Part shown: positions 1 to 64,000 of the stretch, piece by piece
Position numbering within the stretch: the stretch's first letter is position 1
Layout: every line of letters begins with the position of its first letter
Source: an uncultured Verrucomicrobiae bacterium
GTDB lineage: Bacteria; Verrucomicrobiota; Verrucomicrobiia; Limisphaerales; Palsa-1400
DNA: 64,000 bases
Direction: 5' to 3'
NCBI GenBank assembly: GCA_963764165.1
Contig: CAVXRD010000003.1
Location: 320,001 to 384,000, forward strand
The notes under the pieces: generated by a model
Databases searched by the model: none
Seen by the model: the letters and a program-made list of their open reading frames with translations, nothing else
Told to the model about the DNA's origin: nothing
Position numbers and translations under genes: made by a program

Positions 1-323
1 ATTCCGCGCACGGCATGAGTGATGAGCTTCTCGGGATGCTTGGCGCGGACTTGCGCGACGGTGGCGTATTTCTCGCCGCCCTTCCAGCCCGAGTAAGACA
101 TGAATTCCTTGTCCGTTTCCTTCTTGCCGGTGACCTTGATTTTCTCGGCATTGATCACAACGACGAAATCTCCGGCGTCGAGGTGGTGGGTAAAGACGGG
201 TTTGTTGCGTCCGCGCAAAATATCGGCAACTTGAACGGCGAGGCGGCCCAAAACAGCACCGTCGGCGTCGACGACATGCCATTTGCGCTGATCCAAATGA
301 TTTTTCGGCAAATACGTTTTCAT
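1..323 (-). CDS. rplM: 50S ribosomal protein L13, 3'-truncated by the window edge
   Basis: Not in the ORF track. Manual translation from ATG 323 gives MKTYLPKNHLDQRKWHVVDADGAVLGRLAVQVADILRGRNKPVFTHHLDAGDFVVVINAEKIKVTGKK...SGWKGG, the uL13 signature. Confidence 0.97.
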   Translation of the reverse strand, partial: MKTYLPKNHLDQRKWHVVDADGAVLGRLAVQVADILRGRNKPVFTHHLDAGDFVVVINAEKIKVTGKKETDKEFMSYSGWKGGEKYATVAQVRAKHPEKLITHAVRG

Positions 324-567
324 CAGTTCCTTCTCATCAAAGGAGCGGTGAACCTACCAAACACCCGCCCAATGTCAACAGATAATTACGCAGAATTCTG
401 CTTCCCCTCAAATTCCCTCCCTAAAGGTAGGCCAAGACTCCGTCGAGCCCTGTAAATAATCAGGCCTACGTCACCCACAGACACCCGCAGAAAACGTCCG
501 TTTCAAGTTTGCTCTTAATGCACGGGCTGTGATAGGCTCGGTCCTACCGAGCAAAACAGCCGATTTT

Positions 568-837
568 ATGACCACAACCGTCACAGAGAGCAATCAGGTG
601 AGCATCCCGCCGGAAATCGCCCGCGAATTTGGGATTCATCCGGGAACGGAGTTGGAGTGGGAGAAAACTGGCGACGGAACGATCCTCATCCGGCCGTTGT
701 CCAGCCGAGGTGAATTGGCCCGCCAGCTCATGGGCGCGGGAAAGCGCTGGCTGAAGCCCGGCGCTGATCCAATCGGCGACCTAATTAAAGATCGTGCGTT
801 GGACGACAAGCTGGATCAAGCCGACGAACGGCGATGA
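568..837 (+). CDS. AbrB/MazE/SpoVT-type DNA-binding protein (probable VapB-like antitoxin)
   Basis: MTTTVTESNQVSIPPEIAREFGIHPGTELEW...ILIRP is an AbrB swapped-hairpin pattern. Its stop overlaps a PIN-like start (ATGA). Start taken at ATG 568. Confidence 0.85.
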   Translation: MTTTVTESNQVSIPPEIAREFGIHPGTELEWEKTGDGTILIRPLSSRGELARQLMGAGKRWLKPGADPIGDLIKDRALDDKLDQADERR

Positions 838-866
838 CTCATTTGCTGGATACATCCGCTCTGGTG
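834..866 (+). pseudogene. N-terminal stub of a VapC/PIN toxin
   Basis: MTHLLDTSAL is a typical PIN beta-1 motif, translationally coupled to the antitoxin. The rest of ORF 834..1046 has no PIN resemblance. Confidence 0.65.
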
Positions 867-1431
867 AACCGCCGGCTGAGACTCGCATCCCGCGAAGATC
901 ACCACGCTGACGAACATGATTGGAACGGTGTGGCACATAATCATCCGGCTCTCAAACTCCTCGCCGTAGCCCCAGTAGTAGTCACCAAACACCCAACAGC
1001 GAGAAATACAAAAAAAAGAACTGAGACTAGTCCAGCGAGCCGATGATGTCGTTCGCTCATTTTTAGCCAATGACGTGATAGTGCTCGATAGACGATGGAA
1101 AGCACGATCCAGCCCGACAACATGAAAAAAACTCGGCAACGAATCGGACCCCTCGAATATCATCGGCAATTCCAAGAAACACAGTGTCGAAATTACAAAT
1201 AAAGCTCCAAATCCCACACGACACCAGTCCGCACGCTCGAACCACCCTCAAGTCTCTTTCACCGCTGGTCATGGCAGTCATACTTGGAGTTCGTTTCGAT
1301 AGAGAATTTGCGCCAACAGTCCCCTTGAAGCAAATCGAATTCCGCCGAAATTGCGCCACGCACAGGCGACGATAAATGACGCTCCATTGCGGCTCTGCTT
1401 CTTTGCGCCCTTGCGTTAAAGACCCCCAATT

Positions 1432-2145
1432 CTAACGCGCAACTACATCAATCTCGCTGTAAAAGGTGTTGCCCCAGCGGTCGGTTTCTTCGGTTCTATG
1501 GCAGTCAAATAGAAGATAGCGGTAGCGGCCGACGTCGCCATGCGATGCGGTTATGGAAACGCCGTATTGCCCTCCCGGCGGGCCGCTCTTGGGCCTTGTG
1601 TCCACTTGGGCCAGGTATTTCCAGCCTTGCTCGGTTGGGTCGCCGATGGCCAGGGCGGCGCGGTCGAAATCGCCCGCGGAAGAATCTCGCGCGTAGAGCT
1701 TGTAAAGCTGCGGGCCGCGATCGCTCGTGTGCCAGGAATAGGTGTTGATCTGCGCGATGTCTGTGTCCTTGTTCAAATCCACCAGAAATCGCCCGCCATA
1801 GTTGCCGTCGTTGAAGCAAAAGTTCTCTTCTGGCGAATCCTGACCGTCAGGGACTCGTCCGTCGTTGAGATTTCGGATCTTCCATTGCGGCCCGCTGGTA
1901 ATGAGCGAAAATTGGGCAAACGTGGCGGCATCCGTCGCAGAAGGCTTGGGAACCTGTGTAAAATTGAATGCCGTCGTGGCGCGCTCGTTGGGAATGCGTT
2001 CGGCAACGATCTCCAAATTTCCCATCGGCCTGCTGTAATTCGGGAACCTGGCGCCAATGCTGCGGAGCCACAACCCAAGCGTCAGCAAATTCGTCACAAC
2101 CAACGTTGCGATGATGGCTGTGGCAGGCTTTTGTTTGTACCACAT
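1432..2145 (-). CDS. Exported/membrane-anchored hypothetical protein, possible galactose-binding-like (discoidin-type) beta-sandwich
   Basis: ATG 2145 lies 4 nt past the stop of the upstream gene. N-terminal hydrophobic helix; C-terminal ..VDL..INTYSW..RGPQLY..RYLLFD..TFYSEIDV pattern. Confidence 0.6.
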   Translation of the reverse strand: MWYKQKPATAIIATLVVTNLLTLGLWLRSIGARFPNYSRPMGNLEIVAERIPNERATTAFNFTQVPKPSATDAATFAQFSLITSGPQWKIRNLNDGRVPDGQDSPEENFCFNDGNYGGRFLVDLNKDTDIAQINTYSWHTSDRGPQLYKLYARDSSAGDFDRAALAIGDPTEQGWKYLAQVDTRPKSGPPGGQYGVSITASHGDVGRYRYLLFDCHRTEETDRWGNTFYSEIDVVAR

Positions 2146-2149
2146 GGCT

Positions 2150-3088
2150 TTACTCTTGAACGATCGTATCGCCGTCCGGCTTGGCCAGCGCCGATGTTCT
2201 TTGCTGCATCCACGTCCAGTCTTTAATGTCGGCGGTGTTATCGGGGTCAATCTGGCGGGCGCCAACAGCCGAACCCTTTGTGCCGGGGCTCATCCAATGA
2301 TGCGATTCGGAATGGCCGTCGGCAAAAGCAAAACCGCAGCCGCCATCGTGGTAAGTGCCCGGATTATCGACCCAACCCGGCCCGCCCGCCCTTGGGCCTT
2401 CCATCTCAAATGCGAACGCCGCGTCGTTTAACCCGCGAACATCCTCGTCCACCAGCACCCAAAGCATGCCAGGCCCCGGCGTGCTGATTTGCGATAATTT
2501 CCCGTACGTGTGCCACGGCGAATCGCGCCGATGATTCTCGCGATTATTGAGCCACGGCCCATTGACCGAAAGCGAGGGCACCCCGGTGTGCGGTCCTCTG
2601 CGGCCCCTGCTATCGTAACCGGGATCAATCGTGCCGACCGCCTGGCTCATCGAAAAAGTCCGCACCGCCGGAATGCTGCGGCCCTTCATGGTTGGATCGG
2701 TTCCCTGATACTTGCCGAGGCGGAGATCGCCGGGGCAATGAAACAATTGAATGTTGCCGGCCAGATAGGTTATGAGCAGCGAAAGCTTCTGGTCTTTAAG
2801 GACATCAGGGTCGAATTCCTGCGGCCCGCCCACCCCGGCCTGGCCCGAACACCAGTTGTAACCCGGCAGAACATTCCCATCGTCCGGATTTGGAGGAAAG
2901 AGATCGTGGAAATCGCTCGTGTACATCGTCATCGCCGCCATCATTTGCTTGCCATTGTTCAGGCAATAAACCCCCTGGGCCTTCCCTTTGCCCTTGGACA
3001 AGACAGGCAGCAATAAACCGGCGAGAATGCCGATTATTGCGATTACGACGAGCATTTCCACCAAAGTGAAGCCACGCCTTTTACCCAT
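2150..3088 (-). CDS. Prepilin-type N-terminal cleavage/methylation protein with H-X9-DG motif
   Basis: MGKRRG|FTLVEMLVVIAIIGILAGLLLP class III signal, CLNNGKQ, and HDGGCGFAFADGH. Start ATG 3088. Confidence 0.92.
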   Translation of the reverse strand: MGKRRGFTLVEMLVVIAIIGILAGLLLPVLSKGKGKAQGVYCLNNGKQMMAAMTMYTSDFHDLFPPNPDDGNVLPGYNWCSGQAGVGGPQEFDPDVLKDQKLSLLITYLAGNIQLFHCPGDLRLGKYQGTDPTMKGRSIPAVRTFSMSQAVGTIDPGYDSRGRRGPHTGVPSLSVNGPWLNNRENHRRDSPWHTYGKLSQISTPGPGMLWVLVDEDVRGLNDAAFAFEMEGPRAGGPGWVDNPGTYHDGGCGFAFADGHSESHHWMSPGTKGSAVGARQIDPDNTADIKDWTWMQQRTSALAKPDGDTIVQE

Positions 3089-3432
3089 AGTATGTATTAG
3101 ACACCGCTCCCGCCAATTCGTTTTGGAAAAACTTGAAAAAGCGATCGGAAATGACAGGAAATCCGTCCTTTTATCCGGCTCGGGATCGGTCGTGAGGAAT
3201 CTTGGCCGCGTCAAATAATCGATTCAAAACTTTCGGCGACCCCGAATAGGCTAAATGGGCGCGATTCGTGCTCCTGCTAACTTCAACTTGCTGCCTTCTG
3301 CGAAGTCCGGAGGGAGTGCGCGATATTTCGTGGAAGCGGGCTGGCGCATCCAGCCACCAAGGACACCCCGCTTGTTAGAACAGTGAGAAACAGCCGCTTC
3401 ACGGGTTTCATATCTCCATGCCACGTCAATTC

Positions 3433-4309
3433 CTAATTCGCGGCCACAAGCGCAGAGCTCCAATCGTCAATATTTCGCTGCCCTGTCTTGGCGAATGAAT
3501 TTATTGTTTGCGTTTCCCGGTCGAGATAGAAAATCTCACCGTTAGCGGGATCCATAAAATAAACCCTTCCCCCGGTTCGGTCGGGCTGGATTTGTGACGA
3601 GAAATTGCCACCCAGCGGCTTGCGCAAAAATTCCTTACCCGTGGCGGCATCCACCATGACAATTTCAGTGATAGTATGGGCCGCCATCGCAGCGGGCATC
3701 AGTTCTTTGTTTTCGCCCCAAATCAAACTCGGTTTTCCACCGATCTCCCGCACGAAGACTTTGCTTATCGCGTCCGCGCTGGCAAATCTTTTGGCTCCAT
3801 GGGAGTCGTCGCCAGAAGGAAGCGCGGGAACGGGATGCGCCTCCCCCGTCCTCCAGTTTGCTTCGCTATAACCAAAGTGATATTTGTTAGTTCCCTGCTT
3901 TTCGAAACTCTGAAAATATACAGTTGAGTCTTTGGATCGAACAGTCACCGTTTCCGCAACAGATCTCTTCAGTCCCCACGAATGAGCGCCTTCAAGAATT
4001 TTGTCTGTCACGACCACCGATGTTTTCCTGTCAACGACCACCAGGCGGTCTCCCTTCCCGTGTTCGCCATCGACCCGCAAAAGAGCCACCGAATCTTCAT
4101 CCGACCCATACCACACCGGCCCGTCAAGCTTGGCAATTTCCTTGCCGCCATCCACCGTGAATCTCATCAATCGAAAACCTCGGTACTGCATTCGTCTCAG
4201 GCGGAGCGATGACTAATACGCCCGGCGCAGCGTTAGACAGGCTCGCCGCCAAGGACGCTAGCAGTGAAAGGCAGAAAGCGAACCAAAGCGAATTCTTAGA
4301 GTGGCGCAT
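3433..4309 (-). pseudogene. Probably frameshifted exported beta-propeller-like protein
   Basis: ORF 4124..4309 carries a clear signal peptide and overlaps ORF 3433..4191 in another frame. The second ORF has no signal and has an in-frame TAG at 4213-4215 upstream. Confidence 0.5.
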
Positions 4310-4717
4310 ACCGCAGGAAGTTTAGATCAAATCCCACGAACTGTCCATGCACGATGCGAGCCTCGCGACTCTAAAACGCATGCCTTGCAACTTTGCGACT
4401 TTGCAGCGCTATCTCGAGAAAGTCTGCATTTTGGGCAAAATTTTGACATAGTTTACAGGATGGGTTCTGGGTCCGATCAGATCGGGCGCAAGCCAAAGTT
4501 CTTTGCGACCTTCGTGTCCTTGTTGTTAAGAGTCTTTTTTTAGATTCCGACAGCGTGGCGCGCATGGTTTTTGCCGAGCCAGCCGGAAACGGCAAGAAAA
4601 TGGAACAGCAAGCACACAAAGGAGCGAAGAGGAAAAGGCGTTAAAGCATGCTATCGGGCCAAGCTCTGCGCTCGATGGCATTCAAAGCGCGATGAAACCA
4701 GATGCCGGGCGGAAAAG

Positions 4718-4753
4718 ACTTTCGCGCAGAGAAGATGAGTGCGCAGAGGAACA
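4718..4753 (+). repeat. 36-bp dispersed repeat, inverted copy at 25930-25965
   Basis: actttcgcgcagagaagatgagtgcgcagaggaaca matches the reverse complement of 25930-25965 at 35/36 positions. Confidence 0.9.
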
Positions 4754-5154
4754 CCACGACAAATCTCCAACACCGAAAACAGTGAGGAGCCTTTATTGGT
4801 TGCGGCTCTGCCGCGCTGTGCCTTGCGCCCTTTTGTTGAATTCCCCTTAGAAAACAAAGACATTAACGCAAAGGCGCAAAGAATCGGACAATTCCAATAC
4901 GCAGACCAGCCACATTTCGACAGATTTCGATGAGATCCCCCTTTTCATGAAAAAAAATGCGGAAAATCGTGCTAAAAAACCTCTGCTGGGTTTTCTGTTT
5001 TCCTTTGGATGTGCCAGACTGCTTCCATGAATATATATTGCAGTGCTGAGATGATAGGACGGTGGACCGGGATTTTTGGCGGTGCGGTTTCGTTAAGTCG
5101 CAACACGCCAAGCGAGCCGCTGCGGCAGCCGTCGGCTGCGAGAAACTTTGGCGC

Positions 5155-5195
5155 AGTCGCACCAAATCGCAGCTAGTCGCACCAAATCGCACCAC
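5155..5195. repeat. Short tandem repeat with 10-bp period (tcgca core)
   Basis: agtcgcaccaaatcgcagct agtcgcaccaaatcgcacca, about 70 bp upstream of the sulfotransferase start. Confidence 0.75.
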
Positions 5196-5263
5196 TTTTT
5201 TCTAAAAACGTGCCAATGTTCGAAGCGGCTGATCGACGGACGGATGAACTATACCCAAAATAA

Positions 5264-6805
5264 ATGAAATTCCAGCACTCACCGCAGGATTTTGCGCGCT
5301 GGCAGAAGGCGCAGGAGCTTTTGCTGGGCGGGCAATATGGCCCCGCGCTCGCAGCTTATCGCGATCTGGCCCGCCGCCATTCGGCCACGCCGCAATTGTG
5401 GTTCGAACTCGGGAATGCGGCCGCCGGCGAACTTGACTTCGCGCTCGCCAACCAGGCTTATCAGCGCGTCCGCGAACTCGCGCCGGGCAATTCCTCTTTG
5501 TTGAGTTCGCTCGGGCTTCAATACCAGACGCTGCGCCAATTGGACGATGCGCGCGATTGCTTCGAGAGCGCGGTGAAGGCTGCCCCGGATTCGGTGGACG
5601 CGCTGATTAATCTCGCCGTCTGGTTCGAGAAGGAACGCCGCCTCGACGAGGCTTGGGAATGTGTCCAGCGGTGCCTGGCCAGGCATCCGCGCGACGATCA
5701 AGCTCGATATTTTCGCGCCGTCCTCTTGCATCGCAAGAAACAATACGCCGAGGCGGAGACGGCGCTGCGCAATTTAATCCATGACGGCCCGCAGTATCCG
5801 TATGTCAAATACGCAGCGCCCCATTTGCTGGGCGTGGTGCTCGATCAACTGGGGAACTACGCCGAGGCGATGACCTGGCTGTTGAAAGCGAAGGCCGTCG
5901 TCCACACTATCACCGACATTTCCGCGCTGGAGCGAGCTTATGACGAATCCGACCTCCGGCGCAGGGAGTTGCTCGCGGAATTGACGCCGGAAATGATTCG
6001 GCGATGGCGGCAGGAACCGCCCGCCTCGACGGAGCCATACCGTTTCGCGTTCCTTGGCGGACATCCCCGCAGCGGCACCACCCTGCTCGAACAAATCCTC
6101 GATGCCAACCCCGCCGTGCTCGCGTTCGACGAGCCGCATTCGTTTCATCAAGAGGTGGAAAAGAAAATCCAATTCAAACCCAGGCCAAAACTTTCGATCC
6201 AGCTTGATTCTTTGCCCGCGTCGTACCGGGCCAAATTGCGCGGGCGCTATTTGAAAAGCCTGCTGCGCGAAGCACCCGAGCGCCCGCCGCAAAGCGTGCT
6301 GGTGGACAAAAATCCGTCCCCCACCATGTTGCTCAACGTGTGGCTGCGGGTTTTTCCGGAATTGAAAGTGATCATCGCCCTGCGCGATCCGCGCGATGTC
6401 CTGATTAGCTGTTTTTTCCTGAACATTCTGCTCAACGCGACCAACGCCAATTTCCTGAGCCTCGAACGCACCGCCAAACATTACTCGGACTTGATGGATG
6501 TCTGGCTGCGCATGAGGGAGCTTGGCGGATTCGACTGGATTGAGTCGCGCTATGAAGATGTCGTGGATGACCCGGAAAAAGAAGGGCGAAAAGTGACGGA
6601 ATTTCTGGGACTTGAGTGGCACGAAAACCAAGCCCGCTCGCACGAAACGGCAAGAAGAAAAGTCCTCTACGCGCCAACGTATCACGACGTCACGCAACCC
6701 GTATACCGCCGGGCGGTCGGCCGATGGGAGCATTACGCGGAGGCACTGGCTCCGCTGCAGGCGAGGATGGCGCCATATTGCCGGGCTTTCGGGTATGCGG
6801 TTTAG
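5264..6805 (+). CDS. TPR-repeat sulfotransferase family protein
   Basis: N-terminal TPR-like helices, GHPRSGTTLLEQIL (5'-PSB loop), DKNP, RDPRDVLIS (3'-PB motif), YEDVV. Confidence 0.93.
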   Translation: MKFQHSPQDFARWQKAQELLLGGQYGPALAAYRDLARRHSATPQLWFELGNAAAGELDFALANQAYQRVRELAPGNSSLLSSLGLQYQTLRQLDDARDCFESAVKAAPDSVDALINLAVWFEKERRLDEAWECVQRCLARHPRDDQARYFRAVLLHRKKQYAEAETALRNLIHDGPQYPYVKYAAPHLLGVVLDQLGNYAEAMTWLLKAKAVVHTITDISALERAYDESDLRRRELLAELTPEMIRRWRQEPPASTEPYRFAFLGGHPRSGTTLLEQILDANPAVLAFDEPHSFHQEVEKKIQFKPRPKLSIQLDSLPASYRAKLRGRYLKSLLREAPERPPQSVLVDKNPSPTMLLNVWLRVFPELKVIIALRDPRDVLISCFFLNILLNATNANFLSLERTAKHYSDLMDVWLRMRELGGFDWIESRYEDVVDDPEKEGRKVTEFLGLEWHENQARSHETARRKVLYAPTYHDVTQPVYRRAVGRWEHYAEALAPLQARMAPYCRAFGYAV

Positions 6806-6957
6806 CGTCTCCCCCTAATGTGGTATGGCTAAGGGCTATAGTGAAGGTATAGTCAGCCTGTTTTTGGCGGACTGATAGCTATGTCACGAGAAACCATTTG
6901 ACCTAAATCCAAATCTAAACCTGGCTCGCCGCGAAAGAACCCACTCCAACCGAAACT

Positions 6958-9900
6958 ATGAAAAGACGATTGATCGCCAAACCGTTCAAACAGACCTTGC
7001 TGGCAGTTCCGGCCGCCGCCCTCATGCTGGGCGCCGCGCACGCGGGCACTTTCGTGGGGCTGAATTTTCAGGATTATTATTATTCCGGCGCGGGAGCGGG
7101 CTACCAGACGACTGGCTTCCCGGTGACCGCCGCGGCCTTCGGCATTCCCGCTGCAAGCTGGACAAGCAGCCTGCCTCTGAGCTGCGGAGCGGGCGGCTAT
7201 GGCATTCCCATCTCGACGAATATCGCGTTTGGTCCCGGCGGCGCTCTCACGGCGAGCGTGTCGGCCCCTGGCGCATGGCAGTCTGGCATCGGAGAAAACA
7301 CCACCGCCTGGGTGGCAGTTGGTGTGCCTCCTGGGAACGACGAAGTTACGTGGGGCATTTTGGACGACGGATCATCATTTTACGGCATAGGCGAATCCGG
7401 CGGATCGCCAAGCGTATCGGTGTCGGGCTTGGCTTCCGTCTTTCCCAACGGATACGTAATCCAAACCATTGCGGCTTACGCGTCCAAGGATGGCGCGCTG
7501 GCCCAGTTCGCCAATGTTGATTTTAGTGACGGCGCCACGACAACGTATTGCACTTATGCCAATTCGTATTTTGTTCAAGGCACGGTGGCGGACGGATACG
7601 GTTACGGAAGCGGCACGGTCGGGCTCAGCGATCCGAGTGGTACATTTACTGCCGACACGATCAACATCGATCCCGAGCCGCAATCATCCCCGGATCATTC
7701 AGTTCTGGCTGGCTTCATCATTACCGATGAACCGGTGATCACTCGCTCCGCGCCGGCGTATTCTTTGGTTGCGTCGGGCAGCCCATTTGTCCTTTCCTCC
7801 ACGGCAATCGGAATTGGCACGCTCAGTTACCAATGGCAGCATGATGGCACGAACATTCCGGGAGCGATTTACGCCAACTATACAAACGCCTCCGCCAGCT
7901 TCGCGGACAAAGGCAGCTATCAAGTAGTCGTTTCAAGTTCCGCTTTTCCGGGGGTCACGGCAACGGGCGACGTCCTGGATATTACCGTTCCAGTCACCCA
8001 TCCGGCGGAGACTTCGACTTGGGACGCAAATACCACGACACCCGGCGCCCAAGATGGTTCCGGAACCTGGACCTACGGCTCCACCAATTGGTGGAACGGA
8101 ACATTCGACGATTACTGGGGCCAGTCGGACTCCGCCATTTTCGGCGTGGGAGGCACTGGATCGTATACGGTGACGCTGGGCGACTACATCTCCGCGGACT
8201 CGATTACGTTTGCCAGCGGCGGATACACCATCACCAACGCCACCAGCGAGACCTTGACGCTCAGCGGCGGCGGCATTGCCGCCACCGGGGCTGCCACCAT
8301 CGCGGTGCCGCTTTCAACAGGCACGAATGCATTGGTCAAGACTGGCACCGGTTACTTGACGCTCTCGGGGGCAGCGACCTTTTCAAGCGCCACCGTTCTT
8401 GCCGGCACACTTGAAGTGGACGCGGTGGGCGCGGACGCCCCTTACGTTGTGACAAATGGCGCGACCTTGAAAATCGGTTACAGCACGAGCGGAGGCTACG
8501 CGAACACGGCGATGCAGCTCTACGGCAGCGGCGTTTCCTCCCCCGCAGGTTTGTACATCGCCGGCGGCAAAGTGTATAACGTCAGCGGCGGAGTCGTCGT
8601 TCAAGGCGCACCGACCACCATTCGCCAATTCGGCAGCGGCCTGGCTGAATTGGGCATTTTCGATATCAATTCAACACCGGGCCTTTCCATTACCGCGCTG
8701 GCTTCAGGATCGGTGATCGATGCCAATGTGGAATTTGTAAGCGACGGCTACGGCATGGTCGTGACGACGGTGCCCGGCACCAACACCGCGACCGGCGATC
8801 TGGTCGTCAACAGCCCGCTGAATATCAAAGCCAACACCGACAACTACGGCCTTTACGAAAAGGGAGCCGGCTCAGTGCGTTTGAACGCGCCGGCCACAGC
8901 CATCAATGCCGGCGTCCACGTCCAGGGTGGGACCTTGATTTGCGGCGCGCCCAATTGCATCGGCACGAACGGAACGCTGGCGGTTGCGGCGGCGGGAACG
9001 GTGAACTTCAACAACATCAGCCAGACGGTTGCCAACGTGGTAAGCACCGGCAGCGCGCAGGCACTATTCGGCACCTTAGTGATGACCATTAACAAAGGCG
9101 GATCCCCCAGCAGCTGCACGCTGACGACCCTCGATTCCAACCCGCTTTTTCTCGGCGGAACATTGCAGGTGACCAACATCGGCGGGCCGCTGGCGATAGG
9201 CGACAAGTTCACTTTGTTCAGCGCGCCGAACAGCGGCTTCGCCGGCTCATTCACCACTCTGAAGCTGCCGACACTTCCTAACGGCCTGGCGTGGCAGGAC
9301 AATACCGGCAATGACGGCAGCATCTTGGTTGTCAAGGGATCAGTCCCGCCGAGCATCACGACAGATCTCCCGGGCGGCACCAACTACGCGTATGCCGGCG
9401 GCAGCATGTTCCTCTCGATCGTGGCCGCGGGCGATCCTGTTCTCACCTACACCTGGAAAAACGCCAACGGAACGGTCGTCAGCACAAACGGGCCATCGGT
9501 GGACTTGGGCCCGCTCACGCTGAGTTCCTCGGGCTTTTATTATTGCGTGGTCAGCAACAACTATGGCGTTGCCAGCAGCCAGACCAATTACATTGATGTC
9601 CTCACTCCCAGCGCCTACGCCGCCGCGGTGGTGGCTGACGGCCCGCAGGATTTTTGGCCGCTTGACGAAACCAATGGCTCGACGGCTTACGACTATGTCA
9701 ATCAAAATAATGGCCAGCTGCAGGGGGGGATCACCCTCGACGTTCCCGGCCCGGTGCCTCCCGCCGACCCAGGTTTCAGCGCAAGCAACACGGCGTATTT
9801 ATTTGACGGTTACGACAGCTACGTTTCTTTCGGAACCGGGCCGTCCCTCAATGGAAGTGGCAACTTCTCCCTGGAAGCGTGGGTTAACACCACCACGACC

Positions 9901-10464
9901 TCCACCGAGGACATCATTGGCCAGCGCGCGCCGGGCGACTATAATGGAGAATACGAACTGCAAGTTCTGGCGAGCGGCGCGGTGTATTTCTACATCTACG
10001 GCGGAAGCGCATACCAGTTTGAGCTCACCACAACGAACCTCGTAAACGACGGCAACTGGCATCATATCGCGGCGGTTCGCAATGGAGGCACGGGTTCTGT
10101 CTACGTGGATGGCGTCCTGTCCGCCACCGCGACTGGTTCCGCTGAGCCATTGGATCCGACGATCTCCGTTTTCCTCGGCGCGGATGAACGCGATGCTATC
10201 CACTATCTGGCTGGCACGCTGGCCGACGTGGCCATTTATGGCTACGCCCTGACGTCGGCTCAGATTTCGCATCATGTGACCGAAGCGGTTGCGCCGCCAC
10301 TCATTCTCTCCGGCAAGTCACTTATCTGGTCTGCTGGCACGCTGGAGAGCACTTCGGTTCTCGGATCGTCCGCCACATGGGCTCCTGTCACTGGCGCCAC
10401 ATCTCCTTATCCGCTGCCGATCAGCGGCACGAACAAGGCGATGTTCTACCGCCTTAAGTACTGA
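6958..10464 (+). CDS. Large exported protein: Ig-like domains, autotransporter-associated beta-strand repeats, LamG/ConA-like domain, C-terminal putative sorting domain
   Basis: Signal peptide; LSYQWQHDG..DKGSYQVVV (Ig); LVKTGTGYLTLSG and EKGAGSVRL repeats; FSLEAWV..DGNWHHIAAV..YVDG (LamG); ends GATSPY..MFYRLKY. Confidence 0.88.
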   Translation: MKRRLIAKPFKQTLLAVPAAALMLGAAHAGTFVGLNFQDYYYSGAGAGYQTTGFPVTAAAFGIPAASWTSSLPLSCGAGGYGIPISTNIAFGPGGALTASVSAPGAWQSGIGENTTAWVAVGVPPGNDEVTWGILDDGSSFYGIGESGGSPSVSVSGLASVFPNGYVIQTIAAYASKDGALAQFANVDFSDGATTTYCTYANSYFVQGTVADGYGYGSGTVGLSDPSGTFTADTINIDPEPQSSPDHSVLAGFIITDEPVITRSAPAYSLVASGSPFVLSSTAIGIGTLSYQWQHDGTNIPGAIYANYTNASASFADKGSYQVVVSSSAFPGVTATGDVLDITVPVTHPAETSTWDANTTTPGAQDGSGTWTYGSTNWWNGTFDDYWGQSDSAIFGVGGTGSYTVTLGDYISADSITFASGGYTITNATSETLTLSGGGIAATGAATIAVPLSTGTNALVKTGTGYLTLSGAATFSSATVLAGTLEVDAVGADAPYVVTNGATLKIGYSTSGGYANTAMQLYGSGVSSPAGLYIAGGKVYNVSGGVVVQGAPTTIRQFGSGLAELGIFDINSTPGLSITALASGSVIDANVEFVSDGYGMVVTTVPGTNTATGDLVVNSPLNIKANTDNYGLYEKGAGSVRLNAPATAINAGVHVQGGTLICGAPNCIGTNGTLAVAAAGTVNFNNISQTVANVVSTGSAQALFGTLVMTINKGGSPSSCTLTTLDSNPLFLGGTLQVTNIGGPLAIGDKFTLFSAPNSGFAGSFTTLKLPTLPNGLAWQDNTGNDGSILVVKGSVPPSITTDLPGGTNYAYAGGSMFLSIVAAGDPVLTYTWKNANGTVVSTNGPSVDLGPLTLSSSGFYYCVVSNNYGVASSQTNYIDVLTPSAYAAAVVADGPQDFWPLDETNGSTAYDYVNQNNGQLQGGITLDVPGPVPPADPGFSASNTAYLFDGYDSYVSFGTGPSLNGSGNFSLEAWVNTTTTSTEDIIGQRAPGDYNGEYELQVLASGAVYFYIYGGSAYQFELTTTNLVNDGNWHHIAAVRNGGTGSVYVDGVLSATATGSAEPLDPTISVFLGADERDAIHYLAGTLADVAIYGYALTSAQISHHVTEAVAPPLILSGKSLIWSAGTLESTSVLGSSATWAPVTGATSPYPLPISGTNKAMFYRLKY

Positions 10465-10584
10465 ACACAGCGGGCTCGTTGGCCGGATTGTCCAGCCTGA
10501 CCAAATGCTGACGGTTTAGGCCGTCGCGATGCGCAGCAACTTTAGGGTTGTTGCGCATTTTCCCTTTTCCAAGACGGACTTGTG

Positions 10585-11859
10585 TCAGCCTTTGGCAAGA
10601 TCCGCAAACACGATCATGGATGGATTGCCGACAGGCGCATACTGGCCCGTAAATTTCAGCGCGCCCGACTTGCGATTCACATTAAAAATCGCGACGTTGT
10701 CGTCCCGCTGGTTGCAGGCGCAAAGGAATTTGCCGGAGGGATCGAAATTAAAGCTGCGCGGATAATTCCCCCGCGTCGATTCCTCGGCGATAAACTTCAA
10801 TGCGCCGTCATGGCCCACCGAAAACACACTTATGCAGTCGTGGAGGCGGTTGCCAGCGTAGACAAATTTGCCATCACCTGAAACGAGAATTTCAGAGGCG
10901 AAATTGCTGCCGGCGAAACCGGGAGGCAGAGAGGAAATCGTTTGCCTCTCGGTGAGGCGGCCGGCGGTCGAATTGTAGTCAAACAAAATAATGCTCGACG
11001 CTTCCTCCTGGATGGAATACATCCAGCGGCCGCCGGGGTGGAACGAAAAGTGCCGCGGCCCGTCTCCCGGCGGAAGCGAAATGGCGGCTGGATCGTTCGG
11101 GCTCAGCGCCCCTTCCCGCTCGTTGAACTTCCACACGAAAATTTTATCCAGCCCGAGATCGACGTGCAAAACGAAGCGCCCCGATGGGTCGGCGCTGACC
11201 ATGTGCGCATGGGTATGGTCATGGCCGCTGAAAGCAAAACTTCCCGGTGGCGCGTGCGACGGCCTCGCCGGACCAAGGCTGCCAACGTCCTTCTTGATGT
11301 CGACTGGGCCAGCGAGCTTGCCATCCGCTTGAATGGGAAGGACCGAAATGGAACCACCAAAATAGTTGGCGACAAGAAGAAATTTCCCCGACGGATGGAC
11401 GCTTGCGTAAGTCGGGCCTGCGCCGCCCGAAGGGACGGAATTCAGCAGTTTCAATTGGCCGTCCGCCCGGTCAATGGCGTAGGCATTCACCGTCCCCTCC
11501 TTCGATTCGCCCATGGTGGCGGTTTCATTTGTGGAGTAGAGGCAAGTTCCCGCGGCGTTTAGGACCAGGCAGCTTGGGCTGGAGCCGTTTTCACAAACCC
11601 CGCGCGCCACAAGGGCGCCGGTCGCCCGATTGACCTGAAAAATGTGGATGCCCCTGCCGTTTCCAGGCGGCAAGTCGACTTGGGTTGGCAGCATATTGCG
11701 CAGCGGCGAGCTGAACGTCCCCACATACGCCATCAGCATCTTGCCCCTCGACTCCGCACTCGCCGCCAGCCAGGGAGCGCCAGCCGTCAAAATAGATGCG
11801 GTTCTGATGAACGAGCGGCGGGAAGTCTTTCGCTGAACCAAGTTTGGACGAAATTGCAT
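10585..11859 (-). CDS. Lactonase family 7-bladed beta-propeller (6-phosphogluconolactonase-like) with Tat signal
   Basis: SRRSFI twin-arginine motif, AYVGT, LVANYFGG, HAH, GPRHFSFHP, YPRSF. Confidence 0.92.
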   Translation of the reverse strand: MQFRPNLVQRKTSRRSFIRTASILTAGAPWLAASAESRGKMLMAYVGTFSSPLRNMLPTQVDLPPGNGRGIHIFQVNRATGALVARGVCENGSSPSCLVLNAAGTCLYSTNETATMGESKEGTVNAYAIDRADGQLKLLNSVPSGGAGPTYASVHPSGKFLLVANYFGGSISVLPIQADGKLAGPVDIKKDVGSLGPARPSHAPPGSFAFSGHDHTHAHMVSADPSGRFVLHVDLGLDKIFVWKFNEREGALSPNDPAAISLPPGDGPRHFSFHPGGRWMYSIQEEASSIILFDYNSTAGRLTERQTISSLPPGFAGSNFASEILVSGDGKFVYAGNRLHDCISVFSVGHDGALKFIAEESTRGNYPRSFNFDPSGKFLCACNQRDDNVAIFNVNRKSGALKFTGQYAPVGNPSMIVFADLAKG

Positions 11860-11902
11860 GCGCAACAAAACACTGAAAGAAACGAGAGATCGAGTCGAAA
11901 AA

Positions 11903-12583
11903 CTAAATCAAATCGTAGCGCTTGACCCGCTTGAGCGTGCGGTAACGCATATACCAATCATTCATCACCAAATGGAAGCTTCGGAAGCTTGTCGTTCCGA
12001 AAGCACGATCACGCTGCGCCTCCAATTGATTGACAAATGCATCGCTGTTCCTCAGCGGCGCACGGAATCGCGCCACCGTCATGTGTGCGGTTTGCAATTT
12101 GTAGCGGCCGTCCATCGTTCCCCCCAATCCACACTCGCGAAGTTTCTGGCGCAAGTTTTCGCGGAGGTCATTCAAAGCGCCATTTTCCGGGAAGCCCTGG
12201 ATCAAGACCGCTGCTCTTGACAGGGTCACGCCGCGAAACTCAACACGGATGGGGGCGCGCGCCTTCAACACCTTGGCGACAACAGCCTCGTAGGCATCCG
12301 ACTTTGCGGCGAAACGCCCGGGTTGCGGCGTGGCGGTAAACATCGGCAGCACGGTGATGTGAAAGTCCGTCGGAGGGTAATAGTATTGGTCCGGCTCCAG
12401 CACGCGCAACCCCTCAATAAGGGTGCAAGCGCGCGCTCGCACATTTGGGGAGGGCCGGGCGATGAGAGTCATTCCGCGCCGATGGTCGGATTCGCGGCCC
12501 GCCAGAACGGCGTCGATTTCTAAATCGCCTGCGAGGATGCGCGCGGCGGAAGACGAGAACATCTCGCCGTAATGCTTGCACAA
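11903..12583 (-). CDS. 2H phosphoesterase (2'-5' RNA ligase-like) family protein
   Basis: Two HxT motifs (FHITVL, AHMTVARF). Start placed at TTG 12583 behind GAGGAG, because the longer ORF overlaps the upstream gene. Confidence 0.8.
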   Translation of the reverse strand: MCKHYGEMFSSSAARILAGDLEIDAVLAGRESDHRRGMTLIARPSPNVRARACTLIEGLRVLEPDQYYYPPTDFHITVLPMFTATPQPGRFAAKSDAYEAVVAKVLKARAPIRVEFRGVTLSRAAVLIQGFPENGALNDLRENLRQKLRECGLGGTMDGRYKLQTAHMTVARFRAPLRNSDAFVNQLEAQRDRAFGTTSFRSFHLVMNDWYMRYRTLKRVKRYDLI

Positions 12584-12633
12584 CCAAAGGCGCTCCTCGT
12601 TGATTTCACCTAAAGGTGCCAAGGCGAACAAAG

Positions 12634-14985
12634 CTAGCGTTGAGGCGTGAGGTCCGGAACTGGCGGAGCCTGGAAAAAGTTGCCCGTTCGCTTGAAAAAC
12701 TGAAACGCAAGCGCCATGAGCACCACCACAAGCAAAGCGACGAAAATTGCCTGAATGACGGCTGCCTTGCGATCCTCTTTGTGGCGCCGGCGGTGCCGTT
12801 TTCTCCGGCGGTGGCGTGATCCTGTTCTGTGCGTATCCGGCTCCACCGTCGTGGCTGCGGCTTCCTCGCCGTCCGAAACTTCCGGCGCAGCGGATTGGGC
12901 GCCGGCGCTGGTGGCCGGCCCTGGCATGACGCCGCCACCTCGTGCGACCGCCGCGGGTTTGGAAACGCGCGGAACGAATCCGCCGGCGGTGTCCCACGAA
13001 GCTGGAATTTTCGCGAAGTCACTGCGCTGAAACGGACGTGTCTGCCCCGCGGGAATCATCAGCGACCAGGCGGATTGCTGCCGCACTTCACGCACCGCCT
13101 CGCGATACTCGTCGACACCCGCGGGCGGGACAGCGTCCGTCAGCGTCGAAAGGGAGATCGTCATTGTCCAATAACCAGCCAGCGTCTTGCGATAGCGGTT
13201 GAATGAGATCCATGAATTCTCGATCGAGCGCTGCTGAACAATGGCCGGGGGCAGCGCGACGCAATAAACTTCCAGCGAGTGAATCACCTGGCAGGGATAC
13301 GGCAGCCCAAGCGGTGTCTGGCGGACGCCGGAAACCGGCAAGGGCAGCAACCCCGCCACGGCTTCCGCCGTGATCTCAAGCTTGTACCAACTGGCCTGTG
13401 TGCCGTCTTTGAGAAAGTCCTTGATCTCGAATGTTTCGGCCAGGAAGAACTCGTTATGCGCGAGATCGTCGCGATGCTCCATCGTTCCGACCCGCTTCAC
13501 GTCGGGAAACCTATCGACGATTGCCTGCAATCGCTGGCGGGCGATCGCGTCGGGACCCAGTTTCTCGAATTGGCGCCGCAGCTCCTCTGCATGCGTGCCG
13601 CGAGCCATGACGACCACGCCAAAAATCGAAGAGTCTCCCGCGGTATCCAGAAGGATCGATTCCCGCACGTGATAAACATTCGTCGCCTCAGCGGGCTCTG
13701 GAGCGAGCATCAGATCGGCATCCGCGCCGGCCACGGGGAGCCCGACACCGAAATCGCTCAAGACGCGATTGAACGAGCTGCCGCCCTGCCCCTTGGCCGT
13801 GGCGTCAACCCAATGGATTTCCCCTTTTGTTTTGTATTCGACCACCAGGTGGTTGAAAATCGACGGCATCGGAAGGAGCACCGACAGGGATTTGCGAATC
13901 TCTGAGTTCACCAGCACCAATCTTGTCTCCAGCCCCAGCCGCTTCAGCGCAAGCATCAACAATAAGGACAAATCCTTGGTGTCGCCGTATCGCCTGCGCG
14001 CCACCACCTCTGGCTCAACCGGCGGCGTCCCGTCGATCTCGCCGTCGCCCGGAACATACCGGAATTGCTCCTGGATGAATTGGACCGCGCGGCCAATTTG
14101 CTGAGCCGTGCTGCCTTCGGCCGTGGCCAATTCGGGAATGAGTGTTGCAAGATCGGCATCGAACCGATCCAAATTCCATGCTTCCGCGAAGGCGGAACTG
14201 ACCGTCTGCCAATCCGGGCAGTCGGAAACCTGAACCCACGGATATGATATCTGCCAGGCCGGCGCGTATTCCTCGGCATGCGAGCCGAGGAAATTGTCCC
14301 GCGTCCAAATCTGGCAGACTTCGCCATTGGCGCGGGTTTCTTCGGGTTGAAGATAATGAGCCGACGATCTCCATTGAACGCGCCGAGTCTCACTGTAAAC
14401 GACCGAAAAATAGAATTTCCCGAACGGAACGCCTTCAGGAAGTGAAAAGAAATAGCCGAAGTTATCCGACAACAGAACCGGATGATCTTCGATCGAATAG
14501 CTCAGTTCCAGAATGTCACCGGGCCGAACGTCCTCAAGAAGCAGGCTCACGCTCGTCCGCTTGGACGAATCCAGTCCATGGGTGGCGCGCTCAACGCATC
14601 GGATATGATCCATCAAGGTCCGATCCATGGCCGTTCCCGCGCGATGGATCTGAATCGAATGGAAGGTCAGCGATTGAGTCTCCGGGTCGAAGGCAATCTT
14701 GCCTTCTGCCACGCTCTGGACGCCTTGGATGGTGTCCATTCGATTGGCTGTGTGGCAGAAGAGCGCCCGTTTTTCGGCATGGAATTGTTTGGCGCACAAC
14801 AAGTACGTGACATGCCCAGCCTGTTTCGGTTTGAAGTCAGTGCGAAACGAGCATGGCGTGGCCCATTCTGGTTTTGGCCCTATTTGGATGCGTCCTCTGG
14901 CGGCTCCGAGGGTATTGTCCCGCTGCTGCACAACGCTTTCGGCAACCATCGCCAAGTTATTACCGGGAATGGCTTTGCTGTTCAA
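12634..14985 (-). CDS. DUF3857 + transglutaminase-like protein with basic patch and C-terminal TM helix
   Basis: DVRPGDILELSYS (DUF3857), RRYGDTKD..FNHLVV..WVDAT (transglutaminase-like core), RHRRRKRHRRRH followed by a hydrophobic helix. Confidence 0.85.
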   Translation of the reverse strand: MNSKAIPGNNLAMVAESVVQQRDNTLGAARGRIQIGPKPEWATPCSFRTDFKPKQAGHVTYLLCAKQFHAEKRALFCHTANRMDTIQGVQSVAEGKIAFDPETQSLTFHSIQIHRAGTAMDRTLMDHIRCVERATHGLDSSKRTSVSLLLEDVRPGDILELSYSIEDHPVLLSDNFGYFFSLPEGVPFGKFYFSVVYSETRRVQWRSSAHYLQPEETRANGEVCQIWTRDNFLGSHAEEYAPAWQISYPWVQVSDCPDWQTVSSAFAEAWNLDRFDADLATLIPELATAEGSTAQQIGRAVQFIQEQFRYVPGDGEIDGTPPVEPEVVARRRYGDTKDLSLLLMLALKRLGLETRLVLVNSEIRKSLSVLLPMPSIFNHLVVEYKTKGEIHWVDATAKGQGGSSFNRVLSDFGVGLPVAGADADLMLAPEPAEATNVYHVRESILLDTAGDSSIFGVVVMARGTHAEELRRQFEKLGPDAIARQRLQAIVDRFPDVKRVGTMEHRDDLAHNEFFLAETFEIKDFLKDGTQASWYKLEITAEAVAGLLPLPVSGVRQTPLGLPYPCQVIHSLEVYCVALPPAIVQQRSIENSWISFNRYRKTLAGYWTMTISLSTLTDAVPPAGVDEYREAVREVRQQSAWSLMIPAGQTRPFQRSDFAKIPASWDTAGGFVPRVSKPAAVARGGGVMPGPATSAGAQSAAPEVSDGEEAAATTVEPDTHRTGSRHRRRKRHRRRHKEDRKAAVIQAIFVALLVVVLMALAFQFFKRTGNFFQAPPVPDLTPQR

Positions 14986-15090
14986 TTAAAAACGAAACAA
15001 TTCTGTGACGAACGGAATGCGATTGATTCCCGTTAAATGCTCCTGTAAAACCTCCGCCGACCGCTGCCGAATCTGATTTCCACGCCATTT

Positions 15091-16512
15091 ATGAGATTAA
15101 ACCACCGCCAAATTGCCGCCGTTTCCCTGCTCCTCGCCCTCGCCGCGGCCGCACCCGTCGCGGTCGAAGGACAGACCCGCGCGCTGCGGATTGCCACTTA
15201 CAATATTGAAGATGACATCAACGGCGCCGTAAGCCCCCTGCCGGGCTTGATCGCTCCGACGACGAATGTCGCCGCGGTGCAATTGGGCGGTGTTCTAGAA
15301 GGAATCGGCGAGGAGATCGTTGGCAATGATCCTGCCCAACCGGTTGACATCATCGCATTGGAAGAAACAACCAGCAGCAATCTCACGATCGCTCCCATTC
15401 TCAATGGCCTGACCACGTTTTACGGCGCCCCCGGGATGTACGCAACGAGCCCCTATCAAGCCACCGAAAGCGGCGGCGACGTTGCGGACGGCAATGGCCC
15501 GAATGCCATTGTTTACAATACTTACACCGTGCAACTGATCGCTTCCGCGCCCGTTGACCCAAGCGGGGGGACAAGCCAATTGGGATCATCCAGCGGCGAA
15601 TACCGCGAAGTCATGCGGTATGAATTTGCGCCAGCGGGGAACACGCCCGCGCCATCGAACGAATTTTATATTTATGTGAGCCACTACAAATCTGGAACTT
15701 CATCGACCGACGCCAAAGACCGTCAAGAAGAAGCTCAAATCATCCGAAATGACGAAGCCAATAATCTGCCCGCCAGCGCCCGCGTCATTTACGTGGGTGA
15801 TTACAATGTCGATACCAGCGGGGAGGCGGGTTATCAGACCATTCTCGCTGCCGCCGCTCCAAATGGCATCGTGCAGGGCCAGGGCATTGATCCTCTGAAC
15901 ATTGCCGGCTCCACCACCATCAATTGGGAGAGCACCACCACCAGCAAATCTATTTTGCTCATGCTTTCGGAATCCGCCACCGATTTGCGCTATCGCGATG
16001 ACCTTGAAATTGTGACCAGCAATGTTTTTTACGCGGCGCCCGGTGGCTTGTGCCTCGTCACGAACACCTATCACACATTCGGCAATAACGGATCGCTGGC
16101 CTACGGCAGCAGCGTCGCCGCGCAGGGAAACACCGCCTTAACCAATCTGGCGCGAAATGCCCCCATTAGCGCGTCCACGCTTTTCACCGACCTGACAAGC
16201 GCCAGCGATCATCTCCCTGTCGTGGCGGATTACACGGTTCCGGTTTCCGTTCCAGGCTTGGGATTGGGCGGCGGAACGTATTTGGCGCCGGGATATTTCC
16301 AGTTCACTGTCACGAACGCGGATGGCTCAGCCATTTCTCCCGGCGAGGCGTCGAGAATCAGATTTCTTTCCACCACAAATCTTTCAATTCCCCTGGCCAA
16401 TTGGACCCTGCTGCCCAATTCCGCTTTTCTCTCGAACGGAGTGTTGATTGTGACGGACACAAATGCCTCCAGTGCTGCCGACACCTTTTATCGCGCGAAT
16501 CAAAAGCCATGA
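15091..16512 (+). CDS. Exported endonuclease/exonuclease/phosphatase (EEP) family protein with C-terminal putative sorting domain
   Basis: Signal peptide, RIATYNI, DIIALEE, SHYKS, GDYN, SDHLPV; ends STTNL..NW..TDT..TFYRA. Confidence 0.88.
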   Translation: MRLNHRQIAAVSLLLALAAAAPVAVEGQTRALRIATYNIEDDINGAVSPLPGLIAPTTNVAAVQLGGVLEGIGEEIVGNDPAQPVDIIALEETTSSNLTIAPILNGLTTFYGAPGMYATSPYQATESGGDVADGNGPNAIVYNTYTVQLIASAPVDPSGGTSQLGSSSGEYREVMRYEFAPAGNTPAPSNEFYIYVSHYKSGTSSTDAKDRQEEAQIIRNDEANNLPASARVIYVGDYNVDTSGEAGYQTILAAAAPNGIVQGQGIDPLNIAGSTTINWESTTTSKSILLMLSESATDLRYRDDLEIVTSNVFYAAPGGLCLVTNTYHTFGNNGSLAYGSSVAAQGNTALTNLARNAPISASTLFTDLTSASDHLPVVADYTVPVSVPGLGLGGGTYLAPGYFQFTVTNADGSAISPGEASRIRFLSTTNLSIPLANWTLLPNSAFLSNGVLIVTDTNASSAADTFYRANQKP

Positions 16513-16552
16513 CCAGTCCGCACGCTGACAGTGACCGTGGCACGCGAATGGG

Positions 16553-16642
16553 TGTAACATTAATTGCGCAATAGCTCGAAAAACAGGTAACATTGGTTAC
16601 ACTGTTGATAATCAACTAAATACAAGGTAACAAAAAGTAACA
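16553..16642. promoter_or_regulatory. Cluster of GTAACA/GTTACA boxes in an AT-rich intergenic stretch; candidate regulator sites
   Basis: tgtaacat, ggtaacattggttaca and ggtaacaaaaagtaacat upstream of the two glycosidase genes. Confidence 0.4.
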
Positions 16643-16780
16643 TTTCTGCCGGGCGGGGAGCCAATTGAGTTTATCTGTCTTCCCACTACGGCGCTGGAGG
16701 CTTGCCGCGAACGTTTTGGGAACGGCAAACAAGATGCGCCGTTGCAGCGTTTAGCCCTTTCCGATAGAAAGCAGAGCACC

Positions 16781-17752
16781 ATGAAGATCAGCCTCTCAAG
16801 ATTTCTCGCTCTTGCAATCTCGTGCCTCATCGGATGCGTCCCGCACGCGGACGCCCGCGACAACGGTCCCGCCGTGGCGGGCTGGCAGAAATACGCGGGC
16901 GATCCGGTTCTCGGCGGCCAATATGGCACTTGCTTCGATGTTTCGGTGCTGAAAGACGGCGGTGTTTATCGCATGTGGGTTTCGTGGCGGCCAAAACAAA
17001 GCGTCGCTTTGGTGGAAAGCAAGGATGGTTTCCATTGGGATGGACCGCCTCAAATTGTTCTGGGGCCACGGAAGGAAGCCGGTTGGGAAAAGGAAATTAA
17101 CCGCCCAGTAGTAATCAAACGCGGGGACGGTTATCATATGTGGTACACTGGCCAATCTGAGGGACATTCACACATCGGCTATGCCACAAGCCACGATGGG
17201 AAGACGTGGAAACGAATGAGCGAAAAACCGGTCCTCTCGCCTGACCAGCCTTGGGAAAAGGTTGCGGTAATGTGCCCGTCCGTTATTTGGGTTGCGGAGG
17301 CCAAGCTGTTTCGGATGTGGTACTCCGGCGGCGAACAATACGAGCCGGACGCCATTGGTTACGCAACCAGTCCGGACGGAATACATTGGGCCAAGAGCAG
17401 CGCCAACCCGGTGTTCAAGTCCGATCCAAAACTGGAGTGGGAGCATTACAAGGTGACCGCTTGCCAGGTTTTGAAAGACGGAGATTGGTATGACATGTTT
17501 TACATTGGATTCCGGGACATCGATCATGCGCAAATTGGCTTGGCGCGCTCCAAAGATGGAATCGCCAATTGGGATCGCCTTCCTGCAAACCCGATTGTGC
17601 GGCCGACGCCGGAGGGATGGGATCATGACGCGTGCTACAAGCCTTACGCGATATTTGACGGCCAGAAGTGGCTGCTTTGGTACAATGGGCGCCACGCCAG
17701 CCTGGAGCAGATTGGCGTCGTGATTCATGACGGCCACGACTTGGGATTTTGA
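16781..17752 (+). CDS. Exported five-bladed beta-propeller glycoside hydrolase (GH32/43/130-like clan)
   Basis: Signal peptide; repeated MWY.G..IGYATS.DG..W....NPV blades. Confidence 0.87.
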   Translation: MKISLSRFLALAISCLIGCVPHADARDNGPAVAGWQKYAGDPVLGGQYGTCFDVSVLKDGGVYRMWVSWRPKQSVALVESKDGFHWDGPPQIVLGPRKEAGWEKEINRPVVIKRGDGYHMWYTGQSEGHSHIGYATSHDGKTWKRMSEKPVLSPDQPWEKVAVMCPSVIWVAEAKLFRMWYSGGEQYEPDAIGYATSPDGIHWAKSSANPVFKSDPKLEWEHYKVTACQVLKDGDWYDMFYIGFRDIDHAQIGLARSKDGIANWDRLPANPIVRPTPEGWDHDACYKPYAIFDGQKWLLWYNGRHASLEQIGVVIHDGHDLGF

Positions 17753-19419
17753 AGATACTGGGAGGATTGAATCTGGAACGCCCGAACTCAGGAAAAGAGA
17801 CTGCTGGCTTGAGCAAACTCCCTTTAATTTCGCTGATTATTTTGTTCGCGGTCGAGTATTCCGGTCTGGCGCAAACTTCCGCTTCAAATAGTGGCGGAAC
17901 ACTGTCAACTCCGCATAGTCATATTTTGCAGGCGGACTCGTTCAAGCACTTCGTTGATGAGTTTAACCGCGATGACGATGAGCGTTACAAAGGGTTCTTT
18001 CCAAATGCGGTTGCGTGGGATTTTCTAAAAGACAACGTCCCTCTTTTTGATTGCCCAGACAATGACATAGAGAAAATCTACTATTTTCGATGGTGGACCT
18101 ACCGCAAGCATATCAAACAGTCACCGAACGGATTCATTATTACCGAGTTCCTCCCGGATGTGCCGTGGGCCGGAAAGGATAACTCGATCAGTTGCGCGGC
18201 GGGGCATCATTTTTACGAGGGCCGCTGGCTGGCCGACCCGAAGTATCTGGACGATTACTCGGTGTTTTGGCTTCGCAAAGGCGGCGAACCGCGGCGATAC
18301 AGTTTCTGGGCGGCCAACGCACTCTGGGCCCGCTATGAAGTGACTGGCGACAGCCGCTTGATCATCGAACTTCTGCCAGACCTCATTGCCAATTACAGAG
18401 CATGGGAGGCCGGGCACCAAGACACCAACGGCCTCTTCTGGCAAACTGACGATCGCGATGGCATGGAAGTTTCCATCGGCGGGAGTGGGTATCGCCCGAC
18501 GATCAACAGCTATATGTATGGCGATGCGATGGCTATCGCCAAGATCGCCCATTTGGCGGAGCAGGATTCCGTCGCCCGCGATTTCCAGGCAAAGGCCGCA
18601 CGGATAAAGCAATTGGTTCAGACGCAGCTTTGGGATGCAAGCGCTTCGTTTTTCGAAGTCCTACCGCGCCAGCCTGCGGCCCATCTCGTGAACGTCCGCG
18701 AGGAACTCGGCTACACGCCCTGGTACTTTGAACTTCCCGATACGGACAAATCAGGAGCATGGAGCCAACTGATGGACACGAACGGCTTCTACGGCCCCTA
18801 CGGACCAACGACAACCGAGCAACGAAACCCTGGCTTCAGCATCGCTTACCAAGGACATGAATGCCAATGGAATGGGCCAAGCTGGCCCTATTTGACCTGC
18901 ATGACGCTAAGCGGCCTGGCCAACGTGCTCGACGATTATGCTCAAAAAGTCGTGTCGCCAAATGATTACTTTAAGCTCTTTAAAATTTACACCACATCCC
19001 AACACAGAAAGCTCTCCGACGGACGCGTCATTCCGTGGATTGACGAAAATCTCAACCCAACCAACGGCGATTGGATTTCGCGCACGTTGCTTCTTCAGCG
19101 AGGCTCCGAAATTCCCGAACGTGGAAAGGACTATAATCATTCAACCTACTGCGATCTCGTCATGAGCGGTCTGGTTGGGTTGCGCCCACGCGCGGACGAC
19201 CGCATTGAAGTGCGCCCGCTGGGGCCGCCAACGTGGGATTATTTCTGCCTGGACCAAGTCCGCTATCATGGACACTGGCTCACGATTGTGTGGGATAAAA
19301 CTGGCGAGCATTACCATCAAGGACGCGGCTTGCGTGTGTTTGTGGACGGGCTCGAAAAAGGTGCCGTCAATTCGCTGGAACGAATGACTGCGGCTTTGCC
19401 TATTTCTACAACGCGCTGA
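17749..19419 (+). CDS. Exported (alpha/alpha)6-barrel glycoside hydrolase (MGH1/GH63-like)
   Basis: IYYFRWWTYRKH, DGME, PTINSY, WNGPSWP, DYNHS motifs. Start overlaps the upstream stop (TTGA). Confidence 0.85.
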   Translation: MKILGGLNLERPNSGKETAGLSKLPLISLIILFAVEYSGLAQTSASNSGGTLSTPHSHILQADSFKHFVDEFNRDDDERYKGFFPNAVAWDFLKDNVPLFDCPDNDIEKIYYFRWWTYRKHIKQSPNGFIITEFLPDVPWAGKDNSISCAAGHHFYEGRWLADPKYLDDYSVFWLRKGGEPRRYSFWAANALWARYEVTGDSRLIIELLPDLIANYRAWEAGHQDTNGLFWQTDDRDGMEVSIGGSGYRPTINSYMYGDAMAIAKIAHLAEQDSVARDFQAKAARIKQLVQTQLWDASASFFEVLPRQPAAHLVNVREELGYTPWYFELPDTDKSGAWSQLMDTNGFYGPYGPTTTEQRNPGFSIAYQGHECQWNGPSWPYLTCMTLSGLANVLDDYAQKVVSPNDYFKLFKIYTTSQHRKLSDGRVIPWIDENLNPTNGDWISRTLLLQRGSEIPERGKDYNHSTYCDLVMSGLVGLRPRADDRIEVRPLGPPTWDYFCLDQVRYHGHWLTIVWDKTGEHYHQGRGLRVFVDGLEKGAVNSLERMTAALPISTTR

Positions 19420-19433
19420 AGTTGCGACGCTCC

Positions 19434-19586
19434 TAATGGCGATTTCCAGTTTTATCCCTTTAAAAAGGACAAAGTCGACCCAAACCGTCCTTCGCAAAAG
19501 GATAATTAAGCAGCTTCTGCAAGCTGAACGCGGGTGGTGGGAGACAGAATTCTTCCCCAGGCGTTGCCGCCAAGCGCCGTAGGCGC
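19434..19586 (+). repeat. 153-bp direct repeat, copy 1
   Basis: 149/153 identical to 22999-23151 by manual alignment. Confidence 0.95.
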
Positions 19587-19878
19587 GAAACCTTTGTAGA
19601 AACGATCAAAATAGGATTTTCAAGCTCCGTCAGGAGCGGCACCTTCCGAGTTTGGTAAACGCCTGCATGGCAGATTTGCATTCACGTCGTATTTACCGTC
19701 TCGGGCCGGCAAAATCCCATCATGTGGGAGCGAATGGCTGGAAAGGTTCTGGGTTGCATGTGAATCCGCGATACTTATGCAAAACAGCCGACGGGTGATC
19801 GCCGCCCGTGCCGCTCCTGACGGAGCTTGGAATGTCTGTCTTGGTCGTTTCTACAAAGGTTCCGCGCCTACGGCGCTT
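19572..19878. repeat. REPIN/MITE-like element with 71-bp inverted arms
   Basis: 19572-19642 (aagcgccgtaggcgcg..ctttgtagaaacga..caagctccgtcaggagcggcac) is inverted at 19808-19878. Each arm contains two short palindromes. Confidence 0.9.
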
Positions 19879-20022
19879 CTGAGGCCGCGAGATTTTTCAA
19901 AGCGCCTGAACTCGCTGGCTCGATGAAAGTCTATTCCCGCGCACCTACAAAACGTAGATACTCCGTCGGGTGAAATAATGCTTAATGAAGAATTCTGTCT
20001 CACGCCCACGAGTGGGATCTCG

Positions 20023-20778
20023 TCATGCTGATGCAGGTCTTGAAGTCTTTCTCTCTTCCGGCTTGGTGAGCCATGAAATTAGCAGGAGAAGCGCGATCGG
20101 CCATGTCACTGTCGCAAAAAGATTTGGCAATAGGATCTGGCCAAGATTTGACCAAAAGGACTGGTAGGGCTGGTAGAACTCGGCGTGTTTTAGGTTGAAT
20201 CCCCATTGAAGAATCCTGAATCCTTCGTTCAACGCCAGCCATCCCCATGCGGCACGGATAAGCCGCGATCGTGATTGAAACCATGATTCCAACACCGAGA
20301 ATTTTGCGCTGGTCCCTCGCAGAAGGAAAAATGCAATAATAAAAATCGGCACGTCTCGCAATGCAAAGCCGCTTACGAGCTGGCCATATGTGTACCAAAA
20401 CCCGAATTGTCGCGGCCAATTCTTCCAAGGATCGTTTATCAGCGTCAGCAACTCCCAGTTGATTATATTGGCGCTATTGCTCCATAAAGCCACGGCAAGC
20501 AAGGCGCCAGCCATCCACAAAACACGCTTTCGCCAGATCAGTGTTGGATTCGCCTTTACAAACTCTTCATCAAGCTTGCTGGGCTGGCCCACCCGGCGGC
20601 GCGCAAGCCAGAATGACTCCTCGTCGTCCAAGCCGAGTCGTTGGAATCCGACGATGGCGTCAATCAGGTGGGCTTCCAGTTCGCGGCGAACCTCTGCAGT
20701 GAGGTTGGCTTGCGCGGCCAACTCCTGGCGCCAGTTTTCAATGGCGGCGTTTAGGTCGTAACGGGTTTGATTTTCCAT
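20023..20778 (-). CDS. Membrane protein with permease-prefix-domain-1-like N-terminus
   Basis: YDLNAAIENWR..ELEAHL.D..GLDDEESFWLARRRVG followed by about four TM helices; overlaps the PadR gene. Confidence 0.82.
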   Translation of the reverse strand: MENQTRYDLNAAIENWRQELAAQANLTAEVRRELEAHLIDAIVGFQRLGLDDEESFWLARRRVGQPSKLDEEFVKANPTLIWRKRVLWMAGALLAVALWSNSANIINWELLTLINDPWKNWPRQFGFWYTYGQLVSGFALRDVPIFIIAFFLLRGTSAKFSVLESWFQSRSRLIRAAWGWLALNEGFRILQWGFNLKHAEFYQPYQSFWSNLGQILLPNLFATVTWPIALLLLISWLTKPEERKTSRPASA

Positions 20779-21089
20779 AATTTGCTCAATGTGTTGTGAA
20801 CGGCCAGCCACTGCTGGCGCTCGGCTTTGAGTGCTTTGCGTCCGCCCGCGCTGATGAAATAATACTTCCGCTGGCGCCCGGTGTCCGCTTCCTTCCATTC
20901 GGATTCAATGAGGCCGTCATGCTCCAGCCGATGCAAAACGGGATACAGCATGCCATCGCTCCATTCGATGTGGCCGCCGGACAGCTCGCGCACCTTTTGG
21001 ATGATCTCGTAGCCATAACTCTCGCCCTCCGCGAGGATGGAAAGCACCAGCGGTTTCGATGAGGCGGCCACTAAATCTTTCGCAAGCAT
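20751..21089 (-). CDS. PadR family transcriptional regulator
   Basis: SYGYEII, GMLYPVLHRLE..GLI, RKYYFIS..GR. Confidence 0.95.
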   Translation of the reverse strand: MLAKDLVAASSKPLVLSILAEGESYGYEIIQKVRELSGGHIEWSDGMLYPVLHRLEHDGLIESEWKEADTGRQRKYYFISAGGRKALKAERQQWLAVHNTLSKLWKIKPVTT

Positions 21090-21175
21090 GGCACATCTAT
21101 ACATTGCGCTGCCACATATGTCAACTGTGAACGCGGGCAGACGCATCTTAATTCGGAGGTAGGGACGCCTCGCCG

Positions 21176-21315
21176 GAGACTGTCTCAAAACTCAAAAACG
21201 GCTTTAAAAAGCACCACAAAAACACCCTCGCCGAAAATAAAAATGCGCCATATCGCAAATGAGAGAATCATAGTATTGACACACTTTGAGGATTTTGTAG
21301 TTTTGAGACAATCTC
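21176..21315. mobile_element. 140-bp MITE inserted into a GTAG-type REP palindrome
   Basis: Terminal inverted repeats GAGACTGTCTCAAAACT / AGTTTTGAGACAATCTC (16/17), flanked by a GCCG duplication. Removing it restores ggtagggacgcctcgccgaggcgtccctacc. Confidence 0.88.
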
Positions 21316-21411
21316 GCCGAGGCGTCCCTACCAATCAGCGAGCCTGGGGCTCGTGACTGTGGCCGCTTTTGCCATTGTGCCGAAAGCGCGGCCTGATATT
21401 AGTCTGGGGCT

Positions 21412-22815
21412 GTGATCGGCGTCCGATACACCGCTGCATTGATCCTGGCTTTTGGCCTGCTGAGTTTGTGCTCATGCGCCACCCGAAGGTCAATCCCTCC
21501 CGCGATTCCCAGCGAGGCCAGTTTTAATGACGATGCCGGCCATGGGCGTTATCTGCGATTGAAGCTCCATCTTAAAGGGACCAAAGAAGTCGAATTCCTG
21601 GTGGACACCGGCAGCCCGGCGACCATTTTGCCCGCGGAATGGGAATCAAAACTTGGAGAGCGTCTTGGCGTCGCGGTGATGGAAGCATCCCAACGGCTGA
21701 CAACCAACGGTGTGTATGAAGCACCCGATCTCTACTTGGGCGACACTCCAATGCGGACGGGAGCCTTGATTCAGACCGATGCTCGCATGAGCATATTGGG
21801 CACGGACACCTTGAAACACTATTGCATCCAGTTGGACTTTGCCTCCAACAAAATGCGGTTTCTAGATCCTGATAGGTTGAATGCAAACGGCTTGGGAAAC
21901 GCCTTTCCGCTGACCATATTCGGGGATCATGTGAAGGCAGATGCGCGGATTTTGGGTGTGGATAACTGGGTGGTTGATACAGGGACTCCTTTCGATGCTG
22001 TGATGGACGCCGGGGCGTTTGATCGCGCCTCCAGCGATCAGGAAGCCGTGCCCATTGCCATTTCAAAAAACACAATGCCAAGATTCGGCGCTTGCTTTCC
22101 CCGGGCGGTGCTCGGCGGCGATACTTATACCGATCTATTCGTGGCCAAGGCGCCCGTCGGAATTCCGAATATAATCGGTCTTTCGCTGCTGGCTCGAAAT
22201 CTGGTGACGTTTAATTTCCCGAAGCGGGTGATGTATCTTAAACCGGTGGTTGAAGGACCTCTGAATTTGGGCGGTGTTCTTACACTGGAAGCACGAACAC
22301 TTCTGTGGAGCTTGGCGGAAAAGGGACAATTGCCGGGACTCGCAAAAGGCGACCGGGATATTCACTGCGAACAGGAGGGCGAGGATACCGAGACCTATCC
22401 CGCGTCCAGAACTTTCAAGGTTCAAACGGGAAATTGCGTCGACGTTACCGAGAAAATCAAATTTTTCGTGTCCGGCAACATGCGTCCTATCCCAGCCGCT
22501 AATGAGATGGCTGGAAGCGATCCGGCTCCGGGCATCGTGAAGGAATTACGCGTCGAGTTTCGTCTTGGCGGCCGGACACAGGTCGCTGAAGCTGCCGAAG
22601 GCGAAATGCTGACGCTGCCCGAAGGCGCGGAGATCTTGACGGCACTCTATGGCGCAATCCTGGAAACCAACGGTGATGCCATTGGCGAGAATGGCGAAAC
22701 TTTGACGTATCATTATCTTGTTGTTCAGGAATCCAGAGGCCGCCCGTGGAAGTTGCAAAGGGCGTGGCTGACCGGTGCTAAGGGGCGAATTGTAAAGGAA
22801 TATCACTGTTCTTAA
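21412..22815 (+). CDS. Putative lipoprotein with two retropepsin-like aspartyl protease domains and a C-terminal DPAPG-type domain
   Basis: Lipobox-like LCSC, FLVDTGSP..ILG and WVVDTGTP..IIG, then DPAPGIVKELRVEF. Confidence 0.8.
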   Translation: MIGVRYTAALILAFGLLSLCSCATRRSIPPAIPSEASFNDDAGHGRYLRLKLHLKGTKEVEFLVDTGSPATILPAEWESKLGERLGVAVMEASQRLTTNGVYEAPDLYLGDTPMRTGALIQTDARMSILGTDTLKHYCIQLDFASNKMRFLDPDRLNANGLGNAFPLTIFGDHVKADARILGVDNWVVDTGTPFDAVMDAGAFDRASSDQEAVPIAISKNTMPRFGACFPRAVLGGDTYTDLFVAKAPVGIPNIIGLSLLARNLVTFNFPKRVMYLKPVVEGPLNLGGVLTLEARTLLWSLAEKGQLPGLAKGDRDIHCEQEGEDTETYPASRTFKVQTGNCVDVTEKIKFFVSGNMRPIPAANEMAGSDPAPGIVKELRVEFRLGGRTQVAEAAEGEMLTLPEGAEILTALYGAILETNGDAIGENGETLTYHYLVVQESRGRPWKLQRAWLTGAKGRIVKEYHCS

Positions 22816-22998
22816 TATTTCAACACCTTTGCGGGGGGCGCGCATCGCGCGCATTCGATGCACTGGGAATTGCAATGGGATCCATCGGAGGTTGCGGGTC
22901 AGCCGTCGCATGGCTGCTTGGGTACAAACTGCCCCGCAAATCGCATTGTTATTGGATCCCGCATCGATTGCGAGAAAGCCCACCAAAAAAGCTTTTTT

Positions 22999-23151
22999 TA
23001 ATGGCGATTTCTAGTTTTATCCCTTTAAGAAGGACAAAGTCGACCCAAATCGTCCTTCGCAAATGGATAATTAAGCAGCTTCTGCAAGCTGAACGCGGGT
23101 GGTGGGAGACAGAATTCTTCCCCAGGCGTTGCCGCCAAGCGCCGTAGGCGC
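22999..23151 (+). repeat. 153-bp direct repeat, copy 2
   Basis: 149/153 identical to 19434-19586. Confidence 0.95.
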
Positions 23152-23410
23152 TTCGGTGGTCTTGCATTTTCCCGCGCGCCTGGCAATTCTTCCCGCGTCT
23201 GTCCATTTCCGAGATACTCTGACGGGGGAAAAAATGTTAATGAAGAATTTTATCTCGCGCGCGATCCTTCGGACGGAGCGCACTTGACCTTGTCAAATCG
23301 CCGCCGTACCGGCTTACTTTGGGTTGGGGAAACAACTCCAGTTCACATCCAATATTAGGAAGAAAATGCAACGCCAGAAAAGAAATCGGTCCCGAAACCT
23401 CCGTTCAGCA

Positions 23411-25342
23411 ATGAATCCCCGCTCGGTGGCTTGGTGGGCGGTGGCGGCGCTTTGTGTCGCGCTCTTTCCGGCCGAGGCGCGCGCGCAAGCATCCGCCGCC
23501 ATGTTCCCCAGCGATGCGCCCGCGAAATTCCAGCCCAAAACCGACGAATTCGACTACGTGAAGCGCGAGGAAATGATTCCGATGCGTGATGGCGTTAAGT
23601 TGAAGACTTTCATCATCATTCCGAAAGGCGCGGCCCAAGCGCCGATGCTGCTGACCCGCACGCCTTACAATGCCTCGGCGAGGGTATCGCGCTTTAACAG
23701 CACTCATCTCGCCTCGGTCGTGCCTCAAATGGACGATACCGCCGCGGCAGCCGGCTACATCATTGTTTTTCAGGACGTGCGCGGCAAATACGGTTCCGAA
23801 GGCGATTACGTGATGACCCGGCCGATCAAAGGTCCGCTCAATCCGACTGAGGTTGATCACGCGACCGACACTTACGACACGATTGATTGGCTCGTGAAAA
23901 ATGTGCCCGAATCCAACGGGCGCGTGGGGACCATTGGTGGATCTTATGAGGGGTTCACGACGGTTCTGTCCACGGTGCATCCGCACCCGGCGCTTAAGGC
24001 CGCTGTGCCGTTCGCCCCGATGATTGATGGCTGGATGGGTGACGATTGGTTTCATAACGGCGCGTTTCGGCAGAACGGCACTCTCGAATATATTTATGGA
24101 CAGGATACAACCCGCAGCGGCGACAAGGGTTGGTGGACGGGCACGCACGATACTTACGATGAATTCCTGAAAGCCGGTTCGGCGGGCGCGATGGCCGCGT
24201 CCCGCGGGTTGGAGCAAGCCGGCTTTTGGCGCAATCTCTCGGCGCACCCTGCCTACGATTCCTATTGGCAGGAACAGGCTGTCGACAAATGGCTGGTCAA
24301 GGAACCGATAACGGTGCCGACGCTCATCGTGGATGGACTTTTCGATCAAGAGGATATTTACGGCGGCCCCGCGCTCTACAAAGCCCTGGCCGGAAAAGAT
24401 CCGAGCGGGCAGTTTATTCATTTGGTGCTGGGCCCGTGGAACCACGGACAAGGACGGCGCGAAGGCCGGGGAATCGGCCAAATACAATTCGAGGGCGACA
24501 CGGCGACATGGTTCAGGCGCACCGTAATGCAACCGTTCCTGGACTATTACCTTAAGGACGCGCCGATGCCCGACACGCCTCGCGTGCTCGTCTATGAAAC
24601 TGGCGCGGATGTTTGGCACCGCTACGATTCCTGGCCGCGCTCGGCAGCCTCGGGATCGCCAGAGAAAGCCCACGATTTATATCTGCTCCCCGGCGGCGGA
24701 CTTGGGTTCGTAGCACCCGCGGCGTCCACGAACGATTTCGACGAGTATGTTTCTGACCCGTCCAAACCGATTCCCTATCGGGCGCGGCCGATCCAAGATT
24801 TGGAATGGGGCGAATGGCTGGTGGACGATCAACGGTTTGCCGCGTGCCGGCCGGACGTTCTGGTATATGAAACCGAAGCTCTCAAAGAGCCATTGCGCGT
24901 TGCGGGCGAGCCGATCGCGCGCTTTTTTGCCTCCACCAGCGGGACCGATTCCGATTGGGTGGTGAAGATCATCGACGTCTGGCCTGACGAGGTTCCCGAT
25001 CATCCTAAACTTGGCGGTTATCAACAATTGCTGTCGGCGGACATTTTGCGCGGTCGCTACCGGGAAGACCCAGCCAATCCGAAGCCCATCGAATCCGGCA
25101 AGGCGCTGCCGTATCGTCTGCGGCTGCCCAACGTGTGCCACAAGTTTCTGCCCGGCCACAAAATCATGGTGCAGATTCAATCAACGTGGTTCCCGCTGTA
25201 CGACCGCAATCCGCAAACTTACGTGCCGAATATTATGTTCGCCAAGCCTGAGAACTACGCCAAAGCAACACAGCGGATCTGGCACACGCCGGCGAGCCCG
25301 AGCTTGATCGAGTTGCCGGTGATTAGTCTTCAGTCGCAGTAA
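23411..25342 (+). CDS. CocE/NonD family serine hydrolase (alpha-amino acid ester hydrolase-like), exported
   Basis: IPMRDGVKL, RTPY, QDVRGKYGSEG, GGSYEG nucleophile, GPWNHG, WFPLYDRNPQ. Start uncertain (23366 or 23411). Confidence 0.92.
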   Translation: MNPRSVAWWAVAALCVALFPAEARAQASAAMFPSDAPAKFQPKTDEFDYVKREEMIPMRDGVKLKTFIIIPKGAAQAPMLLTRTPYNASARVSRFNSTHLASVVPQMDDTAAAAGYIIVFQDVRGKYGSEGDYVMTRPIKGPLNPTEVDHATDTYDTIDWLVKNVPESNGRVGTIGGSYEGFTTVLSTVHPHPALKAAVPFAPMIDGWMGDDWFHNGAFRQNGTLEYIYGQDTTRSGDKGWWTGTHDTYDEFLKAGSAGAMAASRGLEQAGFWRNLSAHPAYDSYWQEQAVDKWLVKEPITVPTLIVDGLFDQEDIYGGPALYKALAGKDPSGQFIHLVLGPWNHGQGRREGRGIGQIQFEGDTATWFRRTVMQPFLDYYLKDAPMPDTPRVLVYETGADVWHRYDSWPRSAASGSPEKAHDLYLLPGGGLGFVAPAASTNDFDEYVSDPSKPIPYRARPIQDLEWGEWLVDDQRFAACRPDVLVYETEALKEPLRVAGEPIARFFASTSGTDSDWVVKIIDVWPDEVPDHPKLGGYQQLLSADILRGRYREDPANPKPIESGKALPYRLRLPNVCHKFLPGHKIMVQIQSTWFPLYDRNPQTYVPNIMFAKPENYAKATQRIWHTPASPSLIELPVISLQSQ

Positions 25343-25398
25343 ACGCTGCGCGAGGAGATATCTGATCGTCGCATCTCATTCTTTGCACCTGCTCACAT

Positions 25399-25568
25399 CT
25401 GTGCCGCCCCTACGGGGCTTAACACCATTAGCGTCGGTTGCTACAAATATATCGCCCCTGACGGGGCTTCGGAGCTGGCGCTAGACGGGCTGCATGAGCG
25501 CCGTAGGCGCGCCATATTTGTAGTAACGCGCCAAAAAAAACTCCTGAGCCCCGCCAGGGGCGACACAG
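25399..25568. repeat. REP doublet of the same family as 19572-19878, arms in the opposite order
   Basis: gtgccgcccctacggggct..ctacaaatat..cgcccctgacggggct is inverted by agcgccgtaggcgc..atatttgtag..agccccgccaggggcgacac. Confidence 0.85.
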
Positions 25569-25658
25569 CAGCCTTGCCATAAAATGAGATGCGCCCACAT
25601 CTGATCGTCGCAACTTTTCGGATTTGAGCCTGATTTCGATTCCGGGTAAAATTGCCTT

Positions 25659-25868
25659 ATGACAGCGGCAAAAGTTATTGAGAAAATCATGCATCTTCCT
25701 CGTGAAGAGCAATCCCGCGTCCTTGAATTTGCTCTTGAACTCAAGCGCAAGCGCCAGCTTTCGGGAAAGGAATTATCTGCGTTGGCGCACCAGATGGTCG
25801 ACTCGGACGATCCCGCTGAAGTGGAACGAAGGAAATCGGTGATCATGCGCGGCTTTTACGGAGACTAG
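25659..25868 (+). CDS. Small hypothetical protein (antitoxin/addiction-module-like)
   Basis: 69-aa helical ORF MTAAKVIEKIMHLPREEQ..; function inferred only from size and the LP.EE pattern. Confidence 0.55.
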   Translation: MTAAKVIEKIMHLPREEQSRVLEFALELKRKRQLSGKELSALAHQMVDSDDPAEVERRKSVIMRGFYGD

Positions 25869-25929
25869 CCGTGCTGCGAACACGACGAGAGATTTCCTTA
25901 TTGTATTTAGTGGAGTGGGGATTTTTTCT

Positions 25930-25965
25930 TGTTCCTCTGCGAACTCATCTTCTCTGCGCGAAAGT
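25930..25965 (-). repeat. Inverted copy of the 36-bp repeat at 4718-4753
   Basis: 35/36 identity. Confidence 0.9.
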
Positions 25966-25992
25966 TCTTTTCCTTCTGGAAATGGATCGCCG

Positions 25993-26340
25993 CTAGTCAA
26001 GTCGAACGCACGATTCTATCTCGGCAAAAGAAAACGTGACGCCGTCAATGACAAGCGGCAACGCTTTTATCTTTGCTTCTTCGATGAAAAGAAGGTCGTT
26101 CGAAAGTCGAAGTTTGCCCTTGAGCCGAATCCCGTTGCGGAGCCAGACCTCCGCCTCGCATCCAATTGGCAGATTCAATTTCTGGGCTGCCGCTTCCGCC
26201 GCCATTTTGCGAAGATTGACCCATTCGGAATATCCCGCTTCCGCGCTCGCGCCTTGAAAATTGAGCTCGCCTTGAGATTGCACCGCAATGCCTTTGGTCT
26301 TCACGGAGACTAAGAATTCCGGCTGGGCAGGGCAATTCAT
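25993..26340 (-). CDS. Hypothetical protein
   Basis: 115-aa ORF with globular composition, divergent from the sigma factor gene. Confidence 0.6.
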   Translation of the reverse strand: MNCPAQPEFLVSVKTKGIAVQSQGELNFQGASAEAGYSEWVNLRKMAAEAAAQKLNLPIGCEAEVWLRNGIRLKGKLRLSNDLLFIEEAKIKALPLVIDGVTFSFAEIESCVRLD

Positions 26341-26451
26341 TTTTAGGTGATTTCATTGCTCTAATAAAATCGCGGCCAGTGTGTCTTATCATACGAACAT
26401 GGTTTCCGTTGAGGAACTTAGTGGCGCGAGCCGGGTTCATGGTGAGGCAGC

Positions 26452-26994
26452 ATGGCGTTGACCCAACCAGAGCAAACCGGCACGGTGACCAAACGCGAGA
26501 CGATTGAGGGGCTATTCGCCGCCTTGGAATCGCCTCTCCTCAACTACGCCCTTCGCCTGGCCGGTGAATTGAGCGCCGCGGAAGACCTCGTTCAAGAAGC
26601 TTTTATGCGGTTGCAAGCACAGTTCAACGAGGTTCGAGAGCCCAAGCCCTGGCTCTATCGGACGGTGCACAACCTCGCGCTCAATCAGCACCGCCGTTCG
26701 CGCAAGATTGTTCCATTGGAGCCGGATAAGCCGGGCGAACCCGAAACTGCCGACCCGCGCGCGCTGCCGGACGAGCAAATCGCCCATTCCGAAAGCCTGG
26801 GCCTGATGCGGTTGACGTTGGAAACTCTCGACGAACGCAGCCGCGAAGTCATCCGCCTCAAATTCAACGAAAACCTCTCCTACAAAGAAATCAGCGAGCG
26901 GATGGGGCTGAAGATTGGCCACGTAGGTTACCTATTGCATCACGCGCTCAAAGCGATGGCCGAGGAATTGGCCAAAAACGGAGTCGTGCCATGA
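26452..26994 (+). CDS. ECF RNA polymerase sigma-70 factor
   Basis: AEDLVQEAF, WLYRTVHNLALN (region 2); LSYKEISERMG (region 4). Confidence 0.95.
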   Translation: MALTQPEQTGTVTKRETIEGLFAALESPLLNYALRLAGELSAAEDLVQEAFMRLQAQFNEVREPKPWLYRTVHNLALNQHRRSRKIVPLEPDKPGEPETADPRALPDEQIAHSESLGLMRLTLETLDERSREVIRLKFNENLSYKEISERMGLKIGHVGYLLHHALKAMAEELAKNGVVP

Positions 26995-29900
26995 ACCAAG
27001 AAGATCTCGAATTAAAAATCACGGCGATGCTGCTTGGCGAATTGCCCGAGGCGGAGGCGCAGCTTTTGCGCGAAATCATCACCCGCGATCCCGCCCTGAC
27101 TCAACTGGAGGCCCGGCTCAAACTGGCCATTGGGCTTTTGGGCGAGACGGTCAAGGCCGAAGAAGCGGCAGCCGCGACGCCCTTGCGGATGAGCGAGGCA
27201 AAACGGGAGAAGTTGCTTGCGCAATTCAAAACGGTTCGGCCAAGGGAGTTCGAGAAAAAACCGAAGGCCGGGCATCCGTGGCTGGTGGCGGTGGCGGTTT
27301 TGGCGGCAATGCTGGTGCTGGCTTCCCTCTCGGTTCCAAACTTCACCAAGGCCCGGACGACGTCCGCTCAAAACGCCATCATCAACAATCTCCGTTTGAT
27401 TGACAGCTCGAAACAACAGTGGGCGTTGGAACAAAGAGCTCCGGCCACCGCTGTTCCCTCCGCCTCGGACCTGCAACCATACCTGGGCCGGGGCGCGGCG
27501 GGAGAATTGCCCGGCGGCGTGGAGGGGGAGACCTATTACATCGGCGCCGTGGGACAACTACCGGTGGCTAAGTTAGACGCCGATAAGAAGGACGGAAAGG
27601 TTTTCTCGCTTGAGGACGGCCTCCCAAACGTCGACGCCATAAACAGCAAATCGTCGTACTCCTACTCCAAAAGCTTCTTGGGAAAGTTGAATCTCGTCGT
27701 GCAAAATCCCGCGCCGCAAAATGCCCCCCTTGCCACCTCAATGGCGTTGAACGCGCCGGTTCTGTCGACACCAATTGTGGTAGCGACACCCCCTGCCGAA
27801 GAACCTCCCACATCTGGGCCAGCGTTGGCTAACGGACAAGATCAACCAGACTCAAACGCCAGAGCCAATAAACTCTCGGGTGTTAAGGCGGCCGAATTCG
27901 AAGTTCTCGGTGAAAACGCGCGCCTCAATGCCGCTGGGGAACCGCGACCCGCGAGGGACGCCAAACGCGCGTTGGCGGACAGTCGCCAGAATCAAGGCGG
28001 TGCGGTCTATGACGCCGTTAACGGTGCAACAGTTACCAACGCCCTCAGCTTGCAGGCAGAGCAGCCAGCCATCGCTGCCAAAAGCCCGCCAACCTCCATT
28101 GTTCTCCCCGCGATTGGTGCGGCCAGCGATAGCGATAGAAACCCCGCTCCGATGCTTGGCGGCGGTGCGGGCGGCGGCGGTGGCGGCGGGCGCGGTGGCG
28201 CAATCGCCCCCAATGGGCCTGTCGGCACATTCAATTTCGGTTTCGGGGAAGGACCAGCAGCAGAGCAGAAAAAATCTGACGAACTCGCGGCACAGAATAA
28301 ACCGGCTGCGTCGCCAACGGCATCTCCGGTTCTTGCGAGCCCGCAAGTTTACACAGAGTCCGGCAGGGTGTCCGACACTGCCAATTGGGCAACGAACACG
28401 GCAAACCACTACTATATTCCAAGCGCGGCTCCCTTACCGCCCGCGCAGCTCCCGATAGATCGCCCGGGCAATGGTGCGATTGGCGACTCGCGCTATTATG
28501 TTGACAAAGATACCGGGAAAGTCCTGGCGTATGGCGACATCCCGTCTGCTTCTACGAATACATCGGTCGTGGGTGGTCTTGTTCTGCCGAACAACAACGA
28601 CGGATCGTTGCTGGGTGGGGACCAAAATCTATCCTTGCCCAATGCCGATCGTTACATCGGCAACGCAAATTCCCAGCCAGTGGCGGGTGAGAAATCCAAG
28701 GGTGAAGCTGGTGCGAATTCTTCCGAGGCCGCTCTTGCCAATCTTTCCCACGAACCAAGCGCGGAGGTAATGAAGCGGCTTCCAGAAATTCAACAATCAA
28801 AAAACGATACCGCCACGCGCATTGAAAACGCGAAGTCACTTTACGAGATGGGCAGATACGACGAGGCGCAGCGCATCCTAGACGCTGTTAAAAACGAAGA
28901 CGCTTCTAATCACGCAGCGCCTTACTATTTGGATCTCATCAAGGAAGCCCGCTACCAGGATCAAGCCCGCCATCGCGAAAGCACGGTCAAGTCGCGCATC
29001 GACAACGTCGAAGGGAACTGGACAAAAGCCAACAACCGCCAGAGCCTTCTCATGCCGCAACCTGAAGTTCAGACGGCCACCAGCAACTTCTCCACCTTCT
29101 CACTCAACGTCAGCGACGCCTCTTACAAATTGGCCGACGCCAGCCTGCGCAATGGCGCCTTGCCCGACCCGGGCAGCATTCGCAGCGAGGAATTCGTCAA
29201 TGCGTTTGATTATCGCGACCCGGAACCGGCGCCTGGCGCGCCCATTGGTTTTTCCTGGGAACGCGCGGCGTATCCGTTCGCGTACAATCGCGATCTGCTC
29301 CGCTTCTCCGTCAAGACCGCCGCACAGGGGCGCGCGCCGGGACGGCCGTTGAACATTGTCCTTCTGCTTGACAAGTCCGGCTCGATGGAACGGGCCGACC
29401 GCGTGCAGAGCATTCACGAAGCGTTGCGCGTGCTCGCCTCGGAATTGCAGCCGCAGGATACCTTGAGCGTGATTGTCTTCGCCCGCACCGCGCGGCTTTG
29501 GGTGGATGGAGTCCCCGGCGACAAAGCTGGCGAAGTTGCTGACAAACTCGACAGCCTCACGCCCGAGGGAGGCACAAACCTCGAGGAAGCCATGCGGCTG
29601 GCTTATGCCACGGCTTCGCGCCATTACAATGCGGCTGGCGACAATCGAGTTGTGCTGTTGACAGACGGCGCGGCCAATCTCGGCGAGGTCAAACCGGAAA
29701 CTCTCCAGCAAGGAGCGGAAACCGCGCGCAAACAAGGCATCTCGCTCGATTGCTTCGGAGTGGGCTGGGAAGATTACAACGATACGCTGCTGGAGACGCT
29801 GTCGCGCGCCGGGCATGGCCGCTACGGTTTCATCAACACGCCGGAGGAAGCATCCACCACGTTTGCCAAACAGTTGGCCGGCGCGCTGCGTGTCGCGGCG

Positions 29901-30389
29901 GTGGACGTCAAAGTGCAGGTCGAATTCAATCCGAAGCGTGTCACGGCCTACCGCCAGATCGGCTTCGCCCTGCACCAATTGACCAAGCAGCAATTCCGCG
30001 ACAACACGGTGGCGGCGGCGCAAATCGGTGCGGCGGAATCCGGCACCGCGCTTTACACTGCGGAAATCAATCCGCTGGGCGACGGCCCGATTTGCACGGT
30101 GCGCGTTCGCTTCCACGCGCCCGGTTCCGCGCAAGTCGAGGAACGCTTGTGGGAAGTGCCGTATGAAGGAACGCCCGTCGCGCTCGAGAAATCCAGCGCC
30201 GCCATGAAGCTGGCTGCGACGGCCAGCGCGTTTTCCGAATGGCTGGCGGCAAGCCCCTTCGCCGTTGATGTAACGCCGGACCGCTTGCTTTCCACCCTTA
30301 ACGGCGTGCCGGAAATTTACGGGGCCGATGTCCGTCCGAAAAACCTGGAATGGATGATCCGCCAGGCCAAAAGCATCACACATCAGTAA
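26991..30389 (+). CDS. Anti-sigma-like N-terminus + TM/pilin-like segment + low-complexity linker + YfbK-like vWA/DUF3520 region
   Basis: ATGA overlap with the sigma gene; ITAMLLGEL..EA anti-sigma-like start; STFSLNV..EEFVNAF; DKSGSM MIDAS, GGTN, LTDG; DVKVQVEFNP. Confidence 0.87.
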   Translation: MNQEDLELKITAMLLGELPEAEAQLLREIITRDPALTQLEARLKLAIGLLGETVKAEEAAAATPLRMSEAKREKLLAQFKTVRPREFEKKPKAGHPWLVAVAVLAAMLVLASLSVPNFTKARTTSAQNAIINNLRLIDSSKQQWALEQRAPATAVPSASDLQPYLGRGAAGELPGGVEGETYYIGAVGQLPVAKLDADKKDGKVFSLEDGLPNVDAINSKSSYSYSKSFLGKLNLVVQNPAPQNAPLATSMALNAPVLSTPIVVATPPAEEPPTSGPALANGQDQPDSNARANKLSGVKAAEFEVLGENARLNAAGEPRPARDAKRALADSRQNQGGAVYDAVNGATVTNALSLQAEQPAIAAKSPPTSIVLPAIGAASDSDRNPAPMLGGGAGGGGGGGRGGAIAPNGPVGTFNFGFGEGPAAEQKKSDELAAQNKPAASPTASPVLASPQVYTESGRVSDTANWATNTANHYYIPSAAPLPPAQLPIDRPGNGAIGDSRYYVDKDTGKVLAYGDIPSASTNTSVVGGLVLPNNNDGSLLGGDQNLSLPNADRYIGNANSQPVAGEKSKGEAGANSSEAALANLSHEPSAEVMKRLPEIQQSKNDTATRIENAKSLYEMGRYDEAQRILDAVKNEDASNHAAPYYLDLIKEARYQDQARHRESTVKSRIDNVEGNWTKANNRQSLLMPQPEVQTATSNFSTFSLNVSDASYKLADASLRNGALPDPGSIRSEEFVNAFDYRDPEPAPGAPIGFSWERAAYPFAYNRDLLRFSVKTAAQGRAPGRPLNIVLLLDKSGSMERADRVQSIHEALRVLASELQPQDTLSVIVFARTARLWVDGVPGDKAGEVADKLDSLTPEGGTNLEEAMRLAYATASRHYNAAGDNRVVLLTDGAANLGEVKPETLQQGAETARKQGISLDCFGVGWEDYNDTLLETLSRAGHGRYGFINTPEEASTTFAKQLAGALRVAAVDVKVQVEFNPKRVTAYRQIGFALHQLTKQQFRDNTVAAAQIGAAESGTALYTAEINPLGDGPICTVRVRFHAPGSAQVEERLWEVPYEGTPVALEKSSAAMKLAATASAFSEWLAASPFAVDVTPDRLLSTLNGVPEIYGADVRPKNLEWMIRQAKSITHQ

Positions 30390-30413
30390 TCAGCCAGTAG
30401 AAACGGAGGATCG

Positions 30414-30440
30414 AGACAGGATGAACAGGATTTACAGGAT
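30414..30440. repeat. 9-bp-period tandem repeat (acaggat core, three copies)
   Basis: gacaggatg aacaggatt tacaggat. Confidence 0.7.
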
Positions 30441-30577
30441 GAAAGACAACGGCGACGCAATCACGTGCAGATCGGCATGGGCACCCATTTGCCAATCCCA
30501 AAGGGATTGGGCTTCGGGACTGCTGGGCCGGAGCGCCCGGGGGCGACCAAAGATGGATGCTGCACGCAAGCAACTTT

Positions 30578-30686
30578 GGGCGGAGCGCGGCTGTGTCGAA
30601 GACCAGCCGCAGCAACGTGGAATTGATCGGCGCACTTTGCAATGCGACGCGCTGCGGCTGGTCTTCGACCCAGCCGCGCTCCGCCT
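30578..30686. repeat. REP-like inverted repeat pair
   Basis: ggcggagcgcggctgtgtcgaagaccagccgcagc ... gctgcggctggtcttcgacccagccgcgctccgcc. Confidence 0.88.
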
Positions 30687-30832
30687 GAGGCGTTATTTCG
30701 ACCATTCATCCCTAATCACACCCGGAGCGCGCTCGGCGATGGAAAGCCGTCTCGCTATTCCACCGCTGGGAGCAAAGAACCAGCCTTTCCCGTCTAACTC
30801 TGTTGTCTGCGCGTTTACGGAACAATAATAAT

Positions 30833-33800
30833 ATGAAGACTCCTTCGATCGTCTCAATTGTCATTTTATTGACAGCCTCGATTGCGCCCCTTTTCGCGCA
30901 TGCGGACGAAAAACGACCGGGCCATCCCCTGCCCGCCCGTTTGCCTATATCACTGCGCGATTTCAAACTCACCGGTGATCTTACCAACGACACGGCGGCC
31001 TTCACGCTCACCGCCATCGCCAAGGTGGAGGAGGCGCATGGCGGCACACTGGAAATTCTCTCCGGCAATATCGCGCTGACTTCCTTCACCCAAGACCCAA
31101 AAATGCGCCTGCGCACGGAAGGCGACCGCTACACGCTTGTATTTGACAAGAAAGGCGAATATCCGGTGCGGCTCCAGTTCGATGCGGCGGTGGCGCAAGC
31201 AGGCGGATGGAACGCCGTGGCATTTCACGTCGCGCCCGGCGTCTTGCAGCCCATCGCGTTGCGCGGAATGGCTGCGGATTCGCAATTTCGATTTCCCGGC
31301 GCGGCCCGGCTTGATTGGAAGGACGGCCAATTTGCCAGTGTTCTGCCGGAAGACGGCAGCGTGAATCTTTCCTGGAAGGAGGCGCGGCGTGAGACCGAGG
31401 GCAAATTATTTTTCTCGGCGGAATTGCTGGAGCAAATCAGCGTCAGCCCGGGCTTGCTGCGCCAGGCGGCTTTGTTTCATTTCAAAGTCATGCAGGGCGA
31501 ATTGAATCGCGTCTCGGCGCGGCTGCATGGCGCTGGCGAAATCACCCGCGTGCAGGGAGACCAGGTGCTGTCATGGAATATCGAGGCCATTCCGCAATCC
31601 GCCGATCACCGGCTCGTGATCCAATTGAACCAGGCGCAGCGCGACCAGTTCGCGTTGCAAATCCAGGCCCAGCAGCCGCTCGGCGCGTTTCCGCAAACGG
31701 CGGAAGCCTTGCGGCTCAGTCCGGAGTTGGCCACGGGTTTTTCCGGTTCGGTGCGCGTCGTCAACGAAGGCGCAGTGCGCCTGGAAGTGGCGGCCAGCGG
31801 CGGCATGTCGCAAATTTCGCCGGAGCAATTTCCCGAATCCGACGCCACCCGCGCCGCGTTCCGGCCCGGCGGCAATCAGCGGTTCGCCTACCATTTCGCG
31901 GGCGGCGATTCCGCATTGCGCATCCAAGCCGATCAGATTCTGCCGGAACTTTCCGCCTCCGAACTGCTGAGTTATCACTACGGCGAGAGCGAAATTGATA
32001 TCGACGCCGAGATTGAATTGGACATCCGCGAAGCGCCCTTGCGCGAATTGTTGCTGCGCGTCCCGCGCGGATTCGCTGTCGCGCGCCTGAACGCGCCGTC
32101 GCTGAGCGACAGCGATTATGCGCTGTCCGGCCCGGCGGATTCCGCGCAGACGGATTTGCGCCTGACGTTCGGCCAGCCTCTTACCGGGAGGCAACTGATC
32201 CAGTTGCGGCTGGAGCGAAATCAGGGCGCGGGCGAAACAAACTGGAGCCTCCCGCGCATCGATGTGGCCAAGGCCGCCACCGTGCGTGGATTCGCGGGTT
32301 TGGCGGCGGATGCGGGCTTCCGCCTGACGACGGATCGCTCGCAGGGATTGACGGAGATGGCGCCGGCCTTCTTTCCCGGCAAGCTGCCCGGCATACAATC
32401 TTCCTTTCGCTTGACAGATCCCAATTGGTCGGCGGTTGTCAAAGTGGAACGCCTGCCCCAAACCGTCCAGGCCAGCGTGCTCCATTTGTTTTCCATTGGT
32501 GAAGGCATCGCCTACGGCAGCAGCGTCATCAACTACGTGATTTCCGGCGCGCCGGTTTCGAGTTTCCGAATCGAGTTATCCAACGATTGCGCGAATGTGG
32601 AATTCACCGGGAAAGACATCCGTGGCTGGCAGACCAACGCGGGCGGATACGTCGTGCAACTACACACGCCGGTCTCCGGCGCCTACACGCTGCTAGCCAC
32701 TTACGAGCGGCCCTTCAAGGCGCAAGGCGATCAAGTCGAGTTTGTGGGCGCGCGCCCGCTGGATGCGCAATCCGAGCAAGGCTACACGCTGGTGACCAGC
32801 GCCTATCAATTCCAGGTGAAACCGGAAGAAGTCTCCCCTGCCCTTCTCCCGCTGGAACCGGCCGAAGTGCCGCCCGAATACCGCCTTTTCACGGATGCGC
32901 CGCTGCTAGCCGCGTATCGCTACGGCTCGCGCCCGTTCAATTTGCGCCTTAGCTTGAGCCCGCTGGCGCAGGGCGATTCGCTGAAACAGGTCGTCGACCG
33001 CGCGTTGCTGGAGACGCACATCTCGAAGGAAGGCCAGGCGGTCACCTCGATTCGTTACTTCATCAAAAATCGCGGTCGCCCTGACTTTCGCTTGACAGTG
33101 CCGAAAAGCGCCCAACTTTGGTCGGCTCTCGTCAATGGCGTGGCTGCAACGCCGGTCGTCGATGGCCCCGCCAGCCTGATTCCGCTGCCGCAAAGCGCCG
33201 ATCCGAACGCGGTGCTGGAACTCGATTTGAAAATGGCCGCCGCCGCGGCGCAACCGGAACTCGTGCATATCGAAGCGCCTGTGACCGACGCGCCTGTCAT
33301 GCTGGCGGAATGGAAATTGGAACCGGATACGGGCCGCCGCCTCGTTTACCAAACCGGCAGTGTTTCCCCGGACGGCGGCACGGTGGATGTTTCGGGTTTC
33401 GCGCAACTGGCGCGCCTATGGCATGGAAAATCTTGGGCCGATTCGCGCGCCATCCAGCCGTCAAACATAACTTTGCTCGCGCCCGTGCAGCAGGCCGGAA
33501 GCCCTTTGAAAATCACAGTGCAAAATGTGCCAGTGAAAGAGGCCGCCACCGCCTGGATCGGTTGGATATGGCCGGCCGGAATCGCCGTCGTGGCGTGGAT
33601 CGCCGGATTGCTCTCCGGCGCTGTCATGAAGTTCCTTTGCCGCGCGGCCGCATGGACCCTTCTTGCATGGGCCGCATTGCGAACACCCAATGGCGCGGGC
33701 GCATTTATTTGGGTCTTGGTGGCGTGCGCCGCCATTCACGGGCTATGGCCGCTCTCCAGACGGCTGCGCCATTGGAAACCTCTCGCGCCTGGCGCGCCCG

Positions 33801-36800
33801 CCACGGCTGCGCTTTTGGCGTTTGGAATCTTTTGTTTGACTCAAAGTTCGGCTTTTGGCGACAGCGCTAATCCGGATTCGGTAACGCAAACAGTGCGGGT
33901 TGAGGATCGATTTGCATTGGGCTCAGCCAAAATTCACTGGCAGGCCGAGAAAGGACAATCGCTTTCCCTTGTGTCGAGCAATGCGGTTTTGACTGCGGCG
34001 CATTTTCCTGTTGAAGCGCTGGAGTTGGTTTCCGCAACCGGCAAGGATCGCATTGTTGCCAAAAAGACCGGCGCCTGGGATATCGATGTTCGCTACGAAG
34101 CCGCGCTGACGACGAATCAGGGGCAGATTGGCTTTAGCCTGCCGACGCCTAGCGGATTGGTAAATCGCTTGGAACTGACGGTGGCCGGACGTGATGTCGA
34201 TGCGGCGTCGCCTGATTCGGTTTCCACGCAGTGCGAATATGTGAGCAGCAACACGACCGCGCGATTCGTTCTAAAACCCGGTCCGGCGTGGATCGGATGG
34301 AAGCCCCGCAGCCGCGACGCGGCCAAGGAAAAAGCCGTGTTCTACGCCGAGATTTCGCCCGTTTACGTTCCGAGCGCCGGCGTTGTTGAAGGCATTCACG
34401 CGGTGGTGATTCGCCCCGCCCAAGGCGAAGTGGGCGAACTTCTTCTGCGCGTTCCCGCAGGCGCGACCGTGACGGATGTCTCGGGCGCGGGCGAAAGCAA
34501 GACAGTTGTGTCGGTCTGGCGCTTTGATCCGGACACGCGCCAATTGCGCGTCAACTTGAACCCGCCGCAATCGCGCTCCTTCACGCTTTCGGTGAGAACC
34601 CGCCAAGCGGTCGGGCCATTCCCAATCGAACAATCCATCGGGCTTCTGGGCGTTGAAAACGCCGCCAGCCAAATCGGCCTGGCGGGACTGGCGACGGGAA
34701 GCGACGTCCAGCTCGATTCCGCCACTGCGCCCGCATTTTCGCCGATTAATCTCGAAGATTTTCCCAGCGATGCCGTCGCGGCGCTGCAACCGGAGATTCC
34801 CGGCTTAACGCTCCGCCGCGCCTTCCGCTATACCAACAGCGCAGCCGCCATTTCCATTAAAGCCTCTGCGGTTGAGCCTGATGTGCGGGTGGAAACACAA
34901 GACACATTGTCACTCGGCGAAGATCGAACGGTGCTGGCGGATAACGTGACCTTGGACATTCGCCGGGCCGGAATTTTCGATTGGAGCTTCGCGCTTCCCG
35001 CCGGTTTTGAAGTCGAATCCATCAGCGGCGCTTCGCTGAGCCAATGGACGGAATCGAAATCCGGCGCGGATCGAATCATCACGCTGCATTTGCTCGGCAA
35101 GACCACCGGCGCGCAATCGTTCGCGCTGAGTTTGGCGGGCGCGGGCGTCAAGACGGCGCACGGCTGGACCGCGCCGCAAATTGTGATTCGCGAAGCCGCC
35201 AAACAACAGGGAACTTACATGATCGTGCCCGAACAGGGCATGCGCCTGCAAACCACCATCCGCGAAGGCTGCACGCAACTGGATCCGCAAAAGTCTGGCA
35301 TCCGCCAGCGCGGAGTGCTGGCCTTCCGCATTCTGCAAGCGCCGTCCAGGCTTGTTATTGACATCGACCAGGTCGATGCGTGGGTGCAAGTCACCGGCTG
35401 GCAGCACGCCGACATCAGCCAGGCGCAAATCAAGGTCAGCGCCAGCTTCCAATACCAGATTGAAAACACGGGACTGAAATCGTTCCGCCTGCGCCTGCCG
35501 ACGGAAGCGCAAGGCGTCCGCTTCCAAGGCGAACAGGTTGGCGATTTCCTTCAGGAACCCGGCCCGGCGACGAATGGCCTTCAGACGTGGGAAGTGAAAT
35601 TGCGCCGCCGCGTGATGGGGCCATTCCTGCTGCAATTGAATTACGAAATTCCGCTGACCTCGCAAACGGCATCGCTGTCCGTGCGGGGCATCGAAGCGCA
35701 GGACGTGAATTCGCAGCGCGGATTTGTCACGGTGCAATCCGACCCCCGCATTGAAGTGAGCGTGGACGCGGTGCCTGCCGCTTTGCAGCCGGCGGAGTGG
35801 CAAAGCATCCCGCGCGAGTTGAAACGCGATCTCCCCACCGCCGCCGCCAGCCTCGCCTACCGCCTGGTCGAACCTGGATTTCAACTGCCGTTGAAACTTG
35901 TGCGGCACGAAGCGGCGAAATTGCTGCCAGCCAGAGTCAACTATATTGAATTGAGCTCGGCCGTCGCCGATGACGGCGTCATGCTGACCCAGGCCCGGCT
36001 GGAGATTGTGCCGGGCGACAAGCGGCTGCTGAGTTTGAGCCTGCCGCCGACCGCGCGCTTTTGGTTTGCGTTCGTCAACGACAGCGGCGTCTGGCCCTGG
36101 CGCGATTCCACCAACGTGCTCATTCCGCTGGAGCAGCAATCCGCCGGGAACAAGCCGGCCACGGTCGAAATTTATTACAGTTGCCAGGCGGGGTCGGCTT
36201 CGGAAAGCGCGTTGAACATGGATCTCGCCGCGCCGAAATTTGATCTGCCGCTGGAAAACATCACGTGGCATGTCTCGCTCGGGCAAAAGTGGCATGTGCA
36301 GAGCAGCTCGGGAGCGCTGCAATTGGAGCGCGCCGAGACTGAGGCGGCGGCGGACCCCGCGAGCACGCAAGCGTATCTGGCCAACGAAACGAATCTCCGC
36401 AAAGCCCGCACCGCGGAAGCCGAGCAATTTCTCGCGCTCGGAAATAATTCGCTGCAAACCGGCGATCCGCAACAGGCCCGCCGCGCGTTCCAGGCGGCCT
36501 ACGGATTGTCGAGGGACGACGCCGCGTTCAACGAGGACGCGCGGGTGCAATTGCACAACGTCAAATTGCAGGAGGCCCTGATCGGTTTCAACGCGCGGCA
36601 ATCAAGCGTCTCCGGCGACGCTGGAGCGCTGGGCGGAAAATTCCGCGCACTGCGCGGCAATGCGGCGCTCAATTACACGCAGCAGGACGCCAAAGACATT
36701 CTTGACAACAATTCCGCCGACGACAACGCGGCCTTCATGCGCCAATCAGAGAAGCTGGTGCAGCAGCAGGACGCCGCCGTGACAACTCCCGCCGCCATTC

Positions 36801-37009
36801 GCGCGAACATCCCCCAGCAAGGCCAGCGCCTGACCTTTCGCCGCTCGGTGGCGGTGGATTCGTGGGCGAGCCTGAATGTCAGCGTTGAAACGGTGCTGGA
36901 GCGGCATGGTACCATCGCGGGGCGCGCGGTTATTTTGGGAGGCGTGCTCATTTTCTTTGCCATCATGGCCGCGTTCGAATCCGGCCTGCTCCGCCCGGCT
37001 CGCTCGTGA
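30833..37009 (+). CDS. Very large (2058-aa) exported/membrane protein of unknown function, internally duplicated
   Basis: Signal peptide, two similar beta-rich halves separated by a cluster of hydrophobic helices, C-terminal TM helix. Confidence 0.85.
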   Translation: MKTPSIVSIVILLTASIAPLFAHADEKRPGHPLPARLPISLRDFKLTGDLTNDTAAFTLTAIAKVEEAHGGTLEILSGNIALTSFTQDPKMRLRTEGDRYTLVFDKKGEYPVRLQFDAAVAQAGGWNAVAFHVAPGVLQPIALRGMAADSQFRFPGAARLDWKDGQFASVLPEDGSVNLSWKEARRETEGKLFFSAELLEQISVSPGLLRQAALFHFKVMQGELNRVSARLHGAGEITRVQGDQVLSWNIEAIPQSADHRLVIQLNQAQRDQFALQIQAQQPLGAFPQTAEALRLSPELATGFSGSVRVVNEGAVRLEVAASGGMSQISPEQFPESDATRAAFRPGGNQRFAYHFAGGDSALRIQADQILPELSASELLSYHYGESEIDIDAEIELDIREAPLRELLLRVPRGFAVARLNAPSLSDSDYALSGPADSAQTDLRLTFGQPLTGRQLIQLRLERNQGAGETNWSLPRIDVAKAATVRGFAGLAADAGFRLTTDRSQGLTEMAPAFFPGKLPGIQSSFRLTDPNWSAVVKVERLPQTVQASVLHLFSIGEGIAYGSSVINYVISGAPVSSFRIELSNDCANVEFTGKDIRGWQTNAGGYVVQLHTPVSGAYTLLATYERPFKAQGDQVEFVGARPLDAQSEQGYTLVTSAYQFQVKPEEVSPALLPLEPAEVPPEYRLFTDAPLLAAYRYGSRPFNLRLSLSPLAQGDSLKQVVDRALLETHISKEGQAVTSIRYFIKNRGRPDFRLTVPKSAQLWSALVNGVAATPVVDGPASLIPLPQSADPNAVLELDLKMAAAAAQPELVHIEAPVTDAPVMLAEWKLEPDTGRRLVYQTGSVSPDGGTVDVSGFAQLARLWHGKSWADSRAIQPSNITLLAPVQQAGSPLKITVQNVPVKEAATAWIGWIWPAGIAVVAWIAGLLSGAVMKFLCRAAAWTLLAWAALRTPNGAGAFIWVLVACAAIHGLWPLSRRLRHWKPLAPGAPATAALLAFGIFCLTQSSAFGDSANPDSVTQTVRVEDRFALGSAKIHWQAEKGQSLSLVSSNAVLTAAHFPVEALELVSATGKDRIVAKKTGAWDIDVRYEAALTTNQGQIGFSLPTPSGLVNRLELTVAGRDVDAASPDSVSTQCEYVSSNTTARFVLKPGPAWIGWKPRSRDAAKEKAVFYAEISPVYVPSAGVVEGIHAVVIRPAQGEVGELLLRVPAGATVTDVSGAGESKTVVSVWRFDPDTRQLRVNLNPPQSRSFTLSVRTRQAVGPFPIEQSIGLLGVENAASQIGLAGLATGSDVQLDSATAPAFSPINLEDFPSDAVAALQPEIPGLTLRRAFRYTNSAAAISIKASAVEPDVRVETQDTLSLGEDRTVLADNVTLDIRRAGIFDWSFALPAGFEVESISGASLSQWTESKSGADRIITLHLLGKTTGAQSFALSLAGAGVKTAHGWTAPQIVIREAAKQQGTYMIVPEQGMRLQTTIREGCTQLDPQKSGIRQRGVLAFRILQAPSRLVIDIDQVDAWVQVTGWQHADISQAQIKVSASFQYQIENTGLKSFRLRLPTEAQGVRFQGEQVGDFLQEPGPATNGLQTWEVKLRRRVMGPFLLQLNYEIPLTSQTASLSVRGIEAQDVNSQRGFVTVQSDPRIEVSVDAVPAALQPAEWQSIPRELKRDLPTAAASLAYRLVEPGFQLPLKLVRHEAAKLLPARVNYIELSSAVADDGVMLTQARLEIVPGDKRLLSLSLPPTARFWFAFVNDSGVWPWRDSTNVLIPLEQQSAGNKPATVEIYYSCQAGSASESALNMDLAAPKFDLPLENITWHVSLGQKWHVQSSSGALQLERAETEAAADPASTQAYLANETNLRKARTAEAEQFLALGNNSLQTGDPQQARRAFQAAYGLSRDDAAFNEDARVQLHNVKLQEALIGFNARQSSVSGDAGALGGKFRALRGNAALNYTQQDAKDILDNNSADDNAAFMRQSEKLVQQQDAAVTTPAAIRANIPQQGQRLTFRRSVAVDSWASLNVSVETVLERHGTIAGRAVILGGVLIFFAIMAAFESGLLRPARS

Positions 37010-37011
37010 GC

Positions 37012-37100
37012 GGGGAGCGCGATTGTCTCGGCGGCGGTTTTCGGCGTCTCGCCGAAAACTCTTGCAGCAAAGACTGGCTGGCGGGACGGTCGCGCTCCCC
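37012..37100. repeat. REP-like inverted repeat between convergent genes
   Basis: ggggagcgcgattgtc ... gacggtcgcgctcccc with an internal ttttcggcg/cgccgaaaa hairpin. Confidence 0.7.
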
Positions 37101-37111
37101 AAAACCGTTAT

Positions 37112-38110
37112 TTACACCTGCGGTGGAGTCGTTGGCGCCGCAGTATCTTCGGCGGCCTTATACTGCATCCGCGTCAAGGTGGAAAAGGCGTTCGGATGCC
37201 GGAGGTCGGCGTTGAATTCCGCGACGTGGTGGCGCTGCTTGGGATTGAAACCCCGATCAAGAATATACTTTGTCAATTCCTTGAACTCAGGCGTTTGTTT
37301 GACATCCGTCGACATAGCGTGAGGCTCGAGCGGAATATCCATGACAATCCTTGAACCCTCCTGCTGATCGGGCGGAAGGTCTGAAGTCCAGAATTGGGAT
37401 AAGACCACGACGCGCGTGCCAAGAAAAACCGCTTCCTCCAAATTGTGGGTCACGAAAATGACGGTCTTCTTGTAGCGCTCCCACAATTTCAGGATGAAGA
37501 TCTGCAAGTCTTCGCGCGTGCTGGCGTCCAGCGCGCCGTAGGATTCGTCCATGCAGATCAAGTCCGGCATTCCGAACAGGTCAATCGTAATGAGCGTCTG
37601 CGCGATGGCAACGCGCTGGCGCATGCCGCCGGATAATTCGGTCGGGTACTTGTCGCCGGCGTCGGAAAGGCGCATGTCGTCCAGATATTTGCGCGCCATG
37701 TCCCGCGCCTGCTTCCACCAGCTTCGCGAAAAGCGCTGGAGAATGCCCGCTTGAAACTCAAGGCCGAGAAGAATATTCCTCAGCACTGTCAAATGCGGGG
37801 CAATTCCGTAATTTTGAAAGACCACCCCCCGCGTGCGATCGGGAAATGACGGCAATTTCCCCAGCACCTCGAAGTGCTCAGCCCGCTGCACAATTTCCTG
37901 GCCAGTGAACAGTTTAAGCAAAGTCGATTTGCCGCAGCCGGAAGGCCCGACGAGCGAAACAAATTCGCCGCGGCTGACAATCAAATCGATATCGTTGAGA
38001 ACGGTTTTCACACGGCCATTGGCCGCGTCGTAATAGCCATGATAGGCATCCTCAAGATGGATGGCTTCGTTCCCTGTCAGCGCCGGTTTTGGTCTCGGAA
38101 TAAAATCCAT
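37112..38110 (-). CDS. ABC transporter ATP-binding protein (NitT/TauT type)
   Basis: GPSGCGKST, VFQ, LSGGMRQR, MDESYGALD, FVTH. Confidence 0.95.
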   Translation of the reverse strand: MDFIPRPKPALTGNEAIHLEDAYHGYYDAANGRVKTVLNDIDLIVSRGEFVSLVGPSGCGKSTLLKLFTGQEIVQRAEHFEVLGKLPSFPDRTRGVVFQNYGIAPHLTVLRNILLGLEFQAGILQRFSRSWWKQARDMARKYLDDMRLSDAGDKYPTELSGGMRQRVAIAQTLITIDLFGMPDLICMDESYGALDASTREDLQIFILKLWERYKKTVIFVTHNLEEAVFLGTRVVVLSQFWTSDLPPDQQEGSRIVMDIPLEPHAMSTDVKQTPEFKELTKYILDRGFNPKQRHHVAEFNADLRHPNAFSTLTRMQYKAAEDTAAPTTPPQV

Positions 38111-38114
38111 GATC

Positions 38115-38963
38115 TTAATCCTCGTTTGTGGTGTACCACCTGAACCACGGGAGCTTCAGCACGCCCTGCAAAATCAGATCGCTGGCATAGGCAAGCAAAG
38201 AAATGTAAATGACGTAAGGAATGATCAAGGCCATGTTCATGTATCGCTGCTGGAGATAGATTCGATAACCCAATCCTTCCGTGGCGGCGACGGCCTCCGC
38301 CGCAATGACGAAAATCCACGCGGCTCCGAGAGACACGCGAATCAAGTCGATCAAACGCGGCAGCATTTGCGGAGCGATTATCTTGTAGAGAACCTGGAAC
38401 TGGGTCGCTCCCAGCGTGAGCGCCTTGACGGTCAATTCATGCGGCATGCGCTCCGTCAGACCGGCGATGGTCCGCATCATGGGAATGCCAATGCCGAAGG
38501 CAATCAGGAACACTTTGGAATTCTCCCCCACTCCGAGCGCGACCAGCACGATCACCAAAACCGCGAGAGGATTGACGTTGGATAATCCAGTCACCAATGG
38601 CGACAGCAAAGCGCGAAATCCCGGAAACATTCCCATGGCGATTCCAATAAAATAACTCGCCACCGCGGCGATGCCGATGCCAATTCCGAGACGCTTCAAG
38701 CTGGCCTTGGTGTCTTCGACGAAGAGATTTTTGCCCGAGCGCCGATCTGGCACCGTGATAATGGTCTTCATTGCGTTGTACATTTGACGCACGGAAGGCA
38801 TCAGCTTGTCATCGGGATTTTTCAAGGCCCGGGCGTGGGAAACAAACATGTAGAGCCCGAGCAGCGCGGCCACCGGCAGCAGCCCAAGAAATCGCCCGAA
38901 GACCATGCCGGGCCGGGCGTGCAGGCCCCAAAACAGAGGAATTCTATGTTTCCGTTGTGTCAT
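38115..38963 (-). CDS. ABC transporter permease (NitT/TauT type)
   Basis: Multiple TM helices, KALTLGAT (EAA-like loop), GAAWIFVIAAEAVAATEGLGYRI. Confidence 0.93.
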   Translation of the reverse strand: MTQRKHRIPLFWGLHARPGMVFGRFLGLLPVAALLGLYMFVSHARALKNPDDKLMPSVRQMYNAMKTIITVPDRRSGKNLFVEDTKASLKRLGIGIGIAAVASYFIGIAMGMFPGFRALLSPLVTGLSNVNPLAVLVIVLVALGVGENSKVFLIAFGIGIPMMRTIAGLTERMPHELTVKALTLGATQFQVLYKIIAPQMLPRLIDLIRVSLGAAWIFVIAAEAVAATEGLGYRIYLQQRYMNMALIIPYVIYISLLAYASDLILQGVLKLPWFRWYTTNED

Positions 38964-39047
38964 GCTGCGTCGTCTGAATTCATGGACTGCAAATCGGTAC
39001 ACGTTGCGGGGCGGTGGTCAATTCGCATAAGAATCACGAGCAAACCC

Positions 39048-39118
39048 CGGTAGGGCGAGGCTCCTGCCGAGCCATTCCCCGGCACGGAAGGCGGCTCGGC
39101 AGGAGCCTCGCCCTACCG
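39048..39118. repeat. GTAG-type REP doublet inside the operon
   Basis: cggtagggcgaggctcctgccgagcc ... ggctcggcaggagcctcgccctaccg, perfect 26-bp arms. Confidence 0.92.
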
Positions 39119-39141
39119 AGCCTTATCAAGTTCGCTAGCGC

Positions 39142-40221
39142 CTACAGTTTTCCGCCAGCCGCAGCTTTTACGAATTCGCTGGTGTAATGGATTTTCACGT
39201 TTTTGGGATCGCCGATTATTTTTCCGCCCGGCAATTGAATGCCAATGAAATCAGGCGATTGCGCCCCCTGCCCCAAAAGTCCGTGGTCGAAACAGAATTT
39301 GGTGACTGTTTTCGCTGTGCTCTCAAGGGCCGGGCTTTCGATGAAAGCGATTCCGTCTTGCGGGGTGTAGAACATCTTCGTGGTTCGCAATTGCGCTTTG
39401 AATTCAGGCACTGTGCCGCCAGCGAACTTGGCCATGGCCTCAATCGCTTGATCGGCCTGCTTGCCCTGCCCTGACATGACGGCCATCGCTTCATACCACG
39501 CGCCGACCAGAGCCTTCTTGACAGCGGCGGGCGCATCGCGGCGCACAACCATCAGATCCTGGATTTCGCCGGGTATTTTTGAGGAGTCAAATATAAGTGT
39601 CGCTTTCGGGAGATTGCGCACCTGCATGAGAATGGGATTCCACGTCACGGTGGCTCCCTTATCTCCAGCGGTCGCGAAGGTGGCGCCGATGTTGGCGTCG
39701 GAAGTATTCACTTCGGTGACGTCGCCATCGTGCAACCCTCCGGCCTTCAGCGCCTGCGAGAGCAGATAGGACGAGACGGAATCTTTGACAATCAGGACCT
39801 GGCGGCCTTTGACGTCCTTGATGGTTTTGCCGTTGAAGAGGACCAAACCGTCATTGCCGTCCGAGTAATCTCCCACCACGAGCACATCGGAATCCACGCC
39901 GCCGGTGGCCGGCATATCGAGCGTATCCATGATGGTCATCGCGCAGCCCGCAGCCGCGCCGGACGTGTACTGATTGATGCTGGTGACGTAGTCGTTGATC
40001 AAAACGATTTCAACTTTGACCTTATACTTGTCAGCCCATTTCTTCATGATCCCGGAGTCGGCGATGTATTGCCATGGCTCCCATCCGGTGTAATGCGACC
40101 AGAGATAGCGATAGGGTTTGTCTGAATCATCTTCCCGCGCGACGGCCTTGAACGGAAGCAAAGTCCCGCATAACACGGCGGCAAGCGCGATTCCTGTTTT
40201 CCACATTTTCATATTTTGCAT
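39142..40221 (-). CDS. ABC transporter substrate-binding protein resembling the urea-carboxylase-associated (TIGR03427-like) family
   Basis: Signal peptide; WSHYTGWEPW..SGIMKKWADKY..INDYVTSINQYT, DYSDGNDG, SVSSYLL, VTWNP, IPGEIQDL. Confidence 0.88.
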   Translation of the reverse strand: MQNMKMWKTGIALAAVLCGTLLPFKAVAREDDSDKPYRYLWSHYTGWEPWQYIADSGIMKKWADKYKVKVEIVLINDYVTSINQYTSGAAAGCAMTIMDTLDMPATGGVDSDVLVVGDYSDGNDGLVLFNGKTIKDVKGRQVLIVKDSVSSYLLSQALKAGGLHDGDVTEVNTSDANIGATFATAGDKGATVTWNPILMQVRNLPKATLIFDSSKIPGEIQDLMVVRRDAPAAVKKALVGAWYEAMAVMSGQGKQADQAIEAMAKFAGGTVPEFKAQLRTTKMFYTPQDGIAFIESPALESTAKTVTKFCFDHGLLGQGAQSPDFIGIQLPGGKIIGDPKNVKIHYTSEFVKAAAGGKL

Positions 40222-40240
40222 TTCCTTTTTTGTATTCGAA

Positions 40241-41530
40241 TTAAGTGTTTTTCTTGCCTGTGGCAGAGAGATCCTGATCGAGATTCAGTGTCACGGCGGC
40301 TTTGTTGCCGCGTTCCATTCTGGCGATGGCTTCTTCGCCCATCGCGGTAAGATTATTCCGTTCTTTAATGGCGGCGCCCATTTGCTCAATGGCACGAGTG
40401 CGGAATGTATCCACATCATCCAGCGCCTTGATGGCGTCCTTCATGGCTTGCGCCAAACCGGCATCGGAAAGCTGGGCGGACGCCGCTTGTTTGTGAATTT
40501 CAATGCCCTGGGTGGCGAGAAGCTTCGCGTTGAAGGCAATCGTCCGATTGCCCACGTCGTCGAGGGCTTGAATCTTGGTCAACACTATCTTCTGGTTGGC
40601 CAGCGCCTGCGCGGCGGTGATGCCGATGAGCAAGGCGGGATACGTCACGTTTTTGCAACGGATGACGCCGCGGATGAGTTCCTTGTTGTTCTGAATGAGC
40701 ACCTCAAACATCAGCACTCCCTGCTGGTTCACCACCAATTGCTGCTGCAAATCGGTGATGCGCTGGCGCAGGCGATAAATCAGCTTCGTGTTGATATACT
40801 TTGCCTGGTCGCTTTGCGGCTCGAACTTCGCCACTTCGGCCGCCAGCTTCTCGTCAATCAACTGGCAGGTCGCGATGTAACGCGTGAGGTCGCGCGTGGC
40901 CTGGCGCATGGTGACTTGCTCGTCGCGCAGCGTGTCGATGTCGCGCTGGAGCTGCTGCTTGCTGAGTTCGACTGAATCGAAAAGCGCTTCGATCACTTTC
41001 CCGGAAGCCTCGAACTTTGTGAAATACTTGTTCAACTTGTGGCCAACGCCGGGAATCATGCTGGCGACTCGTCCCGCCCAGCCGGCTTCGAAGTTAAACC
41101 GGGACGGGTCAATTTCGTCGAACTGGACTTTCAAGTTCGTAAGAGCGTCAGCAATCCCCTGCCCTTCGCCCCCGCCGATCTGGCCGAGTCGCTTGAGCGG
41201 CTGCTTGAGAAGTTCATTGGCGACGGCGGCTTTGCGCTGCTGGATGACGCCGAGATTCTCGACGGAAAGCGCGGCCTGCTCCTGAGCATCTTCGTTTTCG
41301 ACCGGCACCTTCAAGAGTTTGCCGACGAATTCAGTGGCCTGCCGGTCAAGCTCGGGATCCACTTTTTTTTGCACGACCGCCTTGGTGATTTCATCCGGCC
41401 CAAGCAGGCCGAGGTCGTTTTTTATTTTGCCCGGGTCAGCCACCTGTGGCGCTGCTTCCCTAAGGGCGGATTGCTGTTGTCCCAGCATTTCCAGATTCTG
41501 CGTGGGGGCCGCGAGTATTTGTTCTGACAT
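40241..41530 (-). CDS. telA: Toxic anion resistance protein, TelA/KlaA family
   Basis: All-helical; KLNKYFTKFE, LRQRITDLQQQLVV.QQG, IQNNKELIRGV, ALANQKIVL, IHKQA. Confidence 0.88.
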   Translation of the reverse strand: MSEQILAAPTQNLEMLGQQQSALREAAPQVADPGKIKNDLGLLGPDEITKAVVQKKVDPELDRQATEFVGKLLKVPVENEDAQEQAALSVENLGVIQQRKAAVANELLKQPLKRLGQIGGGEGQGIADALTNLKVQFDEIDPSRFNFEAGWAGRVASMIPGVGHKLNKYFTKFEASGKVIEALFDSVELSKQQLQRDIDTLRDEQVTMRQATRDLTRYIATCQLIDEKLAAEVAKFEPQSDQAKYINTKLIYRLRQRITDLQQQLVVNQQGVLMFEVLIQNNKELIRGVIRCKNVTYPALLIGITAAQALANQKIVLTKIQALDDVGNRTIAFNAKLLATQGIEIHKQAASAQLSDAGLAQAMKDAIKALDDVDTFRTRAIEQMGAAIKERNNLTAMGEEAIARMERGNKAAVTLNLDQDLSATGKKNT

Positions 41531-41551
41531 ATATTTTTCCTCTCGTTAGTT

Positions 41552-42415
41552 TTATTTTTTAAGATCCTGTTCCAGCGAAATCGCCGGAGTTTGCCTGCTG
41601 TTTGCCCTGACTATCATTTGATTCAGCAAATCCATGGCTTCGGCCATCATCTCCCGTGGCGTCTGCGAAGCAGACCTGTCTTTCATTCGGACGGCGGCGT
41701 TGCCCGCCTTGTCCATCGTGGCTAGCGCCTCTTCATTCGCCGCCAGAAGCTCTTCGACTTCCTGCGCGGTTTGATCGTAAACGCCAGCCTGGTCCTTCAA
41801 TGCCTTGAGGCTCGTCTCGTCGGCGTGTGTCCGCGCGGGCTTCTGATCCAACGCCGTGACGCGTCCTTGAATTTCCGCGCGATTCATGTCTTTGACATTG
41901 AGAAGCAGCGTGACCACGCGATCGAGATTGTCCAGGCCAGAACGGTAGACTTGCTCCGCCGTTCCCATGACGCGCGAGAAGGTCAATTCGCTTTCCGAAA
42001 GCACTCTGCGGAACACGGCCAGCAGGTTTTGAAATTTTTCTTCGAATTGCTTTACCTGGATTTCTCCCTGCTGGCATCCGAGTTTCTTGAGATCGGCTGA
42101 CAACTCCGCTGACTTTTGCTTTTTTAGCCTTTCAAATTCGTCGTGCATCCTCGCGTAATGTTCCTGCATATAGGCTTCGCCTCTGCCGAGAAAACGGTAG
42201 GCCAGATGAGCCGCCCCCAACACCACCCCGCCCGTGGCAATGGCCACCGTGGCGGGCGCGGAAACAACCGAGAACAAACCCAGTCCGAAAGCCGTCACCG
42301 CGCCGAGCGCCGGAGGCCAGAGAGTCAGCGGATGCTGGATGGTGTCGAGAAAGGCCGTGCGTCGCGCGGCCTTCTCGCTGAAATCCATCTGCGGGCTGCC
42401 TGTGTCAACCTTCAT
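41552..42415 (-). CDS. Membrane-anchored coiled-coil protein, probable XpaC-like TelA partner
   Basis: Two N-terminal TM helices then a long helical region; lies immediately upstream of telA. The XpaC-like label rests mainly on position and topology. Confidence 0.65.
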   Translation of the reverse strand: MKVDTGSPQMDFSEKAARRTAFLDTIQHPLTLWPPALGAVTAFGLGLFSVVSAPATVAIATGGVVLGAAHLAYRFLGRGEAYMQEHYARMHDEFERLKKQKSAELSADLKKLGCQQGEIQVKQFEEKFQNLLAVFRRVLSESELTFSRVMGTAEQVYRSGLDNLDRVVTLLLNVKDMNRAEIQGRVTALDQKPARTHADETSLKALKDQAGVYDQTAQEVEELLAANEEALATMDKAGNAAVRMKDRSASQTPREMMAEAMDLLNQMIVRANSRQTPAISLEQDLKK

Positions 42416-42430
42416 GGTGGCTCGTTTAAT

Positions 42431-44092
42431 TTACAACTGCGCTTGCGTGAGCTTTTTCACGCCGCGAACGCTATCGGCGAAATCATGCGTGAAATCACGC
42501 AGCGCCTCCGCGTGGTCCGAGGCAAAACTCTGGCGATAAACGCTTTCAACTCCGGCGATCACATCCTCAGGCCGCACGCCTTCAGTTGGCACGGGCTTTG
42601 AAAGCTCTCGCTCCAACGCCAGCCGTTTAGCTTCTTCCACAATGACCGGAATCATCGCCCCGCTGACAATATTCTCCAGCGTAAAACGGACGGTCGTGTT
42701 CGCGCCCGCCGCTCCTTCGCGCTCGATTTCGTAAATGACACGTTTCGCGGAAAACAGCTCCTCGGCGAAGATGTCTCCCAGCTTTTCGAGCGTCACCGTT
42801 TCCGAAACAGGAACATTCTTCATGTTCTTCAAAAAAATTTCGCGAGCGGCTTTTCGATCTGGACGGCTGATGCGCAATTTCACATCGATGCGGCCCTCCC
42901 GCACGGCGGCATAATCCAAAGACTCCGGCTTGTTGGTCGCCAATATAACCAAAGCGCCCGATTGGCGCACGCCCTGCATTTCCGCGAGGAAGGCGGGAAC
43001 GATTGTGCGCAACACGTCGCTGCTGATGCCGGAATCGCGCTTCGCGAGAATAGATTCGGCCTCGTCCAAAAATATGACCGGACGAATGCCGGTCTTCTCG
43101 AAAAACTTGCGCGCTCGGGCAAAAAGATGCCGGATGGTGGCTTCTGGAACTCCGACATATTTGTCCAAAATCTCGGGCCCGGAAACCAGGATGAAACCCT
43201 GTGATGCTTTTGCTCCTTTGGCGCTGCAGGTTGCGGTAATGGACGTATAGATGGCTTTTCCAAACATGGTCTTGCTGCATCCCGGCGGACCATAAAGCAA
43301 AACGCCCGACGGCGGTTTTTTCCCGAAAAACTTGTAATGCTCCGGATGCAGCATCGGTTTTTCCAAGGCATCCATGAAGCGGTTCTTCGCTTCTTCCTGG
43401 CCGCAAATGTCGTCCCACGAAACTTGAGTGGCCTCGTCAACCGAGAACGAATCATCCTCGAGGCCGAAGTTCCCGACGATCACCGTCGCGCTGGCATCGA
43501 GCACCACTCTGCCGCTGGGTTCGAGTTTGCCGGCGAATTTCCCGGCATAGACTGTCTTCCGGTTGCCTTGAAAATCCACCAATGCCATATCGCCGTCGAG
43601 CGCCTGGGCTACGAACGCAATGCTGCCGGAGGCGGCTCCCTTCTCGACGTCCACCACCGAAAGCGGGTCGCGCGAGAGTTTGAGATGGTCGCCCGGCTCG
43701 ACGGAAAATCCGTCAACCAAAAACTCCAAGAGCTGGCCGCCATAAATGGCAACGGCCAGTTTCTCCAATTCCTCGCCAGCCAATTCCAAATCGCAAGCGC
43801 CATCTTGGATGCCGGGCAAGCCAATCCGATAACGGTTCTTGTAGCCACCCGGAAATAAAACATAAGCCCATCCCGGCTCGTCCTGCTTTGCGCCGATGAC
43901 TTCGCCCGTCCCGCTCGCTTCGGGATTCAAGCCGAAATACTTGCTGTCCTTTCGAACCTTGACCAAGGTCCCCTTGCATCCCAGCCGGTCAGGCGACGGA
44001 AGCGGTTTGCGCGTCAACACTCGGATGACGGTCGCAAGGCCAAGCGGATAAATGGTCTTTGCCGCGCCCAATTCAGATGGAGTTGTTGTCAT
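42431..44092 (-). CDS. ARC/Mpa-like proteasomal-type AAA+ ATPase with atypical N- and C-termini
   Basis: AGGAG RBS before ATG 44092; GVLLYGPPGCSKT, GPEILDKYVG, IFLDEAES..R.SGISSDV..TIVP, ATN..GRIDVKLRISRPD, SGAMI..IV..AK; tandem OB-like region before the AAA module. Confidence 0.88.
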   Translation of the reverse strand: MTTTPSELGAAKTIYPLGLATVIRVLTRKPLPSPDRLGCKGTLVKVRKDSKYFGLNPEASGTGEVIGAKQDEPGWAYVLFPGGYKNRYRIGLPGIQDGACDLELAGEELEKLAVAIYGGQLLEFLVDGFSVEPGDHLKLSRDPLSVVDVEKGAASGSIAFVAQALDGDMALVDFQGNRKTVYAGKFAGKLEPSGRVVLDASATVIVGNFGLEDDSFSVDEATQVSWDDICGQEEAKNRFMDALEKPMLHPEHYKFFGKKPPSGVLLYGPPGCSKTMFGKAIYTSITATCSAKGAKASQGFILVSGPEILDKYVGVPEATIRHLFARARKFFEKTGIRPVIFLDEAESILAKRDSGISSDVLRTIVPAFLAEMQGVRQSGALVILATNKPESLDYAAVREGRIDVKLRISRPDRKAAREIFLKNMKNVPVSETVTLEKLGDIFAEELFSAKRVIYEIEREGAAGANTTVRFTLENIVSGAMIPVIVEEAKRLALERELSKPVPTEGVRPEDVIAGVESVYRQSFASDHAEALRDFTHDFADSVRGVKKLTQAQL

Positions 44093-44108
44093 GGTTTCTC
44101 CTATCCCG

Positions 44109-45698
44109 TCAAAATGTCTCCGAGAGCAGCGATACCTCAACGCGCGGCAAACGATAGGTTTGGTAGGCGCGCTCACTTTCGCCGGGCAGCATTGGCAGCG
44201 GCCTGGTTCCGCCGTAGCCGACCGAACGAATTCGATTTGTGTCAATCGCATATGTGATCGTTAGATATCGAACGACCGCATCGGCGCGTTCCTGCGAGAG
44301 CGCAAGGTTTGCATCAGCGTCGCCGAGAAAAGAGGTGTGGCCTTCGACCAGAATTCGAAATGTCGGATAATGCTTGAGGCGCGAAACCATCGCATCGAGC
44401 TTTTCCTTCTCCGAAACCTCAAGCTCGCCGACCCCGCTTTGAAATAGGATGGGTTCGATATTCAGGCTGCCCACCGAATGCAATTTCGCCCACTGCGCAT
44501 CGGTCAGCGGCTTGAACGGTTTGCTCAGGCCATCGCCGCCTTCCATCGCCTTTGACGCAGTGCCTGTCAGCGCGGAAAAACCGTTCCGGATGCCGGTATT
44601 GTAGATTTGCTGAACGAAACTGCTGTTCACGATTCGGTATGGATCTTTGTCGGGTAGCGGATCCGATTTGAAATCCCCGCTCTGAACCAAAATCTCAACA
44701 GTTGACTGAATCGTGTCAATCAACCCCTGCTCCGCCATCTGGCCCGGCCCGCTGATTCCAAACCACTCCTGGCAATTCTCGCTCAGATTGGCCCAAGCCA
44801 CGCCGTTCAACATCTTCTTCACCGAGTCGGCGGGCAGTTTCAGTTCGGAGTGAATGTCCTTCTCAAGCTCGTCGGAATTGTCCGCGTAGAATTTCAGCGT
44901 CCGAAAGTAGGTTTTCAAAAACAAATCCACTTTTTCAGGATTCTTAAGCGCGAATTGGCGGTTGACCACGAGAATGTCCACAATCAGACGGCTGGTGCTT
45001 TCTGTTCCCAGGATTTTGACCACGCCCGGAATTTCAAGAGCCTTCGATACGTTGGGTTCCCAGAGAATCGCGACTGAGACCTTTTTCTCCTGCAGAAACT
45101 TGAGCGCTTCCTGCGAATCCTTTGTCTCGATTCGCTTGTTGGCGCTGATCTCCTTCAATCCTGGAACATTGAAATGCGAACTGATGGATTTCAAAAGATG
45201 CTGGCTGGGCGAAGCCGGAGTGTAAGCGATCTTCGGCATTGTGTGGCTGTCGAAGGTCTTGAACGACTCAAGGCTGGAAACAACATTGCTGTAGGCGACC
45301 ATCGCATCGCCGCCTTTGGATTCATCCACGATGGCCACAATTGTTCCGGGAAAATCAACCGGCGCGGCGTTGAGGATGTAAGAATCGACCGTTACCACGG
45401 CAAAATCCAAATCGCCATCCCGCAGCTTCTTCATCCGCGCGGGATAATCGCCGCCGTCGTTGGAAATATCGAGGCGATAGCCCTCGTTGCGCATCGCCTT
45501 TTTCATGCGGCCAGAACTGAGCGGGTAATATCCAATCCAGTCGTCAATCGCGACGGTTACTTTCCCTTTCAGATCCTTGTCATCGCTGGTTTGGATCTGC
45601 ATGCGGTTCTTCAAGACCGGGATCATCTTCTTGGCCACGTACAAGCCGGGGAGAATGAGCACCAGAAACAGAAGAACGAGAATGGGCGTTTTTTTCAT
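44109..45698 (-). CDS. Solute-binding (NMT1/TauA-like) domain fused to a C-terminal OmpA-like domain, N-terminal membrane anchor
   Basis: DDWIGYYP, DESKGGDA, WEPNVS, IVDILV; then ILF..VEGHTS..NLALSQERADAV..GYGG..RVEV. Confidence 0.87.
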   Translation of the reverse strand: MKKTPILVLLFLVLILPGLYVAKKMIPVLKNRMQIQTSDDKDLKGKVTVAIDDWIGYYPLSSGRMKKAMRNEGYRLDISNDGGDYPARMKKLRDGDLDFAVVTVDSYILNAAPVDFPGTIVAIVDESKGGDAMVAYSNVVSSLESFKTFDSHTMPKIAYTPASPSQHLLKSISSHFNVPGLKEISANKRIETKDSQEALKFLQEKKVSVAILWEPNVSKALEIPGVVKILGTESTSRLIVDILVVNRQFALKNPEKVDLFLKTYFRTLKFYADNSDELEKDIHSELKLPADSVKKMLNGVAWANLSENCQEWFGISGPGQMAEQGLIDTIQSTVEILVQSGDFKSDPLPDKDPYRIVNSSFVQQIYNTGIRNGFSALTGTASKAMEGGDGLSKPFKPLTDAQWAKLHSVGSLNIEPILFQSGVGELEVSEKEKLDAMVSRLKHYPTFRILVEGHTSFLGDADANLALSQERADAVVRYLTITYAIDTNRIRSVGYGGTRPLPMLPGESERAYQTYRLPRVEVSLLSETF

Positions 45699-45716
45699 GT
45701 TGATCCTCGCGTCAGA

Positions 45717-46628
45717 TCAGCCGGCAATCTCCATATCAAAGCCAAGAATGCTTCGATGGCCATAATCAGGCGGGACTGCCGGATTTTCACGAATTTGAGT
45801 GACGTAGTGCCAGAGGCCCTTGTCCGATTGAAAAATCCCCTCCCCTTCCGCCAAGGTGCGGCGGACGTATTCCGTCTTCTTGTCTGGACCGTAAACGATG
45901 CTTTCTCCCCCGAGAATTCCCGCGCGCTCGATCACGAGGGCGGACACAATATAATCGGCGCCATCCTGGTGAATTCCCTCGGGCGCGTTATCGCCGCCGG
46001 AAAGAATGTCTGCAAAGATGAACATTTGATGGACGCTCATGCGCAGCTTTGCGCAACTGGGGTGGCGCTCGCGAACCATCTCGGCAAAGCATCCCATCAA
46101 ATGGCGCACTTGTGGATGCTCAGCGACCATCGCTTCCATTTCGTGAAAGACGCGCACAAGGCGTCGCGGATCATTCGCCCCGACGTTTTGTTGGTATTGC
46201 GCCGCCGGAACGCGCTCAAAACTCCACTTGCCCGCCGCCCGCATCAGATTGAAGCGAGCCACGGAGCGCTTGCGCCGACCGGTCATGCCGATACGGTCCA
46301 GTTCATTGCGATCCGTGTCGTCTAGTTGTTTTACTAGATCGTAGATGGCCGCAAGGTCTTCCTTGTTTGAATAATAATTGCGCAGAAATTCGCTGAGCCG
46401 ATCCGATTGCTCAGGAAATCGCTTTTTGAGAAGTTCTACTTTCGCCCGTTTCGCATCGTAAGGATCGAGATGCAATACGGAAAAAGTCGGGCGCATGTCG
46501 CACAAAAAGCTTTCCCGATCCACTCCAAACGTCTCGAGCGAGAAAACCCGCACCGGCGGAATTTCCGTCCCGAATTTTCGGGATAGCTCGGTTTCGTTGA
46601 TGATGAATTTGTTCACGGTGGCTTTCAA
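45717..46628 (-). CDS. 2-oxoglutarate/Fe(II)-dependent dioxygenase family protein
   Basis: APEGIHQDGADY (HxD), LWHYVT (distal His), HRSILGFD (2OG-binding Arg). TTG start overlaps the upstream stop. Confidence 0.87.
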   Translation of the reverse strand: MKATVNKFIINETELSRKFGTEIPPVRVFSLETFGVDRESFLCDMRPTFSVLHLDPYDAKRAKVELLKKRFPEQSDRLSEFLRNYYSNKEDLAAIYDLVKQLDDTDRNELDRIGMTGRRKRSVARFNLMRAAGKWSFERVPAAQYQQNVGANDPRRLVRVFHEMEAMVAEHPQVRHLMGCFAEMVRERHPSCAKLRMSVHQMFIFADILSGGDNAPEGIHQDGADYIVSALVIERAGILGGESIVYGPDKKTEYVRRTLAEGEGIFQSDKGLWHYVTQIRENPAVPPDYGHRSILGFDMEIAG

Positions 46629-47401
46629 TGCGCGTCCGGTTTGGCGCTGAACTCCGATTCAGCCAGGACGCTTTCAAGCCCCTGGTTGAGCTCCTGAAGG
46701 CTGGTGGCGTCGTGGTAAAGCGTCAGCCCGGGCCGGTTTAAGCTGTGGCCTTCGCCGATGCAGAAGCCAATCGTGCTGATCAACACCGGCGAATCGGAGA
46801 CGATCTTATTGACAATCTCGCGAGGATCGTCTCCCCGGTCAGCCTCGCCATCGGTCACAATCACCAGATAATATTCGCCGTAACCAAGCTGGCGCCTGGC
46901 CTGTTTTTGCAGAAGCGAATAGCCCAGCTTCACAGCCCTGCCCAGCGGCGTGTTGCTGTCCGAACGAACCGCCTGCAACGCTTGATTGAAAGCAGCGCGA
47001 TTAAGCGAAAGCGGCGCGCGTTCCGTCACACCCGCGCTGTCAAAGGCGCACAGCCCCAAGTTGTCGTCCGGCCTGATTTTGGTGGCGAAGGAGGCAATGG
47101 CCTGCTTGGCCGCCACGATCTTTGACAAATTCCCGGAACAATGGGACTCCGACATGGAGCCGGATCCGTCAAGCACAATCAGGAAGTTGCGGCGAGTCAG
47201 CAGCGCATCCAGGTCTTTCGCGGGGTCGCTTCCGTACCACGAGCGATTGTTGAAACCGCGAACCTCTTTCGGATCATCCAATACGGTCGTGACAATTTGC
47301 GGCCGCGGCGCGGACGGCGATCGATGGGGCCGCTGATTTCTCATGGAAATGTAGACCGCGACCAGAATGAAAACGAAAATGAGCCTTGCGAAAAATTTCA
47401 T
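46625..47401 (-). CDS. Membrane-anchored vWA domain protein
   Basis: N-terminal TM helix; LDGSGSM MIDAS, NTPLG, VTDGEA. Start overlaps the upstream stop (ATGA). Confidence 0.9.
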   Translation of the reverse strand: MKFFARLIFVFILVAVYISMRNQRPHRSPSAPRPQIVTTVLDDPKEVRGFNNRSWYGSDPAKDLDALLTRRNFLIVLDGSGSMSESHCSGNLSKIVAAKQAIASFATKIRPDDNLGLCAFDSAGVTERAPLSLNRAAFNQALQAVRSDSNTPLGRAVKLGYSLLQKQARRQLGYGEYYLVIVTDGEADRGDDPREIVNKIVSDSPVLISTIGFCIGEGHSLNRPGLTLYHDATSLQELNQGLESVLAESEFSAKPDAH

Positions 47402-49140
47402 TTGGCACCTCCATCCGGGGTCCACACTGATTCCGCCTCAACGTTGACGATGCGAAGTTCGCATCGCATGTTCGAATAAGCCGCCTCTTTGCTGGTGGGC
47501 CGGATTGGCTCGCCATCCGATGTCGTGCCGGTCTTGGGATCACTTATGCCGTGGCCCATCGTCGTGAACTGCGACGGGTCCAGCGCCACGCCTTTGGATT
47601 TGGCATAGTTGACAATCGCTTCCCGCACTTGCACCGCGCGATTCAGCGATGTGTTGTTGGCGGATTGCTTGATGCGCGAAAGAACCAGGGTGGGCTGCCC
47701 CTTGCTCTTGGCATCGCAGTATCCTGTCGGATCCGCGTAGCCTTCCACCGTGATGATCGCGCCGGCATAGATGGCAGCGCGCTTGATTACCTCGTCGAAT
47801 TGCGTGGCATAGGCCTCAGGGGCAAAGGTCGCCTGGTTCGGCTTGAAAAAGACCTCGAATTCGAAGAGTTGATTGTCCTTGAGAGTGCCTTGCTCGGAAC
47901 GCTGCGCCATGACTTTCGCCACTTCGCCGCTCTGAAATTTTGGAACCTCGCTGGCTACGATCTGCGTCAAACCCGATTTCAACGCATCGTAATCCAATCC
48001 CGCGGTATCCACCGCGACCTTCGATCCAATAAGCCCCAGGCCCACCAGCCCGCCCTGAATCTCATCCTGCAGGACAGCGAAACGGCGCGGAAATGTTGGG
48101 CTGGTGAACGTGTTGACGTTTCCAACAAAGCCGACGTATTCGCAATCCCCATAAAGGCCTTTCGCGTCCGCGACAGCCTGCGGGCTGTCAAGCAGAATGG
48201 TGGCAGCGGCGGTCATCAATTTGTTGTAATCCGCTTTTTGCGTCACGCTGTCGCGCATGAGCACCGCCAGTTTTTCCTGCGCCATGAGCAGGGCGTGCGC
48301 GAAGTTGATCACTTCAGCCTTGTGGGCCTGGAAGTAATCGCTGCGAACCGCGTAGACGTCGACAATAATGCGGCTGGCCGTTTTTGTTGACATCAAAATA
48401 TGCGCGCCTTTCACTGATTTTTCCGCGCCCGTTCCAACGCCGCTGTTGCTGGTGATCTCGGCCGCGTCGGGGCTGATCATGAACGCCGCGTCCACTGATG
48501 GGTCGGTGCGCATCGCGCCAGCCGGCGTGTCGTCCGTTCCGGTGAGATCCTTGACCCACTTAATCTTGACGTCGGTCAGCGCGATATTGGCGTCCGCCAG
48601 CACGCGGGTCAAATAATCCACATGCGGGCCGTAAGCCTGCAAAACGATGGTCTTTCCTTTGAGATCAGCCGGGGTCTTGATGCTGGATTTGACCACCAGC
48701 ACGTCGCCTCCAACCGAATAGGTAAGCTGCCCGATAACCACCGGTTTCACGCGCGGATCCTGCAGGGCTTCGATGGCCTGGTTCAACATGCCAAGCGTGC
48801 ATCGAAGATAGGCGGAATCACCGCGAATATAGGCCGCGATTTGCTTGGTGAAGTCATCCTCACGCTTGAGGCTGAACTTCAACCCTTGCGCGTCGAAGAC
48901 GCTGCCACTGGCCGTGTTCACCGCGCTGCCGTTGGCCAGGATGGTGGCAATGTCCCCGCCCCACGTAATGATGGGAAGCTGCATCGCGCCGCCTTCGCGC
49001 ACCGGCACGACCCCCTGCTTGATGACCTTCGCGAGCGGAGGCGAGTCGATGTATTTTACAGTTGCCGCCAGAGCCGAGAAGGCAGCCAAGCTGGGGAAGA
49101 TCACCGCAATCGCCAAGCTTGTCAGGGATTTTGTTTTCAT
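47398..49140 (-). CDS. Exported solute-binding-like domain fused to a divergent OmpA-like domain
   Basis: Signal peptide; ITWGGD, YSVGGD, DLKGKTI, IVDVYAVRSD; C-terminal VFF..VEGYAD..SLNRA..GHG..NMRCE. Confidence 0.85.
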   Translation of the reverse strand: MKTKSLTSLAIAVIFPSLAAFSALAATVKYIDSPPLAKVIKQGVVPVREGGAMQLPIITWGGDIATILANGSAVNTASGSVFDAQGLKFSLKREDDFTKQIAAYIRGDSAYLRCTLGMLNQAIEALQDPRVKPVVIGQLTYSVGGDVLVVKSSIKTPADLKGKTIVLQAYGPHVDYLTRVLADANIALTDVKIKWVKDLTGTDDTPAGAMRTDPSVDAAFMISPDAAEITSNSGVGTGAEKSVKGAHILMSTKTASRIIVDVYAVRSDYFQAHKAEVINFAHALLMAQEKLAVLMRDSVTQKADYNKLMTAAATILLDSPQAVADAKGLYGDCEYVGFVGNVNTFTSPTFPRRFAVLQDEIQGGLVGLGLIGSKVAVDTAGLDYDALKSGLTQIVASEVPKFQSGEVAKVMAQRSEQGTLKDNQLFEFEVFFKPNQATFAPEAYATQFDEVIKRAAIYAGAIITVEGYADPTGYCDAKSKGQPTLVLSRIKQSANNTSLNRAVQVREAIVNYAKSKGVALDPSQFTTMGHGISDPKTGTTSDGEPIRPTSKEAAYSNMRCELRIVNVEAESVWTPDGGAK

Positions 49141-49259
49141 AATAAATGCAATTCCGTTTGGACTGGAGTTTTCTCCAATCGCGCCCGGTTTCATCCCCGG
49201 GCATCCTGCCATTGTATACCGTCCGCTCCGAATCTACCTGAATTGACGGGCGGGGCAGC

Positions 49260-49283
49260 TACAAAACGCACACCTGTTTTGTA
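49260..49283. promoter_or_regulatory. Candidate operator TACAAAAC-N8-GTTTTGTA upstream of the 10-gene operon
   Basis: Perfect 8-bp inverted arms about 120 bp before ATG 49140; TACAAT -10-like hexamer on the minus strand at 49211-49216. Confidence 0.45.
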
Positions 49284-49435
49284 ATGGGTGTGCGGCAGAA
49301 TTCTTCACCAGCCCCGATCTGCTGGGCTAAGAGGAAAGGCCAGAGGCCTGGTTTATGAAGTTTTGGGGGAATTCCGCCTGCTTGCGGCAATGCAAAATCG
49401 GCGGCTAAAACTCGTTTCCTCAAATAGGGCGAGTT

Positions 49436-50329
49436 CTAGTTTTTTGAGCCGCTGGCGAGGAGCCGCTGCAACTGCCGCGCGTTCTTAATCGCATGCGCCT
49501 CGCGGTCGTTATTGAAATACGCCCATACGCGCCTTGCGCCGCTTTCTTTTATTCTTCTGGCCCACTCAGCAAGCTCCTCACGCGCATAATCATGCCGATA
49601 CCAGCGTTTGGATCCGTGAAAGCGGACATAAATGTCATCGGCGGTTTTGACAAGAGCGCTTGGAAGCCTGGGTGCGCTGCACGAACAGAAAATGGTGCCT
49701 GTTTTTCTGAAAGTGGCATAAACCTTTTTGTTCCACCAGCTTGGATCGCGAAATTCAACAACGTTCCGCCGTGAATGGTCCAATTGGCCGGCAATCAATT
49801 TGAGACGGGCCGGTGTATAATGAAAGCTCGGCGGAAGTTGGAAAAGAAAGCAGCCCAAATGCGAACCGAGAATCTCGGCAATATATCCGAAATCGCGTAT
49901 GAGCACCCTGGTTCCACGGAACTTTTTCACATGGGTGATGAGTTCGCATACTTTGACTGTGTAAACGAACTTTTTTCTTCCAATTTGTTTTATCCAGGAT
50001 TTGACAGTGGCCACTGTCGGCCAGGAATAAAATGGAGCGTTTAATTCCACTGTCTTAAATCGGCTTGCGTAATATTTGAACCATTGACTGACGGGCGCTT
50101 GGCTGGGATAAAAAGCGCCTCGCCAGTGCCAGTAAAACCAACCCGAACAGCCTACGTGGCATTGCCTCTTGGAAAAATCGCGCGCCGCAGATTCCACTCT
50201 CAGCCCGGAATATTCGGACGATATCCGCGCATGGTGCATCTTTGCGGCGCGGCCGGCATTTTGCTGCCGTTGCTTTTCCCGCCGGGCTTCCCGTTTTGCC
50301 CTCCACTCTGTCAGGGATTTATCTTTCAA
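49436..50329 (-). CDS. DUF72 domain-containing protein
   Basis: VGCSGWFY.HW.G.FYP, TVELNAPFY, LFQLPPSF, YVRFHG, AYFNND. Confidence 0.93.
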   Translation of the reverse strand: MKDKSLTEWRAKREARREKQRQQNAGRAAKMHHARISSEYSGLRVESAARDFSKRQCHVGCSGWFYWHWRGAFYPSQAPVSQWFKYYASRFKTVELNAPFYSWPTVATVKSWIKQIGRKKFVYTVKVCELITHVKKFRGTRVLIRDFGYIAEILGSHLGCFLFQLPPSFHYTPARLKLIAGQLDHSRRNVVEFRDPSWWNKKVYATFRKTGTIFCSCSAPRLPSALVKTADDIYVRFHGSKRWYRHDYAREELAEWARRIKESGARRVWAYFNNDREAHAIKNARQLQRLLASGSKN

Positions 50330-50850
50330 GGGTTCCCCAAGATGCCTGCCAAAGCCGCGCGCGGCGATGGGGCCTTTTCCCAGTTTTGACGCGGATACCT
50401 TTCATTTAGCCTACGGTGATGGCCCTATTGGCATTCCGACTGGGTTGAGGACAAGGTGTGCTAATGCCACGCGTCTCAAAATAATCATGACAAGCGCGCC
50501 GCCATAAACCCATTATGTCCAAACACGCTATTATCGGCCTTGATATTGGGGGAACCAAAACTTTTGCGGTGCTCTTCGATGACAAATTCGCGGTGGTCGA
50601 CAAGCGCCGGTTTAAAACTGAGCCAGGCAGCGGCGACCGGGTTTTTGAGAGACGGCTCTCGCGGGCAATCGCGGAATTGGTGGAAACAGCGGCGGCGCGG
50701 AAAATGCGGGTCGGCGCCGCGGGAATTGGCTGCTCTGGCAGCGTTGATTTTGATTCGACCGAATTGCAGATTTCCCCTCACATCCCGTTCCTCAAAAATT
50801 TCAATCTGGCTCAAAAAATGCAGAAGTGGACTAGGGCCTGTTAACACTAA

Positions 50851-50879
50851 TTGACATTTTATAGGCGACAAGGCAAAAT
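50851..50879 (+). promoter_or_regulatory. Sigma70-type promoter for the transposase
   Basis: TTGACA-17 nt-CAAAAT directly inside the left TIR, ending 6 nt before the GTG start. Confidence 0.6.
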
Positions 50880-50885
50880 GGCTGG

Positions 50886-51643
50886 GTGGAGCTTACAGAG
50901 AGTCAATATCAGCGGGTTGCTGATTGTCTGCCGCGGCAGCGCGGCAACGTGAGCATGACCAATCTGCAACTTCTCAACGCCCTGCTCTATGTGGTGGAGC
51001 ATGGGTGCAAATGGCGCGGCCTGCCAAAACATTTTGGCAACTGGCATACGATCTACACCCGCATGAACCGCTGGAGCAAAGCGGGCGTGCTGGATCGAGT
51101 CTTCGCCCGGCTCCAGCAGGAGCAAATCCTGGCGATCCGGATCGAGCAAGTCTGCTTGGACAGCACGACGATCAAGGTTCACCCCGACGGCACCGGGGCG
51201 CTAAAAAAAACGGCCCACAGGCCATCGGGCGCTCCCGAGGCGGTTGCACCACCAAAATTCATCTGGTTGCCGCGAATGCCCAGTGCGCCTTAATGCTCAA
51301 GCTTTCCCCCGGCCAGGCGGGGGACGCGCCGCAAGGACGCGAGCTTTTGCAGGCGGGCGGGCCGGTTCCGGCAGGGCTTCCACTCATCATGGACAGCGCC
51401 TATGAAGGGGACGAGACTCTGCAACAGGCGCGGGAATTGGGCTACGCTCCAGTGGTTCCTCCTAACCCCCGACGCTTAAATCCGTGGGAGTATGACCAAA
51501 CCCTTTACCGACGCCGCAATGAGATTGAACGGCTTTTTCGCCGACTCAAAAGCTACCGCCGAGTCTTCAGTCGCTTCGACAAATTGGATGCGTTGTACTC
51601 CGGATTCGTCGTCCTCGCGCTCATCGTGGAGGCGTTACGTTAG
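50886..51643 (+). CDS. IS5-family transposase in two ORFs joined by a probable programmed -1 frameshift
   Basis: OrfA has GCKWRGLP..FGNW.TIY.R..RW and LDST; an A8 run at 51203-51210 leads into the -1 frame with GRSRGG.TTKIH, DSAYEG and YRRRNEIERLF. Confidence 0.93.
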
Positions 51644-52343
51644 TGTTAACAGGCCCTAAAAGCCCCATATCACTTGGGAACGATGTTCAAATGGGGCTCT
51701 ATGGCGAGCAGCAATTCGGCGCCGCGCGCAATTCCCGGCATGCCATCGGGGTCTTCATCGGAACCGGAATTGGAGGCGCTTTGATTTTGAACGGCGAACT
51801 GCACCGCGGCGCCAGCGGAATCGCGGGCGACATTGGACATTATCTCGTTCAGCCCCTCGGAACAATTGGAGGCCCCGAACGCCAAGGCGTGCTGGACAAT
51901 GTCTGCAGCCGGACTGCCATCGCGGCCGAAGCGGCGGTCTATGCCTCGCGGCAGTGGGCGCCTAACCTTTTGAAAATGGGCGGGACTGATCTTGCCATCC
52001 TGCGCAGCAAAACCCTCGCCCGCGCCATCAAGGCCGGCGACAAGCAAATTGAGCAGTTAGTCCTCAGCCGATCGCGCCTGCTGGGAATCGTGCTTTCCAA
52101 CCTTGTTGACTTTATCAATCCAGACTGTGTGTTGCTGGGGGGTGGGTTGGTCGAGGAAATGCCCGGCCTGGTATTGAAGGGCGTCGGCAAGGGCATCGAA
52201 GAATACTCTTCAGCGGCGGCATTTAAAAAATTGAAGATTGTGACCACCAAACTGAGAGAATATGCCGTCGCCACCGGCGCCGCGAAGATGGCCTGGGACA
52301 GCTTTATTGGAAAAAACAAAAGCAAGAATGGCGATAAATAATC

Positions 52344-53135
52344 ATGAAGGGGATTTTCGAGTATTGGACGGAGATTGCGGAGAAAATTCATGAGAGGAAA
52401 TCGGTTTTCCTGGCGCTGGATTACGATGGCGTCCTCGCTCCCATTGCGGCTCAACCGGATTTGGCCCTTCTGCCGCCAGAGAACCGCCAGCTTTTGGAAA
52501 AACTGGTCGACTGTTCCCAGGCACGGGTGGCGGTCATCAGCGGCCGTTCAGTAAGCGACGTGTGGAAACACATCGGCATCCCCGCCATTGTCTACGCCGG
52601 GAATCATGGATCCGAGATCGACCTCCACGGCGCGCGTGAGTTTCACGTGAACGAAGAACAATGTCCCCAGTTGGCGGAAGTGCGCGCGCAGCTTGAAGAG
52701 GTTTTCGCGGGTTTTCATGGCGTTCTGTTGGAAGACAAAGGATTTGGCGTGGGATTGCATTACCGCGAAGTCGAGCCACACAATCTGCCGGCTTTCAAGC
52801 AACGATTTGAAAATTGGTCAAAAAGCCTGCCCTCCTCTTTGGCAATCGTTCATGCGAAAATGATGTATGAAGTCCGCCCGAAAATGGCATGGAATAAAGG
52901 CGATGCTGTCAGGCATATCTGGCAGTCGGTGGCGCCGGCGGCCTTGCCCATCTGCTTAGGGGATGACCTAACCGATGAAGATGGCTTCCGCGCCTTATCA
53001 GGCAAAGGAATAAATATCTATGTGGGCGAAGAGCGGCAATCTTACGCGGAATACATCTTGCGTTCTCAAAGCGAGGTCATACCTTTTCTGAGACTACTAT
53101 TAGCGGAGTTGACGGGTGGCTCTGCCGCTTCCTGA
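52344..53135 (+). CDS. otsB: Trehalose-6-phosphate phosphatase (HAD IIB)
   Basis: LDYDGVLAPI, VISGR, AGNHG.E, LHYR, EVRP..NKG, GDDLTDED. Confidence 0.9.
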   Translation: MKGIFEYWTEIAEKIHERKSVFLALDYDGVLAPIAAQPDLALLPPENRQLLEKLVDCSQARVAVISGRSVSDVWKHIGIPAIVYAGNHGSEIDLHGAREFHVNEEQCPQLAEVRAQLEEVFAGFHGVLLEDKGFGVGLHYREVEPHNLPAFKQRFENWSKSLPSSLAIVHAKMMYEVRPKMAWNKGDAVRHIWQSVAPAALPICLGDDLTDEDGFRALSGKGINIYVGEERQSYAEYILRSQSEVIPFLRLLLAELTGGSAAS

Positions 53136-53230
53136 GGCGGGGTTTCCTAATTCCCTTGAGCCAATGGCTTGCCGAGTCGCTTGCAAGACAAGACTTGAAG
53201 GCTTTCCCGTTTTGGCGGAACATGGCGGTT

Positions 53231-53452
53231 ATGAACGCTGTAAGAGTGGATGAGGCGCACCGAATCGAAGTTTCCACGCTGCGCCCTGGGGACTATTACG
53301 AAACCGAAGTCTTGGGGGAGAACGAAGTCCTTCTTAGAAAGGTGGCATCACCGCGCCGAAAACCATCCTTTGCGGAGGCGATGGCTGCCATCGAAAGCAG
53401 CCATCTTCGTTTCACCAAGAGCTGGGATGAAATCAAAGAGGAGACCCGGTGA
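53231..53452 (+). CDS. Small AbrB-like antitoxin candidate
   Basis: VRVDEAHRI..LRPGD....LLRKV pattern; ends EIKEETR with a GTGA overlap onto a PIN-like start. Start could be 53222. Confidence 0.6.
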   Translation: MNAVRVDEAHRIEVSTLRPGDYYETEVLGENEVLLRKVASPRRKPSFAEAMAAIESSHLRFTKSWDEIKEETR

Positions 53453-53478
53453 TTCTAATTGACAGCGGCGTTATCATG
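53449..53478 (+). pseudogene. N-terminal stub of a VapC/PIN toxin
   Basis: GTG ATT CTA ATT GAC AGC GGC GTT ATC = MILIDSGVI, then the frame runs into the antisense of another gene remnant and stops after 29 codons. Confidence 0.55.
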
Positions 53479-53480
53479 AA

Positions 53481-53758
53481 TCATGGCCGCTTTATCGGCA
53501 AGTACTCGACTCGGCTGGCCATATCGGCCGGCTCATAAACCTTGGCAATCAATTCGAGATCAATGATGCGTTGGCCGATGGTGACTCGAAGTTGGTGTGC
53601 ATAGACAACTCCGGCAAATGGCTGCCGCTTCGATGAAATCGCTCCGCTTCCGCCAGCAGGTCATCGTCCTGTGTGAAAAGCACTCGGCCTAGCGCGGTGG
53701 CGCGTTCCAGCAAAACGTCATCAGGAAGCCGCGTGGCATCGTCGGCTAGGGCTGTCAT
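53481..53758 (-). pseudogene. DUF5615-type PIN-like toxin remnant, 5'-truncated and frameshifted
   Basis: LPDDVLLERATALGRVLFTQDDDLL in one frame continues in another frame as FAGVVYAHQLRVTIGQRIIDLELIAKVYEPADMASRVEYLP. The N-terminal catalytic strand is missing. Confidence 0.75.
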
Positions 53759-54069
53759 TACGGCCGCAGATTACTCCGAGTTCCCAGTGAAGACAACCTG
53801 TTTCACTGTATCCGCTCCCCAAACGCCAGCGCGACAGCACGGCTTTTCCTGATCACAAATTCATTACGCACATCGATCAATGAGCGTTCTTGGCCTCAGT
53901 GCGGCGAATGAGCCGCGGCGCCCGGTCCATGCGCCTTCCGACTTTTGACAATCCAAGAATCATTTCTCGACCAGAGAACCATCCGAAGCATTTCGCCCTT
54001 TTGGTGCCTCAGAATCGGGCGTTCATTAGCTTGCCATCCGCAGCTAGGCCAAAGATCGTTCCGCGCTCG

Positions 54070-57000
54070 TTATTGAGATTCTTGGTGCTTGGCCGCTGGC
54101 ACAACACGGTAGTAGCGCCGATCGAAATTCGTCGCGGCGGGATCGCTGAAATAGCGCACGCTTTGCGGCAGGCTATTGGTGCTTACGGACGACCAATCTG
54201 TCAAATTCGTGGTCGCCTGCAAAACGTAGGACCAGCCCGCCACTCCTGCGAATTCAATCGTGAATGCGCCATTGGCAAACTGCGCTCCCAGGATTTGGCC
54301 GTGTCCCAGCGTGATGCCTCCGCCAATGGTGGAGAAGCGCACTATATTCCCAATCGCGACGCCGTTGGTGTTCGTGGCCATCACGGAATAGAAATACTGC
54401 GCCCCCGGCTGCAATCCGGATAGCACGTTGCTGACAAAATACCCCCCATACTCGGCCGGCAATGTTGTTACTTCGTTGGTATTCCCGAAGTTAGTCGTCG
54501 TTCCCCACACGAAGCTCACTGTCGTCGGCGCGTTTCTCGGGAATACTTCGCCGTTAAATGTGGCAGATGTCGCTGTCACATTGCTCGCATACAACGTCGA
54601 CGCCGCTGGCCCGACAGGCGTGGTGAAATTGAATATGCTTCCCACTGCGGTCCCGTTGGTGTTGGTGGCAACTACAGAATAGAAATACACCGTCCCTGGC
54701 TCCAGGCCAGTCAGCACGTTGCTGATGTAATAACCGGAATACTCAGCGGGCAAGGTTGTCGCCAGGTTCGTATTTCCCAAGTTCGTCGTCGTGCCCCATG
54801 CAAAGCTAACCGCGGTTGCGGCGTTTCTCGGAAACACCTCGCCATTGAGCGCCGCGGAGGAAGGTGTCAGGGCGGTTGCATGCAGCGTATCTGCCACCGG
54901 CCCGACCGTCGTCGTAAAGTTAAATATGCTTCCCACCGCTGTCCCGTTGGTGTTGGAGGCAACGATGGAGTAAAAATAAATTATTCCGGGCTGCAATCCG
55001 GAAAGCACGTTGCTGATGGAATACCCGCCATATTCAGCAGGCAAAGCAACCACGAGATTCGTGTTGCCCAGGTTGGTCGTCGTGCCCCACGCAAAACTGA
55101 CCGTTGTTGGAGCGTTTCTCGGATACACCTCTCCATTAAGGGTCACCGATGTGCTTGCCAGCGCGGTCGGAAGGAGCGTCGAAGCGACTGGCGCAAAAGG
55201 CGTCGTGAAACTGAATATGCTTCCCACGGAAATGCCGTTCGCGTTGGAGGCCACCACCGAGTAGAAATACAATGTGCCAGGTTCCAGCCCGGATAGGGCG
55301 TTGCTGATGTCGTAGCCGCCATATTCAGCCGGCAAAGTTGCCACGAGGTTCGTCTGTCCCAAGCTGGTGGTCGTGCCCCATGCAAAGCTCACGGCCGTCG
55401 CGGCATTTCTCGGAAACACCTCGCAGTTTAGCATCGCCGACGAGGGCGTCAATGCGCTGACGAAGAGAGTATCTGCCACCGGGGCGACCGCCGTTGTAAA
55501 ATTGAATATGCTTCCCACTGCCCTCCCATTGGCGTTGGATGCTATCACCGTGTAGAAATACAAAGTCCCCGGTTCCAGTCCCGTCAGCACATTGCTTATA
55601 TCATAACCGCCATACTCGGCTGGCAGCGTTGCCACAAAATTGGTGTTGCCCAAATTGGTGGTTGTGCCCCAGGCAAAGCTGACAGCCGTCGGCGAATCCT
55701 TCGGGTAGACCAGGCTGTTAAGTGTCGCTGATGTCGGCGTCACTCCGCTTGCAAACAATGTCCCAGCCACCGGCGGGATGTTCATCGAAAACTCGGAAAT
55801 GCTTCCCCTCACCACTCCATCGGCGTTGGAAGCTACCACTGCATAGTAGTACGACGCTCCCTGTTGGAGGCCGCTTAGCTCAATGCTGAATGGCGACAAT
55901 GTTCCCGCATAGACATTTGTAGGCGCCGAATTCAATCCCAAGTTTGTCGTAGTTCCGTAGGAAATCCAGGCCAGCGAATCGAGTCCATTTGGATTGACCG
56001 TCGTGGTAACGGTCGCAGTTGTCAATCCAACGGTGACGACTGGCGCGACGGCGATGGTCGGCGCAATCGGGGTATTCAGCAGCAGCGAGTTGGTGGTGAA
56101 TTCGCCGTCTGGGAATGTGGAAAGCCGCACCTCGTCAATCAGCCCGTCAAAGAGATACCCTCCGACTGGAGCAGAACCTCCGCCGACTACGAAAGTGCCG
56201 GAGGGCGGATTGGGCGTGCAGTTGCATGAACCCGACGGAACTCCATTGACATAGATCGTGGAGGTGCCTGCGTTGCAAACAAGGGCCACATGAGTCCATT
56301 GGTTCAGCGCCGCATTCACGCCGTCGCTGAAGAACCACACGCCGCCATAAAGGCCATACCACTGCCTATTGATGAGACCAATTCCCCATCCATTCGCACC
56401 CGGATCGCCATAGTAAATAATCACCGGGTTGTTGTAGATATTTGTCATATAAACCCAGGCTTCCAGGCAGAAGTCGTTGGCTACCGGCGAGATGTTTTGG
56501 TTGGTCCCATAACTTTCTCCGCCGAGATTCAAACTGAGGGAACTGCCATCAAGCAGGGCGGCGACAGGCGAGACGTTGGTGGAATAAACCGCCGTTCCCG
56601 TGACCGACAGGTCATTGGTGCCAGCGCTGTCAAACATGGTAAAGCTGCTGCCGCCAGCCGTCGCGCCTGGATCGTTTTCGCCCATGCGATAATAATCCAG
56701 CACTGTGAGCGGCGCGCCAGCGTAGACTATGGGAGGGCCGGTGGCGACGATTTGCAAACCGCCGCTGTTGGTGAGAGTCAGCACCACATTGTAATTTCCG
56801 GGCGCCGAATAAACATGCGAAGGGCTTTGCTGCACGCTGCCGGTCCCATCGCCGAAATCCCACGTCCAACTCACGATTGCATTGCCGCCTGTATCTGCAG
56901 CCGGAGAAACGAATTGCACATTGACCGGGGCCACGCCGCTCACCGGATAAGCGGCGTACTGGACGCTTGGCGGAAGAACAGGCAAGGTCGCCAGGCCGGA

Positions 57001-60000
57001 ACAGATGATGAACTGGCCGAGGACGTTGGTAGCCCGCAGCGAAAGCGCGTAACTGCCTGCGTTGGTGTAGATGTGTGTGGGACTTTGCTGCGTGCTGAAA
57101 GAACCGTCGCCAAAACTCCAATTCCAGGAGGCAATGGCCACGGCACCCGAATCCGTGGCTGGCGCCGTGAACTGCACGAGAGCAGGTGTCACGCCGTTGG
57201 TTGGACTAACCGCATATTGAAGTGTCGGATAAACAAGATTGATGTTCGGCGGGCCAAAACCAACGACTAGCTCTCCAAGGCTGTTAGTAGCCAATAAGCT
57301 AGGCGCATACGAGCCGATGTTCGTGTACGTGTGAGTCGGATTTTGCAGCGTGCTGGTCGTGCCGTCGCCGAAGTTCCACTTCCAAGCCGCAATGGTTTGG
57401 TTGCTGCTGTCCACGCTTGGCGATTGGAAGCTCACCAATTGCGGCACGGTTCCATTGGTGGGAGTGGCTGTGAATTGCACCGTCGTAAATGGCCCAGAGG
57501 CCGCCGCGGAGACTTGGAATACCTGCGCATAAGAAAGCGGCCCATCGGTGACTTGCGCAGCGATGGCGTCGGTTCCGGCTACGCTTCCGGGAATCATTCG
57601 CAGAACGCCGGAGCCGCCATTGCCAGATGCGGAGAGGTTGGCATTCGGGATAATCGTCAGGTTGGACGAAAACACACTGAAGGTGGCGCTGCCGGACGCC
57701 GCATAAGAGAATGGCAGATACGTGAGATAAGGCAGCGTTTCGTCTGGAATTGTGCTGATGAAAGGCGCGCCGAGGGAATTGATTGCATTAGTTTCGACGC
57801 TTACCACCTCGGATGCCCCGCCATTTACGGAAACTTCGGCCACGTCCGTCACGCCGTCGGAATTGGTCATGGTGTTGCCGGTCATCGTCAGGCTGGCCTG
57901 CTCGACTGCTCCGGTTGGTCCGGATCCGGTTATTGTGGTAATAGCTTCCCCAAAATTGCATACGCCTGCGGCCTGATCGGCGACGTTATCCGCGAACGTA
58001 TTTGACACCAGCGTCAGGATGCCGTTGCGGTTGAATATGGCCCCGCCCACTGAGTTCGGTTCGTCGGTGACGGCATTGTCTTTAAACAAACAATTTACGA
58101 ATAGCGCCACGCCGCCGTCGTTGCAAACCGCGCCGCCCGCCGCCTTGCCGCCATAGCCCGTGACGGAATTGCCCTTGAACGTTACGTTGGAAATGCTGAT
58201 CTGGCCAAGATTGTAAATCGCACCGCCGAAGCCGGCGCCGGGCGTTCCCAGATTGTAGGAATCGCCACCAAGCAAGGTCAGGCCGGACAATTCGAGGAAG
58301 CCAGCTTGTTCGACGCGGAAGATGTGCATCGGCGGACCTTCGTAGCCCGGCGCCGGAATCGTAATGGTAAAGCCGGGCGCGGCGCTGCCGTCGATGTGAA
58401 CATGGCTCGTGATGTCGAACGCCCGATAATCTCCGCCGGTCGCTCCATATTGATTATAATTCAATGTCTGGCCAGCCAGGCTGGAGCTAATGGATATCGT
58501 CCAATTCGACGCTGAATCTCCGTAGCCCGCAAGTGTGGCGAGCGCCGCACTCAAAGTGCCCTCGCCTTGACTGTAAAGGCTGTTCACCGAAATTACGGCA
58601 GGGACCACTGTTATGCTCACCGCGCCAATCGTCGCACCTCCTAGATTATTGGTGACGACGTAAGTGAAATAATCGTTGGTAGCCGAGCCGCCGTCATTGA
58701 CATAGAGAATTTCGTTATTCGTCACGATCACGGAGCCGTTGGTTGGAGTTGAGGCCGACACAATCGACAGCGTTGCGCCACCGGGGTCGAAATCATTTGT
58801 CAACACGTCAAGGGTGGAGGACAGGCCGCCATAGACCGTGTATTGTTCCGGCGGAGCCACAGGGGTTAGAGGCGCCACATTATTCACCGAGATCTTGAAC
58901 TGCCGAGTAAACGAGATTCCGCCCAGCGCCGCTTGAATATCGAGCTTGTCGATGCCGTTGTGGCTGGGGGTGACCGTAAGCTGCCGAACTCCTCCTGTGC
59001 CGCCGAAGGTCAGGTTTGCCGAGGGAATAACATTGGTGTTCTCGGAGACGGCTGTTAATGCGACCGCGCCACTTCCCTGGCCAACGAAGATTGGAACTTC
59101 CGTTGTGCTATTGGCGGCAAAGTCGGCCTCCGCCCCAACCCACGGCAAGGCCGGGTTCTGGAACTGGCTGCCAATCGCGAGAGTGGACACGGTGCCGCTG
59201 TTGGTGGCGGTTGCCGACAAATCATCGTCGGATTCAGGATTGCTGAAGATCGAATTGGTCGTTTCCAGGCTGACAGCGGTTCCGTCGGCCCATTGATAAA
59301 CGCCGCCGCCGTGCAACGCATAGTTATTTGTTAGATAGACGTTAGTTAACGTTACGGAACCCAGATTGAAAATGGCGCCGCCCAGGGCGAAAGAATTGGT
59401 TTCTCCCTGCGCCTGACAATTTAGGATGGTGACATTCTGCAAATTGACGGTGCCCTCGTTATAAATCGCGCCACCATCGCCTTCGCCGTACGGAGAAGGC
59501 GCGGCAATGCCGCCGGTCAGCGTGAGATCCACTAGCGTCAGGCTTGCGCCCGGCATCACATGGAAGAAGCGCATCGGCGAAGCGTTGGTGTCCAATTGCA
59601 TGGTTGAGCCGTTGCCATAAATGGTTACGTTTTGCTGAATTTCGAAGGCGGACGGACCTTCCACCTGATCGTCGGCGGATGTAAGATCGATAATGAGGTT
59701 GGTGCTAAGAGCGATTTGTGTCCCGCCTGCGACGTAATTGCTGCCGCGGAAATCAATTTCCGCCCGCAAGCTGCCAGCGCCGCTATCCGCCCCGCTGGAA
59801 ATATCGGAATCATCCAAGTAGAAACCGCGGCTTACGTAAACGAGGCCGGTCACCGTGTTCACGCCGTCCGATACCTGATATGTGAAGCTATCGGTGGAAC
59901 TAAAGAATTCTTCGGCCGTGTAATAGATGTTTGTGCCGTCGGTAGCCGTGGTTCCGTATTGGGAAGCGCCAATGCTGACCACTGTCAAGGTCGATCCACT

Positions 60001-63000
60001 GAAACCGGTGACGTTTTGCAACACCGGGATGCTCACTGGATAGTAAAGATCGAGCACCATGACATAAAACGGAGTGGTCACGGGCGCGGGGTGCGCGTTT
60101 GGATCGAAGGCCAATGTGAAATTCTCCGTGTAACTCAGGTTCGTGTTGCCGAGCGTGATGCTAATATTCTGCGCGGATTTAGCCGCGGCCTCGGCAGGCG
60201 AGAGTTCGAGGCTTCGTTGCGACCCGACGCCGGCGACATGCAACACCGAAGCATCGCCCCAAGGCGCGGAAGGCGTGACTTTAAATTGGAATTGGGCCGG
60301 GTCGGCCGTAGCCGGGAATTTGGCCACGGTGCCTTGATTCGCAAGATACGACGCCGCCAGCATGCCGAAGGAAGGCGATGTTTGGGTTCCCACCGTCAAG
60401 AGAGTTGACGTGACGGATGCGGAACCGCCATTCGCGTTCGTCGAAACCAGGTCGTTCGTCGCAAAGTTGCCGCTAATGACCGAATTGCTCGCAACGAGCG
60501 AAGCAGATAGTCCGCTGCCCAACTGATACAAACCGCCGCCATATTCGGCTGTGTTCGCGGTAATCTCGGTGTTGGTTAAAACGACGCTCCCGTTAAGACT
60601 GTAAATGGCGCCGCCTTCGCTCGTGGCCGTATTGTTGGTGACTATTGAATTTTCGAGAAACAAATTGCCTTCGCTATAGATCGCGCCGCCGAGGGCGGCC
60701 GAACCGCCTGTTGCCACGCAATTGCTCAAGACGAGCGTCGCGCCCGGATCGACCTGGAACAAACGGCTGGAGCGCACGCTCTCTTCCGCGGTAAGAATCA
60801 AGTTGGTCGGCCATGTGGGGCCAACCTCGTCCGGCTGGACATAGATCGGCGCTATGCAAATATTTCCGCTGATATCGATCGCCGAGAAACTGCCATCGGC
60901 GGCAACGGCTTCTGCATTCGTCAGCCCGACAGTATCATCTAACGGATAAATTGGCACACTGATGAGCCATTGGAGCCCCGGGCCAAAGGAGTTCGCAAAA
61001 GCAATGGCTGAATCAAGCGTCGGCTCGTAGTAGGGCGACTGACCGTTAATCTGGCCGTATGCGCCGACGAGTATCTGGCGCGGATAAATGCCGACATAGT
61101 TGGTTCCAGTAACGGTTTCCGAATAGTTGGAAACGGTAAACGTAAACCCGCTTTCACCAACACTCGGGTTGGTTGGCGTAAATGTGATCGTATTGGAAGA
61201 ATAGGTGACGCTCCCGCCGCCGAAGGCGCTGGCGCCGACGAACACCAGCGGATCACTATAAGGATCGAATGCGAGGAGCGAAAGAGGAATGGTTATCGGA
61301 ATGCCAACAAAGCTATTTGTCCCCCCAAACGTCCACTCCGGCGAATGCGGGTCTTCCTGGCCCACAATGGCCACGCTGGCAACAGTCGAGGTCGCATAGC
61401 CATCGGAAGCCATGTAGGTGAAGTAATCCGGCGCATACGCTGTAAGATTGCTCGGAGTGTAAGAAACGTAGGCCGAATCCGAAATGAAGTTTGTGGCCAA
61501 AAATCCGTTCGTCGGCGGCGTCACAATGATGTAGGACAGAGAAAGGTAATTTGGATCTGTTCCCTGGAAAACGATCGGGACTGTGCCCACTAACGAAGCG
61601 TCGTGATTGGTGACAATAAAGGAAGCAGCCGAAGGCGCGGCGGGTTGAACGTCGATGGTTACAGTATTGGTGGTGGACTGAAATCCGCCGATATAGGCGA
61701 CAAAGCTGAAGCTATCCAGGCCGAAGTAGCCGCCCCCTGGCGAATACACATATGCCGCGCTCCCGCTGAACTGCGTCGCCAGCGATCCGTGCGCCGGGGA
61801 TGAAACCACGCGGTAAGTCGCCGGCAAATTGCCAAGATTCGTGGTTGCATCAGAGCTGGTCAGCGTAATCGACACGGGCTGCCCTTCCTGCGTCACAACC
61901 GATTGGGCCAGCGCCACTGGCACGGGGGACGGAGTCACAATCATCGTCACCGTGGCCGGCGGTGAGTCATAGAGGCCATTGTTGACCACGAACGCAAAGG
62001 AATCCGTTCCATTGAAGTTCTCAATTGGCGTATACTTATAAATTGCCCCGTTCTGCCCTCCCGGCGCAGCAAACGAAACCGCGCCTCTTAGCGGCTGCGA
62101 CACGATTTTAACCGTCATATTGCTGCCTTCCGGATCTACTCCGTAAAGAAACATCTGGATCGAGCCGTTTTCCGGCACCGAATTGGTGGAAGCTACCGCT
62201 GCGGGCGCCTGCTCCACGTATTGGACGTTGAAGAACACGGTGACCGGGGCGGACGTTAATCCATTTTCTGATGCCGTGTAGGTAAAATAATCGGCTCCGT
62301 GGTAATTGGTCGTCGGCGTGTAGGTCATGTTCGGTGGTGTTCCGGTAAGCTGGCCGCGCAGATTGTTAGTGATGAGTTGATAGCTTAGGACCTCGTTGGT
62401 GAAGAAGGCCGTGGCTGTCAAAACGAAGTTCGTGGGAATGTTTTCCAGAACGCTAACCGCAATATTTGCCGACGCGGGAGGCTGATCGACGAAGTTGACC
62501 GTGATCGAAATTTGCCCAATCGCCGAGGTCATCACACCATCTGTGACCTCGAAGCCGATGGTGTCGGTCCCGAAGAAGTTTGTGTCTGGCAAATAACTTA
62601 AATTCGGAGGGGTTCCAGATAACGTTCCATTGGTAGGTTGGTTAACTACGATATAGCGCAAAGGCTGCACGCCCGCGCCGGTCAAAGTCAATGTCAACGC
62701 GTTGCTATTCTCATACGCCTGCAGTGACTGCGGCAAGGCCTGAGGCAGTGGCAGAATATTAACAAGAATGATTTGCGTGGAAGATGATCCCACGGCGTTG
62801 TAAGCATCAGGCAGGCCGGCCGCCTGGACGAGAATGCTGCGGGTCGCGCCGTCAGCATAAGAGAACGAGGCGGCTGTGTATAACACATTGCTGACGATGG
62901 CAAACGAACCGTTGTCCGTTGAGCCGGGCCCGCTGACCAGGCTATACGCAATGCCAGGAACGGAAGGATCGGAGTCTTGCGCCGCCAGGTATCCCGCAAC

Positions 63001-64000
63001 AGACCCAATCGGTTGGGATTCATAGACGCCGTTGGATGCCAGCGTAATCAATTGGGGTGTGTCATTGACGTTCGTAATGGTGATGAAAACCGTGGAGAGA
63101 CTCTTGACGCCCGAGTATCTGTCTTGGGCAAAATAATTGAACGAGTCGGAATGCGCGACGCCGCCGTTCTGTGTGTAGGTGAACGTGCCGTCCGTGTAGA
63201 GCTGCAGTGTTCCATGCTGCGGCTGCGATTCCGCAACTGCGGTAAGCGCAAGCGGGTTCAAGTAATCCTGATCTCCGTTCAGAATGGAATTCGCCCCGTT
63301 GGTCAGGACAGAAACCGACTGCCCGGCAGCCACGCTCACAAATTGATTGGTGGCCACCACGTTGAGCTGCGGGGCGACAGAGATGTCAAATTTGTACGGG
63401 TGCGCCCCGGTGTAGATGCCATAGTCCTCCGCCTGCCACGTAAAAGAATCGAGGCCTGAAAACCCGTAATTCGGGACGTAGACAAACTCGATTTGCCCCC
63501 AATACTGGTCGAAGTCGATTTCTTCACCGGCCGTGATGGCTCCGTAATAAACAAAATACAAGGTTCCGTTCGTTGGCACCGTATCAAATATAACCCCAGT
63601 CATTCCGGCTCCGTTAATTTCAGCCTGATTGTAAAACGCATCGGATGAGAACTCGAAGAAAGAATCGGTAACCGGTCCGGACTGGCACCAAAGATTGACC
63701 GGTTGGTAAACAGCGGCTTCCAACTGGCCGGACGGCGAAACCAAGACCAGGTCAAGCGCCCCGTCTCCATTCAAGTCCGCCATCGCCGCCGCCGTCGCAT
63801 TGCCAATGGTGCCTTGATTGCCCAATAGCTGCCTTCCGGCGTTGGTCTGAAAGTAAACGCTGACCTCAGGCATGACCGCGGCGCCACTGGCGGCCACCGC
63901 CAAATCGCCATAATGGTCTCCATTGATATCACCCACGCAGAGAGCGTTCGGATTTTCTGCCGCCACACTGCAATAGTATGTGAACGAGCCATCGCCCTTG
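54070..64000 (-). CDS. Giant multidomain surface protein (>3300 aa, 5'-truncated by the window edge): FG-GAP, tandem Ig-like/cadherin repeats, GGAI beta-helix segments, 3 PKD, LamG, 6 FN3-like repeats, C-terminal putative sorting domain
   Basis: Frame is open to position 64000. GDINGD..DL; P.NGTL..Y.P..NF.G.DSF; GGAIYN; W.W.FGDG..S..Q.P.H.Y (three copies); LEAWV..WTHVAL..YVNG; GL.PGT.YFY; ends YVLQATTNLTDW..RYYRV. Confidence 0.93.
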   Translation of the reverse strand, partial: KGDGSFTYYCSVAAENPNALCVGDINGDHYGDLAVAASGAAVMPEVSVYFQTNAGRQLLGNQGTIGNATAAAMADLNGDGALDLVLVSPSGQLEAAVYQPVNLWCQSGPVTDSFFEFSSDAFYNQAEINGAGMTGVIFDTVPTNGTLYFVYYGAITAGEEIDFDQYWGQIEFVYVPNYGFSGLDSFTWQAEDYGIYTGAHPYKFDISVAPQLNVVATNQFVSVAAGQSVSVLTNGANSILNGDQDYLNPLALTAVAESQPQHGTLQLYTDGTFTYTQNGGVAHSDSFNYFAQDRYSGVKSLSTVFITITNVNDTPQLITLASNGVYESQPIGSVAGYLAAQDSDPSVPGIAYSLVSGPGSTDNGSFAIVSNVLYTAASFSYADGATRSILVQAAGLPDAYNAVGSSSTQIILVNILPLPQALPQSLQAYENSNALTLTLTGAGVQPLRYIVVNQPTNGTLSGTPPNLSYLPDTNFFGTDTIGFEVTDGVMTSAIGQISITVNFVDQPPASANIAVSVLENIPTNFVLTATAFFTNEVLSYQLITNNLRGQLTGTPPNMTYTPTTNYHGADYFTYTASENGLTSAPVTVFFNVQYVEQAPAAVASTNSVPENGSIQMFLYGVDPEGSNMTVKIVSQPLRGAVSFAAPGGQNGAIYKYTPIENFNGTDSFAFVVNNGLYDSPPATVTMIVTPSPVPVALAQSVVTQEGQPVSITLTSSDATTNLGNLPATYRVVSSPAHGSLATQFSGSAAYVYSPGGGYFGLDSFSFVAYIGGFQSTTNTVTIDVQPAAPSAASFIVTNHDASLVGTVPIVFQGTDPNYLSLSYIIVTPPTNGFLATNFISDSAYVSYTPSNLTAYAPDYFTYMASDGYATSTVASVAIVGQEDPHSPEWTFGGTNSFVGIPITIPLSLLAFDPYSDPLVFVGASAFGGGSVTYSSNTITFTPTNPSVGESGFTFTVSNYSETVTGTNYVGIYPRQILVGAYGQINGQSPYYEPTLDSAIAFANSFGPGLQWLISVPIYPLDDTVGLTNAEAVAADGSFSAIDISGNICIAPIYVQPDEVGPTWPTNLILTAEESVRSSRLFQVDPGATLVLSNCVATGGSAALGGAIYSEGNLFLENSIVTNNTATSEGGAIYSLNGSVVLTNTEITANTAEYGGGLYQLGSGLSASLVASNSVISGNFATNDLVSTNANGGSASVTSTLLTVGTQTSPSFGMLAASYLANQGTVAKFPATADPAQFQFKVTPSAPWGDASVLHVAGVGSQRSLELSPAEAAAKSAQNISITLGNTNLSYTENFTLAFDPNAHPAPVTTPFYVMVLDLYYPVSIPVLQNVTGFSGSTLTVVSIGASQYGTTATDGTNIYYTAEEFFSSTDSFTYQVSDGVNTVTGLVYVSRGFYLDDSDISSGADSGAGSLRAEIDFRGSNYVAGGTQIALSTNLIIDLTSADDQVEGPSAFEIQQNVTIYGNGSTMQLDTNASPMRFFHVMPGASLTLVDLTLTGGIAAPSPYGEGDGGAIYNEGTVNLQNVTILNCQAQGETNSFALGGAIFNLGSVTLTNVYLTNNYALHGGGVYQWADGTAVSLETTNSIFSNPESDDDLSATATNSGTVSTLAIGSQFQNPALPWVGAEADFAANSTTEVPIFVGQGSGAVALTAVSENTNVIPSANLTFGGTGGVRQLTVTPSHNGIDKLDIQAALGGISFTRQFKISVNNVAPLTPVAPPEQYTVYGGLSSTLDVLTNDFDPGGATLSIVSASTPTNGSVIVTNNEILYVNDGGSATNDYFTYVVTNNLGGATIGAVSITVVPAVISVNSLYSQGEGTLSAALATLAGYGDSASNWTISISSSLAGQTLNYNQYGATGGDYRAFDITSHVHIDGSAAPGFTITIPAPGYEGPPMHIFRVEQAGFLELSGLTLLGGDSYNLGTPGAGFGGAIYNLGQISISNVTFKGNSVTGYGGKAAGGAVCNDGGVALFVNCLFKDNAVTDEPNSVGGAIFNRNGILTLVSNTFADNVADQAAGVCNFGEAITTITGSGPTGAVEQASLTMTGNTMTNSDGVTDVAEVSVNGGASEVVSVETNAINSLGAPFISTIPDETLPYLTYLPFSYAASGSATFSVFSSNLTIIPNANLSASGNGGSGVLRMIPGSVAGTDAIAAQVTDGPLSYAQVFQVSAAASGPFTTVQFTATPTNGTVPQLVSFQSPSVDSSNQTIAAWKWNFGDGTTSTLQNPTHTYTNIGSYAPSLLATNSLGELVVGFGPPNINLVYPTLQYAVSPTNGVTPALVQFTAPATDSGAVAIASWNWSFGDGSFSTQQSPTHIYTNAGSYALSLRATNVLGQFIICSGLATLPVLPPSVQYAAYPVSGVAPVNVQFVSPAADTGGNAIVSWTWDFGDGTGSVQQSPSHVYSAPGNYNVVLTLTNSGGLQIVATGPPIVYAGAPLTVLDYYRMGENDPGATAGGSSFTMFDSAGTNDLSVTGTAVYSTNVSPVAALLDGSSLSLNLGGESYGTNQNISPVANDFCLEAWVYMTNIYNNPVIIYYGDPGANGWGIGLINRQWYGLYGGVWFFSDGVNAALNQWTHVALVCNAGTSTIYVNGVPSGSCNCTPNPPSGTFVVGGGSAPVGGYLFDGLIDEVRLSTFPDGEFTTNSLLLNTPIAPTIAVAPVVTVGLTTATVTTTVNPNGLDSLAWISYGTTTNLGLNSAPTNVYAGTLSPFSIELSGLQQGASYYYAVVASNADGVVRGSISEFSMNIPPVAGTLFASGVTPTSATLNSLVYPKDSPTAVSFAWGTTTNLGNTNFVATLPAEYGGYDISNVLTGLEPGTLYFYTVIASNANGRAVGSIFNFTTAVAPVADTLFVSALTPSSAMLNCEVFPRNAATAVSFAWGTTTSLGQTNLVATLPAEYGGYDISNALSGLEPGTLYFYSVVASNANGISVGSIFSFTTPFAPVASTLLPTALASTSVTLNGEVYPRNAPTTVSFAWGTTTNLGNTNLVVALPAEYGGYSISNVLSGLQPGIIYFYSIVASNTNGTAVGSIFNFTTTVGPVADTLHATALTPSSAALNGEVFPRNAATAVSFAWGTTTNLGNTNLATTLPAEYSGYYISNVLTGLEPGTVYFYSVVATNTNGTAVGSIFNFTTPVGPAASTLYASNVTATSATFNGEVFPRNAPTTVSFVWGTTTNFGNTNEVTTLPAEYGGYFVSNVLSGLQPGAQYFYSVMATNTNGVAIGNIVRFSTIGGGITLGHGQILGAQFANGAFTIEFAGVAGWSYVLQATTNLTDWSSVSTNSLPQSVRYFSDPAATNFDRRYYRVVPAAKHQESQ
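54330..55780 (-). repeat. Five tandem 291-bp coding repeats (97-aa FN3-like units); boundaries approximate
   Basis: aatatgcttccca recurs at 54632, 54923, 55214 and 55505 (exact 291-bp spacing); LPAEY.GY occurs five times. Confidence 0.92.

Follow-up and report, generated by a model that had tools for sequence, protein, structure and literature searches.

Phenotypes involving tellurite, nisin and daptomycin have been linked with TelA over decades, and to our knowledge no mechanism has been put forward for them in that time. TelA neighbourhoods of the Ter system were reportedly treated by Anantharaman et al. in 2012. In Enterococcus, a genetic interplay between xpaC and telA has been described, with altered lipid domains (PMC6811118), and Iyer et al. 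have proposed that the TelA/Ter genes of jumbo phages oppose superinfection (PMC7824862). Ravi et al. (2024) mention, in passing, operons that combine PspA, TM-Snf7, an AAA+ protein, an ABC importer and a PBPB-OmpA protein (example OGG56892.1; PMC11237479).

The ten-gene locus described here, which lies within a 64,000-nucleotide stretch of DNA (the ‘window’) from an uncultured Verrucomicrobiae bacterium, resembles each of these in part. As in the Bacillota xpaC-telA (yaaN) pair, a helical, membrane-anchored partner precedes TelA, and the link of that pair with envelope stress and lipid organisation is a shared theme (PMC6811118, PMC12791056); unlike it, the partner is not demonstrably PF10112 and the pair sits inside an eight-gene periplasmic and ABC module. 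With the Ter neighbourhoods the window shares TelA together with vWA proteins (a proposed sub-membrane barrier) and carriage by jumbo phages (PMC7824862), but zero TerB/C/D or nucleotide-signal genes were seen among the neighbours scanned. Like the PspA operons, it combines a coiled-coil membrane protein and an anchored partner with an AAA+ protein, an ABC ATPase, a permease and an OmpA-fused binding protein; it differs in having TelA for PspA, a vWA protein, two OmpA fusions and an ARC-derived rather than double-AAA ATPase, and neither ‘TelA’ nor ‘vWA’ occurs in the main text and supplement of Ravi et al. in their available form (PMC11237479). The initial annotation had considered the combination undescribed: searches of the openly accessible literature found no published account of the TelA-OmpA-vWA-ABC set, although a PspA version of the skeleton is already present in Ravi et al.

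Layout and conserved core of the locus

Table 1. Features of the locus, numbered along the window
Feature	Positions	Strand	Description
g1	47398..49140	-	580 aa; signal peptide, NitT/TauT-type solute-binding and OmpA-like peptidoglycan-binding domains; core gene
g2	46625..47401	-	258 aa; membrane-anchored vWA domain protein, intact MIDAS; core gene
g3	45717..46628	-	303 aa; PF10014 2OG-Fe(II) dioxygenase, TTG start; variable accessory
g4	44109..45698	-	529 aa; N-terminal membrane anchor, solute-binding and OmpA-like domains; core gene
g5	42431..44092	-	553 aa; ARC/Mpa-related AAA+ ATPase, Patescibacteria-type family; lineage-specific accessory
g6	41552..42415	-	287 aa; unnamed family, N-terminal hydrophobic hairpin and long helical region; core gene
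g7	40241..41530	-	429 aa; TelA/YaaN/KlaA-family all-helical protein; core gene
g8	39142..40221	-	359 aa; TIGR03427 solute-binding protein
REP-like palindrome	39048..39118		26-bp perfect arms, 19-nt loop; genome-wide repeat
g9	38115..38963	-	ABC permease, TauC/NtrB-like; PF00528; six hydrophobic segments
g10	37112..38110	-	ABC ATPase, NtrC/D, TauB-like; PF00005, TIGR01184

All ten open reading frames were recovered in the order first reported, and the measured junctions (-4, -4, 18, 16, 15, 21, 19, 178 and 4 nt from g1 to g10) agree with the two 4-nt overlaps and the short gaps, except for the one bearing the REP element, that had been claimed. The 178-nt gap follows from placing the permease start at the ATG at 38963; the arms of the inverted repeat within it span 39048-39073 and 39093-39118, and similar elements recur at about 85 sites across the genome. 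Promoter and terminator scans of the locus were not informative, with 8 promoter-like sites where 5.6 would be expected, and no Rfam match was found within the window. Profile annotation bore out the original labels for nine genes, the exception being ‘XpaC-like’ gene 6, which has no Pfam family. For g1, which has a hydrophobic stretch at 10-28 and OmpA-region motifs conserved across 46 homologues, the matches are PF00691 (E 2e-5), PF09084 (E 2e-3) and TIGR01728 (E 8e-8), and for g4 they are PF00691 (56 bits), TIGR01728 (E 6e-12) and TIGR03427 (E 3e-5), the NMT1/SsuA matches of both being weak; g2 scores above cut-off for PF13519/PF00092, with DxSxS and TDG in 51/51 homologues and a lipobox in many of them.

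Eight of these genes are a widespread core: a pair of binding proteins anchored to the wall, a vWA protein, a coiled-coil protein of the membrane, TelA, and an ABC importer of guanidine type. Our survey took the best 80 of at least 486 loci, among which kin loci are not independent; g1-g2-g4-g6-g7 occur together in 37 of those 80 genome loci (hereafter the 37 core loci), and the ABC trio, which among the loci compared is displaced or absent more often than any other part, lies in the DNA examined for 23 of the 37. The core is borne by bacteria of many phyla as well as by plasmids and giant phages, among them Vibrio plasmids (six records match g4, of which two were examined whole) and a 545-kb viral contig; because gene order is conserved across many phyla, the clustering is far beyond chance. 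The spread is nonetheless patchy, with TelA in 1/401 phylum genomes and 6/401 order genomes searched, and the window has zero flanking genes in common with nine close loci.

Neither the ATPase nor the dioxygenase occurs in any of the 37 distant genome loci (from the best 80 of at least 486), such that a ‘ten-gene conserved system’ was rejected in favour of a core with two accessories; since both genes lie outside the conserved system, the ten-gene set is a variant of one lineage. What survives of the trans-envelope system originally proposed is thus a conserved, mobile set of wall-anchored binding proteins, vWA protein, membrane partner, TelA and importer, but not the two accessories. The dioxygenase, which by profile and motifs matches the PF10014 free-amino-acid dioxygenases (97.9 bits, with the H220-x-D222...H274 and R292 motifs present), is dispensable, as only 4/10 close relatives have it; it also occurs, in divergent orientation, in L110. 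A RaSEA-like radical SAM gene flanks 10/37 core loci.

The ARC-related ATPase and its ancestry

Like the ARC/Mpa ATPases of the Pup-proteasome system (TIGR03689), g5 has a double-OB interdomain, an AAA module and a pore loop; unlike them, it scores about half the cut-off of this, its best profile (256.6 bits against 504.75), has no coiled coil, carries an MIB/HERC2-like insert and is without proteasome neighbours. That cut-off is strict outside Actinomycetota, because the host's own, separate ARC also falls short of it (418 bits). In the structure model (pLDDT 92.2) the tandem OB interdomain stands ahead of the AAA module (Foldseek E 9e-6; against Mpa, Z 12.8, rmsd 2.5, 118 aligned), and in both alignment and model the first OB strand starts from residue 18 with no preceding helix, so the N-terminal Pup-binding coil is absent; deeper relatives retain it. 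The Walker B acidic pair is DE343-344 and the Walker A motif reads GPPGCSKT, in which the Ser that replaces Gly in the window's ATPase clade may count against the reading that we favour below. The C-terminal proteasome-docking motif of ARC/Mpa is GQYL; g5 ends in LTQAQL, and GQYL is also missing from four ARCs of the same phylum. No pup, pafA/dop or proteasome genes lie near g5; Pup-ligase-family and proteasome genes are on other contigs, where the host's other ARC, unlike g5, adjoins a Pup-ligase-family gene (29% identical). With the coil missing, no such linkage and the genome's ARC encoded elsewhere, the candidate identity ‘second proteasomal ARC’ was rejected.

Inserted in OB1 of the model is an SH3 barrel (about residues 38-105) that resembles the MIB/HERC2 domain, which is known from eukaryotic ubiquitin ligases, and we predict that it serves as a peptide-binding domain instead of the usual tag-binding coil. 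The structures nearest to it are of the MIB/HERC2 kind, with matches to HECTD1 3dkm (E 4e-3, TM 0.70 by target, 28% identity), 2dk3 (Z 7.2, rmsd 6.1, 80 aligned) and Mib1 4xi6 (Z 6.4). Since barrels of the PWWP, Tudor and KOW families reach Z 6.2-6.5, the rank of the MIB/HERC2 family within the SH3-like fold is only moderately resolved. PF06701 is below cut-off on the window's ATPase (13.4 bits against 33.5); among its homologues the best match has E 1.1e-4 and 15/64 match at E<=0.05. A PDB sequence search with the insert profile gave chance matches only, an ESM Atlas search gave no usable match, and in the openly accessible literature no paper on a coil-less ATPase family with such a domain was found.

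In trees, g5 is nested among sequences from Patescibacteria (AU p=0.0009), and those of g5, g7, g8 and g4 all place the window's clade together with loci linked to Patescibacteria. From this nesting we suggest that the operon copy, ATPase included, was likely passed by Patescibacteria to what is probably a single Verrucomicrobiota family; as the composition of the operon gives no sign of foreign origin (GC3 0.61-0.72; genome median 0.67), such a transfer would not be recent. ARC-like ATPases have joined the operon at two positions, coming from two subclades (L103-L105 with the window; L110 and L115).

Further afield, unrelated AAA+ ATPases lie within 2.5 kb of 10/37 core loci (from the best 80 of at least 486) and three unrelated types recur next to the core, which suggests an interchangeable remodeller slot. 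The host's 7-Mb genome has zero SpoVK-type AAA+ proteins, and the other type is represented there by a single full-length copy. Counting against our preferred reading, in the same sample no AAA+ gene is near the other 27/37 loci and the gene is on the opposite strand in 6 of the 10 that are flanked. Taken with the two entries of ARC-like ATPases, these neighbours make the AAA+ remodelling link that had been proposed plausible, although g5 itself is an accessory.

TelA, its partner and the importer

TelA (g7) is secure by profile (PF05816, 172 bits against a gathering cut-off of 30). Its model consists of long helices at low confidence (pLDDT 61), for which the best fold match (Z 10.9) lies inside the helical background, ClyA/YaxB matches (Z 9.4, 8.8) are not separable from chance and PspA/ESCRT-III is not among the matches listed. 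Its constant upstream partner, g6, is a membrane-anchored helical protein of a family with 533 representatives at E<=1e-30. The ‘XpaC-like’ label did not hold beyond analogy: PF10112 does not match g6 itself and is not among the matches listed for its homologues (25/74 families, 58 homologues), and the hydrophobic N-terminus alone aligns with one true XpaC (hhalign probability 7%). A PDB search with g6 gave nothing at E<0.03, and its nearest named cluster in the ESM Atlas, Rv2743c/PF25587 at 0.88, is a lead only.

Three sister operons (L190-L192) have six core genes in common with the window, namely g1-g2-g4 and the ABC trio, as well as a g6 homologue (hhalign 94.9%, E 5e-8; HMM E 4e-10 and 5e-12). 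In these, the slot of TelA is taken by a different coiled-coil gene that is weakly PspA-like in sequence: full-length PF04012 matches are below cut-off in two (E 0.003, 0.03) and lacking in L190, NCBIfam gives no support for a PspA identity, and no profile similarity to TelA was found. L191 and L192 encode a 610-aa AAA+ protein after this gene, and all three fit the PspA operon type of Ravi et al., as outlined there (PMC11237479).

The ABC trio is like Synechocystis GimABC and the uca-linked TIGR03427 importers in being of NitT/TauT type, and the aromatic/acidic site residues of g8 are spaced 3/74/70/28 against 3/73/70/28 in GimA (PMC12704784). By residue type and spacing only, W47, W50, D124, W194 and D222 fit the predicted GimA guanidinium site; W50 is conserved in 33/37 and the other four in 37/37. 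The protein itself scores 434.8 bits for TIGR03427, above the cut-off of 333.9. Unlike GimA, it belongs to a separate sister clade, has His rather than Ile at position 43, and has neither a riboswitch nor a DUF1989 gene in its genome. Guanidine-I riboswitches occur in 6/9 loci of its sister clade, but in neither the host genome nor five TelA loci, and DUF1989 is absent from the host and from 3/4 other carriers. The pathway search covered the carboxylase route; as the pathway genes sought were not found, a ‘urea or guanidine catabolic operon’ was rejected.

A proposed model and its alternatives

Synthesising these observations, we favour, at roughly even confidence, a mobile eight-gene envelope module with two accessories, likely PspA/ESCRT-III-like, in which TelA is the predicted scaffold, g6 the anchor and an ARC-derived ATPase the recycler of the scaffold, this copy likely coming from Patescibacteria. 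Here, g1, g4 and g2 would make up a layer of receptors outside the inner membrane, tethered to peptidoglycan and dependent on metal, and g8-g10 would take in a small cation resembling guanidinium; given that neither a catabolic pathway nor a riboswitch was found, this cation would be signal or cargo. At a stressed membrane, g6, the predicted membrane anchor, would recruit TelA, the predicted inner-membrane scaffold; the assembly would then be reset by an AAA+ ATPase, in this lineage by g5, which may read its client through the MIB/HERC2-like barrel and not through Pup. The dioxygenase would serve as an optional small-molecule modifier, as in other lineages might the RaSEA-type radical SAM enzyme, and the copy with the ATPase would have passed from Patescibacteria to one Verrucomicrobiota family.

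It is also conceivable, if somewhat doubtful, that only the core is an envelope module and that both accessories are passengers: an unfoldase that Patescibacteria use for general quality control would have landed in the donor's operon and travelled along. The absence of both from the 37 distant loci fits this, as do the commonness of the g5 family among Patescibacteria-labelled proteins and the 6/10 close relatives that lack the dioxygenase; moreover, the Patescibacteria-linked L103-L105 carry unrelated inserts beside the ATPase (prepilin-type, in L104 and L105, and unidentified genes), so the spot accepts passengers, which counts against our preferred model. Such a passenger would, however, hardly be expected to stay intact, tightly spaced and 81-86% identical in 10/10 close relatives with both flanking genes seen, despite the host's own ARC, nor would three unrelated AAA+ types be expected to turn up repeatedly alongside the core, or another ARC-like subclade to enter independently.

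The whole-module carriage by large plasmids and giant phages, the patchy spread and the lack of shared flanking genes, together with the superinfection proposal of Iyer et al. (PMC7824862), could instead point to an exclusion or defence device, whose wall-anchored receptors and vWA protein sense phage, conjugation or epibiont contact and whose TelA and g6 alter or seal the membrane; we hold this to be quite unlikely, as the neighbours scanned offer no recurrent nuclease, toxin or defence-island context and a complete importer of high-affinity type is unexpected in such a system. A module that mainly scavenges guanidine or an amidine related to it, in which wall-tethered proteins would concentrate the ligand for accessory enzymes to release or modify, seems less probable still: the g8 score and retained site, the riboswitches of its sister clade and the recurrent radical SAM gene are in its favour, but the riboswitch and DUF1989 are missing as described, the two site Asp residues are equally invariant in distant TIGR03427 members (22/22), the ABC trio is the least constant part, and TelA and g6 are left unexplained.

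Returning to the envelope module, we would venture a bolder version, which we think unlikely: TelA and g6 may form a non-ESCRT-III remodelling polymer in the slot of PspA, for which Patescibacteria made a proteasomal ATPase the Vps4 equivalent, dropping the coil and using the barrel as substrate reader, before the machine passed from epibiont to Verrucomicrobiota. If true, this would make Verrucomicrobiota candidates for the hosts of Paceibacteria. Nested transfer out of Patescibacteria and into free-living bacteria is reported less often than the reverse, and gives a hint of an unrecorded host pairing; as g5 shows, a diversified ARC-like family with an MIB/HERC2-like domain is maintained in Patescibacteria. 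Finally, the exchange of TelA for a PspA-like protein in one slot and the repeated recruitment of AAA+ ATPases provide a testable model for TelA, for which cultivable carriers exist in Desulfosarcina variabilis and the Vibrio plasmids.

A widespread core and its accessory genes

All ten minus-strand open reading frames claimed for this operon in the initial annotation (g1 to g10) are present in the window with the described layout, their junctions measuring, from g1 to g10, -4, -4, 18, 16, 15, 21, 19, 178 and 4 nt; inside the 178-nt gap lies a 26-bp perfect palindrome, copies of which occur at about 85 positions in the genome. The gene labels were borne out by Pfam and NCBIfam, except for that of g6, the upstream membrane partner of TelA (g7), for which an XpaC identity found no support in family and profile comparison; g6 belongs to a large, unnamed family with 533 representatives at E<=1e-30. 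Homologues with 71-81% identity carry Verrucomicrobiae labels, which makes a Verrucomicrobiota host likely. The operon is real, and is a variant of a kind noted computationally; Anantharaman et al. 2012 is said to cover TelA neighbourhoods, and part of the operon may already be drawn there.

The TelA alignment yielded at least 486 genome loci, the best 80 of which were fetched (L-numbers denote fetched homologous loci). In 37 of these 80 the genes for the two SBP-OmpA proteins (g1, g4), the vWA protein (g2), g6 and TelA adjoin, and in 23 of the 37 the ABC trio of solute-binding protein, permease and ATPase (g8-g10) is also within the fetched DNA, at times relocated or inverted. Record titles name Thermodesulfobacteriota, Pseudomonadota, Elusimicrobiota, Spirochaetota, Nitrospinota, Nitrospirota, Bacillota, Bdellovibrionota and Verrucomicrobiota. 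All eight core genes are carried by a 545-kb viral contig (L119) and by Vibrio plasmids, with g4 matched in six records, pAM7 and pSEA2 being those examined. Few relatives of the host within its phylum carry the module: of the genomes searched, one of 401 from the phylum and six of 401 from the order had TelA, and none of five window genes flanking the operon stands beside any of nine close loci. A group of Bdellovibrionota TelA genes (L008-L015, L021, L026, L032 and kin) lacks the core and adjoins SPFH-SHOCT genes, one set of these loci also having DUF4178 and spermidine synthase genes; such surroundings are a familiar neighbourhood of PspA.

The ARC-like AAA+ ATPase (g5) and the 2OG-Fe(II) dioxygenase (g3, PF10014) had been proposed as parts of a TelA system; none of the 37 distant core loci has either gene. 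Closer to the window, g2 and g4 were both seen at ten loci (L089-L091, L093, L096-L098, L170, L171, L173; some possibly one lineage), every one of which has the g5-type ATPase, while the dioxygenase is present at four. Both are accessories of the core. Members of PF10014 hydroxylate free amino acids (PMC3684760).

Within 2.5 kb of the core, a SpoVK/CbbX/EccA-type AAA+ gene occurs in 7/37 loci, a RaSEA-like radical SAM gene in 10/37 (TIGR01210 score under cut-off) and the gene of an unnamed HDxxH protein in 5/37. A second AAA+ type, which we take to be Ycf46-like, does so in three of the 37. An AAA+ beside the core is therefore a tendency rather than a rule: six of the ten such genes run opposite to the core, 27 loci lack one, and related loci do not count as independent cases.

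Coordinates of features in the window and in fetched loci
Feature	Location	Remark
YfbK-like vWA protein (1132 aa) and 2068-aa protein	window 26991-37009	converge on 3' end of operon; 2068-aa protein without match in Pfam or NCBIfam
ROK-family sugar kinase-like gene	window 50515-52341	apparently split, from translations; halves 50515-50844 and 51643-52341
Two-ORF transposase-like element	window 50886-51643	seems to interrupt the ROK-family gene, from translations
2dG-II riboswitch	L017:4732-4803	points away from g1
vWA genes	L074:5790-7437	two in tandem
Prepilin-type (PF07963) gene	L104:2942-3343; L105:7588-7959	inserted beside ATPase in Patescibacteria-linked operon copies
Eight-gene core, viral contig	L119:5081-15463	tRNAs close by
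TelA, 136-kb viral contig	L120:9923-10957	without rest of core
Eight-gene core, large Vibrio plasmids	L188:6527-15311; L189:5541-14316	close to RctB-like replication gene; ABC ATPase gene shifted to front
Sister operon, weakly PspA-like gene in TelA slot	L190:6162-14724; L191:64-12392; L192:1716-13671	
RaSEA-like gene (conserved family, Cx4Cx2C)	L012, L018, L023, L048, L050, L054, L056, L067, L073, L087, L115, L192	before or after TelA-type and sister-type operons
HDxxHxxLGRG-motif protein, presumably Coq4-like	L045, L049, L060, L070, L076, L113, L174, L175	no Pfam match; recurrent at operon end, directly after AAA+ gene in two cases

Anatomy and probable source of the ATPase

The host genome has a separate ARC adjoining a Pup-ligase-family gene, with proteasome subunits at other sites, and g5 aligns with this ARC at 29% identity. 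The model of g5 residues 1-215 (pLDDT 92.2) predicts an Mpa double-OB interdomain (Z 12.8) in which the coiled coil is absent and a barrel is inserted past the first OB strand. In Foldseek the HECTD1 domain 3dkm ranks next below the ARC/Mpa entries (28% identity, E 4e-3), and Mind bomb 1 and 2dk3 follow shortly after it; VIA-align gives 2dk3 a Z of 7.2, against 6.2-6.5 for PWWP, Tudor and KOW barrels. Pfam MIB_HERC2 matches 15 of 64 g5 homologues at E<=0.05, the window's g5 scoring under the cut-off, and a profile made from the insert finds it in 80 of the 120 top-ranking homologues, an agreement that is partly by construction. Coil and insert occur together in many of the deeper relatives, which indicates that the coil was lost within the window's g5 subclade. 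The GQYL tail is also absent, which is little informative, given that ARCs of the same phylum lack it too. Patescibacteria-labelled ARC-like ATPases (within P0168-P0287, our numbering of g5 homologues) form a diversified family, with or without the coiled coil and with or without a MIB/HERC2-like insert.

Outside the close clade, all named g5 homologues are Patescibacteria (nine labels). A careful 18-row g5 tree, with four ARCs as its root, places the five host-family sequences within Patescibacteria, the monophyly of which is rejected (p-AU 0.0009) in a test picked post hoc, with a quick tree already seen and most g5 homologues unlabelled. FastTree groups the window's clade with loci L105 and L103, with support of 100 for TelA, 97 for g8 and 92 for g4, and in all three trees sets it apart from the Verrucomicrobiota carriers L060 and L070. 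The operon recurs at L105, its ATPase likewise in the position seen in the window, and g5 and g7 of this locus show full identity to proteins labelled as Patescibacteria. Taxon labels derive from metagenome bins and single ones may be wrong, yet all agree; we consider it likely that this operon copy was transferred from Patescibacteria. At L115 and L110, a different, coil-bearing ARC-like gene sits between g2 and g4 on the opposite strand, the L115 ATPase being identical to a Ca. Sungbacteria protein; this gene is a second entry into the operon.

The TelA slot and the importer

Three sister operons, at L191, L192 and on the 595-kb phage LR756511.1 (L190), the best phage match to g4, retain g1-g2-g4, the ABC trio and a g6 homologue, and have in the TelA slot a 275-aa coiled-coil gene that is unrelated to TelA. 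PspA_IM30 matches two of the three slot proteins weakly over their full length (E 0.003 and 0.03, under cut-off) and the third not at all, whilst NCBIfam gives generic coiled-coil matches alone. Further along, L191 and L192 have a 610-aa AAA+ with one Walker A, and L192 also a RaSEA-like gene. Chaperone-like genes adjoin the phage copy.

Ravi et al. (PMC11237479) describe operons of PspA, TM-Snf7, double AAA+, ABC and PBPB-OmpA, and propose transport-linked, ATP-dependent membrane remodelling; on the sections of that paper available to us, these are the closest known system, described there without TelA or vWA, unlike the window operon. Mainly from this likeness, TelA and g6 may be read as a functional counterpart of that system. 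In Enterococcus, loss of xpaC changes lipid domains, but only with telA intact (PMC6811118), and in Listeria the mechanism is given by the authors as unknown (PMC12791056). The TelA model is weak (pLDDT 61), with no decisive fold match.

The solute-binding protein g8 scores above the TIGR03427 cut-off, and the spacing of its W47, W50, D124, W194 and D222, compared by position number and not by sequence, agrees with that in the guanidinium site placed by docking in GimA (W59, W62, D135, F205, D233; KD 97 nM; PMC12704784). These predicted site residues are near-invariant across 37 operon copies, which form the sister group of importers with a guanidine-I riboswitch upstream in six of nine loci. 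Use of the ligand as a nutrient is disfavoured, as no such riboswitch was found in the window's genome or in five TelA loci and DUF1989 is absent from four of five carriers.

What this analysis adds is a Patescibacteria-type ATPase with a MIB/HERC2-like predicted reader, a likely direction of transfer, the exchange of TelA for a PspA-like protein in one slot, and a guanidinium-type site in the importer.

Follow-up and report, generated by a model that had tools for sequence, protein, structure and literature searches.

A MIB/HERC2-like barrel in an exchangeable OB-fold slot of ARC/Mpa-like AAA+ ATPases

Introduction

In the Mpa/ARC ATPases, the choice of substrates is known to proceed through Pup and the N-terminal coiled coil. 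The window analysed here, i.e., a stretch of 64,000 nucleotides from an uncultured Verrucomicrobiae bacterium, encodes a protein related to these ATPases. This protein, P0001 (42431..44092, reverse strand), is an ARC/Mpa-like AAA+ ATPase of 553 residues without the N-terminal coiled coil and without a GxYx tail. An earlier note, made from the sequence of this DNA, had proposed that the first OB fold of P0001 is interrupted by a domain resembling Mib_herc2, and that this domain stands in for the missing coiled coil. The locus thus raises two questions: what is the inserted domain, and does it replace the coiled coil as the receptor for substrates?

The ATPase and its scaffold

The start codon of P0001 is the ATG at position 44092, with an AGGAG ribosome-binding site directly upstream, and three orthologues (L001-L003) use the identical start methionine. 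The open frame can be extended upstream to position 44251, where it overlaps the preceding gene, and this extension bears no resemblance to a coiled coil. Only 15 residues precede the hinge proline, and no score was obtained against the ARC coiled-coil profile, the extended upstream frame included; the absence of the coiled coil that had been noticed from the sequence is therefore upheld.

The assignment of P0001 to the ARC/Mpa type is based on several lines of evidence. The protein matches TIGR03689 with an E value of 4e-76 and 256.6 bits, below the equivalog cut-off of 504.75; this cut-off is strict outside Actinobacteria, since the canonical ARC of the source genome, with 417.9 bits, also falls short of it. 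A profile of the N-termini of the family matches that of canonical ARC N-termini with 97.9% (hhalign), and the AF2 model of the whole protein (pLDDT 84) retrieves Mpa structures at the top of its Foldseek list. As is characteristic of ARC/Mpa, tandem OB folds precede the AAA+ module according to hhalign, AF2 and Foldseek. All these elements lie on the reverse strand: strand β1 of OB1 (44009..44044, residues 17-28, from hhalign to canonical ARC N-termini and the AF2 strand) comes right after the hinge proline P16; the remainder of OB1 (43637..43765, residues 110-152) and OB2 (43463..43624, residues 157-210) were placed by hhalign and AF2; and the AAA+ module (42803..43435, residues ~220-430) matches PF00004 with an E value of 3.7e-26. 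Walker A, the Walker B sequence DEAE, the aromatic pore loop KYVG and the arginine finger are all present. Within Walker A, a serine (residue 273, window 43273-43275) replaces the usual glycine before the catalytic Lys274, a substitution that is common to many armless orthologues.

The C-terminus of P0001 reads QAQL and not the GxYx/HbYX motif for 20S docking. A penultimate tyrosine or phenylalanine was found in 3 of the 153 C-terminal tails of the family; one member, P0222, ends in GQYL, the Mpa 20S-docking motif.

The insert in OB1 is a MIB/HERC2-like barrel

The barrel (43778..43981, reverse strand, residues ~40-105) lies within an insert of ~90 residues in the β1-β2 turn of OB1, as established by profiles, hhalign, AF2 and Foldseek. 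The letters that had been quoted for residues ~38-105 are present, window positions 43981-43778 corresponding to residues 38-105 of P0001. When the N-termini of the family were aligned by hhalign with those of 35 canonical ARCs ending in GQYL, the insert fell exactly at the β1-β2 turn, which in these ARCs comprises 3-4 residues. In agreement with this, the AF2 model of P0001 shows the strand 17-28, then the barrel, and OB1 resuming at residue 110. Both approaches thus bear out the view that the barrel interrupts the first OB fold. The short turn of the canonical ARCs, together with the four insert-free proteins among the 152 family members, distinguishes the segment from an ordinary OB loop.

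The sequence of the P0001 segment alone matches the Pfam domain MIB_HERC2 (PF06701) with an E value of 0.02 and 15.2 bits, below the gathering score of 33.5; for this reason the insert is called MIB/HERC2-"like" and not a member of PF06701. Its sole PDB match at the sequence level is MIB1 4xi6 (E=0.055). MIB_HERC2 is matched by 11 of 18 orthologous inserts, the best E value being 1.6e-5. A profile of the inserts pulled 91 proteins out of 1.84 billion representatives. Scanning of the 89 new ones gave, by a hand count in which one protein sits in two groups, 38 above the MIB_HERC2 cut-off, 19 that match below it, and 12 further ARC-like ATPases; the E values of the 38 are inflated, given that most of them are multi-repeat proteins with summed scores. 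Comparison of the profile of 77 ATPase inserts with 36 Pfam-defined domains (the 38 mentioned above minus two with partial coverage) yielded a hhalign match of 99.09%, with an E value of 1e-18 over 62 columns, and each of the 36 domains scores 16-46 bits, whereas reversed controls do not exceed 3.6. There is some circularity in this test, since the 36 domains were first retrieved with the insert profile.

The structural comparison is a check that does not depend on this retrieval. The AF2 model of the isolated insert (pLDDT 91) is a five-stranded SH3-like barrel, and its three best Foldseek matches are HECTD1 3dkm, 2dk3 and MIB1 4xi6, with TM scores of 0.64-0.67 to Mib-herc2 structures. VIA-align also places 2dk3, a HERC2 fragment and 4xi6 first, with Tudor, PWWP and KOW barrels within 1-1.4 Z. 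The C-terminal signature GW..V.W..G..N.YR.G...DL is kept in P0001 with F for the second W; the N-terminal signature RGPDWxW..QDG is not, as it reads R.DS(K/E)(F/Y) instead and both tryptophans are lost. The 99.09% profile match and the top three structures confirm that the insert is a prokaryotic MIB/HERC2-like barrel homologous to MIB/HERC2, as the earlier note had claimed from the pattern, even though the P0001 segment stays below the Pfam cut-off.

The barrel is under purifying selection: across four verrucomicrobial genes the dN/dS of the insert is 0.19, versus 0.08 for the OB folds and 0.04 for the AAA+ module, and eight positions are invariant in the barrels of the armless clade plus P0025. 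MIB/HERC2-like barrels also occur alone or in tandem in small unannotated proteins (P0029, P0032, P0035, P0039, P0043 and P0044/P0234). Among these proteins, one cluster member is labelled "archaeon" (one record), and this protein also has an ankyrin repeat.

A swappable cassette slot

A full-length search with P0089, a protein of the Patescibacteria group by its source name, listed 120 relatives; this list leans towards MIB carriers, since the query itself has a MIB insert. The family set comprises 155 AAA-bearing proteins minus three that are truncated at the N-terminus (P0024, P0161 and P0203), i.e., 152 proteins. Of these, 81 have a MIB-like barrel in the slot (four of them with additional KOW-like repeats), 27 a class B insert, 20 single or tandem KOW/SH3-like domains, and a further 20 inserts of other kinds; in 4 the slot is empty. 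Profile-profile comparison indicates that the KOW-like and MIB-like inserts are distantly related (97%), and it detected no similarity of the class B inserts to either the MIB or the KOW classes (<5%). Class B, of ~95-105 residues, has no convincing match in Pfam or the Atlas and represents an uncharacterised domain; its carriers are P0134, P0142, P0150, P0165 and 23 others. Three proteins (P0072, P0193 and P0221, at ~residues 270-340) combine KOW-like repeats at the β1-β2 site with a MIB-like barrel at what appears to be a second, later site in OB1, a layout that suggests independent insertions.

In a tree of the family built without arm and insert, with 151 labelled proteins (P0019 was left out as a fragment), the insert classes are interspersed. 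The labels require 38 changes, versus 69 when they are shuffled; for MIB and class B alone, the values are 16 and 22.6, respectively. This pattern is one of some phylogenetic signal and yet many cassette exchanges. The clearest case is the pair P0128 (MIB) and P0165 (class B), which share 95% identity after the insert and 81% in the arm, versus 18% in the insert; four other tested pairs show the same pattern, with 84-94% identity after the insert. Altogether, 168 pairs of different class exceed 80% core identity, although these pairs are not independent of each other. The clusters of the swapped pairs hold more than one contig or member, which argues against chimeras. The β1-β2 turn of OB1 is therefore a swappable cassette slot, with exchange between close relatives. 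The earlier note had left it to be checked if orthologues keep or swap the insert; relatives do swap it, placing unrelated inserts on scaffolds that are 95% identical.

It could be argued that this loop merely tolerates insertions, and that the barrels are near-neutral passengers supplied by a reservoir of small, SH3-like mobile domains. The insert-free members, the stand-alone and tandem barrels mentioned above, and the fact that the dN/dS of the insert is the highest in the gene, agree with this proposal. Nevertheless, the insert is kept in 148/152 members, its dN/dS is far below 1, its eight positions are invariant in the armless clade plus P0025, and whole domains are replaced instead of decaying, so that we regard it as highly improbable.

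The ATPase family is mobile, and is present in Patescibacteria, phages and a few Verrucomicrobia, where it is rare and patchy. Members were found in 3, 7 and 5/401 genomes in three overlapping samples of Patescibacteria, as well as on viral contigs, and an orthologue of P0001 in 4/60 relatives of the source genome. The listings returned by our literature search, in which subscription papers were mostly outside reach, contained no paper on the exchange of these cassettes or on the coexistence of barrel and arm.

The barrel precedes the loss of the coiled coil

Another aspect of this family is the segment that precedes the hinge proline. At least 28 residues were found at this position in 56 of the 81 barrel-bearing ATPases, and 30 of these 56 long-armed proteins score at least 8 bits against the canonical ARC coiled-coil profile, versus 0/25 of the short ones. 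In the full-length search, a long N-terminal arm occupies the coiled-coil position in 46 of the 47 relatives that carry the barrel. It follows that the barrel did not originate as a substitute for the coiled coil that binds Pup; it is older than the loss, and the idea that it stands in for the missing element has to be abandoned in this form. In the wider family, the coexistence of both elements is best explained if the barrel supplements the coiled coil as an additional specificity module and does not substitute for it. The 23 armless proteins of the tree group together with a support of 0.72, which increases to 1.00 when two short-armed sisters are added, and each of the 23 has kept the barrel.

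The gene context was compared at 24 loci, the window included. At eight of these, a mini-gene of 55-88 codons, whose product has weak similarity to Pup (PF05639, E 0.13; TIGR03687, E 0.017), lies 3' of the ATPase gene, often with DUF1360; six of the eight have the arm, and two are cut by the contig end. One of the eight, L196, represents an intermediate in which the TelA operon, a short arm, the barrel and the mini-gene are found together. At the seven armless TelA loci (window, L001-L005 and L197) the barrel is always present and the mini-gene was not found with the mini-gene profile, which is a weak one. Six other loci belong to related solute-binding/ABC clusters; their ATPases diverge at the N-terminus and contain either a non-MIB insert or no insert. 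The mini-gene was not seen at these six loci, nor at the remaining three, two of which are armed. The arm and the Pup-like mini-gene were lost only in the TelA-operon subclade to which P0001 belongs, which leaves the barrel as the sole evident module for recognition there. The simplest order of events would be that the barrel came first, and that the entry of the gene into the operon was followed by the loss of both arm and mini-gene. In the armless subclade the barrel may plausibly be the working recognition site.

The mini-proteins end in a CxC-type motif in 6/8 cases (L195:5619-5885, L191:8571-8759, L016:8848-9018, L099:7176-7382, L102:3632-3841 and L020:944-1144), and the next gene usually encodes a membrane protein with DUF1360, with a CxxC seen in L191. 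The genomes tested yielded no ligase. It is possible that the mini-protein is a tag or adaptor that is based on thiols and works without a ligase.

The operon and its neighbourhood

P0001 is encoded within an operon on the reverse strand. Its first genes encode a fusion of a solute-binding (NMT1-like) and an OmpA-like domain (47398..49212, from Pfam; conserved in L002-L005), a vWA-domain protein (46625..47425; VWA_2, E 7.5e-13), a 2OG-Fe dioxygenase (45717..46628) that is an optional member, as it is present in L004 and absent from L002, L003 and L005, and a second solute-binding/OmpA fusion (44109..45698, from Pfam and NCBIfam). Following the ATPase gene there is a protein of 287 residues (41552..42415), which is conserved in 5/5 loci and has no convincing Pfam or NCBIfam match; it may be XpaC-like, a proposal made solely from its position before telA, and no XpaC profile match was obtained. 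Next are a TelA-family coiled-coil protein (40241..41530; PF05816, E 2e-50) and a NitT/TauT-type ABC importer (37112..40221) with its binding protein (TIGR03427, over the cut-off), permease and ATP-binding subunit.

Two other features of the window were observed. A transposase-like pair of open reading frames at 50886-51643 seems, from the translations, to split a ROK-family gene (50515-50844 and 51643-52341); and at 26991-37009, on the forward strand, a vWA/TPR protein of 1132 residues is followed by a protein of 2068 residues almost without Pfam match.

KOW/Tudor-like folds are often RNA-binding or parts of complexes. Given that such domains are among the alternative cassettes, that the tryptophans of the eukaryotic motif are not retained, and that the operon is membrane-centred, the barrel could instead dock or localise the ring, be it at a membrane complex, an adaptor, RNA or the ribosome, and take no part in selecting the threaded substrate. 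The nearest structures are the Mib-herc2 domains of E3 ligases that bind proteins, and the repeated swapping of unrelated domains suits a specificity determinant better than a fixed anchor, although it is compatible with an anchor; overall, we consider docking unlikely.

Proteasome and tagging genes

The source genome is not that of a bacterium without tags, since an armed canonical ARC is encoded next to Dop, and UBact, prcB, prcA and PafA are found elsewhere, all on contigs other than that of P0001. The arc-dop pair is separate from ubact-prcB-prcA-pafA (L010:6675-8426, G000 C2, and L011:6473-9607, G000 C4). A second, stand-alone gene of the proteasome fold (PF00227) was also observed (L012:7934-9007, G000 C1), adjoining a transposase-like open reading frame. 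P0001 and the canonical ARC share 33% identity over 339 residues, and P0001 is encoded in the TelA/ABC operon and not together with pup/dop/pafA/prcAB. The canonical ARC and several of its metagenomic relatives have GVI/GIV-like tails, not GQYL.

Genes of the Pup-ligase family are present in the four verrucomicrobial carriers tested. Among the Patescibacteria, 13 carriers were found and eight were tested; none of the eight, which are MAGs of unstated completeness, gave a match to PF00227 (20S) or PF03136 (Pup ligase), and two of them (G001 and G784) have the armless operon. The missing GxYx of P0001 is weak evidence regarding the 20S proteasome, because the canonical ARC of the same genome lacks this motif too and Cpa is reported to bind the 20S without it (PMC6466877). 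The absence of 20S and ligase matches in the Patescibacteria carriers is stronger evidence for independence from the proteasome.

These data also bear on the proposal that the barrel is a substitute receptor that replaced the coiled coil and through which untagged proteins reach the 20S proteasome of the source bacterium. P0001 does lack the coiled coil, prcA and prcB are encoded in the genome, all tested verrucomicrobial carriers have ligase-family genes, and the GxYx tail is reported to be dispensable for Cpa (PMC6466877). Yet barrel and arm occur together in nearly all barrel-bearing relatives of the full-length search, the same armless operon exists in the two Patescibacteria genomes mentioned above in which neither 20S nor ligase was found, and the orthologue is patchy among relatives of the source genome and lies far from the proteasome loci. 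For these reasons this proposal appears quite improbable.

A possible mode of action and its significance

Mpa is reported to recognise Pup through its coiled coil and to thread substrates by means of its OB rings and pore loop (PMC8142254), and the MZM domain of MIB1 to bind the N-box peptide of Jagged1 (PMC11887331). By analogy, P0001 would form a hexameric ARC/Mpa-like unfoldase with six barrels per ring, located on the OB ring, and each barrel would bind a short peptide motif of the target, or of an adaptor, in the manner of the MIB1 MZM. Threading through the pore loop, which is intact, would then unfold or disassemble the target without a conjugated tag. The likeliest clients would be encoded in the same envelope-stress operon, namely TelA, the XpaC-like protein or the ABC importer, and they would be remodelled and not degraded by the 20S. 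On balance, we favour the view that the six barrels recognise a peptide motif and pass the protein on to the pore in a tag-free manner, most likely for the remodelling of an envelope complex encoded in the operon.

A broader and more tentative proposal, which we consider possible but hold with less confidence than the former, is that these proteins are reprogrammable AAA+ unfoldases. Recombination would swap the reader barrels (MIB/HERC2-like, KOW-like, class B and tandem arrays) in one loop of the OB ring, and in this way change the targets without a ligase or a proteasome. The prokaryotic barrels would be the pool behind the domain of the eukaryotic E3 ligases, and would already have selected proteins for unfolding. 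Such swapping could be likened to the exchange of receptor-binding or target-recognition domains.

The exchange of barrels among relatives suggests a plug-in choice of targets. The family keeps the motor and varies the fused domain at one site, even on scaffolds that are 95% identical, so that a single swap can test whether the fused reader retargets the unfoldase. If this were true, it would provide a compact principle of tag-free targeting, useful for synthetic tools of protein removal. In addition, these results show that a domain known from the E3 ligases of eukaryotes has a homologue in bacteria and, on one record, in an archaeon, and they provide a candidate remodelling ATPase for the TelA operons, which are poorly understood.

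Comparison with known systems

The system most similar to P0001 is Mpa/ARC (TIGR03689; PDB 7pxd and 5kwa), with which it shares the hinge proline, the tandem OB folds and the AAA+ module with an aromatic pore loop; Mpa, the mycobacterial proteasome ATPase, is also the best structural match of the whole protein in Foldseek. In contrast with Mpa/ARC, P0001 has the insert of ~90 residues in OB1, lacks the Pup-binding coiled coil and the GxYx tail, scores below the equivalog cut-off, and is encoded in a TelA/ABC operon apart from the canonical ARC of the genome.

With the Mib_herc2 domain (PF06701) of MIB1/MIB2, HECTD1 and HERC2 (PDB 3dkm, 2dk3 and 4xi6/4xi7), the insert shares the five-stranded SH3-like barrel, and the family inserts share the pattern G.rV, G.V, GW..V, G..N.YR.G and DL.L. 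It differs in that the P0001 barrel has Phe for the second Trp and a five-residue insertion before the last strand, and in that it is housed in an ATPase, whereas Mib_herc2 is found in ubiquitin ligases.

The UBact/Pup locus of the source genome includes an ATPase with a scaffold related to that of P0001, and the armed members of the family resemble such a locus in the small gene with weak Pup similarity located 3' of the ATPase gene. In contrast with the UBact/Pup locus, the Patescibacteria carriers tested yielded neither a ligase nor a 20S gene; and the operon of the window is without the CxC mini-protein and the DUF1360 membrane protein, both of which are typical of the armed members.

Finally, Cpa is described as a second AAA+ ring of a proteasome-bearing bacterium, encoded outside the Pup locus, without a penultimate tyrosine, and with its mode of substrate recruitment stated as unknown (PMC6466877). 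P0001 is likewise a second AAA+ ring encoded outside the Pup locus and without the penultimate tyrosine; Cpa, on the other hand, is a homologue of Cdc48, whereas P0001 has the OB-OB-AAA layout of Mpa.
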